Origin: an uncultured Thermoanaerobaculia bacterium | Lineage (GTDB): Bacteria; Acidobacteriota; Thermoanaerobaculia; Multivoradales; JAGPDF01 | NCBI GenBank assembly: GCA_964476605.1 | Contig: CAYZBH010000012.1 | Location: 3,869-67,868 of the forward strand | Length of the DNA: 64,000 nucleotides | Reading direction: 5' to 3' | Shown: positions 1-64,000 of the stretch, one piece after another | How positions within the stretch are numbered: position 1 is the first letter of the stretch | Layout of the letters: each line of letters starts with the position of its first letter | Notes under the pieces: generated by a model | Databases searched by the model: none | Seen by the model: only the letters and a program-made list of their open reading frames with translations | What the model was told of the DNA's origin: nothing | Position numbers and translations under genes: made by a program

Positions 1-426
1 GGGAGCGTCGGGGTGCTCGAGCTCCACGGGACGCTCTGGGTGGCGCGCTGCAACCGGTGCGGGCGGGAGCGCCCGATGCCGGAGGCGGTGGAGGAGAGCC
101 CGGAGCGGCCACCGCGCTGCGACTGCGGTGGACCCTTCCGGCCGGCGGTCGTCTGGTTCGGCGAGCGGCTGCCGGAAGAGGCGCTGAACGAGGCGGCCGA
201 GGCCGCGGCGGCGGCCGACGTCTTCTTCGCCATCGGAACCTCGGCGACCGTCTATCCGGCGGCGGGGCTGATCGAGATTACCGCCCGCCGGGGGGCCTTC
301 GTCGTCGAGGTCAATCGCGAGCCCTCCGAGCTCGCGGCGCTCGCCGACTGTTCGATCCGCGAGCCCGCTGGGGTCGCCCTGCCCCGTCTCACCGAGGAGA
401 TCCGCCGCTGGCGCTCGCGCAACTGA
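1..426 (+). CDS. cobB: NAD-dependent protein deacylase (Sir2/CobB sirtuin), C-terminal part; 5' end lies outside the window
   Basis: Reading frame open from nt 1. Zn-ribbon CxxC...CxC (CNRCGRE...CDCGG) is followed by 'VVWFGE' and 'FFAIGTSATVYPAAGL', characteristic of the sirtuin C-terminal half. Stop TGA at 424-426. Confidence 0.8.
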   Translation, partial: GSVGVLELHGTLWVARCNRCGRERPMPEAVEESPERPPRCDCGGPFRPAVVWFGERLPEEALNEAAEAAAAADVFFAIGTSATVYPAAGLIEITARRGAFVVEVNREPSELAALADCSIREPAGVALPRLTEEIRRWRSRN

Positions 427-1094
427 TCCGCGAGCTCCCCTCCGACGAGCGGCCGCGCGAGCGCCTGCTCGCCCAGGGGGCGCGCGCGTTGGGCGATGCC
501 GAGCTCCTCGCCGTGCTCCTCCGCACCGGCCGCCCGGGGGCCTCGGCGATCGACCTGGCGCGCGAGACCCTCGCTCGGGTCGGAGGGGTCCCCGGGCTCG
601 CCGAGAGCGGGGCGCCGCTGCTCCTGCGCAAGGGGCTCGGCGCGGCGAAGGCGGCGTCCATCCTGGCCGCGGTCGAGATCGGGCGGCGCCTCGCGCGCTC
701 CGAGGCCATCGACGGGACGGCGTTGGGGGCTCCCGCCGCCGTCGCCTCCTACCTCGCGCTCCGCTACCGGCTGCGCGACCAGGAGGTCCTGGGAGCGCTC
801 TACCTCGACACCCGCAACCGCCTGATCGCCGAGCGCGAGCTCTACCGGGGAACCCTCAACCGCGCCGCCGTCGAGCCGCGGGCGATCCTCAAGGAGGGGC
901 TGCTCGCGGGCGCTTCCGGGCTTATCGTCTTTCACACCCACCCGAGCGGCGACCCGGGGCCCTCGGCGGAGGACATCGCCTTCACCCGGCGCCTCGCCGA
1001 GGCGGGGGAGGTGGTCGGCATCCGGCTGGTCGACCATCTCGTGCTCGGCAGCGTCGGCCGCTGGGTCTCCTTGCGCGAGCGGGGGGCATGGTAG
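423..1094 (+). CDS. radC: RadC-family protein (JAMM/MPN+ domain, UPF0758)
   Basis: N-terminal 'ELPSDERPRERLL...AELLAVLLRTG' and C-terminal JAMM motif 'HTHPSGDPGPSAEDIAFT' are typical of RadC. No canonical ATG/GTG/TTG near the expected N-terminus; CTG at 423 is used provisionally. Overlaps the cobB stop. Confidence 0.75.
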   Translation: MIRELPSDERPRERLLAQGARALGDAELLAVLLRTGRPGASAIDLARETLARVGGVPGLAESGAPLLLRKGLGAAKAASILAAVEIGRRLARSEAIDGTALGAPAAVASYLALRYRLRDQEVLGALYLDTRNRLIAERELYRGTLNRAAVEPRAILKEGLLAGASGLIVFHTHPSGDPGPSAEDIAFTRRLAEAGEVVGIRLVDHLVLGSVGRWVSLRERGAW

Positions 1095-1104
1095 CTTCCC
1101 GCGC

Positions 1105-2355
1105 GTGCGTGGGAGCGACCTCCATCTCGACTGCTTCTCCGGCCTGGCCGGCGACATGTTTCTCGGCGCCTGCCTCGATCTCGGCATGCCGCTCACGGTG
1201 CTCGCGGAGGCGGTCGCGGCGCTCGCCCTTCCCGGAATCGCCGTCGAGGCGCGGCGCGCGCGCCGGGGGGGCTTCGCGGGCACCCGTTTTCGGGTCCTTT
1301 CGGAGGGCCAGCCGATCGAAGGCCCCGATCCCGAGGAATCTTCGGAGACCCCTCGGACCCCGCAACCTCCGCCGGAAAGCGGGCACGGCCGGCATCTGAA
1401 GGAGATTCTCGCGCTCCTCGATCGGAGCGCGCTCCCGGAAGCGGTCCGGGAGCGTTCCCGCGCGCTCTTCCACCGGCTCGGCGAGGCCGAGGCGAAGGCG
1501 CATGGCCTGCCGGTCGAACGGGTCCACTTCCACGAAGTGGGGGCGATCGATTCGATCGTCGACCTCGTCGGCGCCGCCGCGGCGATGGAGTGGCTCGCCC
1601 CGCGCCGCGTGACCTGCGGCACGGTCGCGGTGGGAAGCGGCACCATCCAGGGGGCGCACGGCGAGATGCCGGTACCGCCGCCCGCGGTCGCGGAGCTCGT
1701 CCGGGGGATCCCCGTGCGCTCGGCGCCCGGCGGGGAGCTCCTGACCCCGACCGGTGCCGCGCTCCTGGCGGAGCTGGTCGACGACTTCACGGAGCTGCCG
1801 GCGCTGGTCCTCGAGGGGGTGGGATACGGGCTCGGGCGGAAAGAGGTGGCGGGGCGCGCGAACGCCGTGCGTCTCTTCGCCGGACGACCCATCGGCGACG
1901 CGGCGACGAGCGAGGTCCTGGTCGTGGAGTGCGAAGTCGACGACCTGTCCGGCGAGGGGATCGGGCACGCGACGGCGCGCTTGCTCGAGGCGGGTGCGCT
2001 CGATGTCTACGTGACGCCCGTGCTCATGAAGAAGGGGCGCCCCGGCCACCTGGTCAGTCTGCTCGCGCGGCGGGAAGGCTTCGAAGGCCTGGCGGCTCTT
2101 CTCCTGGCGGAGACCGGCTCGCTCGGCTGCCGCTTCGTGCCCGCTGGCCGCTTCGAAGCGGAGCGCGAGACCGTCCTGGTCACGACCCCCTTCGGCGAGG
2201 TGCGCGTCAAGCGCGCGCGCTTCCGGGGGCGTCCGATCGCCGAGGCACCCGAGTCCGAAGACTGCCGGCGGCTCGCGCTCGCCGCCGGCGTGACCTGGCG
2301 CGAAGTCCACCAGGCGGCGCTCGCGGCGGCGCTCGCCACGCGTGCCGCGAGGTGA
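1105..2355 (+). CDS. larC: LarC-family nickel insertion protein (DUF111; nickel-pincer cofactor biosynthesis)
   Basis: GTG start. N-terminus 'LHLDCFSGLAGDMFLGACLDLG' and internal 'HFHEVGAIDSIVDLVGAA' match the LarC/UPF0272 family. Confidence 0.8.
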   Translation: MRGSDLHLDCFSGLAGDMFLGACLDLGMPLTVLAEAVAALALPGIAVEARRARRGGFAGTRFRVLSEGQPIEGPDPEESSETPRTPQPPPESGHGRHLKEILALLDRSALPEAVRERSRALFHRLGEAEAKAHGLPVERVHFHEVGAIDSIVDLVGAAAAMEWLAPRRVTCGTVAVGSGTIQGAHGEMPVPPPAVAELVRGIPVRSAPGGELLTPTGAALLAELVDDFTELPALVLEGVGYGLGRKEVAGRANAVRLFAGRPIGDAATSEVLVVECEVDDLSGEGIGHATARLLEAGALDVYVTPVLMKKGRPGHLVSLLARREGFEGLAALLLAETGSLGCRFVPAGRFEAERETVLVTTPFGEVRVKRARFRGRPIAEAPESEDCRRLALAAGVTWREVHQAALAAALATRAAR

Positions 2356-3263
2356 CGGGATCGCTGGCGGGTCCCGGCTTCGGCGAAGGGCGTCTCGAAT
2401 ACGGAGTCGCCGGCGAGGTCAGCCTGCGCTGGGCCGCGGTCGAGCTCGCGGGCGCGGTCGAGGAGGCACGACGGCGGCACGATCTCTCGCCGGTCGCGGC
2501 CGCCGCCCTGGGTCGCGCCATGGCGGGCGCGGTGCTCCTGCACCGGCTCTCGATCAAGGCCTCCCGCCGGCTGACCCTGACCGTGGTGGGGGACGGCCCT
2601 CTGGGAAAGGTGTTGGCCGAAGCCGACCCGGAAGGGAATGTGCGCGGCCTGGTCGGCGAGCCGCGCGTCGACCTGGCACCCGGACCCGAGGGCAAGCTGC
2701 GGGTCGGGGCGGCGGTCGGGCGGGGCACGCTGCGCGTCCGGCGCGAGCTCGTCGACGGCAGCGTCTACGAGAGCCAGGTGGAGCTCCAGACCGGCGAGAT
2801 CGGCCTCGACCTCGCGCACTTCCTGGAACAGAGCGAGCAGACGCAATCGGCGGTGATGGTCGGCGTCCTCGCGGGCCCCGAGGGAATCCGCGCCGCCGGC
2901 GGCATGATCGTCGAGGTGCTCCCGGGAGCCTCCGAAGCCGCCGTGGCCCGTCTCGAGGCCAATCTCTCGGAGTTCGGCGGGGTGAGCCGGGACCTCGACC
3001 GGGGAGGGCTCGAGGGGCTGCGCGATCACGTGCTCGCCGGCCTCGCGCCGTCGCTGATCGACGAGCGCGGCATCCGCTTCCGCTGCTCGTGCAGTCGCGA
3101 GCGCCTGCGGGAGCACCTCGTGGTGCTGCCGGGGAGCGATCTCGACGCGATACGCGACGAGGTGGGACGGGTCGAAGCCGAGTGCGCCTTCTGCGGCGAG
3201 CGCTACCTGTTCGTCCCCGCCGAGCTGCTCGCTCACGCTCCCGAAGCGGATCCCACCGGCTGA
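2352..3263 (+). CDS. hslO: Hsp33 redox-regulated chaperone
   Basis: GTG start overlapping the larC stop (GTGA). C-terminal zinc centre 'CSCSRERL...CAFCGERY' (CxC...CxxC) and overall collinearity with Hsp33. Confidence 0.8.
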   Translation: MTGSLAGPGFGEGRLEYGVAGEVSLRWAAVELAGAVEEARRRHDLSPVAAAALGRAMAGAVLLHRLSIKASRRLTLTVVGDGPLGKVLAEADPEGNVRGLVGEPRVDLAPGPEGKLRVGAAVGRGTLRVRRELVDGSVYESQVELQTGEIGLDLAHFLEQSEQTQSAVMVGVLAGPEGIRAAGGMIVEVLPGASEAAVARLEANLSEFGGVSRDLDRGGLEGLRDHVLAGLAPSLIDERGIRFRCSCSRERLREHLVVLPGSDLDAIRDEVGRVEAECAFCGERYLFVPAELLAHAPEADPTG

Positions 3264-3298
3264 TAGACTGCCGCGCGCGCCGAGCGCGCGAGGTGCGG

Positions 3299-5359
3299 AT
3301 GTCCAAGTTCTACGTCACCACTCCCATCTACTACGTCAACGACCTGCCGCACATCGGCCACATCTACACCACCGTGGTCGCGGACACGCTGGCGCGCTAC
3401 CGGCGGCTCGCGGGCGACGACGTCCGCTTCCTGACCGGAACGGACGAGCACGGGCAGAACATCGAGCGCGCCGCGGCGCGGGAGGGGATTCCGCCGCAGG
3501 CTCTCGCCGACCGGGTGGTGGCCCGCTACCACGAGCTCTGGAAGGTCTTCGGCATGACGCACGACGACTTCGTGCGCACGACGGAGCCGAGGCATCGGCG
3601 GGGAGTCGAAGAGCTCATCCGGCGGATCGACCGCGCCGGGGATTTCTACGTCGCCAAGCACGAGGGGTGGTACTGCCCGTCCTGCGAGACCTTCTACACC
3701 GAGAAGGAGCTGCTCTCCGAGCGGCGCTGTCCGACCCACGAGCGCCCGACCGAGTGGCACTCCGAGGAGAACGTCTTCTTCCGGCTCTCGAAGTACGAGC
3801 GGCCGCTTCTCGGTTGGATCGACGCCAACCCCGGCTGCATTCAGCCGGAGACGCGGCGCAACGAGGTTCGCGCCTTCGTCGCTTCGGGTCTGCGCGATCT
3901 CTCGGTGAGCCGGACCGAGCTCACCTGGGGGATTCCGTTCCCCGGCTATCCCGGCCACACCGTCTATGTCTGGCTCGATGCGCTCACCAACTACATTTCC
4001 GCGCTCGGCTTCGGCAGCGGTGAGCTTCCGATTGCCGACCCGGGCGGCGTCGGCCCGGGAGCTCGGTCGGCCCCGACGGATGCCGCCGGAGGCGCCACGA
4101 TCGACGATTCATCGTCCCTCTACCGAGCCTTCTGGGCGGGTGGGGGAAGCCGGACCCGACTCCACCTCATCGGCAAGGACATCATCCGCCACCACTGCGT
4201 CTACTGGCCGGCTTTCCTGATGTCGGCGGGGCTGCCGCTCCCGACCACGGTCTGGGCGCACGGCTGGTGGCTCCGCGACGAGAAGAAGATGTCGAAGTCG
4301 GTCGGTAACGTGGTCCGGCCGGACGAGCTCGTCGCGCGCTTCGGGCCGGACGTGCTGCGCTACTTCCTGCTGCGCGAGATGGTCTTCGGCCAGGACGCGA
4401 GCTTCTCGGACGAGGCGTTCGTCGACCGCTTCAACTCCGACCTCGCCAACGACCTCGGCAACACGGCGAGCCGACTGGTGACGATGGCGCGCCAGGCCTT
4501 CGACGGCAAGACGCCGGCGGTCCCGTGCGACGACAACCCGCTGATCCCGGTGGCGCGCGAGGTGGTGGCGGAATACCGCGCGGCGATGGAGGCGCTCGCC
4601 TTCCAGTCGGCGCTGCGCTCGCTCTGGCGGTTGCTGGCCGAGGCGAACCAGTACCTGGTGGCGCGCGAGCCCTGGAAGAAGGTCAAGACCGAAGGCCCGA
4701 GCGAGGAGCTCTCGCGGGTGCTCTGGAACGGGCTCGAAGCGGTGCGCATCGTCGCCTCGGGGTTGCTCCCCTTCATGCCGCAGATCGCGCCGAAGGTGCT
4801 CGCCGGCATCGGGGCCGGCGCGCCGCCGGCCTCTCTCGGGGCGCTCGCCTGGGGAGGGTTGCCCTGTGGCGTCGCGCTCCCCCCGCTCGCCCCGCTCTTT
4901 CCTCGCATCGACAAGGAGAAGTTCATGGCCGAGATCACCCCGCCACCGGTTCCCGCGCCGGAGGCTGTTGCAGCCACGCCGCCGGCCGGCGCGCCGGCCG
5001 CCGAGCCGAAGAGCGAGGGGACGGCGAATCTGATCGACATCGCGCACTTCGGCACCGTGGAGCTCAAGGTCGGAAAGGTGCTCTCCTGCGAGAATCTCCC
5101 GAAGTCGGAGAAGCTCCTCAAGATGATGGTGGACCTGGGGGAGGAGCGCCCGCGGCAGATCCTGGCCGGCATCGCCAAGGCCTACAGGCCGGAGGAGCTC
5201 ACGGGGACGCAGGTGGTGATCGTCGCGAACCTCAAGCCCGCGAAGCTGATGGGGCAGGAATCGCAGGGGATGGTGCTCGCCGCGACCGACGTGGAAGGGC
5301 GGCCGATCCTGCTCCGCCCGCACGCGGAGGGCGTCCCGACCGGCACGCGGGTGAAGTGA
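3299..5359 (+). CDS. metG: methionyl-tRNA synthetase with C-terminal tRNA-binding (EMAP/Trbp111-like) domain
   Basis: ATG start. 'PIYYVNDLPHIGHIYTTVVADTLARY' (HIGH motif), 'KMSKS' present, zinc knuckle 'CPSCE...CPTHE', and C-terminal 'GKVLSCENLPKSEKLLKMMVDLG' tRNA-binding domain. Confidence 0.95.
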   Translation: MSKFYVTTPIYYVNDLPHIGHIYTTVVADTLARYRRLAGDDVRFLTGTDEHGQNIERAAAREGIPPQALADRVVARYHELWKVFGMTHDDFVRTTEPRHRRGVEELIRRIDRAGDFYVAKHEGWYCPSCETFYTEKELLSERRCPTHERPTEWHSEENVFFRLSKYERPLLGWIDANPGCIQPETRRNEVRAFVASGLRDLSVSRTELTWGIPFPGYPGHTVYVWLDALTNYISALGFGSGELPIADPGGVGPGARSAPTDAAGGATIDDSSSLYRAFWAGGGSRTRLHLIGKDIIRHHCVYWPAFLMSAGLPLPTTVWAHGWWLRDEKKMSKSVGNVVRPDELVARFGPDVLRYFLLREMVFGQDASFSDEAFVDRFNSDLANDLGNTASRLVTMARQAFDGKTPAVPCDDNPLIPVAREVVAEYRAAMEALAFQSALRSLWRLLAEANQYLVAREPWKKVKTEGPSEELSRVLWNGLEAVRIVASGLLPFMPQIAPKVLAGIGAGAPPASLGALAWGGLPCGVALPPLAPLFPRIDKEKFMAEITPPPVPAPEAVAATPPAGAPAAEPKSEGTANLIDIAHFGTVELKVGKVLSCENLPKSEKLLKMMVDLGEERPRQILAGIAKAYRPEELTGTQVVIVANLKPAKLMGQESQGMVLAATDVEGRPILLRPHAEGVPTGTRVK

Positions 5360-6141
5360 GCTCGCGCGCGTCGCTCGTCGACTCGCACGCGCATCTCCAG
5401 AATCTCGACCGCGAGGAGCGCCGAGCGGCGCTCGAGCGCGCCCGCGAGCGCGGCGTCGACGGCGTGCTGGTTCCCGCGACGGAGCTCGCGCAAGCGGACG
5501 ATCTGCTCGACTTCTGCGACCGTGAGGTGGGGGTTTGGTGCGCGCTGGGGGTGCATCCCCACGAGGCTTCGGGGTGGCGGAGCGGCGACGAGAAACGATT
5601 GCGCGCCCTGTTGGACCATCCGAAGGCCGTCGCGGTGGGGGAGTGCGGGCTCGACTTCTTCTACGACCACGCGCCGCGCGACGTGCAGGAGCGGGTCTTC
5701 CGGGCGCAGATCGAAGTGGCGCTCGACGCCGGTCTTCCCGTCGTCGTCCACAACCGGGACTCCAACGAGGTCATGCTCGCGGTGCTCTCGGATCCGGCTT
5801 ATCGCGGCCTCCGGATCGATCTGCACTCCTTCGCCGGCGGACTCGCGATGGCGCGGGCGGCGCTCCCGCTCGCGAGCTGGTTCGGGCTCTCGGGGATGAT
5901 CACCTTTCCCAAGGCCGAGAACGTCCGCGAAGTGCTGCCGGAGATCCCGCGCGAGCGCCTCCTGGTCGAAACCGACTCTCCCTACCTGGCGCCGGTGCCC
6001 CATCGCGGCAAGCAGAACGAGCCGGCCTACGTGGTCGAGGTCACCGAACGCCTCGCCCGGGAGCTCGGCCTCTCCTTCGATGAAACGGCGGCCCTCACCA
6101 CCGAGAACTTCTTCGGGCTCTTCTCAAAGGCGCGCGGGTAG
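5356..6141 (+). CDS. tatD: TatD-family metal-dependent DNase/hydrolase
   Basis: GTG start overlapping the metG stop (GTGA). 'LVDSHAHL' and 'GECGLDFFYDH' motifs. The metG-tatD adjacency is widely conserved. Confidence 0.9.
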   Translation: MSSRASLVDSHAHLQNLDREERRAALERARERGVDGVLVPATELAQADDLLDFCDREVGVWCALGVHPHEASGWRSGDEKRLRALLDHPKAVAVGECGLDFFYDHAPRDVQERVFRAQIEVALDAGLPVVVHNRDSNEVMLAVLSDPAYRGLRIDLHSFAGGLAMARAALPLASWFGLSGMITFPKAENVREVLPEIPRERLLVETDSPYLAPVPHRGKQNEPAYVVEVTERLARELGLSFDETAALTTENFFGLFSKARG

Positions 6142-6150
6142 ATCGGAAAC

Positions 6151-6190
6151 CTCGGTTCCTCGGTTTCTCGGTTTCTCGGTTTCTCGGTAG
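6151..6190. repeat. 5x tandem octamer CTCGGTT(T/C) immediately 3' of the tatD stop
   Basis: Direct reading: ctcggttc ctcggttt ctcggttt ctcggttt ctcggtag. Confidence 0.9.
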
Positions 6191-6580
6191 CCTAGGTTCC
6201 CCCTATCGCGTCCGGTCCGATCTCCCCGCGCCGGGACCGGCGGGCGCTGTACGCTAGCCAACGGAGGGCGCCCGCCTCCGCTTCGGCCTCGCCGGGGCGT
6301 TTCCGATTGCCAGGGATTTCGACTGCTCGGCCTCAGAGGCCCCTCTGCGGGGAGCTCCGCCCGGACGCTGCCCCCGCCCCAGTGCTCTCGAGGATCCGAA
6401 GACGATGGCAACTCTTCGGGGGAGAGGCCGGCGGGGGAAGGCGGAGGAGACGCGACGTGCCTCGCAAAGCGTTGCGAGCCGGAGCCCCCTCGGGAGATTG
6501 GAGTCTTCACCCGACGGCCGGGGATGGGGGAGCGACGGCTATCGAGAGACTGAGAAACTGGGCGGGACCTTCGCCGGCGC

Positions 6581-7351
6581 CTAGACCGGATTCGGCACGT
6601 CGATGAACTCGTGCTCGAGGCCGAAGCGTTCGGCCAAGTGCTCGCCGAGAGCGCGGATCCCGAGCCGTTCGGTCGCGTAGTGACCGCAGGCCAGGTAGTG
6701 AATGCGGCTCTCGCGTGCCACGTTCATCACCCACTCGGAGACCTCGCCGGTGATGTAAGCGTCGAGGCCGGCCGCGACGGCCTGGTGGAGCTCACTTTGC
6801 GCCCCGCCCGAGATGATGCCGACCGTCGCGATCTCGTCCGGGCCAGAGAGAAAGGCGAGCGGTTCGTGGTCGAAGAGCCTACGGCAGCGGGCGACGAGCT
6901 CGGTGGGGGCGAGCGGCTCGGGATAGCGACCGCGAAAGCCGATCGCCGTCCCCTGGTAAAAGCCGAACGGCTCAACGGAATAGAGCCCCAGGCCGCGAGC
7001 CGCGAGCACATTGTTGCCGAGCTCGGGATGACGATCGAGCGGCAGGTGATAGGCGAAGAGCGCCATGCCGCTCTCGATCAGCGAAGCGACGCGCCGGAAC
7101 TGGGCACCGGTGAGCTGGCGCGGCATTCCGTCCCAGAAGAGACCGTGATGCACGAGCACCGCGTCGGCGCTCGCGCTCGCGGCGCGCTCGAAGAGCTCGA
7201 GGCAGGCCGAAACCCCGGTCGCGATCTTGCGGACCGGGCGCCGCCCTTCGACCTGGAGCCCATTCGGGCCGAAGTCCTTGTCACGCGTGGCCTCCAGGAG
7301 CTCGTCCAGGTAAGTGGAGAGCTCGCGGGTGCTCAGTTCGCCGTGGGGCAT
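6581..7351 (-). CDS. Nif3-family dinuclear metal centre protein (YqfO/YbgI-like)
   Basis: ATG start. 256 aa with conserved His-rich metal-binding segments ('VLVHHGLFW', 'AYHLPLDRHPELGNN', 'YLACGHYATE') typical of NIF3. Confidence 0.85.
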   Translation of the reverse strand: MPHGELSTRELSTYLDELLEATRDKDFGPNGLQVEGRRPVRKIATGVSACLELFERAASASADAVLVHHGLFWDGMPRQLTGAQFRRVASLIESGMALFAYHLPLDRHPELGNNVLAARGLGLYSVEPFGFYQGTAIGFRGRYPEPLAPTELVARCRRLFDHEPLAFLSGPDEIATVGIISGGAQSELHQAVAAGLDAYITGEVSEWVMNVARESRIHYLACGHYATERLGIRALGEHLAERFGLEHEFIDVPNPV

Positions 7352-7433
7352 CGCGCCCTCTCCTTTCCCGAAAAGAAAGAGGCCGATCCCTGGCAGGGAC
7401 CGGCCTCGATCTTAGCCCTCGAACGGCTGCGCT

Positions 7434-9671
<2,238 letters not shown>

Positions 9672-9771
9672 TCGCTTTCCTTGGTTGACGGACAACCCCG
9701 GGGCTACGGCCTGGACGCCGCCCGGCGAATCCGGGGGCGAGCCGATGGTCGGGATTGTCGGAGAAGAGTGC

Positions 9772-10032
9772 CTACTTGCGGAGGCCGAGCCGCTCGATGA
9801 GCTGGCGGTAACGCTCCGCGTCGCGGCGCTTGAGGTAGTCGAGGAGGCGCCGGCGCTGGCCGACGAGCTTCAGCAAGCCACGCCGGCTGTGGTGGTCCTT
9901 CGTGTGCGTCTTGAAATGCTCGGTGAGCTCGTTGATCCGGCCGGTGAGCAGGGCCACCTGGACGTCGGCCGAGCCGGTGTCGGTGTCGTGCACCCGGTAG
10001 TCCCGGATGATCTGTTCCTTGGCTTGAGACAA
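9772..10032 (-). CDS. rpsO: 30S ribosomal protein S15
   Basis: TTG start 7 nt downstream of GGAGGAAA. 86 aa with '[54 protein letters not shown]'. The longer 96-aa ORF in the track has no Shine-Dalgarno sequence. Confidence 0.9.
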
Positions 10033-10063
10033 GTCGTTTCCTCCGATCGATGTTCTAGTCAAA

Positions 10064-10999
10064 TCAGAAGCTTACCACAGTCGGGGCGGTCTTGAAAACG
10101 ACCTTCGGCTGGATCACGGCGACGCCCGAACCGCCGAGCCGTTCGATGACCGCGCCCACGCCGAGCAGGGCGCCGCCCCGCTCCACGAGCCGGACCCAGT
10201 CCCCGGCCTCGGCGGGGAGCCCGGGGTAGACGATGGTCTGGCCGTGCAGCGCCCGGCGCTCCTGCTGGGCGTCGAGCGTCGCGGTCGAGAACGGGAGGGG
10301 GATCTCGGCAAGCGGCATCCAGGCGGGTCCGAGGTCCTGGTCGAGGCGGCGCCGCTGCTCGATCTCCTCGAGGCGCAGCGCCGATTCGATCGCGAAGGGG
10401 CCGACCCGAGAACGGCGCAACGTGGCGAGGTGCGCGCCGCACCCGAGCACTTGCCCCAGGTCGTGCGCCAGCGACCGCGCGTACGTACCCGAGGAGCAGG
10501 CGAGCCGGAATCCCAGGTGGGCTTCGACGATCGGTCCCGTCGCGCCGAACTCGTAGACCGTGACCGTCTTGCTGCTCTCCGGCACCTCTTCTCCGCGTCG
10601 CGCGAGCTCGTAGAGCCGCACGCCCTGGACCTTGCGCGCGCTGTAGGCAGGGAGGCGCTGCTCGATCGTGCCGACGAAGCCGTCCATGGCGCTGCGGGCG
10701 CCGTCGAGATCGATCCCCTCGGGGGATCGCTCGTCGACGACGCGACCCCCGGCGTCGTAGGTGTCGGTCGTGACACCGAAGCGGATGGTTCCCTCGTAGG
10801 TCTTCGGGGCGTGGATCAGGAAGCGGGTGAGCCGCGTGGCGAGGCCGACGGTGAGCAGGAGGAGGCCGGTGGCGTCCGGATCGAGCGTCCCGCAGTGTCC
10901 GATGCGCTTCTGACGGAGGATGCGCCGTGCGCTCTGCACGACGTCGTGCGACGTGCAGCCCGACTCCTTGTCGACCAGCAACAGACCGTCAAGCGCCAT
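10064..10999 (-). CDS. truB: tRNA pseudouridine(55) synthase
   Basis: ATG at 10999 ('[21 protein letters not shown]...[14 protein letters not shown]'), catalytic Asp motif and PUA-like C-terminus. The upstream 22 codons of the track ORF overlap nrnA and are rejected. Confidence 0.9.
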
Positions 11000-11969
11000 G
11001 CGCCGCCTCCACGGACGCGGCGAGCGCTTCGACGATGCGAGATCGCAGGGACGCCACGTCTCCATCCCCCTTGCAACCGGCCGCGTTCTTGTGACCGCCG
11101 CCCCCCATCGCGCGTGCCACGCGCTCCACGTCCACCGGTCCCCGGCTCCGGAGCGAGATCTTCCAGGCTCCCTCCTCGAGCTCGCGCAACAGGGCGACCG
11201 CCTCGACGCCAGCGATCGAGCGTGGCGTGTCGATCAGGCCCTCGGAATCACCGGGCAGCGCGCCGGCGCGGGCGAACGCCTCGCGCGTCAGAAGCGCCGA
11301 CGCGACCCGCCCGCCGGCATGCAGCTCGAGTGTCGCGAGCATCTCCCCGAGCAGGCGCACGGCGCGCTCCGGCTGGCTTTCGTAGATCCAGTGGGAGACG
11401 CGGTCTGGCCGTGCTCCCGCGCGGACCAGCGCGGCGGCTGCCTCGAAGGCTCTGGGCGTGGCATTCGCGAAGCGGAAGCCCCCGGTATCCGTGACCAAGG
11501 CGAGGAGCAGGCAGTCCGCGGTCGTGGAATCGAGTGTGAGATCGAGATCGCGTGCCACCTCCGCGACCATTTCGGCGACGGCGGGAGCCTCGCTGTCGAC
11601 CCAATTCGCGATCCCGTACCGGGCGTTCCCGAGGTGGTGGTCGATGTTGAGGAGGGTTCGTCCGAGGAGCTCTTCCTCGAGTCCCGTGCGATCCAGGGTC
11701 GGGCACTCGAGCACGACGACCGCGTCGAAGGCCGCGGGGAATCCCGCGGGCGGCGACGTGCCGACGTGGATCTCGGAGGCGCCCGGCAACGGCTGATAGA
11801 CGCCAGGGGAGGGGTGGAGATTCCAGACCACCGCCTCCTTGCCGGCCTGGCGCAGGATGCGCTGCAGCGCGAGCTCGCTGCCGATGGCGTCGCCGTCGGG
11901 GTTGGTGTGACTGGTGAGGAGGAACCGCTCCCCGTCGCGGAGGGACCGCAGGATCTCTTCAGGCGTCAC
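10989..11969 (-). CDS. nrnA: DHH/DHHA1 phosphoesterase (NrnA-type bifunctional oligoribonuclease/pAp phosphatase)
   Basis: 'LLTSHTNPDGDAIGS' DHH motif and 'GGGHKNAAG' DHHA1 motif. Sits in the conserved position between rbfA and truB. Confidence 0.8.
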   Translation of the reverse strand: MTPEEILRSLRDGERFLLTSHTNPDGDAIGSELALQRILRQAGKEAVVWNLHPSPGVYQPLPGASEIHVGTSPPAGFPAAFDAVVVLECPTLDRTGLEEELLGRTLLNIDHHLGNARYGIANWVDSEAPAVAEMVAEVARDLDLTLDSTTADCLLLALVTDTGGFRFANATPRAFEAAAALVRAGARPDRVSHWIYESQPERAVRLLGEMLATLELHAGGRVASALLTREAFARAGALPGDSEGLIDTPRSIAGVEAVALLRELEEGAWKISLRSRGPVDVERVARAMGGGGHKNAAGCKGDGDVASLRSRIVEALAASVEAAHGA

Positions 11970-12312
11970 CGTCGCCCCCCTCCAGCTCCTCCAGGAGCTC
12001 CGAAATGCGCTGCGAGTGCTCGGCGCCCCGGTCGAGCTCGAACCGGAGCTCCGGCACCACGCGCAGTCTGAGCCGTCGCGCCAGCTGCGATCTGAGGAAG
12101 CCGCTCCCGTGCTCGATCCCCGCGATGGCGGCGCCGCGCTGCGTCTCGTCTCCGAGCGCCGAGATCCAGACCCGCGCGTGGCCGAGATCGTGACTGACTT
12201 CGACGCGAGTCACCGAAGCGAGGGCGACGCGTGGGTCTCGCATCTCCCGCCGCAGCAACTCGGAGAGCTCCGTCCGGATGAGGTCGCCGACCCGTTCGCT
12301 ACGCTGGCTCAT
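11959..12312 (-). CDS. rbfA: ribosome-binding factor A
   Basis: 117 aa. 'RSERVGDLIRTELSELL...RVALASVTRVEVSHDLGHARVWIS' is the typical RbfA KH-like fold sequence. Confidence 0.9.
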   Translation of the reverse strand: MSQRSERVGDLIRTELSELLRREMRDPRVALASVTRVEVSHDLGHARVWISALGDETQRGAAIAGIEHGSGFLRSQLARRLRLRVVPELRFELDRGAEHSQRISELLEELEGGDGDA

Positions 12313-12602
12313 GGGGCTTCCTCCAGAATCTGCGGGTGCCAGGCGAGTATCACGAGCTCATTCTCCTCCTCGGCGAGACGAAGCGCCTCGTCGAGCATCT
12401 CCTGCACGGCCCGCTCGCGGCCGGCGACCACCGCGATGCCGATCTCGGCCCGCTGCAGCAGGTCGAGGTGCGCCGTTTCCGCGGCCGAGATGCGGTGGCG
12501 CGCGTGCAGCCGTTCGACCAGGCCACGCACCAGGCGCCGCTTCGACTTGAGATCGTGGCAGTAGGGGAGCTGAAGCTCGAGAACGGCGACTCCGACGTAC
12601 AT
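12309..12602 (-). CDS. DUF503-family protein (YlxP-like), conserved between infB and rbfA
   Basis: 97 aa. Position and size match DUF503 members in nusA-infB operons. High GC3. Confidence 0.7.
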   Translation of the reverse strand: MYVGVAVLELQLPYCHDLKSKRRLVRGLVERLHARHRISAAETAHLDLLQRAEIGIAVVAGRERAVQEMLDEALRLAEEENELVILAWHPQILEEAP

Positions 12603-12642
12603 GGTCCTTCGCGCCGCGAGCCGTCGAGGCCGCGGCGCGACC

Positions 12643-15483
<2,841 letters not shown>

Positions 15484-15534
15484 ACGCTCGGTAACTCTCC
15501 TTACTGCCAATCGCTGCGCGCGCCGCGGACGGCG

Positions 15535-17058
<1,524 letters not shown>

Positions 17059-17069
17059 ACCCTTGGTTC

Positions 17070-17534
17070 CTACCACTCGATCTCCAAGCGCGCCAGCTGG
17101 ATGTTCGCCAGGCGCAAAGTCAACTCGCGTCCGCCCTCGATCTCGGTGACCGTCACCGTTTCGTTCCCCGGGTCGAACGCCGCGAGGCGACCGACCACCG
17201 TTGCGCGCCGCCCGCTCTCCGGCTCGACGAACCGGACCCGCACTCGCTTCCCGACGAACCGGACGTAGTCCGCCGGACCGTAGAGCTCGCGATCCAGACC
17301 CGGGGAGCTGACTTCGAGCGTGTAGCGTCCCCGCCCGAAGTCGGCCACGTCCAGCAGCGCCGAGGCCTGCTTGGAGACCGCCTCGCAGTCTTCGAGGCGC
17401 ACCCCCTCGGGCCGGTCCAGCACCAGGCGCAACGTGCCGCCCTTGAACTCGACGCGGACGAGCTCGCAACCGCGCTCCGCCGCGATGGCCGCGAGCTCGT
17501 CTTGCAATCCGGAGTCGATCCTCGCCTCGGCCAT
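17070..17534 (-). CDS. rimP: ribosome maturation factor RimP
   Basis: ATG at 17534. 'ELVRVEFKGGTLRLVLDRPEGVRLEDCEAVSKQ...LEVSSPGLDRELY' is typical of RimP/YhbC. Conserved first gene of the nusA operon. Confidence 0.85.
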   Translation of the reverse strand: MAEARIDSGLQDELAAIAAERGCELVRVEFKGGTLRLVLDRPEGVRLEDCEAVSKQASALLDVADFGRGRYTLEVSSPGLDRELYGPADYVRFVGKRVRVRFVEPESGRRATVVGRLAAFDPGNETVTVTEIEGGRELTLRLANIQLARLEIEW

Positions 17535-17558
17535 CCCGATCGAGCTTCCCAGACAACG

Positions 17559-17588
17559 AAAAAGGTGGGCTACACGGCCCACCTTCCA
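17559..17588 (-). promoter_or_regulatory. stable GC hairpin followed by T-tract (intrinsic-terminator-like) in the 5' leader ~25 nt upstream of rimP
   Basis: Minus strand reads GGTGGGCCGTGTAGCCCACC + TTTTTCG. No minus-strand gene lies upstream, so it sits in the operon leader. Confidence 0.4.
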
Positions 17589-17805
17589 CGAGTCAGGCAA
17601 GCTGGCAAGCCGTGATGATAGCTCGGCTTGCCGACGATGGCAAGGAACGGAGGAAGGTCCCCGCGCCGGAGGCGCCAAACTGGCGCGGCGGATCGCCGGC
17701 TCGATCCGAATCCGACCGAAGCCCGTGGTCGGCGCGCGGCACGTCGCTTGCTAGGTCACCTCACGTCGCGTCTCGCGGCGGCGTATTCGCGAAAGGAGAT
17801 TCCTC

Positions 17806-19330
17806 GATGGCGCAGTCTTCGTCCCGCACCCGACAGGTCACCACGCTCGCGTTGGTTTTCGGCGCGGTGATCTTCGGCATGATCCTCGCCGGCAGCCTGA
17901 ATCTGAGCACCACCGGAGCGGCGGCGCCCGCGCCGGAAGCGGCGGCGCAGGCGGCCGCTGGCCCGCGCGCCGGCACCAGCTATCTGCCTTCATTCGCCGA
18001 TTTGGCGGAGAAGGTCTTGCCGGCAGTCGTCTCGATCGACGCGCAGACGATCGAGAAGGGGCAGCGCCAGAGCTATCACGGAGGCCAGGATCCCTTCGAC
18101 TTCTTCTTCGGTCCCCGGCAGCGTCAGCGGGGCGACGACGACCGTGAGTATCGGTCGGACTCGGGCGGTAGCGGCTTCGTGGTGAGCGCCGACGGCTACG
18201 TGGTGACGAACAACCACGTCGTCGAAGGGGCCACCAAGGTGCGCGTGCGGTTCGAGGAGCGCACCTACGACGCGGAGGTGAAGGGCACCGATCCCGCGAC
18301 GGATCTCGCCCTGCTCAAGATCGATGCGGGGAAGAACCTGCCGTTCCTCCCCCTGGGAGACGCCGACCGGTTGCGGGTCGGTGACTACGTGATGGCGATC
18401 GGCAATCCGCTGCTCCTCGATCACACCGTGACCGTGGGCGTCGTGAGCGCCAAGGGTCGCTCGATCGGCCTTTCGCGCGACAGCTCGTTCGAGAACTTCA
18501 TCCAGACGGACGCCGCCATCAACCGGGGCAACTCCGGAGGCCCGCTCGTCGATCTCGCCGGGGAGGTGGTCGGCATCGCGACCGCCATGAACTGGGGAGC
18601 GGAGAACATCGGCTTCGCGGTGCCGGTCAACACCCTGAAAGCGGTGCTTCCCCAGCTCCAGGAGAAGGGGAAGGTGAGCCGCGGGTACATCGGCGTGAAC
18701 ATCGCCAACCTCGACTACGAGCGCGCCCAGGCGTTCGGCCTGCCGGAGGCGGGTGGCGCCCTCGTGACGCAGGTGGTGGACGGCTCCCCGGCCGACAAGG
18801 CGGGGCTTCGGCACGGGGACGTGCTGCTCTCGGTCGACGGCCGCAAGATCACCGAGACGCGCGATCTGATCGACTACGTGTCTTCTTTGCCGCCGGGTCG
18901 AAAGGTCGAGCTCGAGGTGCTCCGCGACGGCAAGCGGATGACCGAGAAAGTGGAGCTCGCCGAGCGCCAGGGAGACGCGGAGAGCCAGCCTCAGGCCAAG
19001 GACGAGGAGGCGCGCGGCGTCGATTGGCTCGGCCTGCAGTACCAGGACCTGACGCCGGCGCTCCGCCAGAGCCTGCGGCTCCCGGCGGGCGTCGACGGCA
19101 TCGTGGTCCGGGAGGTCTCGGCCTCGAGCCCGCTCTACGACGAGGGGTTGGCCGAAGGGGACCTCATCACCGAGGTCAACGGGCGGCCGGTGACAGACGT
19201 GGGCGATTTCGAGAAGGACGTTCGCGCGGCGGCATCGGGATCCTTCCTGAGGCTCTACGTGCGACGCGTCGACTCGCGTGGCCGGAGTGACCGGGACGTG
19301 AGCTTCTTCGCGATCGTGCGCGTGCCCTAG
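17806..19330 (+). CDS. htrA: periplasmic serine endoprotease DegP/HtrA family (trypsin domain + two PDZ domains)
   Basis: ATG with AAAGGAGA Shine-Dalgarno sequence. N-terminal transmembrane/signal segment, catalytic 'TNNHVV', 'DLALLKI', 'GNSGGPLV', then two PDZ domains. Confidence 0.9.
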
Positions 19331-19351
19331 CGCAGCGTCGAGAGGGCTTTC

Positions 19352-19388
19352 GGCGGCCGGCTCCCACGGGGCCGGCCGTCTCCTTTTT
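19352..19388 (+). terminator. rho-independent terminator downstream of htrA
   Basis: GGCCGGC-tcccacggg-GCCGGCC stem followed by TCTCCTTTTT. Confidence 0.75.
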
Positions 19389-19404
19389 GCTACACTGCGC
19401 GCCG

Positions 19405-20787
19405 ATGTGCGCCGTTTCGCGAGCCTCGATCCTGGTCGTCGATGACGAGCCCGCGATCCGCGAGAGTCTCCGCATGGTGCTCGAGTTCGAGGGCTACCGG
19501 GTGGAAGAGGCGGCGCACGGTCTGGAGGCCTTGCAGAAGACGCGCGAGCGGCCTCCCGACGCGATCTTGCTCGATCTCCGGATGCCGGAGATGGACGGCC
19601 TCGAGACCCTCAAGTCGCTTCGCGAACGGGGCTACGAGATGCCGGTGATCGTCCTCTCGGGCCACGCCGACGTCGCGACCGCGGTGGAAGCGACGCGCCG
19701 GGGAGCCTTCGACTTCTTCGAGAAACCGCTGCAACGCGAGCGCGTGCTGCTCTCGCTGCGCAACGCCGTCGAGTCGTACCGGTTGCAGCGCGACAGCAAG
19801 CAGCCGGCCGCGGCGGACGGGATCGAGCTCATCGGCGCTTCGACCGCCATGCGGAGACTCCGCGAGACGATCGAGCTCGCGGCGCCGAGCCCGGCGACCG
19901 TCCTAGTGACGGGCGAGAGTGGCACCGGCAAGGAGCTCGTGGCGCGCGCCATCCACGCGCTCTCCCCGCGCCGGGGTCAGGCCTTCGTTCAGGTCAACTG
20001 CGCGGCCATTCCGGAAGAGCTCATCGAGTCCGAGCTCTTCGGGCACGAGAAGGGGAGTTTCACCGGAGCGGTGCGCAAGCAGACGGGAAAGTTCGTGGCC
20101 GCGGACGGCGGCACGATCTTCCTGGACGAGGTGGGAGACATGTCCGCCCGCACGCAGGCCAAGGTGCTGCGGGTGCTGGAGAGCGGCGACGTCGAGCCGG
20201 TGGGTGCCGACAAGGTGGTGCGGGTCAACGTCCGCGTCGTGGCGGCGACGAATCGCGACCTCACGTCGGAGATCGCCGCCGGTCGCTTCCGAGAGGACCT
20301 CTTCTACCGCTTGAACGTCGTGCCCATCCGGACGCCGCCGTTGCGCGAGCGGCTGGAGGATCTGCCCCTGCTGGTCGAGCATTTCGCGCGCCGCTACTGC
20401 GAGACCAACAACTTCCGCCGCAAGCGCTTCACGCCCGAGGCGATGGAGCGGCTGCAGGCGCACGCCTGGAAGGGCAACGTGCGCGAGCTGCGCAACCTGG
20501 TGGAGCGTCTCCTCATCCTGACGCCCGGAGACCTGATCGGCGGCGAAATCGTCGTGGCGGCGATCGGCGAGGGGGACGCCGAGCTCGGCCAGGCCTTTCA
20601 GGGGCTCAAGACCTTGCGCGAGTTCCGCGATCAGGCCGAGAAGCTCTTCTTGGTCCAGAAGCTGGCCGAGCACCAGTGGAACGTGACCCAGACGGCGCTC
20701 GCCATCGACACGCCGCGGAGCAATCTCTACAAGAAGATGGAGCAGTACGAGATCAAGCGAAAGGAGTCCGGCGGTGGCGAGGGGTGA
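19405..20787 (+). CDS. sigma-54-dependent response regulator (NtrC family: REC + AAA+ sigma-54 activator + Fis-type HTH)
   Basis: 'ILVVDDEPAIRESL' receiver with phosphoacceptor context 'ILLDLRMPEMDG', 'GESGTGKE' Walker A, and 'GAFTGA'-type loop 'KGSFTGAV'. 'ESELFGHEKG' and the C-terminal HTH are also present. ATG at 19405 preferred over TTG at 19387. Confidence 0.85.
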   Translation: MCAVSRASILVVDDEPAIRESLRMVLEFEGYRVEEAAHGLEALQKTRERPPDAILLDLRMPEMDGLETLKSLRERGYEMPVIVLSGHADVATAVEATRRGAFDFFEKPLQRERVLLSLRNAVESYRLQRDSKQPAAADGIELIGASTAMRRLRETIELAAPSPATVLVTGESGTGKELVARAIHALSPRRGQAFVQVNCAAIPEELIESELFGHEKGSFTGAVRKQTGKFVAADGGTIFLDEVGDMSARTQAKVLRVLESGDVEPVGADKVVRVNVRVVAATNRDLTSEIAAGRFREDLFYRLNVVPIRTPPLRERLEDLPLLVEHFARRYCETNNFRRKRFTPEAMERLQAHAWKGNVRELRNLVERLLILTPGDLIGGEIVVAAIGEGDAELGQAFQGLKTLREFRDQAEKLFLVQKLAEHQWNVTQTALAIDTPRSNLYKKMEQYEIKRKESGGGEG

Positions 20788-21373
20788 GCAGCTCGAAGCG
20801 ATTCTGGAGGCTTGCGGCGCGCTGCGCCGCGGCCACTTCCTCCTCTCCTCTGGGTTGCACTCGCCGGCCTACGTCCAGTGCGCGCTGCTGCTCGAGGACC
20901 CGCGCCGGGCGCGTGCGGTCGGCTCCCAGCTCGCCGAAGAGCTGGCTCCCGAGCGCCCCGAGTCGATCCTCGCGCCCGCTCTCGGTGGGGTGATCATCGG
21001 CCACGAAGTGGCCGCGGCGCTGGGGATTCCGTTCCGATTCTCGGAGCGCGAGGGAGAGCGCATGACGCTCAGGCGCGGCTTCGCGATCGCGCCCGGCGAA
21101 CGAGTGGCGGTGGTCGAGGACGTGGTGACGACGGGCAAGTCGACGCTCGAGACGGCGGCGCTCGCGGCCGCGGCCGGGGCCCTGGTGGTGGCGATCGGCT
21201 CGATCATCGACCGCAGCGGTGGCCGCCATGGCTTCGACGTGCCGTATCGGGGCCTGTTGACTCTGGCGCTTCCGACCTACCCTCCGGAGGCTTGCCCGCT
21301 CTGCGCCGGCGGATCGGTCGCCGTCAAGCCGGGCAGCCGGCCGCAGCCGTCGCCGGGGCGGGCCGGGAGCTAG
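20774..21373 (+). CDS. pyrE: orotate phosphoribosyltransferase-type PRTase
   Basis: GTG start with AAGGAG 8 nt upstream. PRPP-binding loop 'VAVVEDVVTTGKS'. ~199 aa type I PRTase. Assignment as OPRT specifically is moderate. Confidence 0.7.
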   Translation: MARGEQLEAILEACGALRRGHFLLSSGLHSPAYVQCALLLEDPRRARAVGSQLAEELAPERPESILAPALGGVIIGHEVAAALGIPFRFSEREGERMTLRRGFAIAPGERVAVVEDVVTTGKSTLETAALAAAAGALVVAIGSIIDRSGGRHGFDVPYRGLLTLALPTYPPEACPLCAGGSVAVKPGSRPQPSPGRAGS

Positions 21374-21621
21374 GCGAGCGCGACCCGGTAGAGCTTGTCG
21401 ACGCTCTTCTTGAGGGCTTCGAGCCGGCCCGCCGCGGAGGCCTCGCGAGCGGCGACGGTGAGCGGCCAGATGTTGTCGGCCGAGTCGTAGACCTCGATGC
21501 TCCAGACCTGCCGGTCCGGGTCCCAACGTTCCTTGCCGCCGGCGCGGACGCCCCAGCCGGAAGGGAGATAGCTGCGCAGCTCGAGCTCGGTGTATCCGAG
21601 CCTGGTATTCCCGTTCGCCAT
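21370..21621 (-). CDS. hypothetical small protein (83 aa)
   Basis: C-terminal segment of a long antisense track ORF. Only this part lies outside the ACAD genes. ATG at 21621. GC3 ~95% over the 52 codons checked by eye. Non-repetitive composition ('MANGNTRLGYTELELRSYLPSGWGV...EALKKSVDKLYRVALA'). Confidence 0.5.
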   Translation of the reverse strand: MANGNTRLGYTELELRSYLPSGWGVRAGGKERWDPDRQVWSIEVYDSADNIWPLTVAAREASAAGRLEALKKSVDKLYRVALA

Positions 21622-21705
21622 GAACGGGATTCTGTCGCAGATCCGCGCGGGAAGCCAAGCGGACGGTTGGCCGAGCTCGATTCCGACTGTTAGCATCCTC
21701 CCACG

Positions 21706-22851
21706 ATGCAGATCGAGCTCAACGAAGATCAGGTGCTGCTGCGCGACACGGTGCGTCGCTTCGCGGCGGACGTCGTCGCGCCGCGCGCCAAGGCGATCGA
21801 CGCGTCGGGCGAGTTCCCGCTCGACTACTACCATCAAGCTGGAGAGCTCGGCCTCGCCGGGGTCTACGTTCCGGAGGCCTACGGCGGCGCCGGCATGGAC
21901 ATGGTCGCCTACTGCGTGATGATGGAGGAGATCTCCAAGGTCTGCGCGTCGAGCGGCGTGATCCTCTCGGTGAACAATTCCCTGGTCTGCGATCCGCTCC
22001 TCAAGTACGCCACCGAGGAGCAGAAGCACCGGTTTCTGGCGCCGCTCGCCGCGGGGGAGAAACTGGGCTGTTTCGCGCTCACCGAGCCAGAGGCCGGCAG
22101 CGACGCGGGCTCGCTCCGTTCGACGGCGCGGCGCGACGGCGATCACTACGTACTCGACGGCAGCAAGGTCTTCATCACCAACGGGACGCACGCCGACATC
22201 GCCATCGTCTTCGCGAACAGCCAACCCGAGAGGAAGCAGAAGGGGATCTCGGCCTTCATCGTGCCGACCGACACGCCGGGATTCGCGCGCGGCCACCACG
22301 AATACAAGTTGGGCGTTCAGGCTTCCGGGACCACGCAGCTCTTCTTCGAGGGGATGCGCGTGCCCGCGGACCAGCGGCTGGGAGAAGAGGGCGAAGGGTT
22401 CAAGATTGCCATGTCGACGCTCGACGGCGGTCGGATCGGCATCGCGGCGCAGGCGGTCGGCATCGCGCAGGGGGCCTTCGAGGCGGCGCTCGCGTACGCC
22501 AAGGAGCGGCGCCAGTTCGGCCGCCCGATCGCCGATTTCCAGGCCATCCAGTTCTACCTCGCCGACATGGCGATGGAGCTCGATGCCGCGCGCCTGCTGG
22601 TCTTCAAGGCCGCTTGGGCGAAGATGACGCAGAAGCGCTACAGCCTGGAGGCGGCGCAGGCCAAGCTCTTCGCCTCCGAGATGGCGCAGCGGGTCACCAG
22701 CAAGGCTCTGCAGATCCACGGCGGCTACGGCTACACCCGCGAATACGACGTCGAACGCTTCTTCCGCGACGCACGCATCACCGAGATCTACGAGGGGACG
22801 AGCGAGATCCAGAAGCTCGTGATCTCCGAGTGGATCCTCCGGGAGAGCTGA
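21706..22851 (+). CDS. acyl-CoA dehydrogenase (short/branched-chain type)
   Basis: 381 aa. 'CFALTEPEAGSDAGS', 'GGYGYTREYDVERFFRDARITEIYEGTSEIQ'. Canonical ACAD catalytic Glu near the C-terminus. Confidence 0.9.
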   Translation: MQIELNEDQVLLRDTVRRFAADVVAPRAKAIDASGEFPLDYYHQAGELGLAGVYVPEAYGGAGMDMVAYCVMMEEISKVCASSGVILSVNNSLVCDPLLKYATEEQKHRFLAPLAAGEKLGCFALTEPEAGSDAGSLRSTARRDGDHYVLDGSKVFITNGTHADIAIVFANSQPERKQKGISAFIVPTDTPGFARGHHEYKLGVQASGTTQLFFEGMRVPADQRLGEEGEGFKIAMSTLDGGRIGIAAQAVGIAQGAFEAALAYAKERRQFGRPIADFQAIQFYLADMAMELDAARLLVFKAAWAKMTQKRYSLEAAQAKLFASEMAQRVTSKALQIHGGYGYTREYDVERFFRDARITEIYEGTSEIQKLVISEWILRES

Positions 22852-22860
22852 GCCCGCGCC

Positions 22861-24009
22861 ATGCCGGTGGATTTCTCCTTCACCGAGGAACAGGAGCTGC
22901 TCCGCCAGGAGGTCCGCCGCTTCGCCGAGGAGCGGATTCGCCCCGGCCTGCGCGAACGCGACCGTGAGCATCGCTTTCCGGCGGACATTCTCCGCGAGAT
23001 GGGCGAGATGGGGCTGCTCGGAATGCTCGTGCCCGAGGAGCTCGGAGGCGCCGGCCAGTCGCCGCTGACCTATTGCCTCGCGGTCGAGGAGGTCGCCAGC
23101 GTCTGCCCGTCCACCGCCGTCTCGATGAGCGTCACCAACTCGGTCTGCCAGTGGCCGATCGTCCAGTTCGGAACGCCCGCGCTCCAGCGGCGGGTGCTGC
23201 CGGAGCTCGCCTCGGGAGAGGCACTGGGGGGGTTCGGGCTCACGGAGCCGGAGTCGGGGAGTGATGCCGGGGGGATGACGTCGCGGGCGCACCGCGACGG
23301 CTCCGACTGGGTGCTCGACGGACAGAAGGCCTGGATCACCCACGCCGGCGTCGGGAAGTGGTTCGTTGCCTTCGCCAAGACGGACCCGGACGCCGGCAAG
23401 CGAGGGATCTCCGCCTTCGTCATTTCGGCGGAGTGGCCCGGGTTCCGGCGCGGAAGCGCCGAGGAGAAGCTCGGCTTGCGCGCCTCGGACACCGGGGCGC
23501 TCTATTTCGAATCGCTCCGCGTGCCGGGGGAGTTCCTGCTGGGCGAGGAGGGGCAGGGTTTCCACATCGCCCTGGCGACGCTCGACCACTCCCGTCTCGG
23601 CATCGCCGCGCAGGCCGTGGGCATGCATCGGCGCGCGCTCGAGCTCGCGCTCGAGTACGCCAAGGAGCGGCGACAGTTCGGCGTGCCGCTCGCCGAGCAC
23701 CAGGCGATCCGGTTCACCCTGGCCCGGATGGCGACCGAGCTCGCCGCCGCGCGCGCCCTGCTGCACCAAGCCGCGCTGGTGTCCGGCCGGCGTTCGGAGG
23801 CGGGGCGGCTCGCGTCCGAGGCCAAGGCCTTCGCCTCCGAGGCCGCCAACCGCGCCTGCTGGGACGCGTTGCAGGTCCACGGTGGGAACGGCTTCTGCGA
23901 GGACTACGAGATCGCCCGCCTCTACCGCGACGTTCGCGTGACGACGATTTACGAAGGCACGAGCGAGATGCAGCGCCTGGTGATCGCGCGCCACCTGCTC
24001 GCGTCGTGA
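22861..24009 (+). CDS. acyl-CoA dehydrogenase (second paralogue)
   Basis: 382 aa. 'GFGLTEPESGSDAGG', 'HGGNGFCEDYEIARLYRDVRVTTIYEGTSEMQ'. Confidence 0.9.
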   Translation: MPVDFSFTEEQELLRQEVRRFAEERIRPGLRERDREHRFPADILREMGEMGLLGMLVPEELGGAGQSPLTYCLAVEEVASVCPSTAVSMSVTNSVCQWPIVQFGTPALQRRVLPELASGEALGGFGLTEPESGSDAGGMTSRAHRDGSDWVLDGQKAWITHAGVGKWFVAFAKTDPDAGKRGISAFVISAEWPGFRRGSAEEKLGLRASDTGALYFESLRVPGEFLLGEEGQGFHIALATLDHSRLGIAAQAVGMHRRALELALEYAKERRQFGVPLAEHQAIRFTLARMATELAAARALLHQAALVSGRRSEAGRLASEAKAFASEAANRACWDALQVHGGNGFCEDYEIARLYRDVRVTTIYEGTSEMQRLVIARHLLAS

Positions 24010-24956
24010 GCGCCTCCGGCTCGACCGGCGGCTCCGGCCGCGTCCTCGGGATCGTCCTCAACTTCGACGGCCGCGACCTCACGCTGGCGACGCTCGAAAG
24101 CCTGCTCGCCATGCGCCATCCGGCGCTCGATCTCCTGGTGGTCGACAACGGTTCGTCCGACGGCTCGGACGCGGCGGTGGCGGAGCATTATCCGGGCGTC
24201 CGGCGCCTCCGCACCGAGCGGAACCTCGGGATCTCCGGAGGGCTCAACCTCGGATTCCGGGTCGGCCTCGAGGCGGGTTACGACTACCTGATGCCGATGA
24301 ACAACGACATCGAGGTGGCGCCCGATCTCCTGGACGCGCTGATCGCCGCGATCGAGACCGATCCGAAGCTCGGCTGCGTCGGGCCGAAGTGCTACTACCA
24401 CAGCGACCCGCGGCGGATCTGGTCCGCCGGGGGGATCCTGCGGTTCCGAGAGTCGGTCACCCGCGAGCGGGGCATGGGGGAGCTCGACCGGGGTCAGTAC
24501 GACCTGGACGGGGTCGTGGACTACGTGAACGGCGCGCTCATGCTCGCGCGGCGCGATGCGATGCTCGCCGCCGGGCTCTGGGATCCCGTCTACCACGTGT
24601 CCGTCGAGGACGCCGATTGGTGCATGCGCGCCCGGCGCGCGGGCTTCCGCTGCGGCTACGCGTATCGCGCCCGCCTCTGGCACATGGTCTCGCCGACGAC
24701 CGGCGGGTATGTCGCCGGCAGGACGTTTCGAACCGGTCGCTCGACCGCGATCTTCGTCCGCAAGTACGCAGGTCCACTGGGCTGGCTCTCCTTTCTCGCC
24801 TGGTCGGCGCTCGCCCTCCCCGCGGCCCTGGCGCGCGAGCTGCCACGCGGCAACGCGGGGGCGGTCCTCGCCAAGTACCGAGGGTTGGCCGAAGGGCTCA
24901 GGGTCCCCTTGCCCCCGCCTCCCGGGGCGGGACCCGGCAGCGAGAACCCGCTCTAG
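24006..24956 (+). CDS. glycosyltransferase family 2
   Basis: GTG start overlapping the ACAD stop (GTGA). 'LGIVLNFDGRDLTLATLESL...VVDNGSSDGS' nucleotide-sugar binding region and DxD-like 'NNDIEV'. Confidence 0.8.
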   Translation: MSASGSTGGSGRVLGIVLNFDGRDLTLATLESLLAMRHPALDLLVVDNGSSDGSDAAVAEHYPGVRRLRTERNLGISGGLNLGFRVGLEAGYDYLMPMNNDIEVAPDLLDALIAAIETDPKLGCVGPKCYYHSDPRRIWSAGGILRFRESVTRERGMGELDRGQYDLDGVVDYVNGALMLARRDAMLAAGLWDPVYHVSVEDADWCMRARRAGFRCGYAYRARLWHMVSPTTGGYVAGRTFRTGRSTAIFVRKYAGPLGWLSFLAWSALALPAALARELPRGNAGAVLAKYRGLAEGLRVPLPPPPGAGPGSENPL

Positions 24957-24965
24957 ACTCGGGCC

Positions 24966-25613
24966 ATGACGGCCCAGCCGCCTGATCTCGCGGAGCTTCG
25001 CGAGGCGATCGTCGCCGGCGATGGTGGCCGGGCGCGGGAGCTCGCGCGCCTCCACCTCGCGGCGGAGGGGGATCCCGTCGCCGCGGTCGAGCTCGGATTC
25101 GGAGCGGGGCTGAGGCGGGTCGGCGAGCTCTGGGAGAGCGGCGACTATTTCCTGCCGGAGCTGGTCCAGGGGGCCGAAGCGATGAAGAGCGCCATGGCGG
25201 AGCTCTTGCCGGCGCTCGCCGCGCGGGCGGGAGGTGTGACCTGCCGCGGCCGGGTGGTGCTCGGAACCGTGCGCGGGGACCTGCACGACATCGGCAAGAG
25301 CCTGGTCGGCGTCCTGCTCGCGGCGCACGGCTTCGAGATCCACGACCTCGGCGTCGACGTCCCCGCGGAGGCGTTCGTCGCCAGGGCGCGCGAGGTCGGC
25401 GCGGAGATCGTCGCCGCCTCGGCGCTGCTCACGACGACGATGGTGGGACAGCGGAGCCTCGCCGAAGCGCTCCGCGCCGCGGCGCTTCCGAGCCGGCCGC
25501 GGCTCCTGGTCGGCGGCGCGCCGACCACCCCGCGCTGGGCGGAGGAGATCGGCGCCCACCATGCCGAGAACGCGCTGCGCGCCGTCGACGTCGCGGCGCG
25601 ACTGGTTTCCTGA
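24966..25613 (+). CDS. cobalamin-binding corrinoid protein (MtbC/MtgC/MetH-B12-domain type: B12-binding_2 cap + Rossmann B12 domain)
   Basis: DxHxxG motif 'GDLHDIGKS', 'SALLTTTM' and 'LVGGAP' motifs. 215 aa. Confidence 0.85.
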   Translation: MTAQPPDLAELREAIVAGDGGRARELARLHLAAEGDPVAAVELGFGAGLRRVGELWESGDYFLPELVQGAEAMKSAMAELLPALAARAGGVTCRGRVVLGTVRGDLHDIGKSLVGVLLAAHGFEIHDLGVDVPAEAFVARAREVGAEIVAASALLTTTMVGQRSLAEALRAAALPSRPRLLVGGAPTTPRWAEEIGAHHAENALRAVDVAARLVS

Positions 25614-26491
25614 TGTCCTTCTCGAATCGCCTCGCCCGTGGCCCCTGCCTGCTGTGGGACGGCGGGATGGGCACCCTGCTGATGGCGCGGGGACTGGCGG
25701 CGGGCGAAGCCCCCGAGCGCTGGAATCTCGAGCGCCCAGAGGAGGTCCGTGCCGCGCACGCCGATTACGTCGCCGCGGGCTGTGACGTGGTGCAGACCAA
25801 CACCTTCGGCGCCCACCCGCTCCGTCTGGAGCGCTTCGGATTCGCGGAGCGCTGCGAGGAGATCGCAACGCGCGCCACGGCGCTCGCACGAAGTGCGGCT
25901 GGCACGTTCGTCGTCGGGGACCTGGGACCCGTGGGGGAGCTCCTACCTCCGGTCGGAACCGGAGACCCGGTGCGCTTCCGCGCGGGCTATCTCCGGCTCG
26001 CCCGGGCGCTCGCGGAGGCCGGATGCGATGCCCTCCACGTCGAAACGCAAAGCGATCTCGCCGAGGCCCGGATCGCCCTCTCCGCGGCGCTCGAGGCCGC
26101 TCCTGGGCTCCCCGTCCTGGTCTCGCTCGCGTTCGAGCGGCGGCCACGCGGCTTCTTCACGGTGATGGGGAATCCGCTGCTCGCATCGCTCGACGAGCTC
26201 GCGCGCCGGGGCGCCTCGGCGGTGGGGGCGAACTGCTCGCTCGCGAGCGGCGACATGGCGGTGCTCGGGCGCGAGCTGCTCGCTGGCACGGGCGCGCGGA
26301 CGCTCTTCCAGCCGAACGCGGGGCGTCCCGAGCCCCGTGCCCGAGGCTTCGTTTACACGCAGGAACCACGCGAGTTCGCGGCCGACCTCGCGCCCCTCGC
26401 GGAGGCCGGCGCAGCGGCGCTCGGCGGCTGCTGCGGCACCGATCCCCGGTTTCTCCGGGCGCTCCGCGACCTGCTCGACGAGGGCCCGTGA
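25613..26491 (+). CDS. homocysteine S-methyltransferase domain protein (PF02574; MetH N-terminal Hcy-binding barrel type)
   Basis: ATG overlapping the preceding stop (TGATG). 'CDVVQTNTF', 'VGANCSLASG' and 'LGGCCGT' supply the Cys, CysCys zinc ligand pattern of MetH/BHMT homocysteine-binding domains. Confidence 0.8.
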   Translation: MSFSNRLARGPCLLWDGGMGTLLMARGLAAGEAPERWNLERPEEVRAAHADYVAAGCDVVQTNTFGAHPLRLERFGFAERCEEIATRATALARSAAGTFVVGDLGPVGELLPPVGTGDPVRFRAGYLRLARALAEAGCDALHVETQSDLAEARIALSAALEAAPGLPVLVSLAFERRPRGFFTVMGNPLLASLDELARRGASAVGANCSLASGDMAVLGRELLAGTGARTLFQPNAGRPEPRARGFVYTQEPREFAADLAPLAEAGAAALGGCCGTDPRFLRALRDLLDEGP

Positions 26492-27168
26492 AGGGGACCC
26501 TGCGCCTCGAAGTCGCAGTCCGGGAAGACGACGTACTGCACTTCCTCGGCTACCGCGGCGGACGTCGTCCGTCGGCGTCGCTCGCCGGGCGCCTCGAGGA
26601 GGCCGTGGGCGAGGCCCGCGAACTCGCCTCCCCGCGCGGCGCCTGGCGTCCGCTGGCCGTCGAGGAGGCGGGGGAGCTCGGTCTCGAGGAGATCCCGGCC
26701 GCGGGCTTGGTGATCGGACTGGTGACGATCGGCTCGGCGATCGAGGAGCTGTCGAGCGAGCGCCTGCGGGAGGGCGATGCGGCGGGTGCGCTGTTTCTCG
26801 ACGCCGCCGGGAGCGCGGCGGTGGAAGAGGCGGCCGACCGGCTCGGAGCCGCGATCGTCCGCGAGCTCGCTCCGCCGAAAAGCAGGGGCGAAGCACCGTT
26901 TCCAGCCGAGAGCCCGCACGGTCCCGTCTCCTGCCGGATCAGCCCCGGATACGGCACCTGGCTGCTCGCCGGACAGCGCGCTCTCTTCGAGCGCCTCCCG
27001 GCGCGGGCGCTCGGAATCCGATTGGAGAGCTCGCTGCTCATGGTGCCGAGGAAGACGATCTCGTTCGCGATGTGGCTGGGGGCGGACGCCAAGCCGGTCG
27101 CGGGGCTCGCGGGCTGCGCGCGGTGCGCGCTCGCGTCCTGTCGCTACCGGCGGGAACCCGGGGCCTAG
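26488..27168 (+). CDS. MetH-like AdoMet-dependent reactivation (activation) domain protein (PF02965-like), stand-alone
   Basis: GTG start overlapping the preceding stop (GTGA). 'SPGYGTW...LFERL' and 'LESSLLMVPRKTISFAMW' resemble the conserved 'PGY' and 'LTESFAMWP..SVSG' motifs of the MetH C-terminal domain. Assignment from memory of the family, not a search. Confidence 0.55.
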   Translation: MKGTLRLEVAVREDDVLHFLGYRGGRRPSASLAGRLEEAVGEARELASPRGAWRPLAVEEAGELGLEEIPAAGLVIGLVTIGSAIEELSSERLREGDAAGALFLDAAGSAAVEEAADRLGAAIVRELAPPKSRGEAPFPAESPHGPVSCRISPGYGTWLLAGQRALFERLPARALGIRLESSLLMVPRKTISFAMWLGADAKPVAGLAGCARCALASCRYRREPGA

Positions 27169-27172
27169 CGCG

Positions 27173-28621
27173 ATGGTTCGCTGCGCGCTCTTCGACGCGA
27201 CCGAGGTCGCCGCCCTCGTCGACGAGGCCCGCGCGGTGCTCGCGCGCGTCGGATTCGGGGTGGAGAACGCCGCGGGGGCCGAGCTCCTCTCCGCCGCAGG
27301 CGTGCCGCGGCGAGCGGGACGGTTCCATCCCGACGGCGCCACGCTGGAGAGGGCGCTCGCGAGCGCGCCACGCCGCTTCGTCCTCTTCAGCCGTTCCGGC
27401 GAGCCGGCGCTTCGCTTCGGGGAAGGTCTGGTTCAGTTCGACCCGGGATCGGCCGCCGTCTACCGGCTGGACGGGGAGCGGGAGGAGCGACGCCTGGCAC
27501 GCGCGGCGGACCTGGTGGATCTCGCGCGCCTCGTGGAGGATCTCCCGGCCTACGCGGCGCAGTCCACGGCACTCGTCGCGAGCGATGTCCCGGGCAGCCT
27601 CTCCGACAGCTACCGACTCTGGGTCGCGCTCGCCTTCGGCCGCAAGCCGGTGGTGACGGGGACCTTCTCGAAGGAGTCGTTCGCGGTCATGCGCGACATG
27701 CTGGTGGCGGTGCGGGGGGACGAGGGGAGGCTGCGCGCCCAGCCGCTCGCCCTCTTCGATTGCTGTCCGACCTCCCCGCTCACCTGGACGGACCTCACGG
27801 CCCAGGCCCTCGTCGACTGCGCGCGCGCCGGAATCCCCGCGCAGATCGTGCCGGTGCCCCTCACCGGCGCGACGTCGCCCGTCACCCTGCGGGAGACGGT
27901 CGTGCAGCACGTCGCCGAGAGCCTCTCCGGTCTGTTGATCCACCAGCTGGCGTCTCCCGGAGCACCCGTGGTCCTCGGCGGCGCCCCCGCCGCGTTCGAC
28001 ATGCGCCTGGGGACGGCCGTCATGTCCGCGCCGGAGAGTCTCCTCTTGCAGGTTGGATTCGCGCAGGTGGCGCGTCACCTCGGGATCCCCTGTCACGGCT
28101 ACCTCGCTCTCTCGGATGCGAAGCGCCCCGACTACCAGGCGGGCATGGAGAGCGCCGCCGGGGCCGTGATGGGAGCCCTCGCGGGCTTCGATCTCATCTC
28201 CGGCCCGGGGCTCCTCGATTTCCTCCTCACTCAATCCTTCGAGAAGCTCCTGCTGGACCACGACGCCTGCCTGCTCGCGCTCCGCCTCGTCCGGGGCATC
28301 GAAGCGCGCGGCGGCGACGCCATCGAGCTCATCGGGGCGGCGGTCGCGAACGGCCAGATGCTCGGCCACCCGCACACGCGTCGCCATTACCGCGAGGAGC
28401 TCGCGACCCTCTCCCGGCTCGTCGATCGGTCGACCTACGGAGACTGGGAGGCGGCAGGTTCCCGGGACGCCGCGTCGCGTGCCCGCGCGGAGGTCGCGCG
28501 AAAGCTCGCAGTGGAGCCCGCGGGCGAGCTCGGGGGAGGTGTCCGCGAGGATCTCGATCGCGTGCTGGCCGCGGCGGCGCGCGCGCGGGGAGTCGAGCTG
28601 CCGGCCCTCGCCGGGGTGTAG
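27173..28621 (+). CDS. MttB-superfamily methyltransferase (trimethylamine/glycine-betaine:corrinoid methyltransferase family), non-pyrrolysine member
   Basis: 482 aa uninterrupted ORF with no internal amber codon. '[12 protein letters not shown]...[15 protein letters not shown]...[14 protein letters not shown]...[13 protein letters not shown]...[16 protein letters not shown]' is collinear with MttB/MtgB TIM-barrel proteins. Confidence 0.85.
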
Positions 28622-28704
28622 CCCGGGAGACCGAGCGACGCGCATCGGGGTGCTACACTCCGAGCCCCGACTGGCGCGCCGTTTCGTCCCAGGAGATCGA
28701 CCTC

Positions 28705-30432
<1,728 letters not shown>

Positions 30433-30437
30433 AACCG

Positions 30438-30935
30438 ATGGCCGACACCGTCTCCACACTACGCGGACTCCTCGCCTACACGATGTGGGCCGATCGGGCC
30501 GTTCTCGAGGCGCTCAAGGGGGTCAGCCCCGAGGACGCGATGCGCGAGACGGGGAGCAGCTTCGGTTCGGTCCTCGGCACCATGGCGCATATCCTCGGCG
30601 CGGAGCAGCTCTGGCTCTCGCGCCTGCTGGGCATCCCCTTGACGCACCTGCCGAGTCGCGACGACTTCCCGACCGTGGAGCTCCTCGCCGCGAGCTTCGA
30701 GGACTTCTGGCCGCAGCTCGAGTTCTTCCTCGCCACGTTGTCGGGCGATCAAGTCGATGCCGACTTCGCGTGGACGAACTTGCGGGGCGAGGCGCGCTCC
30801 GCGCCGCTCCGGCAGGTGCTCCTCCACGTGGTGAATCACTCGACCTACCATCGGGGGCAAGTCGTCTCCCAGTTGCGCCAGCTCGGCTATTCGCCGCCCT
30901 CGACCGATCTCGTGGAGTACCGTGGCGCCGTCTAG
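30438..30935 (+). CDS. DinB/YfiT-like (DUF664) four-helix-bundle metal-binding protein
   Basis: 165 aa. 'LLAYTMWADRAVLEAL' and 'HVVNHSTYHRGQV' His motifs typical of the DinB_2 family. Confidence 0.75.
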   Translation: MADTVSTLRGLLAYTMWADRAVLEALKGVSPEDAMRETGSSFGSVLGTMAHILGAEQLWLSRLLGIPLTHLPSRDDFPTVELLAASFEDFWPQLEFFLATLSGDQVDADFAWTNLRGEARSAPLRQVLLHVVNHSTYHRGQVVSQLRQLGYSPPSTDLVEYRGAV

Positions 30936-32835
30936 CGACGCCCTGGCAGCTCGCGGAGAACGATCGTCCCGATCGCCGACCTGGCTGGCGCACTTGGCGT
31001 TCTGCTCGGGGCTCGTCTTGGCGCTCTCTTCCGGGTGCATGCGGGAAGAGGGCGCCAGGCCCAGCGAACGGTTGATCGAGCACGGCGAGGTGACGACTGC
31101 GTCGCTCGGGGACGGGGAGCACCCCGAGGTGCCCGAGTCCTGGCTGGCGGACGTCGCGATGGTTGCTCCGCCAAATCGTGTCGTGAGCCTGGCCCGACGC
31201 CGGCTGCCGGACGGCGATGGCTACGACCAGCGCGCCTCGATCGCGGCCCCCGCAGGGAGCCGCTACGTCTTCGACCTCGACCTGCCGAAGCGCCCGACGC
31301 TCCGGCTCGCCTGGGCGGCCGGCGCCCCGGAGGGGCGCGAGGGAGAGTCGTGGAGCCTCGCGTTTCGCGCCGCCGTGGAATCGGACGGAGGCTCCCCGGT
31401 GGAGGTGTCGCAGGGGACGGTCACGTCGCGCGACAGGCTGGCGGGGTGGAACGAGGCGACCGTCTCCCTCGGACGATGGGCCGGGCGTCACGTCAGGCTG
31501 GCGCTTGAGACCTCGGGTGACCCGTTGCCCTGGGGTGCCTGGGCGAATCCGATCGTCGACGCAGGACCGAGCGCGCGGCCCAATCTCATCCTGATCAGCG
31601 TCGACACCGTGCGCGCGGATCACCTCGGTGCGTACGGCTATAGGCGCCGTCCGACGACCCCGCGGCTCGACCGCTTCGCGGCCGACAACATCCGGTTCGC
31701 ATGGGCGATCGCGCAGGCGCCGTGGACACAGCCTTCCCATCAGGCGATGCTCTCGGGAATCTATCCGGCCTCCCGAGGCGAGCTCGAAAGGGTCTATCTC
31801 GCGCGCGTCCTCTGGCACGCGGGGTATCGCACGCTCGCGCTGACCGGCGGTGGTCAGGTGGACGTGCGCTTCGGGTTCGACCGTGGATTCGAGGCCTTCC
31901 GGCTCTCCGACTGGATCCATGCGCCGGAGGAGACGGTGCGCTGGACCGCGAGCCGAACCTCCGGCCCGTTCTTTCTCTTCCTTCACACCTACGAAGTCCA
32001 CGAGCCCTACACGCACGACGAATTCGCGCGCGCCATGCCGCCGGGACGTCTCGGGACGACCTTCAGCAAGGACCTCTGGCAGCACATGGGAAAGGTCTTC
32101 ACCGAAGAAGAGATGGCCTACATCGAGGCGCTCTACGACGGTGACCTGCGGTACACCGACGAGAAGTTGGGGCAGTGGTTCGAAGCAGCGGCCCGGGCGG
32201 GCTGGCTGGACAACTCGATCATCGTGGTGACGAGCGACCATGGCGAGCAGTTCTGGGAGCACGCGACCTGGGGGCATGGACAGAGCCTGCACGATCACCA
32301 GCTGCACGTTCCGCTGCTCGTCCATCTGCCCCCGTCGGTGCGCGCCCGCCTCGGCGCTCGTGCGCTCGCACCGGGCTCGGTGGTCGCGGACCAAGTGCAA
32401 CTGATCGACCTCTATCCGACGCTGCTGGAGCTGCTGCAGATTCCCGCCGAGAGCCGCGTCCAGGGGACCTCCGTCGTGCCGCTGCTCGCCGGCGAGGCGA
32501 TGGCGCCGCGCGAGGCCTTCGCCGAGCGGACGAACGTTCGCGCCTACGAGTCGAAGGCCCTGCGGACGCTGCGCTACAAGTTCATCTACTCCTTTCCCAG
32601 GCGCGAGACCGCGCTCGACCGGCCGCCCCTGGAGCTCTTCGACTTGAGGCGCGACCCGGGCGAGCAGACCAACCTCGCCGCCCTGCAGCCGGACGTGGTC
32701 GCGGGCCTGAAGGAGCGTGTTCTCGCCATCTCGGCCGGCGGCGATCTCGCCGGGGATTCCGACGAGAATCCGCCGCTCGACGCCGACCTGGCCGCCAAGC
32801 TCCGGGCCCTGGGCTATCTGGACAACGGGCGATGA
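30922..32835 (+). CDS. sulfatase-like hydrolase/transferase (alkaline-phosphatase superfamily), predicted lipoprotein
   Basis: GTG start. Lipobox 'LVLALSSGC'. Catalytic-core 'LILISVDTVRADHLGAYGY' and 'VVTSDHGEQFWEHATWGHG'. Lacks the C/S-x-P-x-R formylglycine motif and has Thr at the nucleophile position, so it is a phosphotransferase-like branch rather than a true arylsulfatase. Confidence 0.8.
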   Translation: MAPSSDALAARGERSSRSPTWLAHLAFCSGLVLALSSGCMREEGARPSERLIEHGEVTTASLGDGEHPEVPESWLADVAMVAPPNRVVSLARRRLPDGDGYDQRASIAAPAGSRYVFDLDLPKRPTLRLAWAAGAPEGREGESWSLAFRAAVESDGGSPVEVSQGTVTSRDRLAGWNEATVSLGRWAGRHVRLALETSGDPLPWGAWANPIVDAGPSARPNLILISVDTVRADHLGAYGYRRRPTTPRLDRFAADNIRFAWAIAQAPWTQPSHQAMLSGIYPASRGELERVYLARVLWHAGYRTLALTGGGQVDVRFGFDRGFEAFRLSDWIHAPEETVRWTASRTSGPFFLFLHTYEVHEPYTHDEFARAMPPGRLGTTFSKDLWQHMGKVFTEEEMAYIEALYDGDLRYTDEKLGQWFEAAARAGWLDNSIIVVTSDHGEQFWEHATWGHGQSLHDHQLHVPLLVHLPPSVRARLGARALAPGSVVADQVQLIDLYPTLLELLQIPAESRVQGTSVVPLLAGEAMAPREAFAERTNVRAYESKALRTLRYKFIYSFPRRETALDRPPLELFDLRRDPGEQTNLAALQPDVVAGLKERVLAISAGGDLAGDSDENPPLDADLAAKLRALGYLDNGR

Positions 32836-32874
32836 GGCCGGCGCGGGGCGCGGTCAACTGCTAGAATCGCGGCT

Positions 32875-33273
32875 ATGAGCGCCAAGGGCATGCGGGTGTT
32901 GATCGCCAAGCCGGGGCTCGACGGGCACGATCGAGGAGCCAAAGTCGTGGCGCGCGCGCTGCGTGATGCCGGCTACGAGGTCATTTACAGCGGGCTGCGG
33001 CAGACGCCGGAACAGATCGCGGCGGCGGCGGTCCAGGAGGACGTGGACGCGGTCGGCCTGTCGATCCTCTCCGGAGCGCACAACCGTCTCCTTCCGGAAG
33101 TGACGCGGCTGCTGCGGGAGGCGGGGGCCGACGATGTCTTGGTGTTCGCAGGCGGCATCATCCCGGATCGGGACATCGCCGGCCTCAGGAGCGCGGGCAT
33201 CGACCAGGTCTTCCTGCCGGGAACGTCGACCGGGGACATCGTCAAGTACCTCGAGACCCGCTTGGACGGCTGA
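32875..33273 (+). CDS. methylmalonyl-CoA mutase B12-binding small subunit
   Basis: 132 aa. '[23 protein letters not shown]' (DxHxxG), '[13 protein letters not shown]', 'VFAGGIIP'. Confidence 0.85.
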
Positions 33274-33324
33274 GATGGCGCGAAGGCGCGCCGCGAGGCG
33301 CCGGGCTCGTTGGAGGGGAGCGAA

Positions 33325-34095
33325 ATGAGCAAGTCGATTCTGTTGGCCGACGACAGCGTGACGATCCAGAAAGTCGTCGAGCTGACGTTCCTGGACGAGG
33401 ACTTCCACGTCAGCGCGGTCAGCAACGGTGCCGAGGCCATCGCGCGCCTCGGCGAGACGACCCCGGACGTCGTCATCGCGGACGTCCATATGCCGGGAGC
33501 GGACGGCTACGAAGTCTGCCGGCGCTCCAAGGAGCTCCACCCCGACGTCCCCGTGCTCCTGCTCGCCGGTACCTTCGAGGCGTTCGATCCCGAGGAGGCG
33601 ACACGATGTGGCTCCGACGGCTACCTGAAGAAGCCGTTCGACTCGCAAGAGCTCCTGCGCCGCGTGCGCGAGCTCGCCTCGGCGACGGCGGTGGCACGGC
33701 CGCAGCCCGTGGTCGAGGCGTCCGCGGACGAGCAGGACTGGGAGCCGGTCCCCGAAGAGTCGGTAGCCGGCGCGCCGGGCGGCGCTGACGGGCTCGGATA
33801 CGAGCTCGAGTCGGTTTCGGTCGTGGCGGAAAGCGCGCCCTCCGAGTCCTTCGCCACCACCATGTTCGCCTCGGCCGCACGGATCGAGATCCCGGAGCCG
33901 GCGCCCGAGCCGGTGCCGCCCGTCACCGCTGGCAACGGATCGCTCTCCGACGGCGACGTCGACCGGATCGCCCGGCGGGTGCTCGAGCTGGCGGGGGAGC
34001 GCGTCGTGCGCGACGTGGCCTGGGAGGTCGTCCCCGATCTCGCGGAAGTGATTCTCAAGGCCCGCATCCGCGAGCTGGAAGCCTCGGTAGAGTAG
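33325..34095 (+). CDS. response-regulator receiver protein with uncharacterised acidic C-terminal domain
   Basis: ATG with GGAGGGGA Shine-Dalgarno sequence. 'ILLADDSVTIQKVVE...VVIADVHMPGADGYEVC...GYLKKPF' REC domain. The C-terminal ~140 aa has no recognisable DNA-binding or enzymatic motif. Confidence 0.75.
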   Translation: MSKSILLADDSVTIQKVVELTFLDEDFHVSAVSNGAEAIARLGETTPDVVIADVHMPGADGYEVCRRSKELHPDVPVLLLAGTFEAFDPEEATRCGSDGYLKKPFDSQELLRRVRELASATAVARPQPVVEASADEQDWEPVPEESVAGAPGGADGLGYELESVSVVAESAPSESFATTMFASAARIEIPEPAPEPVPPVTAGNGSLSDGDVDRIARRVLELAGERVVRDVAWEVVPDLAEVILKARIRELEASVE

Positions 34096-34182
34096 TCCCA
34101 CGCGGGTGTCCCCGCCACGGCGTGCCGCGGACTCCGCGGCGCCGCCGAGCGTGCGTCTTTCAACTCGACCCGGAAAGTGGAG

Positions 34183-36806
<2,624 letters not shown>

Positions 36807-36810
<4 letters not shown>

Positions 36811-37628
36811 CTTCCGACGCGGCGGGCCGCTCCTCGACGGGGGTCGCCGAGCTCGGCGCCTCCTGGAGCTCCCGACGCGAGCAGATCCCAGCCTGGGATC
36901 TCAACGTCGCCCTGCTCTCGACCGTCGAGTCGACGCAGCAGCTCGCGCGCCGGCTCCTCGACCGGTTTCTCCACGAGGGGGACGAACCCCTACCCTACGT
37001 CGTGGGCGCGCTCGAGCAGCGCGCCGGCCGAGGTCGACAGGGGCGGACGTGGGAGAGTCCGCGTGGCGGGCTCTACGCCAGCTTGGTCATCGCGTGCACG
37101 GACCACCTCGAGCTCGGTGCGACGCCGGTGCGGGCCGCGGTCGCCCTCGCGACCTTCCTGAACTCGATTCTCGACGCCCGGTGCCGGATCAAGTGGCCGA
37201 ACGACGTGGTCGTGGGGCGTCGGAAGATCGGCGGTGTCCTCGTCGATGCCGTACCTTCGCCGGAGAACGCGGGCTCCTTCTGCGCCGTCATCGGATTCGG
37301 GGTGAATTTCGAGGTCCTGCCGCAGCCGCCTTCCGGAGCGGAGGTCACCTCGGTATTGGCCGAATCACCCGACTGCGGCTGGAGCCTCGCCGACTTCACC
37401 AGCGGGGGGATCGCCGCGGTCTGGCGGGGAATGTCCTCTTCGCGCGAGGAAGCGATCGAGCGATTCTCCGACCTCTCCGCGCATCACCCGGGCGAGGCGC
37501 TCGAATGCCGGATCGGCGACGAGAGGGTCCAGGGGAACTTCCGAGGATTCGACGACCGCGGATTCCTGGTGCTCGAGACCGATGGCGGAGAACGGGTCGT
37601 CAGCTCGGGGGAGGTCTTCGCATGGTGA
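36807..37628 (+). CDS. birA: biotin--[acetyl-CoA-carboxylase] ligase
   Basis: GTG overlapping the valS stop. 'GRGRQGRTWESPRGGLYAS' biotin-binding loop and 'KWPNDVVVGRRKIGGVL'. Confidence 0.85.
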
Positions 37629-38416
37629 AGCCGAGATCCGCGGGCGAGATCCTGGTGGTGGTCGACGTCGGCAACACGAACACCGTCTTCGGGGTCTACC
37701 GAGGTGACGACCTGGTGGCGCACTTCCGGCTCTCGACCGATACCGAGCGCACCGCGGACGAGTACGGTGCGATGCTGCTGCCGCTCTTCGGCCGCGCCGG
37801 ACTCGAACCGGAATCGGCGAGCGCCGTGGTCGTCTCTTCGGTGGTGCCTCCGCTCAACGCGACGCTGAATCGCCTGGCGCGCGAGTTCTTCGGTCATCAA
37901 CCCCTGTACGTCGAGCCCGGCGTCAAGACGGGCCTGCCGATCCGCTACGACAACCCGAGCGAAGTCGGCGCCGATCGCATCGTCAACGCGGTGGCGGCGC
38001 GCGAGCTCTACGGGGCTCCGGTGATCGTGGTCGATTTCGGAACCGCGACCACGTTCGACGTGGTGAACGCCGGGGGGGAGTACGCGGGAGGCATCATCTC
38101 GCCCGGCATCCTCATCTCGGCGGAGGCGCTCTTCGCGCACGCCTCGAGGCTCTATCGCGTCGACGTGCGCCGTCCTCAGGAGCTGCTCGGTCGGAACACC
38201 GCGTCCGCGATGCAAGCGGGGATCTACTTCGGCTACATCGGGCTGGTCGACGGGATCCTGGAGCGCCTGCTCGCGGAGGTCTCCGGCGTACGCGAGATCG
38301 TCGCGACCGGCGGCCAGGCCGAGCTCATCGCGAGCGGCTCCAGATTCCTGCGACGCACCGAGCCGCTGCTCACGCTGATCGGGCTCAAGCTGATCCATGA
38401 GCGCAACCGGAGCTGA
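37622..38416 (+). CDS. coaX: type III pantothenate kinase
   Basis: 'ILVVVDVGNTNTVFGV', 'GADRIVNAVAA', 'VIVVDFGTATTFDVV' ASKHA-fold motifs. The birA-coaX pairing is common. Confidence 0.9.
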   Translation: MVKPRSAGEILVVVDVGNTNTVFGVYRGDDLVAHFRLSTDTERTADEYGAMLLPLFGRAGLEPESASAVVVSSVVPPLNATLNRLAREFFGHQPLYVEPGVKTGLPIRYDNPSEVGADRIVNAVAARELYGAPVIVVDFGTATTFDVVNAGGEYAGGIISPGILISAEALFAHASRLYRVDVRRPQELLGRNTASAMQAGIYFGYIGLVDGILERLLAEVSGVREIVATGGQAELIASGSRFLRRTEPLLTLIGLKLIHERNRS

Positions 38417-39080
38417 TCCGGAGCCGACGGCCGAGGACCAAGCCTACTTCGCGCAGGTGGAGAGCGCGTTCCTCCGCCTGCGAGGGCGCGCGACCCTGCT
38501 CTCGGCGGCCGATTGGCAGACCGCCGCAGGGTGGCGCCGTCGCGGGATTCCCATCGGCCTCGTCGTTCAGGTCATGGAGACGCTCTTCGCCCGACGCGCG
38601 GCGCGCAAGCAGCGGACGATCTCGAGCCTCCGCTACTTCTCGGCCGCCGTGGAAGGGGCCTGGGAAGAGGTCGTGGAGTTGCAGGCCGGGGGGCGCCTGG
38701 CGCCGCCCGCTCCGCTAGCGATCGAAGATCGTCTGGCGCGCCTCGCCGCCGCGCTGCCCGAAGGGCTTGCGGATCGCACGGCCTGGGAGGCGCGCATCGC
38801 GCGTGCTGCGGGGGAGCTGCCGGAGATCGAAGCGAGCCTCGCGCGCTGGGACGGGGAGATCCTGTTGGAGCTCGACCGGCGGCTCACGCAGGACGAGCGC
38901 CAGCAGATCGAGATCGCGGTGGCGGAGGCCTTGGGGCGCTTGCGGGCACGCTGGACGGACGAGGAGGTGTCGGAAGCGGAGGCGGGGATCCGGAGACGGC
39001 TGCTCCGCCGACACTTCGGCCTGCCCCTGCTCTCGCTCTTCGCTCCCGAGGCCGAAGGGAGGAAGGACTCCCCTCCCTGA
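38397..39080 (+). CDS. hypothetical protein (227 aa, Ala/Arg/Glu-rich, helical)
   Basis: ATG start. GC3 ~85% in the first 90 codons checked. No recognisable motif. Confidence 0.5.
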   Translation: MSATGADPEPTAEDQAYFAQVESAFLRLRGRATLLSAADWQTAAGWRRRGIPIGLVVQVMETLFARRAARKQRTISSLRYFSAAVEGAWEEVVELQAGGRLAPPAPLAIEDRLARLAAALPEGLADRTAWEARIARAAGELPEIEASLARWDGEILLELDRRLTQDERQQIEIAVAEALGRLRARWTDEEVSEAEAGIRRRLLRRHFGLPLLSLFAPEAEGRKDSPP

Positions 39081-39117
39081 AGCAAGGTAGACGCTGGGCG
39101 CCGCGTCTTCTCGGAGG

Positions 39118-41379
39118 ATGCGGCGCCTCCGAGCTCCGGCAGCTCCCCCCGCGATGGCGCTGCTCGCGGGGGCACTGCTCGCACCTCGACTCGACTACTT
39201 GCCGATCGGCGCGCTCGCCGGAGCGATGGCTCTCGCCGTCTGCCTGGGGTGGCGACGCGGTGCCGTCCTCGCAGCCGCGCTCTGCGGCCTGCTCGCCGGC
39301 GCGCTCGACGGCGCGACTCCGCGCGCCCTGGAATCCCTCGATCCAGAGCGGCCGGTGGAAGCCCGTGGACTGGTCTCCACGCCCTGCCGCGAGATGCCCA
39401 CGGGACGCACCTGCCGGCTGGCGCTCGAAAGTGTGGCGCAAGGCGCCTTGATCGTCGTGACGCGCGCCGAAGTCGCGCTCGATCTGGGAGGTGTCGGACC
39501 TTCGCCCCCGTACGGGAGCACCCTCCGCGTGCGGGCCTTCCTCACCCGCGCCGCCGGCTACTTCAACGAGGACCCGTCGCCTCCAGGCCGATTCCGCCTC
39601 CGCTGCAAGTCGACGGCGCTGGTCCTGCGGGAAGGCTCTCCGGGGTGGGGAGCGAGCCTCCTGGAGCGGGCGTATCGGGCCGTGCGCGCGCCGTTCGACG
39701 GCGCAGCGAGGCGCCACCCTGGCGTCGAGCTCGTGCGGGGGATCGTCCTGGGCGAAGTCGAAGGGCTGAGTCCCGGGCTCCTGAGCGCTTTCCGCCGTCT
39801 GGGGCTGGCCCATCTGCTCGCCGTCTCGGGAATGAACGTCGGGATCTTCGCCGGTCTCGCTCTGGCCACGGCGAGCTGGGCCCGGCGTGGTTGGCGACTG
39901 CTCGCCGCGACGATCGTGGTGCTGCTCCATCTCGTCCTGGTGGGTCCGGTCCCGTCTCTCGCGCGGGCCACGGTCATGTGTCTCCTGATGCTCGGCGGCC
40001 GTGCGGTCGGAAGGGCCTCGAGCTCCGCTCAGGGTCTCGCGCTCGCGGTTGCGTTTCTGGTCGTCGCGGATCCGAGCATCGCGGCGGACGTCGGGTTTCA
40101 GCTCTCCTGCGCGGCGACCGCCGGTCTGATCGGCGGCACGCCGTGGCTGCTTCGCAATTGGCGGCGGCGGGGCGCCATGGCCACGGCGCTCGCGGCCTCG
40201 CTCGCCGCGCAGGCGGCCACGCTGCCGATCGGGCTCGGCACGTTCTCCACCGTGGCGCCGCTCGCGCCGCTTCTCAACCTGGTGGCGGTGCCGCTCGCCG
40301 CCCTGCTGGCCGCTCTGGGGCTCGTCTGGCTGCTCCTGGGACTGGTGGTGCCCGATCTTGCGTCCAGGCTCGCGGTCGCGTTGGATCTGCTCGCCTGGCC
40401 TCTGAGTGCGGCGTCTCACCTACCCGCCGGGTCGTGGCTCGCCCTGCCACTTCCCCCGTCCTACCTGCTCGGGACGGGGATCGCTCTCCTGGCGATCTTC
40501 GCGGTCAGCCGGGCCGGTCGGGCCCGCGTGGCTCTGCTCGCGGGGCTCCTCCTGGCGGCGTCTCCCCGAGCGACGAATTCGATACGGGAGCCGTTCGAGC
40601 TGGTGGCCCCCGACGTCGGCCAAGGTCAGGGGATCCTCCTGCGACAGGGTCGGCGGGCCGTGCTCGTCGATGGGGGGGGCGCCCTCGGCCGCGACCTCGC
40701 GGTCCAGGTCTGGCTACCCTTGCTCGCGCGGCGCGGCCTCGGAAGTTTGGACGCGCTCGTCGTGTCGCACCCGGACCTCGACCACTGCGGCGGCCTGATC
40801 GACGTGGCCGCCTACCTGCCAGTGGGGGAGATCTGGTCGGCCGCTCCCGCGGCCGAATCCGACTGCCTCCGCCGCCTCGGCGAGCTCTCCGGCGCCACGC
40901 GACGCGTCCTGGAGCCGGGCGATGTTCGACGCCTCGGGGGCATCACCCTACACACCCTAGCGCCGAGCACCGCCGGGGTTGGGAGCGACAACGACCTCTC
41001 CCTCGTTCTCATGGTCGAGGCGGGAGGGCGCCGCATCCTCCTGCCGGGCGACATCGAACGTGCGGGAGAAACCCGCTTGGTGGCGGAGCATGCCGGGCGC
41101 CTGCGTTGCGACCTGCTCCTCGTCCCTCACCATGGTGGCAAGCGCTCTGGCGGTCGCGCCCTGCTCGGGGCCGCCTCTCCCCGCATCGCATGGATCGCAG
41201 CGGGACGCCGCAATCGGTTCGGCCACCCGGCTCGGGAAACGCTGGCGCGGCTGGCGGAGGCTCCCGGACGACTGATCCTGTCGACGGCGCGAGACGGGGA
41301 GCTGGTGGCGCGCTGGGCGGAAGGCTCGGCCTTCGGCCTCGAGTTGCCCGCCTCTTCCCTCGCGGTCCGCGATCGATGA
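39118..41379 (+). CDS. comEC: DNA internalisation-related competence protein ComEC/Rec2 (with C-terminal metallo-beta-lactamase domain)
   Basis: Multi-transmembrane competence domain 'LGLAHLLAVSGMNVGI'. C-terminal 'VLVDGGG', 'LVVSHPDLDHCGGL', 'LLVPHHG' metallo-beta-lactamase motifs. Confidence 0.85.
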   Translation: MRRLRAPAAPPAMALLAGALLAPRLDYLPIGALAGAMALAVCLGWRRGAVLAAALCGLLAGALDGATPRALESLDPERPVEARGLVSTPCREMPTGRTCRLALESVAQGALIVVTRAEVALDLGGVGPSPPYGSTLRVRAFLTRAAGYFNEDPSPPGRFRLRCKSTALVLREGSPGWGASLLERAYRAVRAPFDGAARRHPGVELVRGIVLGEVEGLSPGLLSAFRRLGLAHLLAVSGMNVGIFAGLALATASWARRGWRLLAATIVVLLHLVLVGPVPSLARATVMCLLMLGGRAVGRASSSAQGLALAVAFLVVADPSIAADVGFQLSCAATAGLIGGTPWLLRNWRRRGAMATALAASLAAQAATLPIGLGTFSTVAPLAPLLNLVAVPLAALLAALGLVWLLLGLVVPDLASRLAVALDLLAWPLSAASHLPAGSWLALPLPPSYLLGTGIALLAIFAVSRAGRARVALLAGLLLAASPRATNSIREPFELVAPDVGQGQGILLRQGRRAVLVDGGGALGRDLAVQVWLPLLARRGLGSLDALVVSHPDLDHCGGLIDVAAYLPVGEIWSAAPAAESDCLRRLGELSGATRRVLEPGDVRRLGGITLHTLAPSTAGVGSDNDLSLVLMVEAGGRRILLPGDIERAGETRLVAEHAGRLRCDLLLVPHHGGKRSGGRALLGAASPRIAWIAAGRRNRFGHPARETLARLAEAPGRLILSTARDGELVARWAEGSAFGLELPASSLAVRDR

Positions 41380-42350
41380 ACGCCCGGCGATCCCGGGCTA
41401 GACTCGCGCCGGTGACGACTTCGGTAGTGGCGATCGTGGGAGCGACCGCGACCGGCAAGAGCGCCCTCGCCATGCGCCTCGCCGCGGCGCTGGACGGCGA
41501 GATCGTCAACGCGGACGCCCTGCAGGTCTATCGCGGCTTCGATCTCGGAACCGCGAAGCCGTCGCGCGCGGACCGGAACCGCATTCCTCACCACCTGATC
41601 GACATTCTGGAACCCGGCGAGACCTACTCCGCGGGCGAATTCGCCCGCCGAGCGGATCTCTCCGTGCGAGAGATCCGGGAACGGGGGAGACGGGCGATCC
41701 TGGTCGGCGGCAGCGGCCTCTACCTGAAGGCGCTCCGAGCGGGGATCGCCGCGATCCCGCCCGTCGATGCGGGCGTTCGCGACGAGTTGGAGTCGTGGCG
41801 CGCGAAGTCGGGTCTCGCCGCCCTGCGCGCGGAGCTCGCGCGCGTCGATCCGGCGACCGCGGCGCGTCTCGCGGCGGGAGACACGCAGCGGACGCTGCGC
41901 GCGCTCGAGGTCTTTCGCGCGACGGGAGTCCCTCTCTCGCGCTGGATCGCCAGCCAGCCCTTCGGCTCCGCGCCTCCGGTGCGCATCGAGCGGATTATCG
42001 GATTGACGCTTCCTCGCGCCGTTCTGTACGATCGCATCACGTCCCGGGCGCGCGCGATGCTGGGTGCGGGCTGGCTCGAAGAAGTGAGGTCGCTGCTCGA
42101 TGCGGGGGTGGTTCCGAGCGCTCCGGCCTTCCAGGCGATCGGCTATCGCCACCTCGCCGAGGTCGTGGCGGGCAGGGCGACACTGGAGGAAGCGACCTCG
42201 GCTCTGATTCGGGCGACGCGGCAGTTCGCGAAGCGGCAGGAGACGTGGTTCCGACGCGAATCGGACATCGAATGGTGGGATGCGGACTCGCTCGAGCGGG
42301 AGCTACCTTCCATCGTGGAGATGATCGGCGCGCCAGCCGCCGGAGGGTGA
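41376..42350 (+). CDS. miaA: tRNA dimethylallyltransferase
   Basis: ATG overlapping the comEC stop (ATGA). P-loop 'VAIVGATATGKSALA', 'NADALQVYRGFDLGTAKP', 'PHHLID'. miaA-hfq synteny. Confidence 0.9.
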   Translation: MNARRSRARLAPVTTSVVAIVGATATGKSALAMRLAAALDGEIVNADALQVYRGFDLGTAKPSRADRNRIPHHLIDILEPGETYSAGEFARRADLSVREIRERGRRAILVGGSGLYLKALRAGIAAIPPVDAGVRDELESWRAKSGLAALRAELARVDPATAARLAAGDTQRTLRALEVFRATGVPLSRWIASQPFGSAPPVRIERIIGLTLPRAVLYDRITSRARAMLGAGWLEEVRSLLDAGVVPSAPAFQAIGYRHLAEVVAGRATLEEATSALIRATRQFAKRQETWFRRESDIEWWDADSLERELPSIVEMIGAPAAGG

Positions 42351-42351
42351 G

Positions 42352-42561
42352 ATGAACAAGCCGAGCATCAACATCCAGGATGGATTCCTGTTTCAGAGTC
42401 TCAAGGACGGACGCGCCATGGCGCTGGAGCTGGTGACCGGCAAGCGGCTGGAAGGGAAGATACGCCGCTTCGATCGCTTCGCCGTGGTGGTCGAAACGGG
42501 CGGTCGGGAGACTCTGGTCTACAAGCACGCGATCGCCACGATTGCCCACGCCGAGGGGTGA
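42352..42561 (+). CDS. hfq: RNA chaperone Hfq
   Basis: 69 aa. 'IQDGFLFQSLKDGRAMALELVTGKRLEGKIRRFDRFAVVVE...LVYKHAIATI' Sm1/Sm2 motifs. Confidence 0.95.
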   Translation: MNKPSINIQDGFLFQSLKDGRAMALELVTGKRLEGKIRRFDRFAVVVETGGRETLVYKHAIATIAHAEG

Positions 42562-42571
42562 CCTTCCGGTC

Positions 42572-43903
42572 GTGTTGACATCTGCGCGCCGCCTTGCGGA
42601 GGTCGCGTCGCTGCTCGTCGCGATCGCGTTGGTGGGGTGCGCTTCCTCGCCACGGGTCGAGCCGAGGCCGACCCCCTTGGCGCGGGATCTCGCCGACTTC
42701 CTGCTCGACCCGCTTTCCGACTGCGAGGGGGCTCTGGACGCGCTCGATCGCGACGCGCTGCTGCGCGCGTATCAGGACCTGCTGGCGGGCGGGAGCGCCG
42801 CCGCGGTCGAAGCGGTGGCGACGCGGGTCCTGGCCGCGGCACCTGGCTCCCACGCCGCCCTCGTACTCGGAGGTCAGGCGCGTCTCGTCGCGGGCAGAGC
42901 CCAGGAGGTCCTGCGAGAGCTCGCGCCTCCCCGAGGGGAGCCCGAGACTTGCCTGCCGCTCCGCGCTCTTCGGGCGCGTGCTCTGGAGAGCGCGGGCGAC
43001 CTGATCGAGGCCTTTGGCGCGTATCTGGATCTTGCCGACGCGCTGCCCGCAGCCACCCTGCGCGCTACAGCCTTGGCGCCGAGAGCCCGCGAGATCGTCC
43101 ACCGCCGTTTCGACGAGGCCCTCCGCGCGGGACGGGTCGACGACGCCGAAGCCGCGCTCTCCAGTCTGACGCGCTGGTGGCCGCGAACCGTCGAGACGCT
43201 CGAGGCCGAGCGTGAGCTGGCCGTGGCGCGCGGCGACGAGGCGCGCGAGCTGGCCGTGCTGCGGTCGCTCCTGGCCGCCGGTGGGGAGAGGCGCGATCTG
43301 GCGCTGCGCCGGGGCGAGTTGGAGCTCACGGTGGGCGACCCGCGAGTCGGCCTCGCGTTGATCGAAGGGATGGCGGCGGCGAGCCCCTCCGATGCGGCTC
43401 TGGCCGAGGCCCTGCGGCGCGCCAAGTTCCAATGGCGGCTCCTCAACGCGCCCGAGTCGGTTCGTCGCATCGCGCGCGCTCCGGCCACCACGCGCGGCGA
43501 CCTCGCGGTGCTGCTCTATTGGCTCGTACCCAAGATCCGCTCCGCCCGACCCGCTTCGGCGCGCATCGCGTCCGACATCCTGGATCATCCCGCGCAGGAC
43601 GAGATCGTCCGGGTCGTGAATCTGGGCCTCATGCCGGTCGACGAAACGCTGCATCGCTTCACGCCGGACGCCTCGTTGCGGCCGCAAGATGCGGTCTCGG
43701 CTCTGCTCGTCCTGCTGGGCGGGGATGCGGGTTGGCCCGCTTGCGCCGGGGGGGCGCGACGGGGGCGCGAAGCACTCTGCCAAGCCGCCATCGACTGTGG
43801 CTTGCTGGCGTCGAGCGACGCCTGTCGAGCCGGCATCACCCCGTCGGGCCGGGACGTGCTCGAGATGCTCCGGCAGGCGCTCGAGCGCATGGTGGGCGAA
43901 TGA
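42572..43903 (+). CDS. predicted lipoprotein with helical/TPR-like repeats, function unknown
   Basis: GTG start. Signal peptide and lipobox 'LLVAIALVGCASS'. Ala/Leu/Arg-rich repeats. C-terminal Cys cluster 'CAGG...CQAAIDCG...DAC'. Confidence 0.6.
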   Translation: MLTSARRLAEVASLLVAIALVGCASSPRVEPRPTPLARDLADFLLDPLSDCEGALDALDRDALLRAYQDLLAGGSAAAVEAVATRVLAAAPGSHAALVLGGQARLVAGRAQEVLRELAPPRGEPETCLPLRALRARALESAGDLIEAFGAYLDLADALPAATLRATALAPRAREIVHRRFDEALRAGRVDDAEAALSSLTRWWPRTVETLEAERELAVARGDEARELAVLRSLLAAGGERRDLALRRGELELTVGDPRVGLALIEGMAAASPSDAALAEALRRAKFQWRLLNAPESVRRIARAPATTRGDLAVLLYWLVPKIRSARPASARIASDILDHPAQDEIVRVVNLGLMPVDETLHRFTPDASLRPQDAVSALLVLLGGDAGWPACAGGARRGREALCQAAIDCGLLASSDACRAGITPSGRDVLEMLRQALERMVGE

Positions 43904-44451
43904 ACCTCACCATCCCCAATCTGCTGTCGATTCTTCGCATGGGATTGATCCCGTGGTTCGTCGTCGCGGTCCTCGACGGCCGTTCTTCACAGGCTCTCTG
44001 GGTGTTCGCCGTAGCGGGAATCACCGACGCGCTCGACGGTTTCATCGCGCGGTTCTGGAAGCAGCAGTCGGTGCTCGGCGCCTACCTCGACCCGATGGCG
44101 GACAAGATGCTCCTGGTGACCGCCTACGTCGTGCTGTCGATTCCAGGCCTCCGCTCCGGGCTCGTGATTCCGTCGTGGGTGACCGCGCTCGTGATCACAC
44201 GCGACGTCGTGATCGTGGCCGTCGCGCTCATCCTCTATCTCGCGCAGGGAGTTTCGCGCTTTCCGCCCACGCCGCTCTCCAAGTTGAACACCGGCACGCA
44301 GGTGGGCGCGGTCATCCTCGTCCTCCTGTCGGCACGCTGGTCGGAGCTCGAGATCTCGGCGACGATCGCCGTCTACCTGGTCGCGTTGTTCACGCTGGGA
44401 TCGGGCATCGAATACATCTACCGCGCGAACCGGATGGGCAGTCGCGCCTGA
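43900..44451 (+). CDS. pgsA: CDP-alcohol phosphatidyltransferase (phosphatidylglycerophosphate synthase type)
   Basis: ATG overlapping the preceding stop (ATGA). 'DALDGFIARFWKQQSVLGAYLDPMADK' is the CDP-OH_P_transferase signature D-G-x2-A-R...G-x3-D-x3-D. Confidence 0.8.
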   Translation: MNLTIPNLLSILRMGLIPWFVVAVLDGRSSQALWVFAVAGITDALDGFIARFWKQQSVLGAYLDPMADKMLLVTAYVVLSIPGLRSGLVIPSWVTALVITRDVVIVAVALILYLAQGVSRFPPTPLSKLNTGTQVGAVILVLLSARWSELEISATIAVYLVALFTLGSGIEYIYRANRMGSRA

Positions 44452-44464
44452 GCGCGGTACCGAG

Positions 44465-47400
44465 ATGGCGGACTTCGTTCACCTTCACCTCCACAGCCAG
44501 TACAGTCTCCTCGACGGAGCCAATCGCCTCGACGACGTGGTGCAAGCGGCGGCGGAAGCGGGCATGCCGGCGCTCGCGCTCACTGACCACGGCAACCTCT
44601 TCGGCGCGATCGAGTTCTACGACCGCGCGAAGAAGGCGGGAATCCGGCCGATCATCGGTATCGAGGCCTATGTCGCACAGGGCTCGATGGCGGAACGCAA
44701 CCCGTCCCGTGGTGGCAGCAATCACCTCGTCCTGCTGGCGCGCAACGAGGTCGGTTATCACAACCTCATCAAGCTCACGACGCGCTCCTATCTCGAGGGT
44801 TTCTACTACAAGCCCCGCATCGACCACGACCTCTTGCGGCGGCACTCCGAGGGCCTGATCGCGCTCTCGGCCTGCCTCAAGGGTGAGATCAACGAGAGCA
44901 TCCTCGCCAACCGGGAAGCGGACGCCGAGGCGACGGCGCGGCTCTACGCCGACGTCTTCGGCTCGGAGAATTTCTTCCTCGAGCTGCAGGACCATGGAAT
45001 CCCGGAGCAGAGAGCCGCGAACGAGATCTTGCGACGTATGGCGGGGAAGCTCGGCCTCGAGACGGTGGTGACCAACGATTGCCACTACCTGAGGAAGGAC
45101 GACGCGTTTGCTCACGACGTCCTGCTCTGCATCGGGACGCAGCGGATGTTGGCGGACGAGGACCGCCTGCGCTACGCGACCGACCAGTTCTACCTCAAGG
45201 ACATCGACGAGCTGTCGCGGCTCTTCCCCGATGACCGACGAGCTCTCGAGAACACGCTGCGGATCGCCGAGCGATGCCAGCTCGAGATTCTCTCGGATAC
45301 CTTCCACCTGCCCGAATTTCCGCTCCCCGAAGGGGAGTCGCTCGATGGGTTCTTCGACCGCATGGCACGCGAGGGGCTGGAGCGCCGCCTGGAGGAGCAG
45401 GCACGGCACGCGAGCGGTGAAGGCGGCGTCGCGCAGGAGACCTACCGCGAGCGTTTGCGATACGAGATCGGAGTCATCCGCGAGATGGGATTCGCGGGCT
45501 ATTTCCTGATCGTCTGGGACTTCATCCGCTTCGCGCGGGAGCAAGGGATTCCGGTTGGTCCGGGAAGGGGCTCGGCGGCAGGATCGCTGGTTTCCTGGGC
45601 GCTTCGCATCACGGACGTGGATCCTCTGCGCTACGGACTTCTCTTCGAGCGTTTCCTGAATCCCGAGCGCATCAGTCTCCCCGACATCGACATCGACTTC
45701 TGCATGCGCCGGCGTGGTGAAGTGATCCAGTACGTGAACGAGAAGTACGGACGCGATCGCGTGGCGCAGATCATCACCTTCGGCACGCTCGCCGCCAAGG
45801 GGGTGCTGCGCGACGTCGGGCGGGTCATGGGCCTTCCGTTCGCGAAGATGGACCGCGTCGCGAAGCTCCTGCCCGACATGACGCGGTCTTTGTCGGAAGC
45901 CGCTCGGACGGTGGACAGCCTGGCTTCGGAGGCGTCCCGAGATCCCGAGATCAAGCGCGTCATCGAGGTCGGGAGCCGGCTCGAGGGCCTCACGCGGCAC
46001 GCCTCGGTGCACGCGGCTGGCGTCGTCATCGCGCCTCGGCCGATCGAGGAGCTCGTCCCCCTCTACAAGACGAACCGGGACGAGATCACCACCCAGTGGG
46101 ACATGAAGGCGGTCGAGCGCCTCGGTCTGCTCAAGATGGACTTCCTGGGCCTGAAGACCGTGACCGTGGTGGACGACACGTTGAGGACGCTTCGGCACCA
46201 GGGCATCGAGCTCGACTTGGACGCGGTGCCCCTCGACGATGCCGAGGTCTTCAGGCTGTTCTGCGAGGGGCGAACGAACGGCATCTTCCAGTTCGAATCG
46301 AGCGGCATGAAGGACATGTTGCGTCGCGCTCAGCCGTCGAGGTTCGAGGAGCTGGCGGCCTTCAACGCCCTCTACCGGCCGGGAGCGCTCTCGGTCGGCA
46401 TGGTCGACGAGTTCATTCAGCGCAAGCAGGGGCGCAAGAAGGTCCAGTACGTTCTTCCGGAGACCCGCCCTTTCCTGGAGGAGACCCACGGCGTCATCGC
46501 CTACCAGGAACAGGTCATGCAGATCGCGGTCGCGGTGGCCGGCTTCACCATGGGGGAAGCCGACGTTCTCCGCAAGGCGATGGGGAAGAAGAAGCCCGAG
46601 GTGATGGCGGAGCAGAAGGAGAAGTTCGTCTCCGGGGCCGCCGCGCGCGGCGTCGCCCGGAAGAAGGCGCAGGAGCTCTGGGAGTACATCGAGCCGTTCG
46701 CCGGCTACGGCTTCAACAAGAGCCACAGCGTGGCCTACGCCATGCTCGCGTACAAGACGGCCTATCTGAAGACGCACCATCCCGTGGCCTTCATGGCGGC
46801 GATGCTCTCCTGCGAGATGGGGGTCACGGACGAGGTCGTCAAGTACATCCTGGAAGCGCGCGAGATGGGCATCCCGGTTCTCGGTCCGGACGTGAACTCG
46901 AGCGAGTGGACCTTCTCGGTGGTGGGCGACGCGATTCGCTACGGTCTCGGCGCGATCAAGGGGATCGGTGAGGCGGCGGGACAGGCCATCCTCGCGGCGC
47001 GCCAGCGGTTGGGCGGATTCCAGAACCTCGCGCAGCTCGTCTGCGAGGTGGATCCCCACGCCGTGAATCAGAAGGTCTTCGAGGCGCTGGTGAAGTCCGG
47101 CGCCTGCGACGGATTCGGAGGGCACCGCGCGGCCGCTCTGGCTGCGCTCGCGCCGCTCGGGGAGCTCGCCCAACGACGCCGCAGGGAGCGGGAAGAAGGA
47201 CAGGGAAGCCTCTTCGGCAGCGAGCCCACGAGCGCGCAGCCCAACCTGCCGACGGTCGAGGTCTGGAGCGAATCGGACCGGCTCCGGCTGGAGAAGGAGG
47301 CGCTCGGCTTCTATCTCTCGGGCAACCCTCTGGTCGAGCACGAGGCGAGACTGCGGCGACTGGTGACCCATACGGCGGCGCAGATTCGTTCCGGATTCCA

Positions 47401-47911
47401 GGGCGCGGCGACGATCGGCGGACTGGTGACGCGCATCTCCCGGAGCAAGATCAAGAGCGGACCGAACGCGGGCCGCGTGATGGGTCGGTTCGTGCTCGAG
47501 GATCTCACCGGGTCGATTCCGGTGACCCTGTTCGCGGATCAGCTCCAGCGCTACGACGGGCTCCTCCACGAGGACGCGGCGCTCCTGGTGAAAGGGCAGA
47601 TCCGGGAGCGCGGCGCCGAGTTCGAGATGAGCGCCGAGGAAGTTTCCTCGATCTCGACCGCTTCCGAGCGGCTCCCTCCGGGTCTCCGCCTGGAGCTCCC
47701 TCGCGAGCTTCCGACCTCGGAGATGGTCCGGCTGCGCGATCTCCTCACGGAGAATCCAGGCGTGTCGGCAGTGGAGTTCGAGATCCGGCTGGACGACGCG
47801 TCGGTGAAGGTGGCGCCGGAGGGGCGGTTCAAGGTCGAGCTCACGGCATCGCTGATGCGCGATCTCGAGCGGATCGTCGGCGCTGGCCGCGTCCATCGCA
47901 TCGAGAGCTGA
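44465..47911 (+). CDS. dnaE: DNA polymerase III alpha subunit
   Basis: 1148 aa. PHP domain 'FVHLHLHSQYSLLDG', palm/fingers 'GRGSAAGSLVSWALRITDVDP', 'PDIDIDF', OB-fold C-terminus. Confidence 0.95.
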   Translation: MADFVHLHLHSQYSLLDGANRLDDVVQAAAEAGMPALALTDHGNLFGAIEFYDRAKKAGIRPIIGIEAYVAQGSMAERNPSRGGSNHLVLLARNEVGYHNLIKLTTRSYLEGFYYKPRIDHDLLRRHSEGLIALSACLKGEINESILANREADAEATARLYADVFGSENFFLELQDHGIPEQRAANEILRRMAGKLGLETVVTNDCHYLRKDDAFAHDVLLCIGTQRMLADEDRLRYATDQFYLKDIDELSRLFPDDRRALENTLRIAERCQLEILSDTFHLPEFPLPEGESLDGFFDRMAREGLERRLEEQARHASGEGGVAQETYRERLRYEIGVIREMGFAGYFLIVWDFIRFAREQGIPVGPGRGSAAGSLVSWALRITDVDPLRYGLLFERFLNPERISLPDIDIDFCMRRRGEVIQYVNEKYGRDRVAQIITFGTLAAKGVLRDVGRVMGLPFAKMDRVAKLLPDMTRSLSEAARTVDSLASEASRDPEIKRVIEVGSRLEGLTRHASVHAAGVVIAPRPIEELVPLYKTNRDEITTQWDMKAVERLGLLKMDFLGLKTVTVVDDTLRTLRHQGIELDLDAVPLDDAEVFRLFCEGRTNGIFQFESSGMKDMLRRAQPSRFEELAAFNALYRPGALSVGMVDEFIQRKQGRKKVQYVLPETRPFLEETHGVIAYQEQVMQIAVAVAGFTMGEADVLRKAMGKKKPEVMAEQKEKFVSGAAARGVARKKAQELWEYIEPFAGYGFNKSHSVAYAMLAYKTAYLKTHHPVAFMAAMLSCEMGVTDEVVKYILEAREMGIPVLGPDVNSSEWTFSVVGDAIRYGLGAIKGIGEAAGQAILAARQRLGGFQNLAQLVCEVDPHAVNQKVFEALVKSGACDGFGGHRAAALAALAPLGELAQRRRREREEGQGSLFGSEPTSAQPNLPTVEVWSESDRLRLEKEALGFYLSGNPLVEHEARLRRLVTHTAAQIRSGFQGAATIGGLVTRISRSKIKSGPNAGRVMGRFVLEDLTGSIPVTLFADQLQRYDGLLHEDAALLVKGQIRERGAEFEMSAEEVSSISTASERLPPGLRLELPRELPTSEMVRLRDLLTENPGVSAVEFEIRLDDASVKVAPEGRFKVELTASLMRDLERIVGAGRVHRIES

Positions 47912-47934
47912 GGCCGGGGAGTAGGATCGACGCG

Positions 47935-49221
47935 ATGGCGGATCCAATCGCGGGCGCTCGGGGGCTCGCCGCGCTCGGTGATGGCTTGCGCGAGACGCTT
48001 CGCCTCGTGGTCGCGGAGGCGGAACGGCTGGGCGAACGCCTCCACTGGGTGGGCGGTGGGGTTCGCGACTATCTTCTCGGCCGCCCGAGCGACGACCTCG
48101 ATCTCGTTCTGGAGGCCGCGCCGGAGAGGCTCTTGGTCGTGGGGACCGGGCTGGCGCGTCGCCTCGGGGGGCGTCTCGACGAGCACCTCGAGTTCCTCAC
48201 CTGCCGCATCCTCGCGCCCGGACGCGGACGAGTGGATGTCGCCTGTTCACGCCGCGAGCGCTACCCGGTGCGAGGCGGCCTGCCCCTCGTCGAGGCGGCC
48301 GGTCTGACCGAAGATCTCGGCCGCCGGGACTTCACGATCAACGCCCTGGCGCTCGAGATCGCTCCGTATCTCTCGGGAGTCCCGATCGATCCACACGGCG
48401 GTCTGGACGACCTCGACGCCGGAGTGCTGCGCATCCTGTACCCGGGCTCGTTCGTCGACGATCCCACGCGCATCGTTCGGGGCGCGAGCTTCGAAGCGCG
48501 ACTCGGATTCCGACTCGAGGCGGCCACCGAGATCGCGGCCCGGGAGGCGATCGCGGCCGGAGCGGTGGAGTCGGTCAGTGGAGCGCGCCTCTGGCGGACT
48601 CTCGACAAGGGGTTGGCGGGAGAGGGCGCGCCCGACTTCCTCCTGCGGCTCGCGGACCTCGGCCTCCTGGCCGGGCTGTCGCGGGCCCTCGGATTCGACC
48701 GGGCGGCGGCCGCAAGGCTGCGAAGCGCTCGCGAGCTTCTCGAGGAGGTGTCCGGTGGCCCGACGCCGGATTCTGGCGCGGCGCTCGCGCTCCCGCTCCT
48801 CGGGGCCGGACTTTCACCGGACGAGCGGCGGTGCTTGGCGGGCCGGCTCGACCTGCCGCGACGCGCCCGGGAGAGCCTCGTCCTGGGACTGGAGCGGAGC
48901 GAGGCGGCGGTCGCGTCCCTCGCCGGAGTGACGCGCCGGAGCGTGGCCCATCGAGCTCTCGCGGGCTTGGACCTTCCGGAGCTGGCGCTCGCCGGAGCGC
49001 TCCAGGCGGAGGCGGCGCGCTGGGTCCGGGAAGAGATCGCCGTGCTTCGTCCCTTCAAGCTGCAGATCGACGGGGAGGCCTTGAAGCGGGCCGGCGCGAA
49101 GGAGGGCCCGGAGCTGGGGGCGGCGCTGGATCGCACGCGCGCGGCGCGCCTCGACGGCGAGATCGAGGTCGACGAGGAGATGACCTACGCGCGCGATTTC
49201 CTGATCCGGAGGGGTGGTTGA
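47935..49221 (+). CDS. cca: tRNA nucleotidyltransferase / poly(A) polymerase family (CCA-adding enzyme-like)
   Basis: 'WVGGGVRDYLLGRPSDDLDLVL' nucleotidyltransferase head and 'RRDFTINALAL' motif. Confidence 0.8.
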   Translation: MADPIAGARGLAALGDGLRETLRLVVAEAERLGERLHWVGGGVRDYLLGRPSDDLDLVLEAAPERLLVVGTGLARRLGGRLDEHLEFLTCRILAPGRGRVDVACSRRERYPVRGGLPLVEAAGLTEDLGRRDFTINALALEIAPYLSGVPIDPHGGLDDLDAGVLRILYPGSFVDDPTRIVRGASFEARLGFRLEAATEIAAREAIAAGAVESVSGARLWRTLDKGLAGEGAPDFLLRLADLGLLAGLSRALGFDRAAAARLRSARELLEEVSGGPTPDSGAALALPLLGAGLSPDERRCLAGRLDLPRRARESLVLGLERSEAAVASLAGVTRRSVAHRALAGLDLPELALAGALQAEAARWVREEIAVLRPFKLQIDGEALKRAGAKEGPELGAALDRTRAARLDGEIEVDEEMTYARDFLIRRGG

Positions 49222-49235
49222 CGGTCTTCCCCTGG

Positions 49236-49865
49236 ATGCCGCTGCTGCTCGCGCTCGCCGCCTGGCCCGCGGGAGCGGAGGATCCCCGGACGGTCGAGGT
49301 CTTGCGCCGCGACTGCGCCAGCACGCTCGGATCGAACGACGTCACGCTGTTCGCGAACGGAACGGTTCGTTGGCGGGAGACTCGCGAAGGAGCGCAGACG
49401 CTCGCGCTCGCCGAGCTCGATCCGGAACGGGTCGCGGGCTTCCTCGCCCGCCTGCGAGCGATCGACCTCCGCGAGACCGGTCCGGATCGCCGGGCGGTCG
49501 AGGGAGCGTGGGTGGATTGGTGCGAGATCGACCTGCGGATTTCGGATGGTCCCCCGTCGAGTTTTCGCTACGGAACCCTCGACACGCGAACGCTCGCCCT
49601 GGACGCGCTGGTTCGGATCGCGGACGAGCTCGCCGACCTCGCGCGGGCGGCGGGAATCTCGGGAGAGTTCCCGGCGGGCTACGATCCGAGGATCGGAGAC
49701 CGTCTCGCCCGCGCGGACGGGGTCGAGTTCGACGTCGTCGGATTCACGTCGGACGGGCACGGAGTCGAGCTGCGGGGGCGAATCGATCCGCTCTCTCTCT
49801 ACGTGCCCCGCACCGACGTGAGGCGCTACTTCGCGCGTCTCCTGGCGCGGGGCGGGGAACCATGA
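49236..49865 (+). CDS. hypothetical secreted protein (209 aa)
   Basis: ATG start. Signal peptide 'MPLLLALAAWPAGAEDP'. Two Cys residues. Stop overlaps the rsmD start (ATGA). No recognisable domain. Confidence 0.5.
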   Translation: MPLLLALAAWPAGAEDPRTVEVLRRDCASTLGSNDVTLFANGTVRWRETREGAQTLALAELDPERVAGFLARLRAIDLRETGPDRRAVEGAWVDWCEIDLRISDGPPSSFRYGTLDTRTLALDALVRIADELADLARAAGISGEFPAGYDPRIGDRLARADGVEFDVVGFTSDGHGVELRGRIDPLSLYVPRTDVRRYFARLLARGGEP

Positions 49866-50416
49866 GGGCGAGCCCTGGCCTGCGAATCGCCGGCGGAACG
49901 CACCGCGGAAGGCGTCTCGCGGTGCCCCCCGCGACGCGCCCGACCGAGGCCAAGGTGCGCCAGGCGCTCTTTTCGATCTGGCTGGAAGAGGTCCGCGACT
50001 GCCGCTTTCTCGATCTCTTCGCGGGAAGCGGCGCGATGGGGCTCGAGGCTCTGAGCCGCGGGGCTCTGGAGGCGGTGCTGGTGGAGAGCGATCGTGCCGC
50101 GCTGGAGATCCTCCGCCGCAACGCCACGTCGCTCTTCCCCGGAGCGGCCCGCGTCCTCGGGAGGCCCGTGCTGCCGGCCCTGGAGTCGCTCGGAGCGGCA
50201 GGCGAACGCTTCGATCTCGTCTTCGCGGATCCACCCTACCGGCTGATCCTGGACGCTGAGGCTTTCACGCTGTGCGCCGCGATCCTCGACCCGCGGGGGC
50301 GTTTCGCGCTGGAGCACGCCGCGCGGGATCGGATCCCGGCGGAGACTCCTGGGTTGGTCTGCGTGGAGACTCGACGCTACGGCGAGTCGGCCCTCTCTTT
50401 CTTCGCTCCGGGGTGA
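49862..50416 (+). CDS. rsmD: 16S rRNA (guanine966-N2)-methyltransferase
   Basis: 'FLDLFAGSGAMGLEALSRGA' AdoMet motif I and 'DLVFADPPY' motif IV. Confidence 0.85.
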   Translation: MRASPGLRIAGGTHRGRRLAVPPATRPTEAKVRQALFSIWLEEVRDCRFLDLFAGSGAMGLEALSRGALEAVLVESDRAALEILRRNATSLFPGAARVLGRPVLPALESLGAAGERFDLVFADPPYRLILDAEAFTLCAAILDPRGRFALEHAARDRIPAETPGLVCVETRRYGESALSFFAPG

Positions 50417-50419
50417 TCC

Positions 50420-51028
50420 TCACCAGGCCCAGTCGTGGCCACCCTCTCCGTTCTCGAAGAAGGCGTTGAGGGGGGCGCCGAACCACTTCTGGAGCACCAC
50501 CCGGCCGGTGGCCGGTGTCTCGATTCGGATCTCGATCGTGTTGTCCCTGCGATCGCGGATGCGAAAGGCCCCGACACGATCGGCGGAGCCGTTGGGATTG
50601 AAGATCGGCCCCGGGTTCGGGTCGGCGCCGTCGTCCCAGCCGTCGATGGAATTGACGTCCTCTGGGGTGGCGTCCTGGGGACCCTGCAGGGCGATTCCGG
50701 ACGAGAGACGCAACTGGCCACCGATCTGCCGGTCGGTGCCATCCGTATAGAGGCCGTCGAAATCCAGATCGACGAAGGCGAAGAAGGAACGCGTCGCCGC
50801 GTCGTAGTTGACCTCCGCCGGTGCGTTCAGCTTGATGGCCTCGAGCCGGGCCACTTGCATGAGAGTTGCGATCTCCCGGGCGTTCCCAGTGAGCTTGAGG
50901 CGGTTGAGCATCGAGAGGAACGCGGGAACTCCGATCAGGGCGAGGATCCCGAGCACGACGAGGGTCACGAGCATCTCGATGAGCGTGAATCCCGCCGTCC
51001 GGCTTCGATGGGTCGAGTCGCCCCGCAT
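50420..51028 (-). CDS. type IV pilin-like / type II secretion pseudopilin (GspH/FimT family) with prepilin N-terminal cleavage/methylation motif
   Basis: 'RTAGFTLIEMLVTLVVLGILALIGVPAF' class III signal (G/FTLIE with Glu+5). Confidence 0.75.
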   Translation of the reverse strand: MRGDSTHRSRTAGFTLIEMLVTLVVLGILALIGVPAFLSMLNRLKLTGNAREIATLMQVARLEAIKLNAPAEVNYDAATRSFFAFVDLDFDGLYTDGTDRQIGGQLRLSSGIALQGPQDATPEDVNSIDGWDDGADPNPGPIFNPNGSADRVGAFRIRDRRDNTIEIRIETPATGRVVLQKWFGAPLNAFFENGEGGHDWAW

Positions 51029-51104
51029 GGTGCCCTCCTTTCTCCGGTGGCGGGATTATAGCCCCGCGCCGGAATCCGGGCTGCGGAATGCCGGCGGAGG
51101 AGGT

Positions 51105-51815
51105 TCAGCGCGCGGGCTGGTCGTAGAAGGCGAGCTCCTCGAGGGGAACCCGCAAGTCGACGTTCTTGACACGACAGCCTGCCACGGCGGGGAGGACGAC
51201 CGGCGCGAAGTTCAGCACCGCCCGTACACCCGCTTCCGCGAGCAGAGCGTAGCCCGCTCGGGCCGAGCTCGCGGGAACGGCGAGGATGGCCATGGTGGCG
51301 CTCGTCTCTCGCACGACCCGTGGCACCTCCTGCGGCGCGAAGACCGGGATCGGAGAGCTCGCCGAGCCGATCTTGGCCGGATCGCGATCGAAGCCGGCGA
51401 CGACCTGGAAGCTGCCGCCGTTGAAGGCGGGGAACCGTGCGAGAGCGGTGCCGAGATTCCCCATGCCGTAGATGACGACGTTGTGCACGCGGTCGAGCTG
51501 CAACACGCGCGCGAGCTGCTGCTCGAGGCGGGGCACGTCATACCCGACTCCGCGGACGCCGAACTCGCCGAACTGGGCGAGGTCCTTGCGGACCTGGGCT
51601 GCGGAGAGGTTGCAGATCCGCGAGAGATGTTCGGAGGAGACTCGCGAGACGCCTTCGCCCGTGAGCTGCCGCAACGAGCGCAGATAGAGAGAAACGCGGT
51701 TGACCGTCAGATGAGAGACCGATCCCCGCGAGGCGTCGGCGAGACGCAGCTCCTGAGCTCGCGGGCTGCCGATGTCCTTCTCCGGCCGGGAGAGCCGCGC
51801 CCGGGTCCGGCTCAA
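51105..51815 (-). CDS. rex: redox-sensing transcriptional repressor Rex
   Basis: 'NRVSLYLRSLRQLTGEGVSRVSSEHLSRICNLSAAQVRKDLAQFGEFGVRGVGYDV' winged helix plus Rossmann 'VVIYGMGNLGTALA'. TTG start at 51815 overlaps the nuoN stop (TTGA). The N-terminal extent is uncertain because there is no ATG/GTG. Confidence 0.8.
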   Translation of the reverse strand: MSRTRARLSRPEKDIGSPRAQELRLADASRGSVSHLTVNRVSLYLRSLRQLTGEGVSRVSSEHLSRICNLSAAQVRKDLAQFGEFGVRGVGYDVPRLEQQLARVLQLDRVHNVVIYGMGNLGTALARFPAFNGGSFQVVAGFDRDPAKIGSASSPIPVFAPQEVPRVVRETSATMAILAVPASSARAGYALLAEAGVRAVLNFAPVVLPAVAGCRVKNVDLRVPLEELAFYDQPAR

Positions 51816-53260
51816 GGCGCGCTGACTGCCTGCTGTATCCAGCCCAGGAACGGGCCGGGAAGCACGCCGAGCAGCAGGGTGGCGCCGGCGGCGACGACCG
51901 CTGCGAGACCACCGGCCCAATCGAGCGCCAGGCCCGAAGGCGCGGTCACCTCTTCGCGCATGTAGAGCATGTAGACGACGCGCAAGTAGAAGACGATGCC
52001 GATCAGGCTCGCGACGACGCCGGTCAGGGCGAGCGCCAGGTTCCCGTGCTGCACCGCGTGCAGAAAGACGAGGTACTTGCCGAGGAAGCCGAGAGTCGGG
52101 GGGATGCCCCCCAGGGAGAGCATGCAGATCGTCAGGCAGGCGGCGGCGACCGGGAAGCGGAAGCCCCAACCCGAGAGCGTGACGATCTGGTGGGGCTCAC
52201 CCGGCTTGGCGTAGAGCATCGAAACGAGAACGAAGGCGCCTCCGTTCATGAGGGCATAGGAGAACAGGTAGACGAGGAGCGGGCGCCAGGATTCCGGACC
52301 GGGTGAGGCCAGGGGAATGAGGAGATAGCCCATGTGGGCGATGCCGGAGTAGGCCAGCATCCGCTTGATGTCCCGCTGCACGAGGGCGAAGAGATTCCCG
52401 GCGAGCATCGAGGCGACCGCGAGGAGCGAGACGAGGGCCCGCCAGTCTCCGGCCGTGGGGGCGCCCGAGGCGAGAGTCACCAGACGGGCGAGGACGACGG
52501 CACTCGCCACTTTGGGAGCGACGGACAGGAAGGCGACGAAGGGCGACGGTGCCCCCTGATAGACGTCGGGCGCCCAGGCGTGGAACGGCACGAGCCCGAG
52601 CTTGAATCCGAACCCGCAGACGAGCATGAGCAGCCCGAGCAGGACGAGGCCCGGAGACCCTGCCCCCTTGCCGAGGGACTCGGCGACCAAGGCGAGACGG
52701 GTGGATCCGGTCTCTCCGTAGACGAGCGCGGTGCCGTAGAGAATGAACGAGCTGACGAGCGCTCCCATGAGGAAGTACTTGATGGCGGCTTCCGCCGAGA
52801 GCGCTTCGCGCCGATGGTACGCGGCAAGTCCGTAGAGCCCGACGGAGAGCAGCTCGAGAGCGACGAAGATCGACAGCAGCTCGGTGCCGCGAACCAGCAG
52901 GAGCAGGCCCGCCGCGCACCAGAGCAGAAGCGCCGGATACTCGCCGGAGAGGAGTCGCTCCCGTGTCAGGTAGCCCTGGGCGGCGAGAAGTCCGAGGCCG
53001 GTCGCGAGGAGGATCGCCTGCGAGAACGCGCCCGTGATGCCGGAGGACTCGATCAGCCCCCCGAAGAAGGAGCCCGGCGGCTGAGCGGCGACTTGGCTCG
53101 CGGCGTAGACGACAGCGGCGAGCGAGAGCAGGAGGAAGGAGCGCCGCAGGCGCGGCGTGAAGGCCTCGAGCAGCAGCACGAGCGAGCCGGCGGCCGTCAG
53201 GACGATCTCGGGCCGGAGCGCGGCCCAGCTCGCGGAGGTTCCGATCAGGAGCTCGTTCAT
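51812..53260 (-). CDS. nuoN: NADH-quinone oxidoreductase subunit N
   Basis: 482 aa polytopic antiporter-like subunit. 'KLGLVPFHAWAPDVYQGAPSP'. Confidence 0.9.
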   Translation of the reverse strand: MNELLIGTSASWAALRPEIVLTAAGSLVLLLEAFTPRLRRSFLLLSLAAVVYAASQVAAQPPGSFFGGLIESSGITGAFSQAILLATGLGLLAAQGYLTRERLLSGEYPALLLWCAAGLLLLVRGTELLSIFVALELLSVGLYGLAAYHRREALSAEAAIKYFLMGALVSSFILYGTALVYGETGSTRLALVAESLGKGAGSPGLVLLGLLMLVCGFGFKLGLVPFHAWAPDVYQGAPSPFVAFLSVAPKVASAVVLARLVTLASGAPTAGDWRALVSLLAVASMLAGNLFALVQRDIKRMLAYSGIAHMGYLLIPLASPGPESWRPLLVYLFSYALMNGGAFVLVSMLYAKPGEPHQIVTLSGWGFRFPVAAACLTICMLSLGGIPPTLGFLGKYLVFLHAVQHGNLALALTGVVASLIGIVFYLRVVYMLYMREEVTAPSGLALDWAGGLAAVVAAGATLLLGVLPGPFLGWIQQAVSAP

Positions 53261-54878
53261 TTCGTGCCCCGAAGCTCGAAGGCGTGACCGCCGGCGACGA
53301 AGGTCGCGAGGCTTTCGGCACCGCCGGGGTTGAGTCGGAGGCGCTCCGGTGGCGCCTCCAGGGATCGTGCTCGATAGGTCTCGAGGACCGCCGCGAGGGC
53401 CGGCCGGCTGGGCTCCAGGAAGGGCTTCGGAGCGACGCCGATCCAGAGCATGAAGACGCAGAGAGGGAGCAGTGCCATGACCTCGCGGAAGTCGAGATCC
53501 TTGAGGCTACGGTTCTCGTCCTTGGTGATCGGTCCCCAGATCGTCTCCTGCAGCATCTTCATCAGGTAGACCGCGGCCCAGACGACGCCGAAGGCCGCCG
53601 CGGCCGTCTGCCAGCGGAGCCCGCCGCGGTACGAGCCCACCAGAACGAGGAACTCGCCGACGAATCCGTTGAGCGCCGGCAAGCCCACCGAGGCGAGGGT
53701 CGCGAAGACCAGGAAGAAGGCGAAGCGTGGAATGACCTTGGCGAGTCCGCCGAACTCCTCGAACTTCTTGGTGTGGCGGCGATCGTAGAGCATGCCGACG
53801 AGCAAGAACAGGGCGCCGGTCGAAAGGCCATGATTGACCATCTGGATCAACGCCCCCTGCCAAGCCAACAGATCGAAGGCGAAGAGGCCCAGCATCACGA
53901 AACCGAGGTGAGCGATGGAGGAGTAGGCGACCAGCTTCTTCATGTCGAGCTGCGCCCAGGCGACCAGGGCTCCGTAGAGGATTCCCACCAGGGCGAGGCC
54001 CACCAGCCAGGGGGCGAATTGGCGGCTGGCCTGCGGGAAGAAGGGGAGCGCGAAGCGGAGGAATCCGTAAGTCCCGAGCTTGAGGAGAATGCCTGCCAGG
54101 ATGACCGAGCCGCCGGTCGGCGCCTCGACGTGGGCGTCCGGAAGCCAGGTATGGAGCGGGAACATCGGCACCTTGATCGCGAAAGCGAGCGCGAAGGCGG
54201 CGAAGAGCCAGACCTGCTGGTGCATCGGGAAGTCGAGCCTCAGCAGGTCCTCGTAGCGGAAGCTCCAGATCCCTGCGACCTGGGCGTGGGACCAGGCCAT
54301 CCAGAGGATGGCGAGCAACATGAAGAGGCTTCCGGCCATCGTGAAGAGGAAGAACTTCACGGCCGCGTAGACCCGGCGCTCGCCGCCCCAGATGCCGATG
54401 ATGAGGTACATGGGGATCAGCATCAGCTCCCAGAAGACGTAGAAGACGAAGAGATCGAGGGCGACGAGCGCGCCCAGGATCCCCGTCGTCAGCAGGAGCA
54501 TGGAGAAGGCGTAGCCGAGCCAGTGCTTGTGAATTCCCTTCCAGGATCCGAGGAAGACGACTGGGAGCAGCAGGCCGGTGAGCAGCACCAGCGGCAGCGC
54601 GATGCCGTCCATTCCGACCTCGTATCCGATCCGCAGCGACGGCAGATCGATCCAGGAGAGGACCGGGTCGCGAGCCAGGAACGCCGATCCGCTCACTCGC
54701 GCCGTGACGAAGACGGCCATCAAGGCGAGCTCGATGAGCGAAGCGACGAGAGCGTAGACCTTGATCACGGTCTCGCTCGCGCGGGCGAACAGGAGCAATC
54801 CGAGGGCGGCGACGGTGGGGAAGAAGACCAGCCGTGTGATGGTGTCGCCGACGAGCAGTTCGAGGAATCCTGGCTGCA

Positions 54879-54879
<1 letters not shown>
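53257..54879 (-). CDS. nuoM: NADH-quinone oxidoreductase subunit M
   Basis: ATG at 54879 overlapping the nuoL stop. 'IKVPMFPLHTWLPDAHVEAPTGGSVILAGILLKLGTYG'. The upstream 108 codons of the track ORF are rejected. Confidence 0.9.
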
Positions 54880-56816
<1,937 letters not shown>

Positions 56817-56820
56817 CGGG

Positions 56821-57129
56821 CTACCAGCGCATCAGATTGAGGCGGTTGACGTCGATCGTGTGACGCAGGCGGAAGATGGCGATGAAGAGCGCGAGGCCGA
56901 CGGCGGCCTCCGCGGCCGCGACGGCGAGCGCGAAGAAGACGACCATCTGGCCGGCGAGATCGCCGAGGAGGCGTGAGTAAGCGACCAGCGTCAGGTTCGC
57001 CGCATTCAGCATGAGCTCGATGGAGAGGAAGATCGCGATGCCGCTGCGCCGCGTGAGGGCCCCGAACGCTCCGATCGAGAAGAGCGCGGCGGCGAGGATC
57101 AGGTACCAGACGATGGGGATCGCCGTCAT
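56821..57129 (-). CDS. nuoK: NADH-quinone oxidoreductase subunit K
   Basis: 102 aa, three transmembrane helices. 'FSIGAFGALTRRSGIAIFLSIELMLNAANL'. ATG at 57129; the longer track ORF is rejected. Confidence 0.85.
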   Translation of the reverse strand: MTAIPIVWYLILAAALFSIGAFGALTRRSGIAIFLSIELMLNAANLTLVAYSRLLGDLAGQMVVFFALAVAAAEAAVGLALFIAIFRLRHTIDVNRLNLMRW

Positions 57130-57647
57130 CGGACCTCCTCGGAAGAGCCGGGCTCCGGCCGCTTGGCCACCCAGCTCGCGGCCACGACGGCGACGAGCAG
57201 GAGGAGGCCGATCACCTCGAAGGGGAGGAGATACGTGCCGAAGAGCTCTCTCGCGACGGAGCGGATGCCGAAGAGCTCGGTGTCCAGGGCCGGCGGAGTC
57301 GTTTCGGAATGGGCGGCCCAGAACAGGCGGACCACCGCTCCCGCCAGCACGACCGCGGCGATCCCTGCGCCCGCGGTGACGAAGCTCAACTTGCCGTGGG
57401 ACGCGCGCTCGCGTTGAACGTTCAGCAGCATGATCACGAACAGGAAGAGGACCAGGATCGCGCCCGTGTAGAGCAGGATCTGGAGCGCGGCCAGGAAGGG
57501 CGAGCCGAGCATGACGAAGAGCCCGGCGGTCGCGACCAACGTCACCACCAGGCTCATGGTCGCGTAGACGGGATTCCGGTTGAAGACGACGACGCACGCC
57601 GAGATCAGCGCGGCACCCGCGAGCAGGATGAAGAAGGCGAGCTCCAT
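57126..57647 (-). CDS. nuoJ: NADH-quinone oxidoreductase subunit J
   Basis: 173 aa. Typical NuoJ hydrophobic profile. ATG 1 nt after the nuoH stop, with GGGAGG Shine-Dalgarno sequence. Confidence 0.85.
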   Translation of the reverse strand: MELAFFILLAGAALISACVVVFNRNPVYATMSLVVTLVATAGLFVMLGSPFLAALQILLYTGAILVLFLFVIMLLNVQRERASHGKLSFVTAGAGIAAVVLAGAVVRLFWAAHSETTPPALDTELFGIRSVARELFGTYLLPFEVIGLLLLVAVVAASWVAKRPEPGSSEEVR

Positions 57648-57648
57648 C

Positions 57649-58740
57649 CTAGAACCTCCCCGAGATCGCCGCGGCGGCGACCACGATCAGATTGAGAAGA
57701 GCGAGCGGCATCAGGATTTTCCAACCCAGCCGCATCAACTGGTCGTAACGAAAGCGCGGGAACGTCCAGCGCACCCAGATGTAGAAGAACATCATCAGGC
57801 CCGACTTGGCGACCAGCGTCGCGAATCCCAAGAGGCCGGTCCAGATGCCCGCGGACATGAAGCCGGGGGAGATCGCGAGGCCCGCCAGTCCGGCACCCGC
57901 TGCGGCGAGGTCGACGCCGGGGATCGACCAGCCACCGAAGTAGAGGGTCGCGCAGAGCACGGAGAGAACGGCCATCGACTGGTACTCGCCCATGTAGAAG
58001 AGCGCCAATCGGAGCCCCCCGTACTCCGTGTGGTACCCCGCCACCAGCTCCGACTCGGCCTCGGGGAGGTCGAAAGGCGTGCGGTTCGTCTCGGCGAACG
58101 CGGAGACCAGGAAGACGAGGAAACCGAGAGGTTGCAGGAAGACGTTCCAGGCCGGCAGGACGCCCAAGACGTGGCGGGAGATCTGGTGATCGACGACCTC
58201 CGAGAGGTTCAGGGAGCCGGCCGGGATGAGGGTCGCCACGACGGAGAGGGTGAGCGCGAGCTCGTAGCTGATCATCTGCGCCGAAGCGCGGATAGAACCG
58301 ATCAGCGACCACTTGTTGTTGGAGCTGTAGCCTGCGAGCACCAGCCCGTAGACTCCGAGGCTGGCCAAGGCCAAGAAGAGGAGCATGCCGTTGTCGGAAT
58401 CGACGACGGAGAGCGGGATGCGGTGTCCGGCGACCTCGATGGGCGGACCGATCGGGATCACCACGTAGGTGATCATCGAGGCCACGAATCCGATGGTCGG
58501 CGCGAGAAGGTAGAGCCCCTTGTCGGCGGCCGAGGGATTCAGGTCCTCCTTGAAGATGAACTTCAGAACGTCGGCGATCGCCTGGAAGAGCCCGAGCGGC
58601 CCGAGCCGATTGGGACCCAGGCGATCCTGCATGAGCGCCGGGGCCCGGCGCTCGAGCCAGAGCATGACGATCGTCACGTTGATGAGCGCGAACGTCCAGA
58701 GGCCCATGAGGACCGCGGTGGCGAGGATGGGAGTCGGCAT
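57649..58740 (-). CDS. nuoH: NADH-quinone oxidoreductase subunit H
   Basis: ATG at 58740. 'MLWLERRAPALMQDRLGPNRLGPLGLFQAIADVLK', 'AETNRTPFDLPEAESELVAGYHTEY'. Confidence 0.9.
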   Translation of the reverse strand: MPTPILATAVLMGLWTFALINVTIVMLWLERRAPALMQDRLGPNRLGPLGLFQAIADVLKFIFKEDLNPSAADKGLYLLAPTIGFVASMITYVVIPIGPPIEVAGHRIPLSVVDSDNGMLLFLALASLGVYGLVLAGYSSNNKWSLIGSIRASAQMISYELALTLSVVATLIPAGSLNLSEVVDHQISRHVLGVLPAWNVFLQPLGFLVFLVSAFAETNRTPFDLPEAESELVAGYHTEYGGLRLALFYMGEYQSMAVLSVLCATLYFGGWSIPGVDLAAAGAGLAGLAISPGFMSAGIWTGLLGFATLVAKSGLMMFFYIWVRWTFPRFRYDQLMRLGWKILMPLALLNLIVVAAAAISGRF

Positions 58741-58751
58741 CGCGAGCGCTC

Positions 58752-60379
<1,628 letters not shown>

Positions 60380-60380
<1 letters not shown>

Positions 60381-61678
60381 CAGGCGGCGGCTCCGAGGTC
60401 GAAGAAACGGACGCGGGGCAGGGGGTAGCGCGAGGCGCGCAGGTTGTCGCGAATCTCGTCGGAGAACTTGGCGACCAGGGAGCGTACCGGCCCTTGCGCG
60501 GCGTCGCCGAGAGCGCAGAGCGAGATCCCGCCGACGTTCGGGACGATGCTCGCGAGCAGGTCGAGGTCAGCCTCGCTGCCCCTCCCGCTCTCGATCCGCT
60601 CGAGCACGAGACGCATCCAGTTCGTGCCCTCCCGGCAGGGAGTGCATTGCCCGCAGGACTCGTGCGCGAAGAACTCCGCGAGCCGGAGCGTGGCCCTGAC
60701 GAGACAGGTCGTCTCGTCCATCACGATCACGGCCGCGGAGCCGAGCATGCTGCCCGCCTTGGCCAGCGTGTCGAAGTCCATGGCGAGGCCCGACTCGCCG
60801 GCTGTCATCATCGGCGCCGAGGCACCGCCGGGGATCCAGGCCTTGAGGGCCCGGCCCTTGTACATTCCGCCGCAGCTCGCGAGCAGCTCGTCGAACGTGA
60901 TGCCGATCGGATGCTCGTAGGTCCCCGGGCGTTCGACGTGCCCGGAGACCGCGTAGAGCTTGGGTCCCGTGTTGCGCTCGTTGGTTCCGATCGACTTGAA
61001 CCACTCGGCGCCGCGCCCGATGATGTGGGTGACGCAGCAGAGAGTCTCCACGTTGTTGATCACCGTCGGACAGCCGAAAGCGCCCACCACGGCGGGGAAC
61101 GGGGGCTTGACGCGAGGCTGCCCGCGCTTGCCCTCGAGCGACTCCAGGAGCCCGGTCTCCTCGCCGCAGATGTAGGCGCCGGCACCGCGGTGCACGTGGA
61201 TGTCGTGCCGGAAACCGCTGCCGAGAACGCTCTCTCCGAGCACTCCTCGGTCGTAGGCGTCGCGGATCGCGTCCTCGAGCACCCGGGCCGCGAACGTGTA
61301 CTCGCCGCGGATGTAGATGTAGGTGGTGTTGGCGCCCACCGCCCAGCCGGCGATGACGCACCCCTCGAGCAGCTGATGCGGATCCTTCTCCATCAGCAGG
61401 CGATCCTTGAAGGTGCCGGGCTCGGATTCGTCGGCGTTGCAGACGATGTACTTCGGTTTGTCGTTCGCGCGCGGCACGAAGCTCCACTTCATGCCGCAGG
61501 GAAAACCGGCACCGCCTCGCCCGCGCAGGCCCGAGCGCTTGACCTCCTCGGTGACCTCCTCGGGCTGCATCTTCAGCGCCTTCGCGAGGGCGTCGTAGCC
61601 ACCGCTCTCGCGGTAGCCGCGGACGGTCAGCGCTTCCGGTCGACCGATGTTGCGGGTCAGGACACGCTCGAAGGCCAT
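60380..61678 (-). CDS. nuoF: NADH-quinone oxidoreductase subunit F
   Basis: ATG at 61678. 'GLRGRGGAGFPCGMKW' NADH/FMN site, 'CNADESEPGTFKDR', 'ESCGQCTPCREG' N3 cluster. Upstream codons of the track ORF are rejected. Confidence 0.9.
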
Positions 61679-61680
61679 GC

Positions 61681-62178
61681 TCACTCCAGGTCGCGGACGA
61701 TGCGCCGCGCGCGTTCCGGGGTCAGATTCTCGTGAAAGTCGTCGTCCACCATCATCATCGGCGCCGTGTCGCAGGAGCCGAGGCACTCGAAGTGGACGTA
61801 GGAGCAGCGGCCGTCGCCGGTCACCTCGTCCTCGCCCACGCCGAGCTCCTCGCCGAGTGCCGCCAGGATCTCCTCGCCGCCCCGCAGCTGGCAGGACAAG
61901 TTGGTGCAGACGCGGACGCGATGCCTGCCGACCGGGCGCTCGTGGTACATGTCGTAGAAGGAGACCACGCCCGCGACCTTCGCGACCGGAACCTCGAGCA
62001 GCTCGGCGACCGCCTCGAGGGCGGGCTCCGGGAGCCACCCTCCGCAGACGCGCTGCGCCACGTGCAGGGCCGGCAGCATCAGAGCTTCGAGCGTGGGGTA
62101 GCGAGAGCGCAGAGACAGGATCTCGTCGATGGCGGCCTGCGGCAGGGCCGTCAATGCCGTCGGCTTCGCTTCGCTCAT
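61681..62178 (-). CDS. nuoE: NADH-quinone oxidoreductase subunit E
   Basis: 165 aa. Thioredoxin-like 2Fe-2S ligands 'VCTNLSC' and 'FECLGSCDTAP'. ATG at 62178 overlapping the nuoA stop. Confidence 0.9.
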   Translation of the reverse strand: MSEAKPTALTALPQAAIDEILSLRSRYPTLEALMLPALHVAQRVCGGWLPEPALEAVAELLEVPVAKVAGVVSFYDMYHERPVGRHRVRVCTNLSCQLRGGEEILAALGEELGVGEDEVTGDGRCSYVHFECLGSCDTAPMMMVDDDFHENLTPERARRIVRDLE

Positions 62179-62570
62179 GAGCCGGCGATCTCCTTGGCGA
62201 ATCGACCCGGGCGGGTCACGATCTCGAGCCCGCCCTTCTTCCAGACGTAGGCGAGTCCCACGACGATGAGGCCCACGAAAGCCATCACCGCCCAGAACAG
62301 AGGCCACCCGCCGGCGCGCAGCACGGTGACCCAGGGATAGAGAAACGCGGCTTCGACGTCGAAGACGACGAAGTCGATGGCGATGAGGAAGAAGGCGATC
62401 GAGAGGCGCTTTCGCGAGCGGTCGAGAAGCGGGAGGCCCGACTCGTAGGTCGACTGCTTGATGCGGCCGCCGGTGCGTTTGCCGGCGAACCACGAAAGTG
62501 CCAGGAGAACGGCCGCCAGAGCGAAGGCGACCAGGATGGCGACGAGGACCGGCGCGTACGTTTGCGGCAC
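62175..62570 (-). CDS. nuoA: NADH-quinone oxidoreductase subunit A
   Basis: GTG start. 131 aa. 'YESGLPLLDRSRKRLSIAFFLIAIDFVVFDVEAAFLYPW'. Confidence 0.9.
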   Translation of the reverse strand: MPQTYAPVLVAILVAFALAAVLLALSWFAGKRTGGRIKQSTYESGLPLLDRSRKRLSIAFFLIAIDFVVFDVEAAFLYPWVTVLRAGGWPLFWAVMAFVGLIVVGLAYVWKKGGLEIVTRPGRFAKEIAGS

Positions 62571-62621
62571 TCGTGAAGACTCTCACATGGCCCCGTTGGA
62601 GGACAAGGGGGCGGGGCGTTT

Positions 62622-63323
62622 TTGGGCTGTGCTATAAGGCGCTGTCCCGTGTCCCGTCCCGACCTCGCAGCCGTCATTCCGGCCTACGATTGCGCGGCCA
62701 CGATCGGTCCCGTCGTCACGGGCTCGCTCCGGCACCTCGGGTGGGTGGTGGTGGTCGACGACGGGAGCCGGGACGGCACCGCCGCGCGCGCCACGGAAGC
62801 AGGTGCCACCGTGCGTTCGCTGCCGCGCAACGCGGGCAAGGGGGCGGCCTTGCGGGCTGGAATCGGCCTCGCGCTCGAGCTCGGGGTGGAGAGCGTGGTG
62901 CTGCTCGACGGCGACGGGCAGCACGACCCCGACGATCTCCCCGCGCTCCTCACAGCCTGGGATCTGGGGCGGTGCGACCTCCTGGTCGGGACCCGACTCC
63001 AGGACGCGAGCCGCATCCCGCGCAGCCGGTTCTGGACCAACTACATCGGGACGCGCATCCTGACCTGGATGACCGGCTACGAGCTCCAAGACTCGCAGTC
63101 CGGCTACCGGATTCTCTCGGCCGGGCTGCTCCGGAAGTTGTCCCTGCGTTCCGACGACTACGCGATCGAATCCGAGATGCTGATCAAGGCTGGACGATTG
63201 GGTGCCCGGCTCGGGCACGCGCCGGTCCGGACCATCTACGGAGGCGAGATCAGCCACTTCCGGCCGCTGCGCGACACGGTGCGCATCGCGCTCGCCGCCA
63301 TTCGTTTCAAGGTCGATGACTGA
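62622..63323 (+). CDS. glycosyltransferase family 2 (DPM1/GtrB-like polyprenyl-phosphate glycosyltransferase type)
   Basis: 'AAVIPAYDCAATIGPVV', 'VVVVDDGSRDGT', 'VVLLDGDGQHDP', 'QSGYRIL'. Coordinates taken from the ORF track. My base count was off by one locally, so the start codon identity was not verified. Confidence 0.8.
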   Translation: MGCAIRRCPVSRPDLAAVIPAYDCAATIGPVVTGSLRHLGWVVVVDDGSRDGTAARATEAGATVRSLPRNAGKGAALRAGIGLALELGVESVVLLDGDGQHDPDDLPALLTAWDLGRCDLLVGTRLQDASRIPRSRFWTNYIGTRILTWMTGYELQDSQSGYRILSAGLLRKLSLRSDDYAIESEMLIKAGRLGARLGHAPVRTIYGGEISHFRPLRDTVRIALAAIRFKVDD

Positions 63324-64000
63324 GCCCGCACGCGAAGCGATTCCGGGGCCCTTCGCTCCCGCCCTCACGGTCGACGTGGAGGAGTGGTACCACACCTGTT
63401 GGATCCCGGAGCTCAACCTCCCGGAGCTCCGCGCGCACTTCCTTCCCGAGCTCGACCGCCTCTTGCCGTTGCTCGCCGACGAGCTCGAGACGTGCGGCGC
63501 CCGGGCGACGTTCTTCGTGCTCGGGGAGGTCGCGTCGCCGCTCTCCGGGCGCTTGCGGGAGCTCGCTCGATGCGGTCACGAGATCGCTTGCCACGGCTTT
63601 CATCACCGGCGTGCCAACGAGCTCTCCTTGAGCGCCTACGCCGAGGAGCTGCGCCGTGGCAAGAGCCTTCTCGAAGACCTCGTGGGCGCCGAGGTGATCG
63701 GATATCGGGCCCCTGAATGGTCGCTGCGTCGCGCGTCGAATCCACGCCTGCGCCTGGTGGCCGAGGCGGGCTTCGCGTTCGACAGCTCGCTCATGCCGGC
63801 GCTGGGAGCCGGGAGCTCGGGAAATCCGCTCTTGCCGGTCCGCTGGCGCTGGCACGATGGGCTGGCCCTGACGGAGGTGCCGCCGTTGACTTGGGGGAGA
63901 GGGCTCAGGCTCCCGGCGGGAGGTTGGTGTGGGCGCGCAGCCTCGCCGCGGTGGATCCTCGCGGCGGCGCGGGCGCGGCTCCGTGAGGGTGGGCTCCCGG
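63317..64000 (+). CDS. polysaccharide deacetylase (CE4/NodB homology domain), 3' end outside the window
   Basis: Read directly from the sequence; no stop before the window end, so it is absent from the track. ATG about 5 nt before the GT2 stop; the start may be off by 1 nt. 'LTVDVEEWYH', 'ATFFVLGEVA', 'GHEIACHGFHH', 'GYRAPEWS' CE4 motifs. The DVEEWYH-type N-terminus is typical of exopolysaccharide-locus deacetylases. Confidence 0.8.

Follow-up and report, generated by a model that had tools for sequence, protein, structure and literature searches.

The spacer between the convergent genes tatD and nif3 in an uncultured Thermoanaerobaculia bacterium is fairly likely to be a copy of a MITE-like palindromic repeat, dispersed and non-autonomous, that is restricted to a small clade of Thermoanaerobaculia. 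The spacer lies in a stretch of 64,000 nucleotides, called the window below, and relatives are denoted by their locus numbers (L001, L085, etc.). The sequence has dispersed to three loci, one of them inside a gene, and is present in both orientations, the orthologous site is empty in relatives, the insert is bounded by a direct repeat and by inverted ends that recur among the copies, and there is no conserved ORF; we therefore assign it to the MITE-like repeats. Its status as a new MITE-like family has good support; its mechanism does not. Rather than an RNA gene or a regulatory region tied to this locus, the element is probably selfish mobile DNA.

Results

The tatD–nif3 spacer and its octamer array

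The genes tatD (5356–6141, + strand) and nif3 (6581–7351, – strand) converge within the local gene order radC, larC, metG, tatD, nif3, pnp, truB, DHH phosphoesterase, rbfA, infB, nusA. Their junction sits in a conserved housekeeping cluster, with metG–tatD on one side and nif3–pnp–rpsO–truB on the other. The nearest loci all come from MAGs of Thermoanaerobaculia (Acidobacteriota), and the exact-protein look-up of the window Nif3 returned no record. The original prediction, made from this sequence, had pointed to the convergent arrangement with a gap of ~440 bp, and the spacer is indeed 439 nt long; the lower GC content that it ascribed to the spacer is not seen (0.692 vs 0.694 for the window), the dip being limited to the first ~60 nt, where the octamers lie (~0.625).

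The tandem octamer array at 6151–6190 (+ strand), reported as five copies of CTCGGTT(C/T), is real and its copies are in register, with CTCGGTT(C/T) repeated four times and followed by CTCGGTAG. TRF assigns period 8 and 6.2 copies to 6150–6200, the score of its 16-nt-period row for the array (69) is the window maximum, and the 24-nt triple-octamer pattern has a single site in the window, with 0 expected (100 shuffles). Variation of the octamer copy number among relatives had been anticipated and was found: there are five copies here and two (CTCGGTTY CTCGGTAG) in L086, L087, L001, and L089, and hence the fivefold array is a lineage-specific slippage expansion. The array is the expanded outer part of the left terminal repeat. 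Two inverted octamers at 6543–6558 (– strand), which read CGAGAGAC TGAGAAAC on the + strand, form pairs with two octamers of the left array and take part in the closing helix of the MFE fold. The inverted octamers, like the 44-nt inverted repeat and the flanking direct repeat described below, had been absent from the original prediction.

Empty sites and the flanking direct repeat

We fetched 80 loci with nif3 relatives, in 50 of which tatD is still the convergent neighbor. The tatD–nif3 gap among these 50 relatives ranges from –26 to 3706 nt, and in ~20 of the 50 Thermoanaerobaculia relatives keeping both genes it does not exceed 56 nt, the two genes abutting or overlapping there, with the sequence ...CTAGACCGG... 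at the junction. Two of the empty sites, L009 and L028, contain a single ...CTAGACCGGG..., the stop codons of tatD and nif3 overlapping (...GCCTAGACCGGGTT, also given as ...GCCTAGACCGGGTTCGG...). The mid-sized junction spacers of other lineages fall into several mutually unrelated sequence families, and the spacers of L004–L006, L083/84, L069/75, and L019/30/51/56 have no sequence relation to the element. Given this variability of both gap sizes and spacer families, the tatD/nif3 junction is a variable insertion point, and the 439 nt of the window constitute a lineage-specific insert. Since the junction is empty in many relatives, the spacer is not a locus-specific ncRNA or regulatory DNA; thus, the initial suggestion of a candidate ncRNA or regulatory region stands as regards a non-coding and highly structured sequence, and fails as regards its link to this locus.

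An 8-bp direct repeat brackets the insert, with TAGATCGG at 6139–6146 (+ strand), which includes the tatD stop codon TAG, and TAGACCGG at 6582–6589 (+ strand), which overlaps the nif3 stop codon (CTA, 6581–6583) and the last codons of the gene. The pattern TAGAYCGG has only two sites in the 64 kb (both strands considered), one on each side of the insert and in direct orientation, the two copies matching at seven out of eight positions. Judging by sequence, the pair looks like a candidate 8-bp target-site duplication of the ancestral CTAGACCGG, and such a duplication would be the reason why tatD and nif3 both keep intact ends. L085 and L087 show the direct repeat less clearly, and in L089 it is only suggestive (GAGCGGGG / GAGCGGAG). 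As is characteristic of MITEs, a candidate target-site duplication is combined here with an empty site in relatives.

Ends and internal structure of the element

According to the homologous full copies, the whole inserted element comprises ~435 nt (6147–6581), the + strand being the one with the better consensus fold. The region is closed by an imperfect inverted repeat of 44 nt (6171–6214 and 6515–6558, 73% complementary). Its left part carries the end motif CTCGGTAGCC-TAG-GTTCCCCC (6183–6203, + strand), covered by a match of the unit HMM at 6177–6248 (E 2e-14), and the inverted partner of this motif, CTCGATAGCC-GTC-GCTCCCCC, occupies 6526–6546 on the – strand, the unit HMM matching the right end at 6552–6489 (– strand, E 5e-6). 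The inverted end motif common to all copies is CTCGGTAGCC-N3-GYTCCCCC; the form GT[AC]GCC-N3-G[CT]TCC is found at the left end in the window and, inverted, at both ends in L085 and L001, and the right end in the window is a variant of the motif with one mismatch (GATAGCC).

Downstream of the left end motif, the alignments reveal the unit hairpin CCGGTCC-[GATCTCCCCGCGCC G]-GGACCGG (6212–6240, + strand), whose general form is CCGGTC(G/C)-GATCTCCCCGCGCC-(C/G)GACCGG. Its stem in L085, L001, and L089 is GGTCG...CGACC, a compensatory change relative to the window. The end unit as a whole is ~60–70 nt long and consists of the octamers in the outermost position, then GGTAGCC-N3-GYTCCCCC, and then the hairpin CCGGTCS...SGACCGG. 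The number of units varies, with a duplication on the left in L087, a duplication on the right in L001, and three units at each end in L089, where the hairpin segment is present six times and the inverted arms are 56 nt at 91% and 42 nt at 98%. At the extreme termini, the outermost ~5–35 nt are not clean inverted repeats. With terminal inverted repeats and a length of ~435 nt, below the ~600 bp usual for MITEs, and with neither a transposase nor a conserved ORF, the element agrees with the general description of this class.

The predicted fold has two domains. Domain A (6210–6368, + strand, helices 3–7) is formed by a long helix, 6210–6229/6347–6366, that encloses the helix 6240–6247/6266–6276 and the conserved hairpin GGCCTCAGAGGCC; the long helix has four mismatches in the window, and 19 out of 20 positions are paired in other copies. 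Domain B (6369–6521, + strand, helices 8–12) shows the cleanest compensatory changes. The most conserved block, GGGGGAGAGGCCG.C.GGGGAA.GCGGAGGAGACGCGA.G.GCCTCGCAAAGCGTTGCGAGCC.GAGC (6417–6485, + strand), includes the hairpin 6459–6476, has accumulated three to five substitutions in 69 nt across four copies, and is retained in the polymerase gene copy P0241 (see below) as ...GKAEETRRASQSVASRS.... The GC-rich stem-loops that had been picked out by eye are borne out by these data, e.g., CTCGCAA-AGCG-TTGCGAG at 6459–6476 and GGCGGGCGC/GCGCCCGCC around 6240–6276.

Copies in relatives and dispersal

Homologues of the element are confined to the closest clade, the family comprising ~9 public sequences, and the element is missing from most relatives. 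Copies at the tatD/nif3 junction were found in the window and in L001, L081, L002, L086, L087, and L085. On the nif3 side, homologues come from L001 (Nif3 80% identical; 370 nt of the element aligned at 77%) and from the short L081 and L002, and on the tatD side, from L086 (TatD 92% identical) and L087 (83%); in L001, L086, and L087, the element has the same orientation at the same junction as in the window. Full homologous copies are those of L001, L085 (inverted), and L089 (at another locus).

L085 is a 72-kb JGI contig with tatD, a 439-nt spacer, and nif3, in which the reverse complement of the element aligns end to end with the + strand of the window, nhmmer placing it on the strand opposite to tatD. 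Given how closely L085 and L001 are related (nif3 95% identical at the nucleotide level, and 87% at four-fold sites), the change of orientation between them is recent. The ~15 nt adjoining nif3 are collinear between L001 and L085, and extra end units lie beyond them.

The copy in L089 was retrieved by a pattern scan of metagenome contigs and confirmed with nhmmer (E 6e-102). Its two flanking ORFs, also convergent, encode a multihaem cytochrome c and a cytochrome b561-like protein, and tatD, nif3, and pnp are all absent from the contig. The metagenome pattern GCGGAGGAGACGCGACGNGCCTCG gave no matches, owing to a single-base difference in L085 and L089; a second pattern, along with L089, yielded L088 and L090–L092, which are chance hairpin matches.

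The third location is intragenic. The concatenated six-frame translation of the element, used as a protein query, had P0241 as its sole match, a 1113-aa DnaE2-like polymerase in which residues ~828–975 correspond to the element translated in frame (...GGFLGRQRSPASGPISPRRDRRAP...STARPQRPLCGELRPDA...GKAEETRRASQSVASRSATEPSPDGRG...). In P0241, the core that aligns with solved structures of Pol III alpha extends to residue ~801 and the OB fold starts from residue 973, so the interval between them is ~170 residues, compared with ~35 in Thermus aquaticus, i.e., ~140 residues are extra. The first half of the P0241 copy is window-like, and the second half resembles the trio L085/L001/L089.

Since the same ~400-nt sequence occurs inverted (L085), between cytochrome genes (L089), and inside a DnaE2-like gene (P0241), we consider it a dispersed mobile repeat. 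It is found at three unrelated loci across metagenome contigs, L089 and P0241 not being assignable to the genomes of L085 or of the window, with both orientations occurring at the tatD/nif3 junction, and the identity of the core does not track the locus (91% for L085–L089, at different loci, and 88% for L085–L001, at the same locus). There is no second copy in the 64-kb window by blastn-short and the unit HMM, no copy in ~600 kb of other relatives' loci, and no match among viral contigs and plasmids.

Coding potential, RNA families, and signals

That the spacer contains no convincing ORF, as stated originally, agrees with our analysis: none of its ORFs matches Pfam or is conserved in relatives, and across the four full copies no ORF keeps its start, frame, and stop together. 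All frames are partly open, as expected at 69% GC. A search against 1.8 billion representative proteins gave one match only, P0242, to the 136-aa + frame; it is a cadherin-like repeat protein and thus a chance match.

Rfam at the gathering threshold had no match in the whole window, a permissive Rfam scan of the window, L089, and L001 gave a best E > 2, and ARAGORN detected no tRNA or tmRNA, in line with the earlier failure to recognize tmRNA, RNase P, SRP, or 6S RNA in the spacer. The scan for promoter-like and terminator-like sites found none. No transposase or recombinase was identified among the 36 window ORFs scanned, and no recombinase in the annotated neighborhoods of L085 and L083.

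Conservation and folding of the core

The core is 73–76% identical between the window and other copies and 88–91% identical within L085/L001/L089. The former value, obtained for distant carriers, is to be compared with 49% identity at nif3 four-fold sites between the window and L001, i.e., saturation, and thus the conservation in relatives that the original prediction named as a test is observed. At shorter distances, the core and the four-fold sites diverge equally fast (88 vs 87%, respectively, for L085 and L001). Sites variable within L085/L001/L089 coincide with sites at which the window differs (odds ratio 7.2, p 6e-10), and this coincidence outlines conserved blocks at 6220–6247, 6263–6277, 6323–6341, and 6417–6485. 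Recombination among diverged copies could also have produced this mosaic conservation, considering that P0241 resembles the window in one half and the trio in the other.

The MFE of the + strand is –236 kcal/mol (z –2.45, compared with –1.3 for the – strand). Column shuffles never matched the stability of the consensus fold (z –3.1/–3.6, 0 out of 200 shuffles); with four full sequences, 94.7% of cells are paired, the window copy having 12 non-pairs, and 11 pairs are changed on both sides, vs 4.3 ± 1.5 in shuffles and one to three in slid controls. These statistics come from four sequences, three of which are close, and the structure was derived from the same sequences. In helices 8, 10, and 12, 98–100% of cells are paired and four pairs are changed on both sides. 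The consensus structure derived from the + strand has 29 G–U and two A–C cells, and that derived from the – strand, 14 and five, respectively. The RNAalifold covariation term, calculated on three sequences, is slightly unfavorable (+3.3/+5.9).

Discussion

Alternative explanations

All other explanations rank lower than a MITE-like repeat. The strongest competitor, itself unlikely, is a structured ncRNA gene or mobile RNA module present in a few copies per genome, whose product would be a ~370-nt + strand RNA and whose inverted ends would be a P1 helix closing this RNA rather than transposon ends. It would account for the rate heterogeneity along the core, the excess of core identity over saturated four-fold sites, the stability of the consensus fold relative to column shuffles, the number of double-sided pair changes, and the + strand bias in both G–U pairs and single-sequence z. 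Against it stand the lack of Rfam matches and of promoter-like or terminator-like sites, the small set of sequences from which the structure itself was obtained, the unfavorable covariation term, the degraded long helix of domain A and the 12 non-pairs in the window copy, and the divergence of the core between L085 and L001, as fast as that of four-fold sites; moreover, the mosaic conservation is explicable by recombination, as P0241 illustrates, and the in-frame insertion into dnaE2 and the 8-bp duplication are hallmarks of transposition. A related, somewhat more doubtful interpretation is that the element is a mobile structured-RNA or single-stranded-DNA module, the core being selected for a functional fold of the + strand, and it is suggested by the conserved blocks, the compensatory changes in helices 8, 10, and 12, and the G–U strand asymmetry. 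The core might then be a guide RNA or a scaffold RNA with which a recombinase encoded elsewhere mobilizes the element in an RNA- or hairpin-directed manner, or it might be a 3′-UTR RNA recruited by the host and traveling between convergent gene ends.

Still less probable is an inverton, i.e., a segment flipped by a site-specific recombinase with a resulting change in antisense or read-through transcription of tatD and nif3. The core is flanked by inverted repeats, L085 is opposite in orientation to its very close relatives L001 and L087, the ~15 nt beside nif3 stay collinear, and inversion has been reported for Correia elements (PMC10969869). However, the two orientations differ between lineages and never within one sample, there is no internal promoter-like site and no recombinase in the 36 window ORFs or the annotated L085/L083 neighborhoods, the repeats are imperfect (73% in the window), and the copies at two other loci require dispersal beyond inversion. 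Contig breaks inside the spacer were considered as a trace of inversion at the population level and dismissed, the contigs being short (1–3 kb), of low coverage, and not ending at the repeat borders. Finally, there is very little probability that the spacer is neutral decaying DNA or contains a gene of a small Arg/Gly-rich protein (6405–6584, + strand). In all four copies, the conserved block can be read through in one + frame without a stop, ATG or TTG occupies the same alignment column, and two out of three window–L001 substitutions in 6417–6485 are synonymous in this frame. Nevertheless, neither the start context (there is no conserved Shine–Dalgarno sequence) nor the stop codon or C-terminus is conserved, there are frame-shifting indels, the conservation reaches ~230 nt upstream of the ORF, and the predicted product is of low complexity, with no Pfam match and no homologue among the 1.8 billion representatives; hence we rejected this candidate. 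Neutral decay is at odds with the core identity maintained beyond saturation of four-fold sites and with the copies at other loci.

As regards the preferred MITE-like reading, several observations run against it: the window has one copy only and the family is very small in public data, no autonomous partner or transposase was found, with none among the 36 window ORFs scanned, the termini are unclean, and the direct repeat matches at 7/8 positions.

Comparison with known repeats

Like MITEs such as Correia/CREE of Neisseria and ERIC of enterobacteria, the element is small and non-coding, has inverted ends and a short direct repeat, is present or absent at orthologous sites in either orientation, is mostly intergenic near gene ends, and would form a long hairpin once transcribed. 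It has no sequence similarity to Correia or ERIC, is larger than these (~435 nt) with a ~300-nt conserved core, has an apparently low copy number and no known partner insertion sequence, and its ends are composed of repeated ~60–70-nt units and an octamer microsatellite, in contrast to the simple 20–30-bp inverted repeat of MITEs. Both Correia and ERIC, when part of transcripts, have been linked to effects of RNase III/E (PMC10969869).

Insertion in frame into a protein-coding gene, seen here in the single case of P0241, is typical of the Rickettsia palindromic elements (RPEs) (PMC10969869). Similar to RPEs, the palindromic repeat is carried in frame by a housekeeping ORF that it does not disrupt (the linker of P0241) and occurs in intergenic regions as well. 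RPEs are ~100–150 bp long, AT-rich, and specific for Rickettsia (cf. PMC10969869), whereas our element is ~435 nt long, has 69% GC, and comes from Acidobacteriota, and only a single intragenic copy of it is known; going by description, size, composition, and host set it apart from RPE-1 to RPE-10.

Resemblance to invertons consists in the flanking inverted repeats and both orientations at one locus, and the differences are that the element has no internal promoter consensus, no invertase found nearby, orientations differing between lineages only, and copies at unrelated loci. Pneumococcal BOX elements are likewise modular, with a variable number of sub-units, strong secondary structure, and intergenic location; they differ in being unrelated in sequence, organized in other modules, and specific for Firmicutes.

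REP sequences, BIMEs, and REPINs are GTAG-tagged palindromes mobilized by RAYT transposases. Similar to REP/BIME, the element is located downstream of convergent genes, and its units are both direct and inverted and vary in number; each end unit contains GTAG, followed by a stem-loop. REPs have been reported from sites downstream of genes as well as from within genes for replication and repair, and a GTAG-REP is defined as a 20–40-bp stem-loop tagged directly by an unpaired GTAG (PMC3733652). In the element, GTAG (within GGTAGCC) is ~25 nt upstream of the hairpin CCGGTCS...SGACCGG, with no conserved stem directly after it, and therefore the element is not a GTAG-REP in the strict sense. Moreover, REP units are 20–40 bp long with GTAG beside the stem, and the units of the element are 60–70 nt long and separated by a large unique core. 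REP/BIME repeats also number tens to thousands of copies per genome and are associated with a RAYT gene; the 64-kb window contains one copy of the element, with no transposase among the 36 ORFs scanned.

A possible history of the element

We propose that the element would have inserted into an ancestral tatD/nif3 junction with overlapping stop codons (...CTAGACCGG...), presumably duplicating 8 bp (TAGAYCGG). It carries no gene as cargo and is composed of imperfect terminal inverted repeats and a ~300-nt core with conserved blocks. The end units and octamers may grow and shrink by slippage or duplication, and such expansion and contraction would explain the fivefold octamer in the window; the whole element could also invert between its inverted ends, as in L085. 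Transposition would be provided in trans by a putative transposase, the role of which we infer, since no transposase or recombinase is encoded among the 36 window ORFs or in the L085/L083 neighborhoods.

Read-through RNA from tatD or pnp–nif3 would fold into a very stable multi-helix structure, which might act as a barrier or a processing site for the two convergent mRNAs, a role reported for ERIC, REP, and Correia elements. By analogy, the effect of the element at the tatD/nif3 locus is probably passive and solely that of a structured 3′-UTR barrier. At the same time, the internal blocks and compensatory changes exceed what a simple MITE needs, and the element could also have an RNA function.

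Implications

The element accounts for the odd 440-bp gap in a housekeeping cluster without invoking a new RNA gene. It represents an apparently undescribed repeat family of the poorly studied, uncultured Thermoanaerobaculia, with no match in Rfam, plasmid, or viral collections and no report found in the literature. Several of its traits are unusual among MITEs: the conserved core is large, the ends combine tandem units with a microsatellite, the element has inverted in situ, and one copy lies in frame in an error-prone polymerase gene. Elements of this kind break short-read assemblies and yield spurious ORF calls in high-GC MAGs. If the core is indeed a functional RNA, the family would show how a structured RNA can spread in the form of mobile DNA.

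Insertions at the nif3–tatD junction

Many relatives carry 1-4 kb of additional DNA at the convergent nif3–tatD junction, the distance between the two genes being 1.1-3.7 kb in loci L008, L010, L011, L015, L017, L023, L031, L036, L045, and others; this additional DNA presumably represents inserted genes. Across the class, the junction appears to be a hot spot at which insertion has recurred. In a relative at 75% identity (loci L083, positions 3799-4147, and L084), the spacer holds a 349-375-nt insert unrelated to the element found in the window. Tandem GGGACACACAAAC units make up the near-perfect hairpins of this insert (arms of 25 nt, 96%), which is a further palindromic element with arms consisting of short repeats.

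Copies of the element at other loci

The copy located between two cytochrome genes of a metagenome contig (L089, positions 674-1304) is a nested near-perfect palindrome of approximately 630 nt, with three end units per side in inverted orientation and inverted arms of 42-56 nt (91-98%). It is bordered by GAGCGGGG and GAGCGGAG, a possible 8-bp duplication. Another copy lies in frame within P0241, a protein encoded on a 40-kb NCBI contig, where it contributes approximately 140 residues to the linker preceding the OB fold; this predicted DnaE2-like error-prone polymerase would tolerate an in-frame insertion of that length.

Other features of the window

The PNPase ORF (pnp, adjacent to nif3, minus strand) is closed by an Arg/Gly-rich tail (...RGDRPDRGGRGDRGDRGGRSGDRRFGRGGRGR) encoded at its 3' end (positions 7434-7600), part of which is specified by 3.9 copies of the 9-nt tandem repeat CCGCGATCC at positions 7483-7517. 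This tail is an RGG-like extension, and its length may be variable.

Long spurious ORFs upstream of, or antisense to, real genes were observed at positions 2342-3400 (upstream of metG) and 4109-6003 (minus strand), namely a 1005-aa "metG" ORF with the start at 2342, and antisense ORFs of 404 and 273 aa. Such ORFs are typical of DNA at 69% GC, a warning that ORF length alone says little here. The ORFs at 38397-39080 and 42542-43903 (227 and 453 aa, respectively) have coding-like GC3 and yielded no Pfam match at E ≤ 1e-5.

Positions 24966-28621 and 32875-33273 harbor a cluster of corrinoid (B12-binding) proteins together with an MttB-family methyltransferase and a protein with the homocysteine S-methyltransferase domain, which suggests demethylation of methylated amines or glycine betaine.

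Follow-up and report, generated by a model that had tools for sequence, protein, structure and literature searches.

Four adjacent genes, designated g1 to g4, in a 64-kb stretch of DNA of Thermoanaerobaculia-like origin (the window, meaning the whole stretch that was analyzed) raise the question of whether a methionine synthase can draw its methyl group through a corrinoid protein from a donor other than folate. Their products share with the cobalamin-dependent methionine synthase MetH a Zn(Cys)3 homocysteine module, a B12 module with a DxHxxG motif and an activation fold with an RxxxGY motif, but MetH also has a pterin-binding module (PF00809), a domain that Pfam did not find in any of the four proteins, and here every module is a separate polypeptide. 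The original prediction was that the set has the MetH architecture minus its pterin domain, with an MttB-type module instead.

The combination had also been thought undescribed, which proved to be wrong. The same four-gene cluster was reported by Williams et al. 2022 (Environ Microbiol 24:2576, PMC9324843) in Electryoneota and diverse bacteria, with the hypothesis of corrinoid-dependent methionine synthesis and with the methyl donor left unspecified. The window's genes are of this kind, g4 encoding a non-pyrrolysine MttB/MtgB homolog and g1, g2, and g3 being stand-alone, adjacent and overlapping, although the likeness, four components in one cluster, is by description and not by sequence comparison, and the lineage is Thermoanaerobaculia-like here and Ca. 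Electryoneota there. The MttB homolog of the published cluster is also nearer to MttB than to MtgB, in agreement with the PDB scores of g4 given below. The paper contains no conservation statistics, active-site analysis or experiments, and no biochemistry or genetics on any member of the four-gene cluster was found in the literature.

Two groups of characterized systems are closest. In Ruegeria, MttB-family, corrinoid and homocysteine modules have been linked experimentally, and MtgB, MtgC, and MtgE work around one common corrinoid protein (Mausz et al. 2025, PMC12478193). The MtgBCDE system (Ruegeria pomeroyi, Phaeobacter inhibens, Sinorhizobium meliloti), with which the split MetH of Price et al. 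is grouped as far as it is cited in the same paper, resembles g1-g4 in its MttB-family, corrinoid and PF02574 modules and in tying N-methyl demethylation to methionine synthesis. It differs in that the pterin-binding MtgD is needed and reactivation by RamA and DUF1638 is predicted (PMC12478193), and in that its genes are often dispersed, with mtgE usually unlinked, whereas g1-g4 are all coupled and, in the 64 kb of the window, tblastn found no MtgD or RACo and Pfam no RamA among the ORFs scanned, a MetH-type AdoMet activation protein taking their place. The second group, MtgB/MtgC/MtgA of Desulfitobacterium hafniense and the MtcB, MtpB, MtyB, and MthB systems of Eubacterium limosum, likewise uses a non-pyrrolysine MttB-superfamily enzyme that loads a cognate corrinoid protein, but the methyl group passes to tetrahydrofolate (CoM in methanogens) and the activases are ATP-dependent and of the RamA type, while the acceptor module considered here is predicted to be homocysteine-specific and the reactivation to be of the MetH type.

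Gene organization

The four open reading frames, their coordinates and their tight coupling agree with the original prediction (Table 1). Read from the sequence, the TGA of g1 (25611-13) and the ATG of g2 (25613-15) share 1 nt in TGATG, the GTG of g3 (26488-90) and the TGA of g2 (26489-91) overlap by 4 nt in GTGA, and the TAG of g3 (27166-68) is separated by a 4-nt gap (cgcg) from the ATG of g4 at 27173. Third-position G+C is high in all four genes, as expected, and the long antisense or overlapping reading frames in 23949-28645, a region of 73% G+C, were rejected as shadow ORFs. The four genes form an operon, which may be one section of a longer same-strand unit, and its surroundings are housekeeping genes (nusA, infB, pnp, valS, dnaE, nuo). 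Scanning 21-34 kb for promoters and terminators gave nothing informative, and Rfam found no SAM, SAH or cobalamin riboswitch in the window or in four related loci.

Table 1. Positions of the four genes in the window and the matches on which their assignments are based.
Gene	Assignment	Coordinates	Strand	Length	Basis
g1	Corrinoid (B12-binding) protein	24966..25613	+	215 aa	PF02607 + PF02310
g2	Stand-alone homocysteine-binding methyltransferase module	25613..26491	+	292 aa	PF02574
g3	Stand-alone MetH-type activation (AdoMet-binding) protein	26488..27168	+	226 aa, GTG start	1J6R, Foldseek
g4	Non-pyrrolysine MttB-superfamily TIM-barrel methyltransferase, presumed methyl donor:corrinoid	27173..28621	+	482 aa	PF06253

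The corrinoid and homocysteine modules

The B12-binding corrinoid protein expected at g1 is borne out by matches to PF02607 (1.9e-18) and PF02310 (1.9e-22), a cap domain plus Rossmann domain architecture, and the motifs D105-L-H107-D-I-G110 (the His-on DxHxxG), S152-x-L154 and G183-G184, which are near-invariant across 44 orthologs (motif conservation in g1, g2, and g3 was judged over 44-55 orthologs). The protein resembles methylamine-type corrinoid proteins more than the B12 domain of MetH: its best NCBIfam scores, all of them under the family cut-offs, are to the MtgC type (193 bits) and to the corrinoid proteins of methylamine systems, and the MetH B12 region comes after these (125 bits).

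The g2 protein matches PF02574 at 1.3e-54, and its predicted zinc ligands are C208, C273, and C274, with E144 in addition. The cysteine triad claimed for it is present, invariant in 55 orthologs and aligned with that of Thermotoga maritima MetH, whose homocysteine domain is the nearest solved structure (3e-40, with GxNCSL and GGCCGT aligning). The human enzymes match far more weakly (BHMT 3.5e-12, HMT 7.8e-12), and this much greater closeness to the MetH domain than to BHMT or HMT fits methyl uptake from a corrinoid.

The activation protein

The expected match of g3 to the MetH activation family PF02965 fell short of the curated cut-off (E = 0.013, with 15.3 bits where the gathering score is 25), which, taken literally, is one of the outcomes that had been named as refuting the original prediction. 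Precomputed PF02965 matches exist for several close orthologs. The identity itself was upheld by sequence, profile and fold. Phmmer with the single g3 sequence found the stand-alone activation protein TM0269 (PDB 1J6R) at 8.3e-7, and a profile built from 30 g3 family sequences gave 2e-9 for 1J6R and weak matches to MetH activation domains. An AlphaFold model (pLDDT 84.5, pTM 0.84) compared with the PDB by Foldseek gave MetH activation domains as its best 19 matches (8e-10 to 7.5e-5), the next being at E = 0.68, and g3 thus matches TM0269 in both homology and fold (8.3e-10, TM 0.64/0.73). Orthologs keep the motifs R150-x-S-P-G154-Y155 and LMVPRKxISFAMW; the former, R150-I-S-P-G154-Y155 here, is near-invariant, and its RxxxGY we take to be the AdoMet-binding motif of the MetH activation domain.

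Having the activation part as a separate protein is a feature that g3 shares with T. maritima TM0268/TM0269 and many Bacillota. TM0269 is a required partner for reactivation of T. maritima MetH (Huang et al. 2007, as reported in PMC7857596). Proteins of the TM0269 type are encoded beside short MetH genes (Hcy-pterin-B12), and distant g3 homologs (27-35% identity) lie directly upstream of such genes in Bacillota, whereas g3 sits between a homocysteine module and an MttB homolog. A further difference from TM0269 is a cysteine-rich C-terminal tail, modeled with low confidence by AlphaFold, that carries C210-x2-C213-x4-C218. C210 and C213 are invariant, and C218 and the more distant C149 occur in 46 of 47 orthologs. 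The spacing presumably resembles the [4Fe-4S] motif of CoFeSP, and the four conserved cysteines may form a metal or Fe-S center that aids reactivation. Such a tail also occurs on many of the Bacillota stand-alone activation proteins that adjoin short MetH and so is not unique to the module.

The MttB homolog and its donor

The 482-residue g4 protein belongs to the MttB superfamily, as was proposed, with a PF06253 match at 5.4e-74 and PDB matches to MttB (7XCL, 2e-46), MtgB (9YCE/2QNE, ∼6e-39) and 4YYC (4e-35). The absence of an in-frame stop codon from the gene marks it as a non-pyrrolysine member. Alignment with MttB places L313 at Pyl334 and S343 at Y364, and with a score of 280 the protein stays below the NCBIfam trimeth_pyl cut-off of 525; lacking both Pyl and Tyr364, g4 was ruled out as a true TMA methyltransferase.

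A betaine-like donor, as originally envisaged, is not supported. The residues with which MtgB contacts glycine betaine are Y97, R312, H348, and F356 (PMC13080624), and the aligned positions in g4 are S93, H308, S343, and L351. Three of the four contacts are replaced throughout the g4 clade by residues that are invariant or nearly so (S93 and S343 invariant, H308 in 37 of 40), while position 351 is variable, and the clade has invariant features of its own (FxPGSAA, Y310, SDxK, S343, D349). With these differences, which also set g4 apart from MtgBCDE, a betaine enzyme of the MtgB type was ruled out, and from the aligned residues the donor is probably not bound as glycine betaine is in MtgB. Every characterized member of the MttB superfamily acts on methylamines or quaternary amines (PMC13080624).

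Conservation and gene neighborhoods

The predicted four-gene combination recurs widely. It is present in all ∼48 species-level genome loci with a g3 relative of 41% identity or more, always in the order g1-g2-g3-g4 where the contig is complete, and the MAGs that carry it belong to the Acidobacteriota (Thermoanaerobaculia), Gemmatimonadota, Myxococcota, Bacteroidota and Pseudomonadota. On metagenome contigs, every g4 relative at least 49% identical and with upstream sequence has the same neighbors. The genes flanking the module are unrelated to each other from locus to locus, no neighbor family that would name a substrate or electron donor recurs in more than five of the ∼48 loci, and no consistently linked transporter or regulator was found across the loci surveyed.

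Constant co-occurrence with a tetrahydrofolate methyltransferase, which would have weighed against the prediction, was not seen. Searches by tblastn for a pterin-binding methyltransferase, a RACo activase and MTHFR found none in the window (with three pterin-domain queries, covering the window as distinct from the rest of the genome), in 47 of the 48 module loci or in 80 metagenome loci, and Pfam found no RamA/RACo-type or DUF1638 protein among the window ORFs scanned. In the one locus with a nearby pterin domain (L025) the domain belongs to a canonical MetH, which immediately adjoins the module together with a homocysteine methyltransferase/MTHFR fusion. The 120 best database matches of this MetH fragment are taken up by proteins at least 66% identical from contigs other than the long module-bearing ones considered (among them those of 4.52 Mb, 3.82 Mb and 0.96 Mb). 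In sister g4 clades (L119, L126, L128, L136, L150, and L159) a RACo-type ATP-dependent activase precedes the g2, g1, and g4 genes and replaces g3, a substitution that supports a reactivation role for g3.

Discussion

Taken together, g1-g4 probably make up a methionine synthase split into four components, which methylates homocysteine by way of a corrinoid and draws on an N-methyl donor other than folate. In the mechanism that the domains suggest, g4 would bind the N-methylated donor and pass one methyl group to the Co(I) of g1, and g2 would activate homocysteine on its Zn(Cys)3 site and take the methyl group from methyl-Co(III) to give methionine. When the cofactor of g1 is oxidized to Co(II), g3 would restore it by reductive methylation with AdoMet, for which an electron donor would be needed, and its four conserved cysteines, as a metal or Fe-S center, may help in this step. 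The domain assignments and the reading of the set as MetH minus its pterin domain, with an MttB-type module instead, are strongly supported by the conservation of the operon and by the position of distant g3 homologs upstream of the short MetH genes of Bacillota. The implied substitution for MetH itself is doubtful, since canonical MetH adjoins the module in L025 and the Ace Lake genomes published in PMC9324843 also carry MetH; the module would thus be dispensable for folate-dependent methionine synthesis.

It is unlikely, in our assessment, that g4 and g2 are alternative partners of g1, as in a shared-corrinoid system of the MtgBCDE type, and do not catalyze consecutive steps. Little weight is likewise given to the methyl group from g4 going mainly to tetrahydrofolate via an MtgD- or MtgA-like protein encoded elsewhere, or to a distant MtgD forming with g1 and g2 an ordinary split methionine synthase. 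Genetics and proteomics in Ruegeria pomeroyi support such a scheme for genes that are dispersed there (PMC12478193), and one locus (L055) groups MttB paralogs, corrinoid proteins, two pterin-binding methyltransferases, a RACo activase and a g3-like protein and has no homocysteine module. However, in ∼128 loci around the MttB clade of g4 the 6-10 kb covered contain no separate pterin-binding methyltransferase, and the only methyl-acceptor module linked to that clade is the homocysteine module, which is translationally coupled to the other genes.

The same chemistry could serve a mainly catabolic role, the demethylation of an imported methylated amine with homocysteine/methionine as the methyl sink, as in a B12-dependent analog of betaine-homocysteine methyltransferase whose methionine is not made for growth, and the coexistence of canonical MetH with the module in L025 and in published MAGs (PMC9324843) is in line with this. 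APC-family permeases adjoin 15 of ∼150 loci, eight of the 15 being RACo-type or other sister-clade loci. This role is nonetheless judged improbable, as nothing downstream encodes additional demethylation steps or the oxidation of C1 units, there is no regulator, the operon is set among housekeeping genes, and one methyl group per methionine makes for poor bulk catabolism.

Far less probable is a non-homologous replacement of the folate domain, with 5-methyltetrahydrofolate or a different methylated pterin as the ligand of g4 and the operon as an ordinary folate-dependent split MetH; the self-contained, housekeeping-like context without transporters and the TIM-barrel fold that MttB shares with the folate domain of MetH, each of the two presenting methyl to a corrinoid (PMC9842639), are compatible with it, but the known substrates of the superfamily (PMC13080624), the MetH with its own pterin domain in L025, and PF06253 as the sole Pfam match of g4 at E ≤ 0.01 all speak against it.

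To return to the favored four-component methionine synthase, a bolder form of it, which we consider quite unlikely, is a widespread folate-independent, B12-dependent methionine route that combines a self-contained Fe-S reactivase (g3) with a non-betaine donor (g4). An Fe-S cluster on C149 and C210/C213/C218 would then deliver the electron for AdoMet-dependent reductive methylation, and g3 would stand in for flavodoxin docking and for the ATP-dependent RACo/RamA activases. If so, this route to methionine would span uncultured soil and sediment bacteria.

The four-gene cluster is real, widely conserved and already published, and the present locus is a further member of it. The concept was put forward in passing in 2022, and what is added here is a defined, conserved four-gene target for reconstitution. 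The neighborhoods also reveal modularity, in that the triad of homocysteine, corrinoid and MttB modules is accompanied by a MetH-type AdoMet reactivation protein in some loci and by an ATP-dependent RACo activase in others. If the proposed function is right, a methylated amine would give many uncultured Acidobacteriota, Gemmatimonadota, Myxococcota and others a folate-free source of methionine, cobalamin would be in demand beyond its known uses, and environmental N-methyl compounds would be coupled directly to the methionine/AdoMet pool.

Gene organization and genomic context

The four-gene unit of the original prediction is borne out by open reading frames (ORFs) for a corrinoid protein (g1), a homocysteine module (g2), a MetH-type activation protein (g3) and an MttB-superfamily methyltransferase (g4) at 24966-28621, with junctions exactly as predicted: one base is common to the TGA of g1 and the ATG of g2 (TGATG, 25611-25615), the GTG of g3 and the TGA of g2 overlap by four bases (GTGA, 26488-26491), and the stop codon of g3 is followed, after a gap of four bases, by the ATG of g4. 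The third-position G+C content of all four is as expected for real genes, in a window of about 70% G+C, and gene calls on two short public contigs yield identical proteins, starts included. Further long ORFs on both strands of the module stretch were rejected as shadow ORFs owed to the high G+C of the region.

The remainder of the window is ordinary chromosome (radC with a larC-like gene, NIF3, pnp, truB, infB, nusA, a DegP-like protease, a sigma-54 response regulator, valS, biotin ligase, a comEC-like gene, dnaE and the nuo operon), and no metH, metE, pterin-binding gene, RamA/RACo activase, betaine transporter or riboswitch was found within it. Two acyl-CoA dehydrogenases and a GT2 glycosyltransferase lie directly upstream of the module, and the large and small subunits of methylmalonyl-CoA mutase directly downstream. 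The mutase is a second B12-dependent enzyme near the module, found also in two related loci (L006 and L008) and not conserved elsewhere. The LarC-like protein is unrelated to the module. The AT skew is strongly positive (0.22-0.29) at 52000-58000, where it coincides with genes for membrane subunits of complex I, and probably reflects the codon composition of genes for hydrophobic proteins.

Coordinates of the module genes, other window features and two related loci
Feature	Location	Strand	Remarks
g1	24966-25613	+	215 aa
g2	25613-26491	+	292 aa
g3	26488-27168	+	226 aa, GTG start
g4	27173-28621	+	482 aa
LarC-like nickel-insertion protein	1105-2355		PF01969, 4.9e-125; beside radC-like gene
Methylmalonyl-CoA mutase, catalytic subunit	28705-30432
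Sulfatase gene	30922-32835		with a DinB-like ORF, between the two mutase subunit genes
Methylmalonyl-CoA mutase, separate B12-binding subunit	32875-33273
nuoL/M/N-like genes	51812-56816	-	complex I operon reaches ~62570
Multi-MttB locus	L055:1900-15300		Pseudomonadota MAG
MetH and homocysteine-methyltransferase/MTHFR fusion	L025:1-5355	-	Thermoanaerobaculia MAG

Assignment of the four proteins

Pfam matches agree with the predicted assignments of g1 (PF02607 and PF02310), g2 (PF02574, 1.3e-54) and g4 (PF06253, 5.4e-74), the last an MttB-superfamily TIM-barrel protein. By NCBIfam, g1 scores higher as an MtgC or methylamine-type corrinoid protein (193 and 168 bits) than as a MetH B12 region (125 bits), all under the family-specific cut-offs, and its D105-x-H107-x-x-G110 is near-invariant in 44 orthologues. 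The closest solved relative of g2 is the homocysteine domain of Thermotoga maritima MetH (3e-40), with human BHMT (3.5e-12) and homocysteine S-methyltransferase (7.8e-12) far behind. The zinc ligands foreseen for g2 (C208, C273 and C274) line up with the GxNCSL and GGCCGT motifs of that MetH, and none of the three varies among 55 orthologues.

For g3, the proposed identity failed by Pfam, where PF02965 reaches no more than 15.3 bits and the gathering score is 25, but four other lines of evidence bear it out. With g3 as query, phmmer retrieves TM0269, the stand-alone activation protein of T. maritima (PDB 1J6R), at 8.3e-7; a 30-member g3 family profile improves this to 2e-9 and weakly matches human and Thermus MetH activation domains; Foldseek against the PDB, using an AlphaFold model (pLDDT 84.5, pTM 0.84), places MetH activation domains as the best 19 matches (8e-10 to 7.5e-5), the next match having E=0.68; and Bacillota homologues of 27-35% identity directly precede genes for a short MetH, in which tblastn located the homocysteine, pterin and B12 parts. 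These four independent lines, from sequence and modelled structure, identify g3 as a predicted MetH-type activation domain. Its R150-x-x-x-G154-Y155 is near-invariant among orthologues and is known as the AdoMet-binding motif of MetH. The Bacillota pairs repeat the arrangement of TM0268 (short MetH) and TM0269, whose reactivation role is cited as experimentally demonstrated (Huang et al., 2007, cited in PMC7857596).

Conservation of the operon

In a survey of g3 relatives, in which one genome per species was scanned and tblastn was then run with all four proteins, the module was present at all of the approximately 48 loci where the g3 relative was at least 41% identical, and every complete contig had it in the order g1-g2-g3-g4. 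Complete or near-complete assemblies with the module include GCA_046331385.1, OY969426.1 and CAWDWZ01. The MAGs concerned are labeled Thermoanaerobaculia/Acidobacteriota, Gemmatimonadota, Myxococcota, Bacteroidota, Acidithiobacillales and Pseudomonadota, certain of these labels looking unreliable. In an independent scan of metagenome contigs, every g4 relative that was at least 49% identical and had sequence upstream was adjoined by g3, and by g2 and g1 too where the contig reached, in agreement with the survey of g3 relatives. The flanking genes are completely different from locus to locus, and clustering of all neighboring ORFs at the ~48 loci gave no further family in more than five. A tblastn search with three pterin-domain queries, the ATP-dependent corrinoid activase RACo and the MTHFR domain gave no match across the 64-kb window, at 47 of the 48 module loci or at the 80 metagenome loci. 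Its conserved order, unrelated flanks and lack of folate genes close by mark the module as a self-contained, conserved operon with no folate-binding partner in its vicinity.

A partner encoded at a distance is the assumption of one alternative. Genetics in Ruegeria has interlinked the MttB-family MtgB, the corrinoid protein MtgC, the pterin protein MtgD and the homocysteine module MtgE (Mausz et al., 2025, PMC12478193), with RamA and DUF1638 proteins predicted for reactivation (PMC12478193), and the MtgBCDE work has been extended in Phaeobacter by a 2025 preprint. That the module forms part of such a shared-corrinoid MtgBCDE-type system, its pterin-binding partner lying elsewhere, we consider unlikely.

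Alternative reactivation machineries and the cysteines of g3

At 41-48% g4 identity, related architectures appear among the metagenome contigs, including sister clades in which RACo takes the place of g3.

Variant architectures and permease-associated loci
Arrangement	Loci	Remarks
RACo-g2-g1-g4	L119, L126, L128, L136, L150, L159	six loci; MttB protein ~46% identical; L136 by Pfam: APC permease, RACo with all its domains, PF02574, corrinoid protein, PF06253
RACo + g1 + g4		with or without g3-like gene
g1-g3-g4, no g2	L113, L120, L123, L132, L139, L143, L146
g1-g4-g3, no g2	L112, L121, L141
g4 alone
APC permease adjoining	L028, L030, L039, L042, L047, L119, L124, L128, L129, L134, L136, L142, L160

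The triad of homocysteine module, corrinoid protein and MttB protein pairs with either known kind of corrinoid reactivation machinery, and because RACo substitutes for g3 beside the same triad, this argues that g3 is the predicted reactivation protein of the module. One locus, L151, has both a RACo-type activase and a MetH-type activation protein. The g1-g3-g4 and g1-g4-g3 clusters have no homocysteine module within 6 kb, and their activation-like proteins, of which that of L132 exceeds the PF02965 cut-off, have no C-terminal cysteine tail. The Pseudomonadota locus L055 combines four MttB paralogues, two corrinoid proteins, two pterin-binding methyltransferases and RACo with a g3-like activation protein that has the tail, and the homocysteine module is absent from the locus; MetH-type activation proteins thus occur in classical MttB/THF systems too.

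Four cysteines are conserved in the g3 family, C210 and C213 invariantly and C149 and C218 each in 46 of 47 orthologues. C149 lies inside the AdoMet motif S-C-R-x-S-P-G-Y and the others form C210-x2-C213-x4-C218 in a C-terminal tail modeled by AlphaFold with low confidence, which would fit a metal site modeled minus its metal. In TM0269, by contrast, the tail is missing and Phe stands in place of C149, and a similar Cx2Cx4-6C tail occurs in many Bacillota stand-alone activation proteins that adjoin a short MetH. Where g4 occurs with a complete g3 ORF, the tail is present and RACo absent at 68 loci, both are absent at 14, RACo alone is present at three and both are present at one. The tail-less proteins belong to g1-g3-g4 clusters without g2 or to RACo clusters, except at L104, L149, L049 and L051, the g3 match being cut short in the last two. 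The cysteines may form a metal or Fe-S site, and it is an attractive idea that this putative site supplies the electrons for reactivation.

The putative methyl donor of g4

The g4 gene has no in-frame stop and places Leu313 and Ser343 at the positions of pyrrolysine 334 and Tyr364 of MttB. Glycine betaine is contacted in MtgB by Y97, F356, R312 and H348 (PMC13080624), and the respective positions of g4 are S93, L351, H308 and S343; both serines are invariant in 40 orthologues, H308 is present in 37 of the 40, and position 351 is L, E or I. The betaine-like donor originally proposed thus finds no support, the MtgB signature not being conserved. The pocket region of the g4 clade has invariant residues of its own (F89-x-P-G-S-A-A95, Y310, S314-D-x-K317, S343 and D349, with F or Y at 350). 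As g4 is about equally far from MttB (2e-46), MtgB (6e-39) and the Sinorhizobium meliloti homologue 4YYC (4e-35), its relatives point to no particular donor. APC-family permeases of two types adjoin the module or its sister-clade variants at 15 of about 150 loci, two weak matches (L031 and L083) included, and hint weakly that the methyl donor is an imported compound, either amino-acid-like or an organocation.

Proposed mechanism and relation to earlier work

We regard it as reasonably probable that the four proteins work together as follows: an N-methyl donor would supply the methyl group that g4 places on Co(I)-g1, g2 would move this group from g1 to zinc-activated homocysteine, and g3 would repair Co(II)-g1 by AdoMet-dependent reductive methylation. 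This direction of methyl flow, the donor, the source of the electrons and the physiological role are what we infer; observed here are the domain identities, motifs and operon conservation, the want of a folate module close by and the exchange with RACo in sister clades. The same chemistry in a mainly catabolic role, which is compatible with the mechanism, has a low probability, and that g4 is a replacement of the folate domain is highly improbable. In L025, a canonical MetH (PF02574 and PF00809, cut by the locus end) and a homocysteine-methyltransferase/MTHFR fusion lie divergently upstream of the module, which links it to methionine metabolism and means that it is no substitute for MetH in that genome.

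The combination had been thought undescribed, but Williams et al. (2022, PMC9324843) reported such a cluster in Ca. Electryoneota and diverse bacteria, noted a canonical MetH there as well, and hypothesized that a new kind of corrinoid-dependent methyl transfer, from a donor then unknown, serves the synthesis of methionine. The original interpretation is plausible and strengthened, its betaine donor aside, and had already been published as a hypothesis. Full-text literature searches turned up no experiments on this four-gene cluster. The present module is a further member of this described but uncharacterized kind, from a Thermoanaerobaculia-like lineage, a placement based on synteny with L006 and L008. 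The present analysis adds how widely and strictly the operon is conserved, that folate modules are missing around the whole MttB clade, that the activation protein alternates with RACo, that g4 does not conserve the betaine-binding residues, and that g3 has the cysteine tail; this widespread operon carries a clear biochemical prediction.

Follow-up and report, generated by a model that had tools for sequence, protein, structure and literature searches.

Which compound donates the methyl group, and what receives it, is the question raised by a gene of the MttB superfamily in a 64,000-nucleotide window (the whole stretch of DNA analysed here, about 70% G+C) from an uncultured Thermoanaerobaculia bacterium. 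The original prediction took the gene for a pyrrolysine-free member of the superfamily unlikely to act on trimethylamine and left its methyl donor as an open question; trimethylamine is indeed unlikely, and all four residues with which MtgB holds glycine betaine are replaced. Non-pyrrolysine MttB homologues have been on record since 2014 and are in themselves ordinary. The informative side of this locus is the acceptor, as the genes immediately upstream encode a homocysteine S-methyltransferase and a MetH-type reactivation protein, and not a tetrahydrofolate or coenzyme M methyltransferase. Together with a corrinoid protein they form a four-gene cassette that we read, with moderate confidence and from sequence and predicted structure, as a folate-independent, B12-dependent methyl-X:homocysteine methyltransferase making methionine, in which the MttB-like protein would be the methyl-donor module.

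The MttB-like gene and its operon

The reading frame had been described as 482 uninterrupted codons with no in-frame TAG, and translation indeed yields 482 residues without an internal stop. Its G+C content is 0.89 at codon position 3 against 0.52 at position 2, as in coding DNA; the preceding gene ends 4 nt before the start ATG at 27173, which is exactly where the frame plot shifts frame. The product matches the Pfam MTTB profile (PF06253) with E=5.4e-74 and 249 bits (cut-off 25), residues 4-463 covering profile positions 31-490 of 500, and a protein identical to it has been called on two other public contigs. The frame is a real gene. An AF2 model made from an input alignment of 30 homologues (pLDDT 88.7, pTM 0.89) shows a TIM-barrel fold with N- and C-terminal extensions like those of solved MttB-superfamily members, and Foldseek superposes it on three of these, M. 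barkeri MttB, D. hafniense MtgB and an S. meliloti homologue (TM 0.93 to 7xcl, 0.93 to 9yce and 0.90 to 4yyc); MtmB, the family ranked after these, reaches a TM of 0.52.

Clustered at 50% identity, public sequences of the MttB superfamily form about 5,100 groups. Within this superfamily the protein is 31% identical to M. barkeri MttB, its best sequence match among solved structures (7xcl, E=2e-46), 25% to MtgB, 28-30% to rhizobial (plasmid) homologues and 24-32% to alphaproteobacterial family members. A neighbour-joining tree sets the MttB-like protein and its relatives as a clade apart from MttB, MtgB and the rhizobial plasmid homologues; of the clades named for phylogenetic placement in the original prediction, the tree covers MttB and MtgB.

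The gene is the last of four on one strand, following those for the corrinoid protein, the homocysteine methyltransferase and the activation protein in that order (Table 1), with junctions of -1, -4 and +4 nt.

Table 1. Location of the cassette genes and of the codon at the pyrrolysine site
Feature	Coordinates	Strand	Length and assignment
Corrinoid (B12-binding) protein	24966..25613	+	215 aa; Pfam B12-binding_2 and B12-binding
Stand-alone homocysteine S-methyltransferase, MetH N-terminal-domain type	25613..26491	+	292 aa; Pfam PF02574, E=1.3e-54
TM0269-like MetH activation (AdoMet-binding, reactivation) protein	26488..27168	+	226 aa; profile and fold
MttB-like methyltransferase (non-pyrrolysine MttB superfamily)	27173..28621	+	482 aa; Pfam PF06253
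Leu313 codon CTC, at the site of the UAG/pyrrolysine codon of true mttB	28109..28111	+	HMMER alignment to 7xcl

The corrinoid protein joins a helical cap to a Rossmann domain with the His-on motif GDLHDIG. It is nearer to the methylamine-type proteins MttC and MtgC than to the B12 domain of MetH (best PDB match MttC 7xcn, E=1.6e-44, versus E=5e-28 for MetH 1bmt), and among NCBIfam models MtgC fits it best, with 193 bits, a score under the cut-off of that model. The homocysteine module is closest among solved structures to the homocysteine domain of T. maritima MetH (1q7m, E=3e-40), and by alignment it keeps the three zinc cysteines (in NCS and GGCCGT) and the equivalent of the homocysteine-binding Glu146 (in hvETqsd). 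For the activation protein a single-sequence Pfam search returns a weak match to Met_synt_B12 (E=0.013); a profile of 36 homologues finds TM0269 (1j6r) with E=7e-15 and full-length MetH (8g3h) with 9e-4, and TM0269 is the best match by fold as well, the top 18 Foldseek matches of the AF2 model (pLDDT 75.8) all being MetH activation domains and the next having E>1. Its conserved motifs are DAxGSAAAE, R.SPGYG.W and M.PRKS.SF, and compared with MetH and TM0269 it has an added, invariant C-terminal tail, CxxCxxxxC. The only public annotation of this protein is 'hypothetical protein', and automated pipelines consequently miss the cassette.

No pterin-binding domain (PF00809), RamA or coenzyme M methyltransferase came up when about 50 of the window's 56 predicted genes were scanned with Pfam. 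The cassette is surrounded by genes for two acyl-CoA dehydrogenases, a glycosyltransferase, split methylmalonyl-CoA mutase subunits, a DinB protein and a sulfatase, none of which is conserved with the cassette elsewhere, and the rest of the window is housekeeping (MetRS, PNPase, IF-2, NusA, ValRS, DnaE, complex I). A riboswitch upstream would have tied the cassette to methionine regulation; at Rfam gathering thresholds, neither the window nor any of 21 related loci shows a SAM, SAH or cobalamin riboswitch ahead of it.

Conservation of the cassette

A scan of one genome per GTDB species returned at least 560 relatives of the MttB-like protein. The best 80 of these, which were examined further, all come from metagenome-assembled genomes (MAGs), of Thermoanaerobaculia and other Acidobacteriota, Eisenbacteria, Krumholzibacteriota, Latescibacterota, Myxococcota, Gemmatimonadota, Zixibacteria, Ignavibacteria and others; the closest are from Thermoanaerobaculia (69% identity at locus L005). 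Four modules of recognizable identity, each with its motifs intact, co-occur as a conserved set: at the 69 GTDB species-representative loci that have 2.4 kb or more of DNA upstream, genes for corrinoid protein, homocysteine methyltransferase, activation protein and MttB-like protein are colinear on one strand in 60, spread over more than eight mostly uncultured phyla. Another 2 of the 69 have the homocysteine and activation genes only beside the MttB-like gene, and 7 have no partners, so the MttB-like protein can presumably work in another context too. Genomes with the cassette that are complete or nearly so include CP070631.1 and JAXLQW010000001.1. Flanking genes vary from locus to locus, the most widespread flanking family reaching 11 of about 80 loci, and the four genes accordingly behave as an autonomous unit. 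When all flanking open reading frames of the roughly 80 loci were clustered, no transporter or folate enzyme was found among the recurrent families; the commonest families reflect lineage-specific synteny in a locus set dominated by Krumholzibacteriota. By their sequence motifs, these commonest families resemble a zincin-like peptidase, a thioredoxin-reductase-like flavoprotein, an isochorismatase-like hydrolase and a radical-SAM protein.

The arrangement takes several forms among more distant relatives. The gene order of the window recurs at a locus whose MttB-like protein is 42% identical (L090); at 38% identity (L093) the corrinoid, homocysteine methyltransferase and MttB-like genes stand together; and at 37% (L096) the MttB-like, activation and homocysteine methyltransferase genes are followed by another gene and by the corrinoid gene on the opposite strand. 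A UroD-family gene adjoins the set at L096. One Eisenbacteria MAG (P0075) carries a clean in-frame fusion of the activation and MttB-like proteins. A second candidate fusion, of 728 aa (P0096), was excluded from the count as a suspected frameshift or gene-call artefact, its match to the activation protein stopping at SCRISPG.

Relatives without partners at 35-37% identity lie in unrelated gene contexts. Clade members without partners adjoin genes for S9 prolyl oligopeptidase, M20 or M24/creatinase-like peptidases, a peptide-binding protein or a TRAP transporter; these neighbours suggested a peptide-derived N-methyl donor, which we rejected for the cassette because the suggestion does not transfer to that form. 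Pairwise distances of the four cassette proteins are correlated across 57 loci (r=0.81-0.87, with 0 of 500 permutations as high), as is also expected for any genes that are inherited vertically together.

Proposed reaction and its closest precedent

We propose that the cassette would act in three steps. The MttB-like TIM barrel would bind a small donor, X-CH3, and methylate the Co(I) of the neighbouring corrinoid protein; the zinc-containing homocysteine S-methyltransferase would then pass the methyl group of CH3-Co(III) to homocysteine, giving methionine; and, as happens in MetH, Co(II) would be restored by the TM0269-like protein, which would methylate it reductively with S-adenosylmethionine. 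In effect the cassette would be a split MetH whose folate-binding module has been swapped for one of the MttB family, and with that exchange methionine could be made without need for methyl-tetrahydrofolate. We infer the direction of transfer from the established chemistry of both half-reactions (MetH, and the MtgB/MtgC systems); homocysteine is the predicted acceptor, and the nature of the donor is likewise a matter of prediction.

The likeness to MetH, and to its split form in T. maritima (TM0268 with TM0269), extends to a zinc-triad homocysteine domain, a capped B12 domain with DxHxxG and, as a small protein of its own, an activation module with RxxxGY. Huang and colleagues, in Protein Science in 2007, reportedly found that reactivation of TM0268 requires TM0269. 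The difference lies in the donor, which for MetH is methyl-tetrahydrofolate bound by a pterin-binding barrel, whereas the cassette encodes an MttB-family barrel instead. Two further systems share that barrel. D. hafniense MtgB (2qne, 9yce) is likewise pyrrolysine-free, with leucine at the pyrrolysine position and the same fold, but it passes its methyl group to tetrahydrofolate via MtgA and is served by RamA for reactivation. M. barkeri MttB also has the same fold, and its partner MttC is the best match of the cassette corrinoid protein, but its downstream acceptor is coenzyme M.

The closest precedent of the cassette is MtgBCDE of marine Alphaproteobacteria, a glycine-betaine demethylase combined with a split methionine synthase in Ruegeria pomeroyi, Phaeobacter inhibens and Sinorhizobium meliloti (Mausz et al. 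2025, PMC12478193). In Ruegeria and Phaeobacter there is a functional link between MtgB, MtgC and MtgE, the last being the homocysteine module, and the Ruegeria model has one corrinoid protein serving both MtgB and MtgE complexes, with mtgB and mtgE inversely regulated (PMC12478193; bioRxiv 10.64898/2025.12.19.695462). Both systems have separate MttB-family, corrinoid (PF02310) and homocysteine (PF02574) modules, and in both B12 links, or would link, the demethylation of methylated amines to methionine. They differ in several respects. MtgBCDE requires the pterin-binding MtgD (PF00809) for both of its activities, whereas the cassette of the window has no MtgD; the mtgBCDE genes are mostly scattered, whereas the cassette is one operon; to judge by the legend of Fig. 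1 in the MtgBCDE study, its reactivation modules appear to be of RamA type, whereas the cassette has a TM0269-like AdoMet domain; and the MttB-like protein of the cassette falls in a clade of its own relative to the alphaproteobacterial members. Full-text literature searches found no description of the arrangement seen in the cassette.

The Ruegeria model nevertheless supplies another reading of these genes, which we consider rather unlikely here although it is the published model of the only studied system linking such modules. The MttB-like and corrinoid proteins would constitute a catabolic demethylase of MtgBCD type, feeding tetrahydrofolate via a pterin-binding methyltransferase encoded elsewhere, and the homocysteine module, in line with the proposal for Ruegeria pomeroyi, would simply draw on the same corrinoid protein to make methionine in the ordinary way from methyl-tetrahydrofolate. 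Several features of the cassette fit this poorly. Overlapping or nearly abutting as they are, the homocysteine and MttB-like genes read as co-transcribed and not as inversely regulated, and no pterin-binding gene turned up among the roughly 50 of 56 window genes scanned or among the recurrent families at 80 loci. Catabolic companions are also missing from the side of the cassette: alphaproteobacterial MttB-family genes adjoin an FAD oxidoreductase gene, and at a Mesorhizobium plasmid locus a glycine-betaine ABC transporter as well, neither of which accompanies the cassette.

Methyl donors and the meaning of the cassette

Under the favoured reading, a methionine-forming cassette with the MttB-like protein as donor module, the nature of X has to be sought in the MttB-like barrel. 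In MtgB, glycine betaine is held by Y97, R312, H348 and F356, as established by mutagenesis and a ligand-bound crystal structure (PMC13080624). These residues align with S93, H308, S343 and L351 of the MttB-like protein, a replacement of all four; a comparison of 81 clade members shows S93 and S343 in all of them, His or Gln at position 308 and mostly Glu at position 351. This makes it unlikely that the protein binds glycine betaine in the fashion of MtgB, and, the arginine being among the residues replaced, it cannot simply be assumed to be a betaine enzyme. MtcB, MtpB, MthB and MtyB of Eubacterium limosum all retain R312 (PMC13080624), whereas the MttB-like clade has no equivalent arginine, and the loss of this carboxylate- or phosphate-binding residue argues against the other known non-pyrrolysine substrates. 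The original list of those substrates (glycine betaine, proline betaine, carnitine and gamma-butyrobetaine) is out of date in lacking phosphocholine, now added through MthB. The donor is most likely another methylated amine. As originally observed, the window encodes no transporter for such a substrate, and the observation extends beyond it, since no betaine-, choline- or carnitine-type transporter was found by Pfam among about 50 of the 56 window genes or linked to the cassette at the 80 related loci.

The same residues invite the reading that the cassette is a housekeeping methionine synthase in which the MttB-like barrel binds methyl-tetrahydrofolate or a metal-held non-amine methyl compound. 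The cassette has every module of MetH except the folate one, and the MttB-like barrel fills that slot, being fused to the activation domain in one MAG; the known amine and betaine ligands are all lost, and no transporter is linked at the 80 related loci. The clade also has invariant residues of its own, Asp196-Cys197-Cys198, Trp205, Tyr310 and Lys358, and in the AF2 model residues 196-198 and 310, together with His308 and Ser343, lie at or just past the C-terminal ends of the predicted barrel strands, on the predicted catalytic face. These mappings combine sequence alignments with a confident AF2 model. In one survey, sediment MAGs (Desulfobacterota, Spirochaetota, Zixibacteria) are reported to have mttB and no metH, a lead only and one conditional on their carrying the cassette. 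The reading is nonetheless unlikely in our judgement. We know of no folate- or metal-binding member of the MttB superfamily, and the folate-binding domains of MetH and of O-demethylase systems resemble the model only remotely in structure (TM 0.31-0.36). Position 308 is Gln instead of His in 12 of the 81 members, and a patchy cassette with varying flanks is more typical of an accessory module.

A bolder form of this idea, which we regard as unlikely, is that the MttB-like protein is a non-quaternary-amine enzyme in the donor slot of MetH, taking methyl-tetrahydrofolate or a non-amine donor at a new site of Asp-Cys-Cys, His/Tyr and Ser. If this were true, many uncultured Acidobacteriota, Krumholzibacteriota, Latescibacterota and their relatives would have the cassette as their main methionine synthase, the MttB superfamily would gain a new catalytic class, methionine synthesis would gain a fifth route, and many 'mttB' counts in soil and sediment metagenomes would have no relation to methylamine turnover.

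At the position that defines true trimethylamine methyltransferases, Pyl334 of M. barkeri MttB (7xcl) aligns in pairwise HMMER with Leu313 of the MttB-like protein ('gsXsdak' versus 'alaLSDAK'), a column that is Leu, Val or Met in 81 of 81 clade members and a stop in none. By sequence alignment only, Tyr364 of MttB is replaced by Ser343 and the Gly110-Thr111 cis-peptide by Asp90-Pro91; the MttB structure paper links Tyr364 and the Gly110-Thr111 element to pyrrolysine function (PMC9842639). Against the MttB equivalog model TIGR02369 the protein scores 280 bits, under the 525-bit cut-off. No tRNA gene occurs in the 64-kb window, and no pyl genes were found by Pfam in about 50 of its 56 predicted genes. 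TAG ends 16 of 55 window genes, the MttB-like gene among them, which argues against decoding of UAG as pyrrolysine in this organism. Matches to the Rfam model PYLIS_3, just above threshold, occur inside two homologous genes and are put down to conserved coding sequence, because the codon at that place is a sense codon. On this alignment evidence the protein is a pyrrolysine-free relative of MttB, as had been supposed, and the earlier remark that no pyl genes lie nearby is borne out. Trimethylamine, which the original prediction also doubted, is an unlikely substrate given Leu313, the replaced pyrrolysine-supporting residues and the score below the TIGR02369 cut-off.

That the protein is a true trimethylamine methyltransferase working without pyrrolysine is accordingly very improbable, for although its sequence is slightly nearer to M. 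barkeri MttB than to MtgB (HMMER, 162 versus 137 bits), the 12-residue segment from the pyrrolysine position closely resembles the XSDAKVPDDQAG of MttB and two clade members just exceed the threshold of the mttB PYLIS model, the residues and score just described stand against it, the sole non-pyrrolysine member assayed with trimethylamine, MtgB, is inactive on it, and to our knowledge no pyrrolysine-free enzyme activates this compound.

Where soil, sediment and groundwater surveys dealing with methane and carbon cycling label genes of this clade 'trimethylamine methyltransferase', the label is probably a misreading. In many little-known phyla the clade is tied to a homocysteine methyltransferase together with a reactivation protein of MetH type, and this tie predicts a folate-independent, B12-dependent route to methionine from a methyl donor X. 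The cassette offers a defined four-protein system in which the question becomes which compound methylates the corrinoid.

Clade-specific residues and PYLIS_3 matches

Two short segments of the MttB-like protein, Asp196-Cys197-Cys198 and His308-Gly-Tyr310, characterise its clade (81 members aligned), and neither has an equivalent in the trimethylamine methyltransferase MttB, the glycine betaine methyltransferase MtgB or rhizobial homologues. The structural model places both at predicted barrel-strand ends, and a new site for a substrate or a metal may be made up of these residues.

Features of the window and of related loci (L-numbers) from the scan of GTDB species representatives
Feature	Locus	Position	Remarks
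Two acyl-CoA dehydrogenases	window	21706-24009	upstream
CxxCxxxxC motif of activation protein	window	26488-27168	invariant; C-terminal residues about 209-218 of 226 aa, after TM0269-like activation domain
Asp196-Cys197-Cys198	window	27758-27766	invariant, specific to clade
His308-Gly-Tyr310	window	28094-28102	specific to clade; Tyr310 invariant, position 308 His or Gln
Methylmalonyl-CoA-mutase-type enzyme, large and small (B12-binding) subunits	window	28705-30432 and 32875-33273	
Sulfatase-family gene	window	30922-32835	N-terminus lipoprotein-like
UroD-family gene	L096	5632-6567	adjoins corrinoid gene of rearranged cassette
PYLIS_3 match	L054	6931-7030	Rfam, slightly over gathering threshold
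PYLIS_3 match	L058	6937-7036	Rfam, slightly over gathering threshold

Rfam returned no match in the window to PYLIS_3, the mttB pyrrolysine insertion element, and one each in L054 and L058, both inside non-pyrrolysine homologues at the region equivalent to the pyrrolysine site. Conserved coding sequence is the likeliest cause of these two matches, which suggests that the PYLIS_3 model partly picks up protein-coding conservation. All 55 complete predicted genes of the window end in TGA (39) or TAG (16), and none in TAA.

Gene neighbourhoods and loss of the cassette

Genes for a DinB-family protein and a sulfatase stand between those for the two mutase-type subunits; because all of these, together with the acyl-CoA dehydrogenase genes, lie on the same strand with short gaps, they may share a transcript with the cassette. 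A sulfatase-family gene is found near the MttB-like gene in five loci (the window, L003, L009, L022 and L081), a proximity that could reflect chance or lineage synteny, or could point to sulfated or esterified choline-type substrates.

A nested subclade (L052, L056, L061, L069, L071, L077) has lost the cassette. The MttB-like gene adjoins an S9 prolyl oligopeptidase in the first three of these loci; neighbours in the other three were not identified as peptidases. Among further partner-less members (L074, L095), one kind of neighbourhood holds a TRAP DctM transporter and an M20 peptidase, the other a peptide-binding protein and an M24/creatinase-like protein. In L020 and L068 the MttB-like gene comes with those for the homocysteine methyltransferase and the activation protein, with no corrinoid gene detectable upstream in flanks of sufficient length. 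MtaA and MtbA, both methylcobamide:CoM methyltransferases, belong to the UroD family, and the family member in L096 could provide a second module for accepting methyl groups.

Activation protein and possible electron supply

The cysteine-rich tail of the activation protein, also conserved in the distant homologues of L090 and L096, lies past the end of the match to 1j6r (the structure of TM0269, the stand-alone MetH activation protein of T. maritima), in a region of low AF2 confidence; this tail may hold a metal or an iron-sulfur centre for the entry of electrons. In about 10 of the Krumholzibacteriota-dominated loci L049-L083, genes for a thioredoxin-reductase-like flavoprotein and an isochorismatase-like protein recur a short way downstream of the cassette, families assigned from sequence motifs only, and the former could serve as the electron donor in reactivation.
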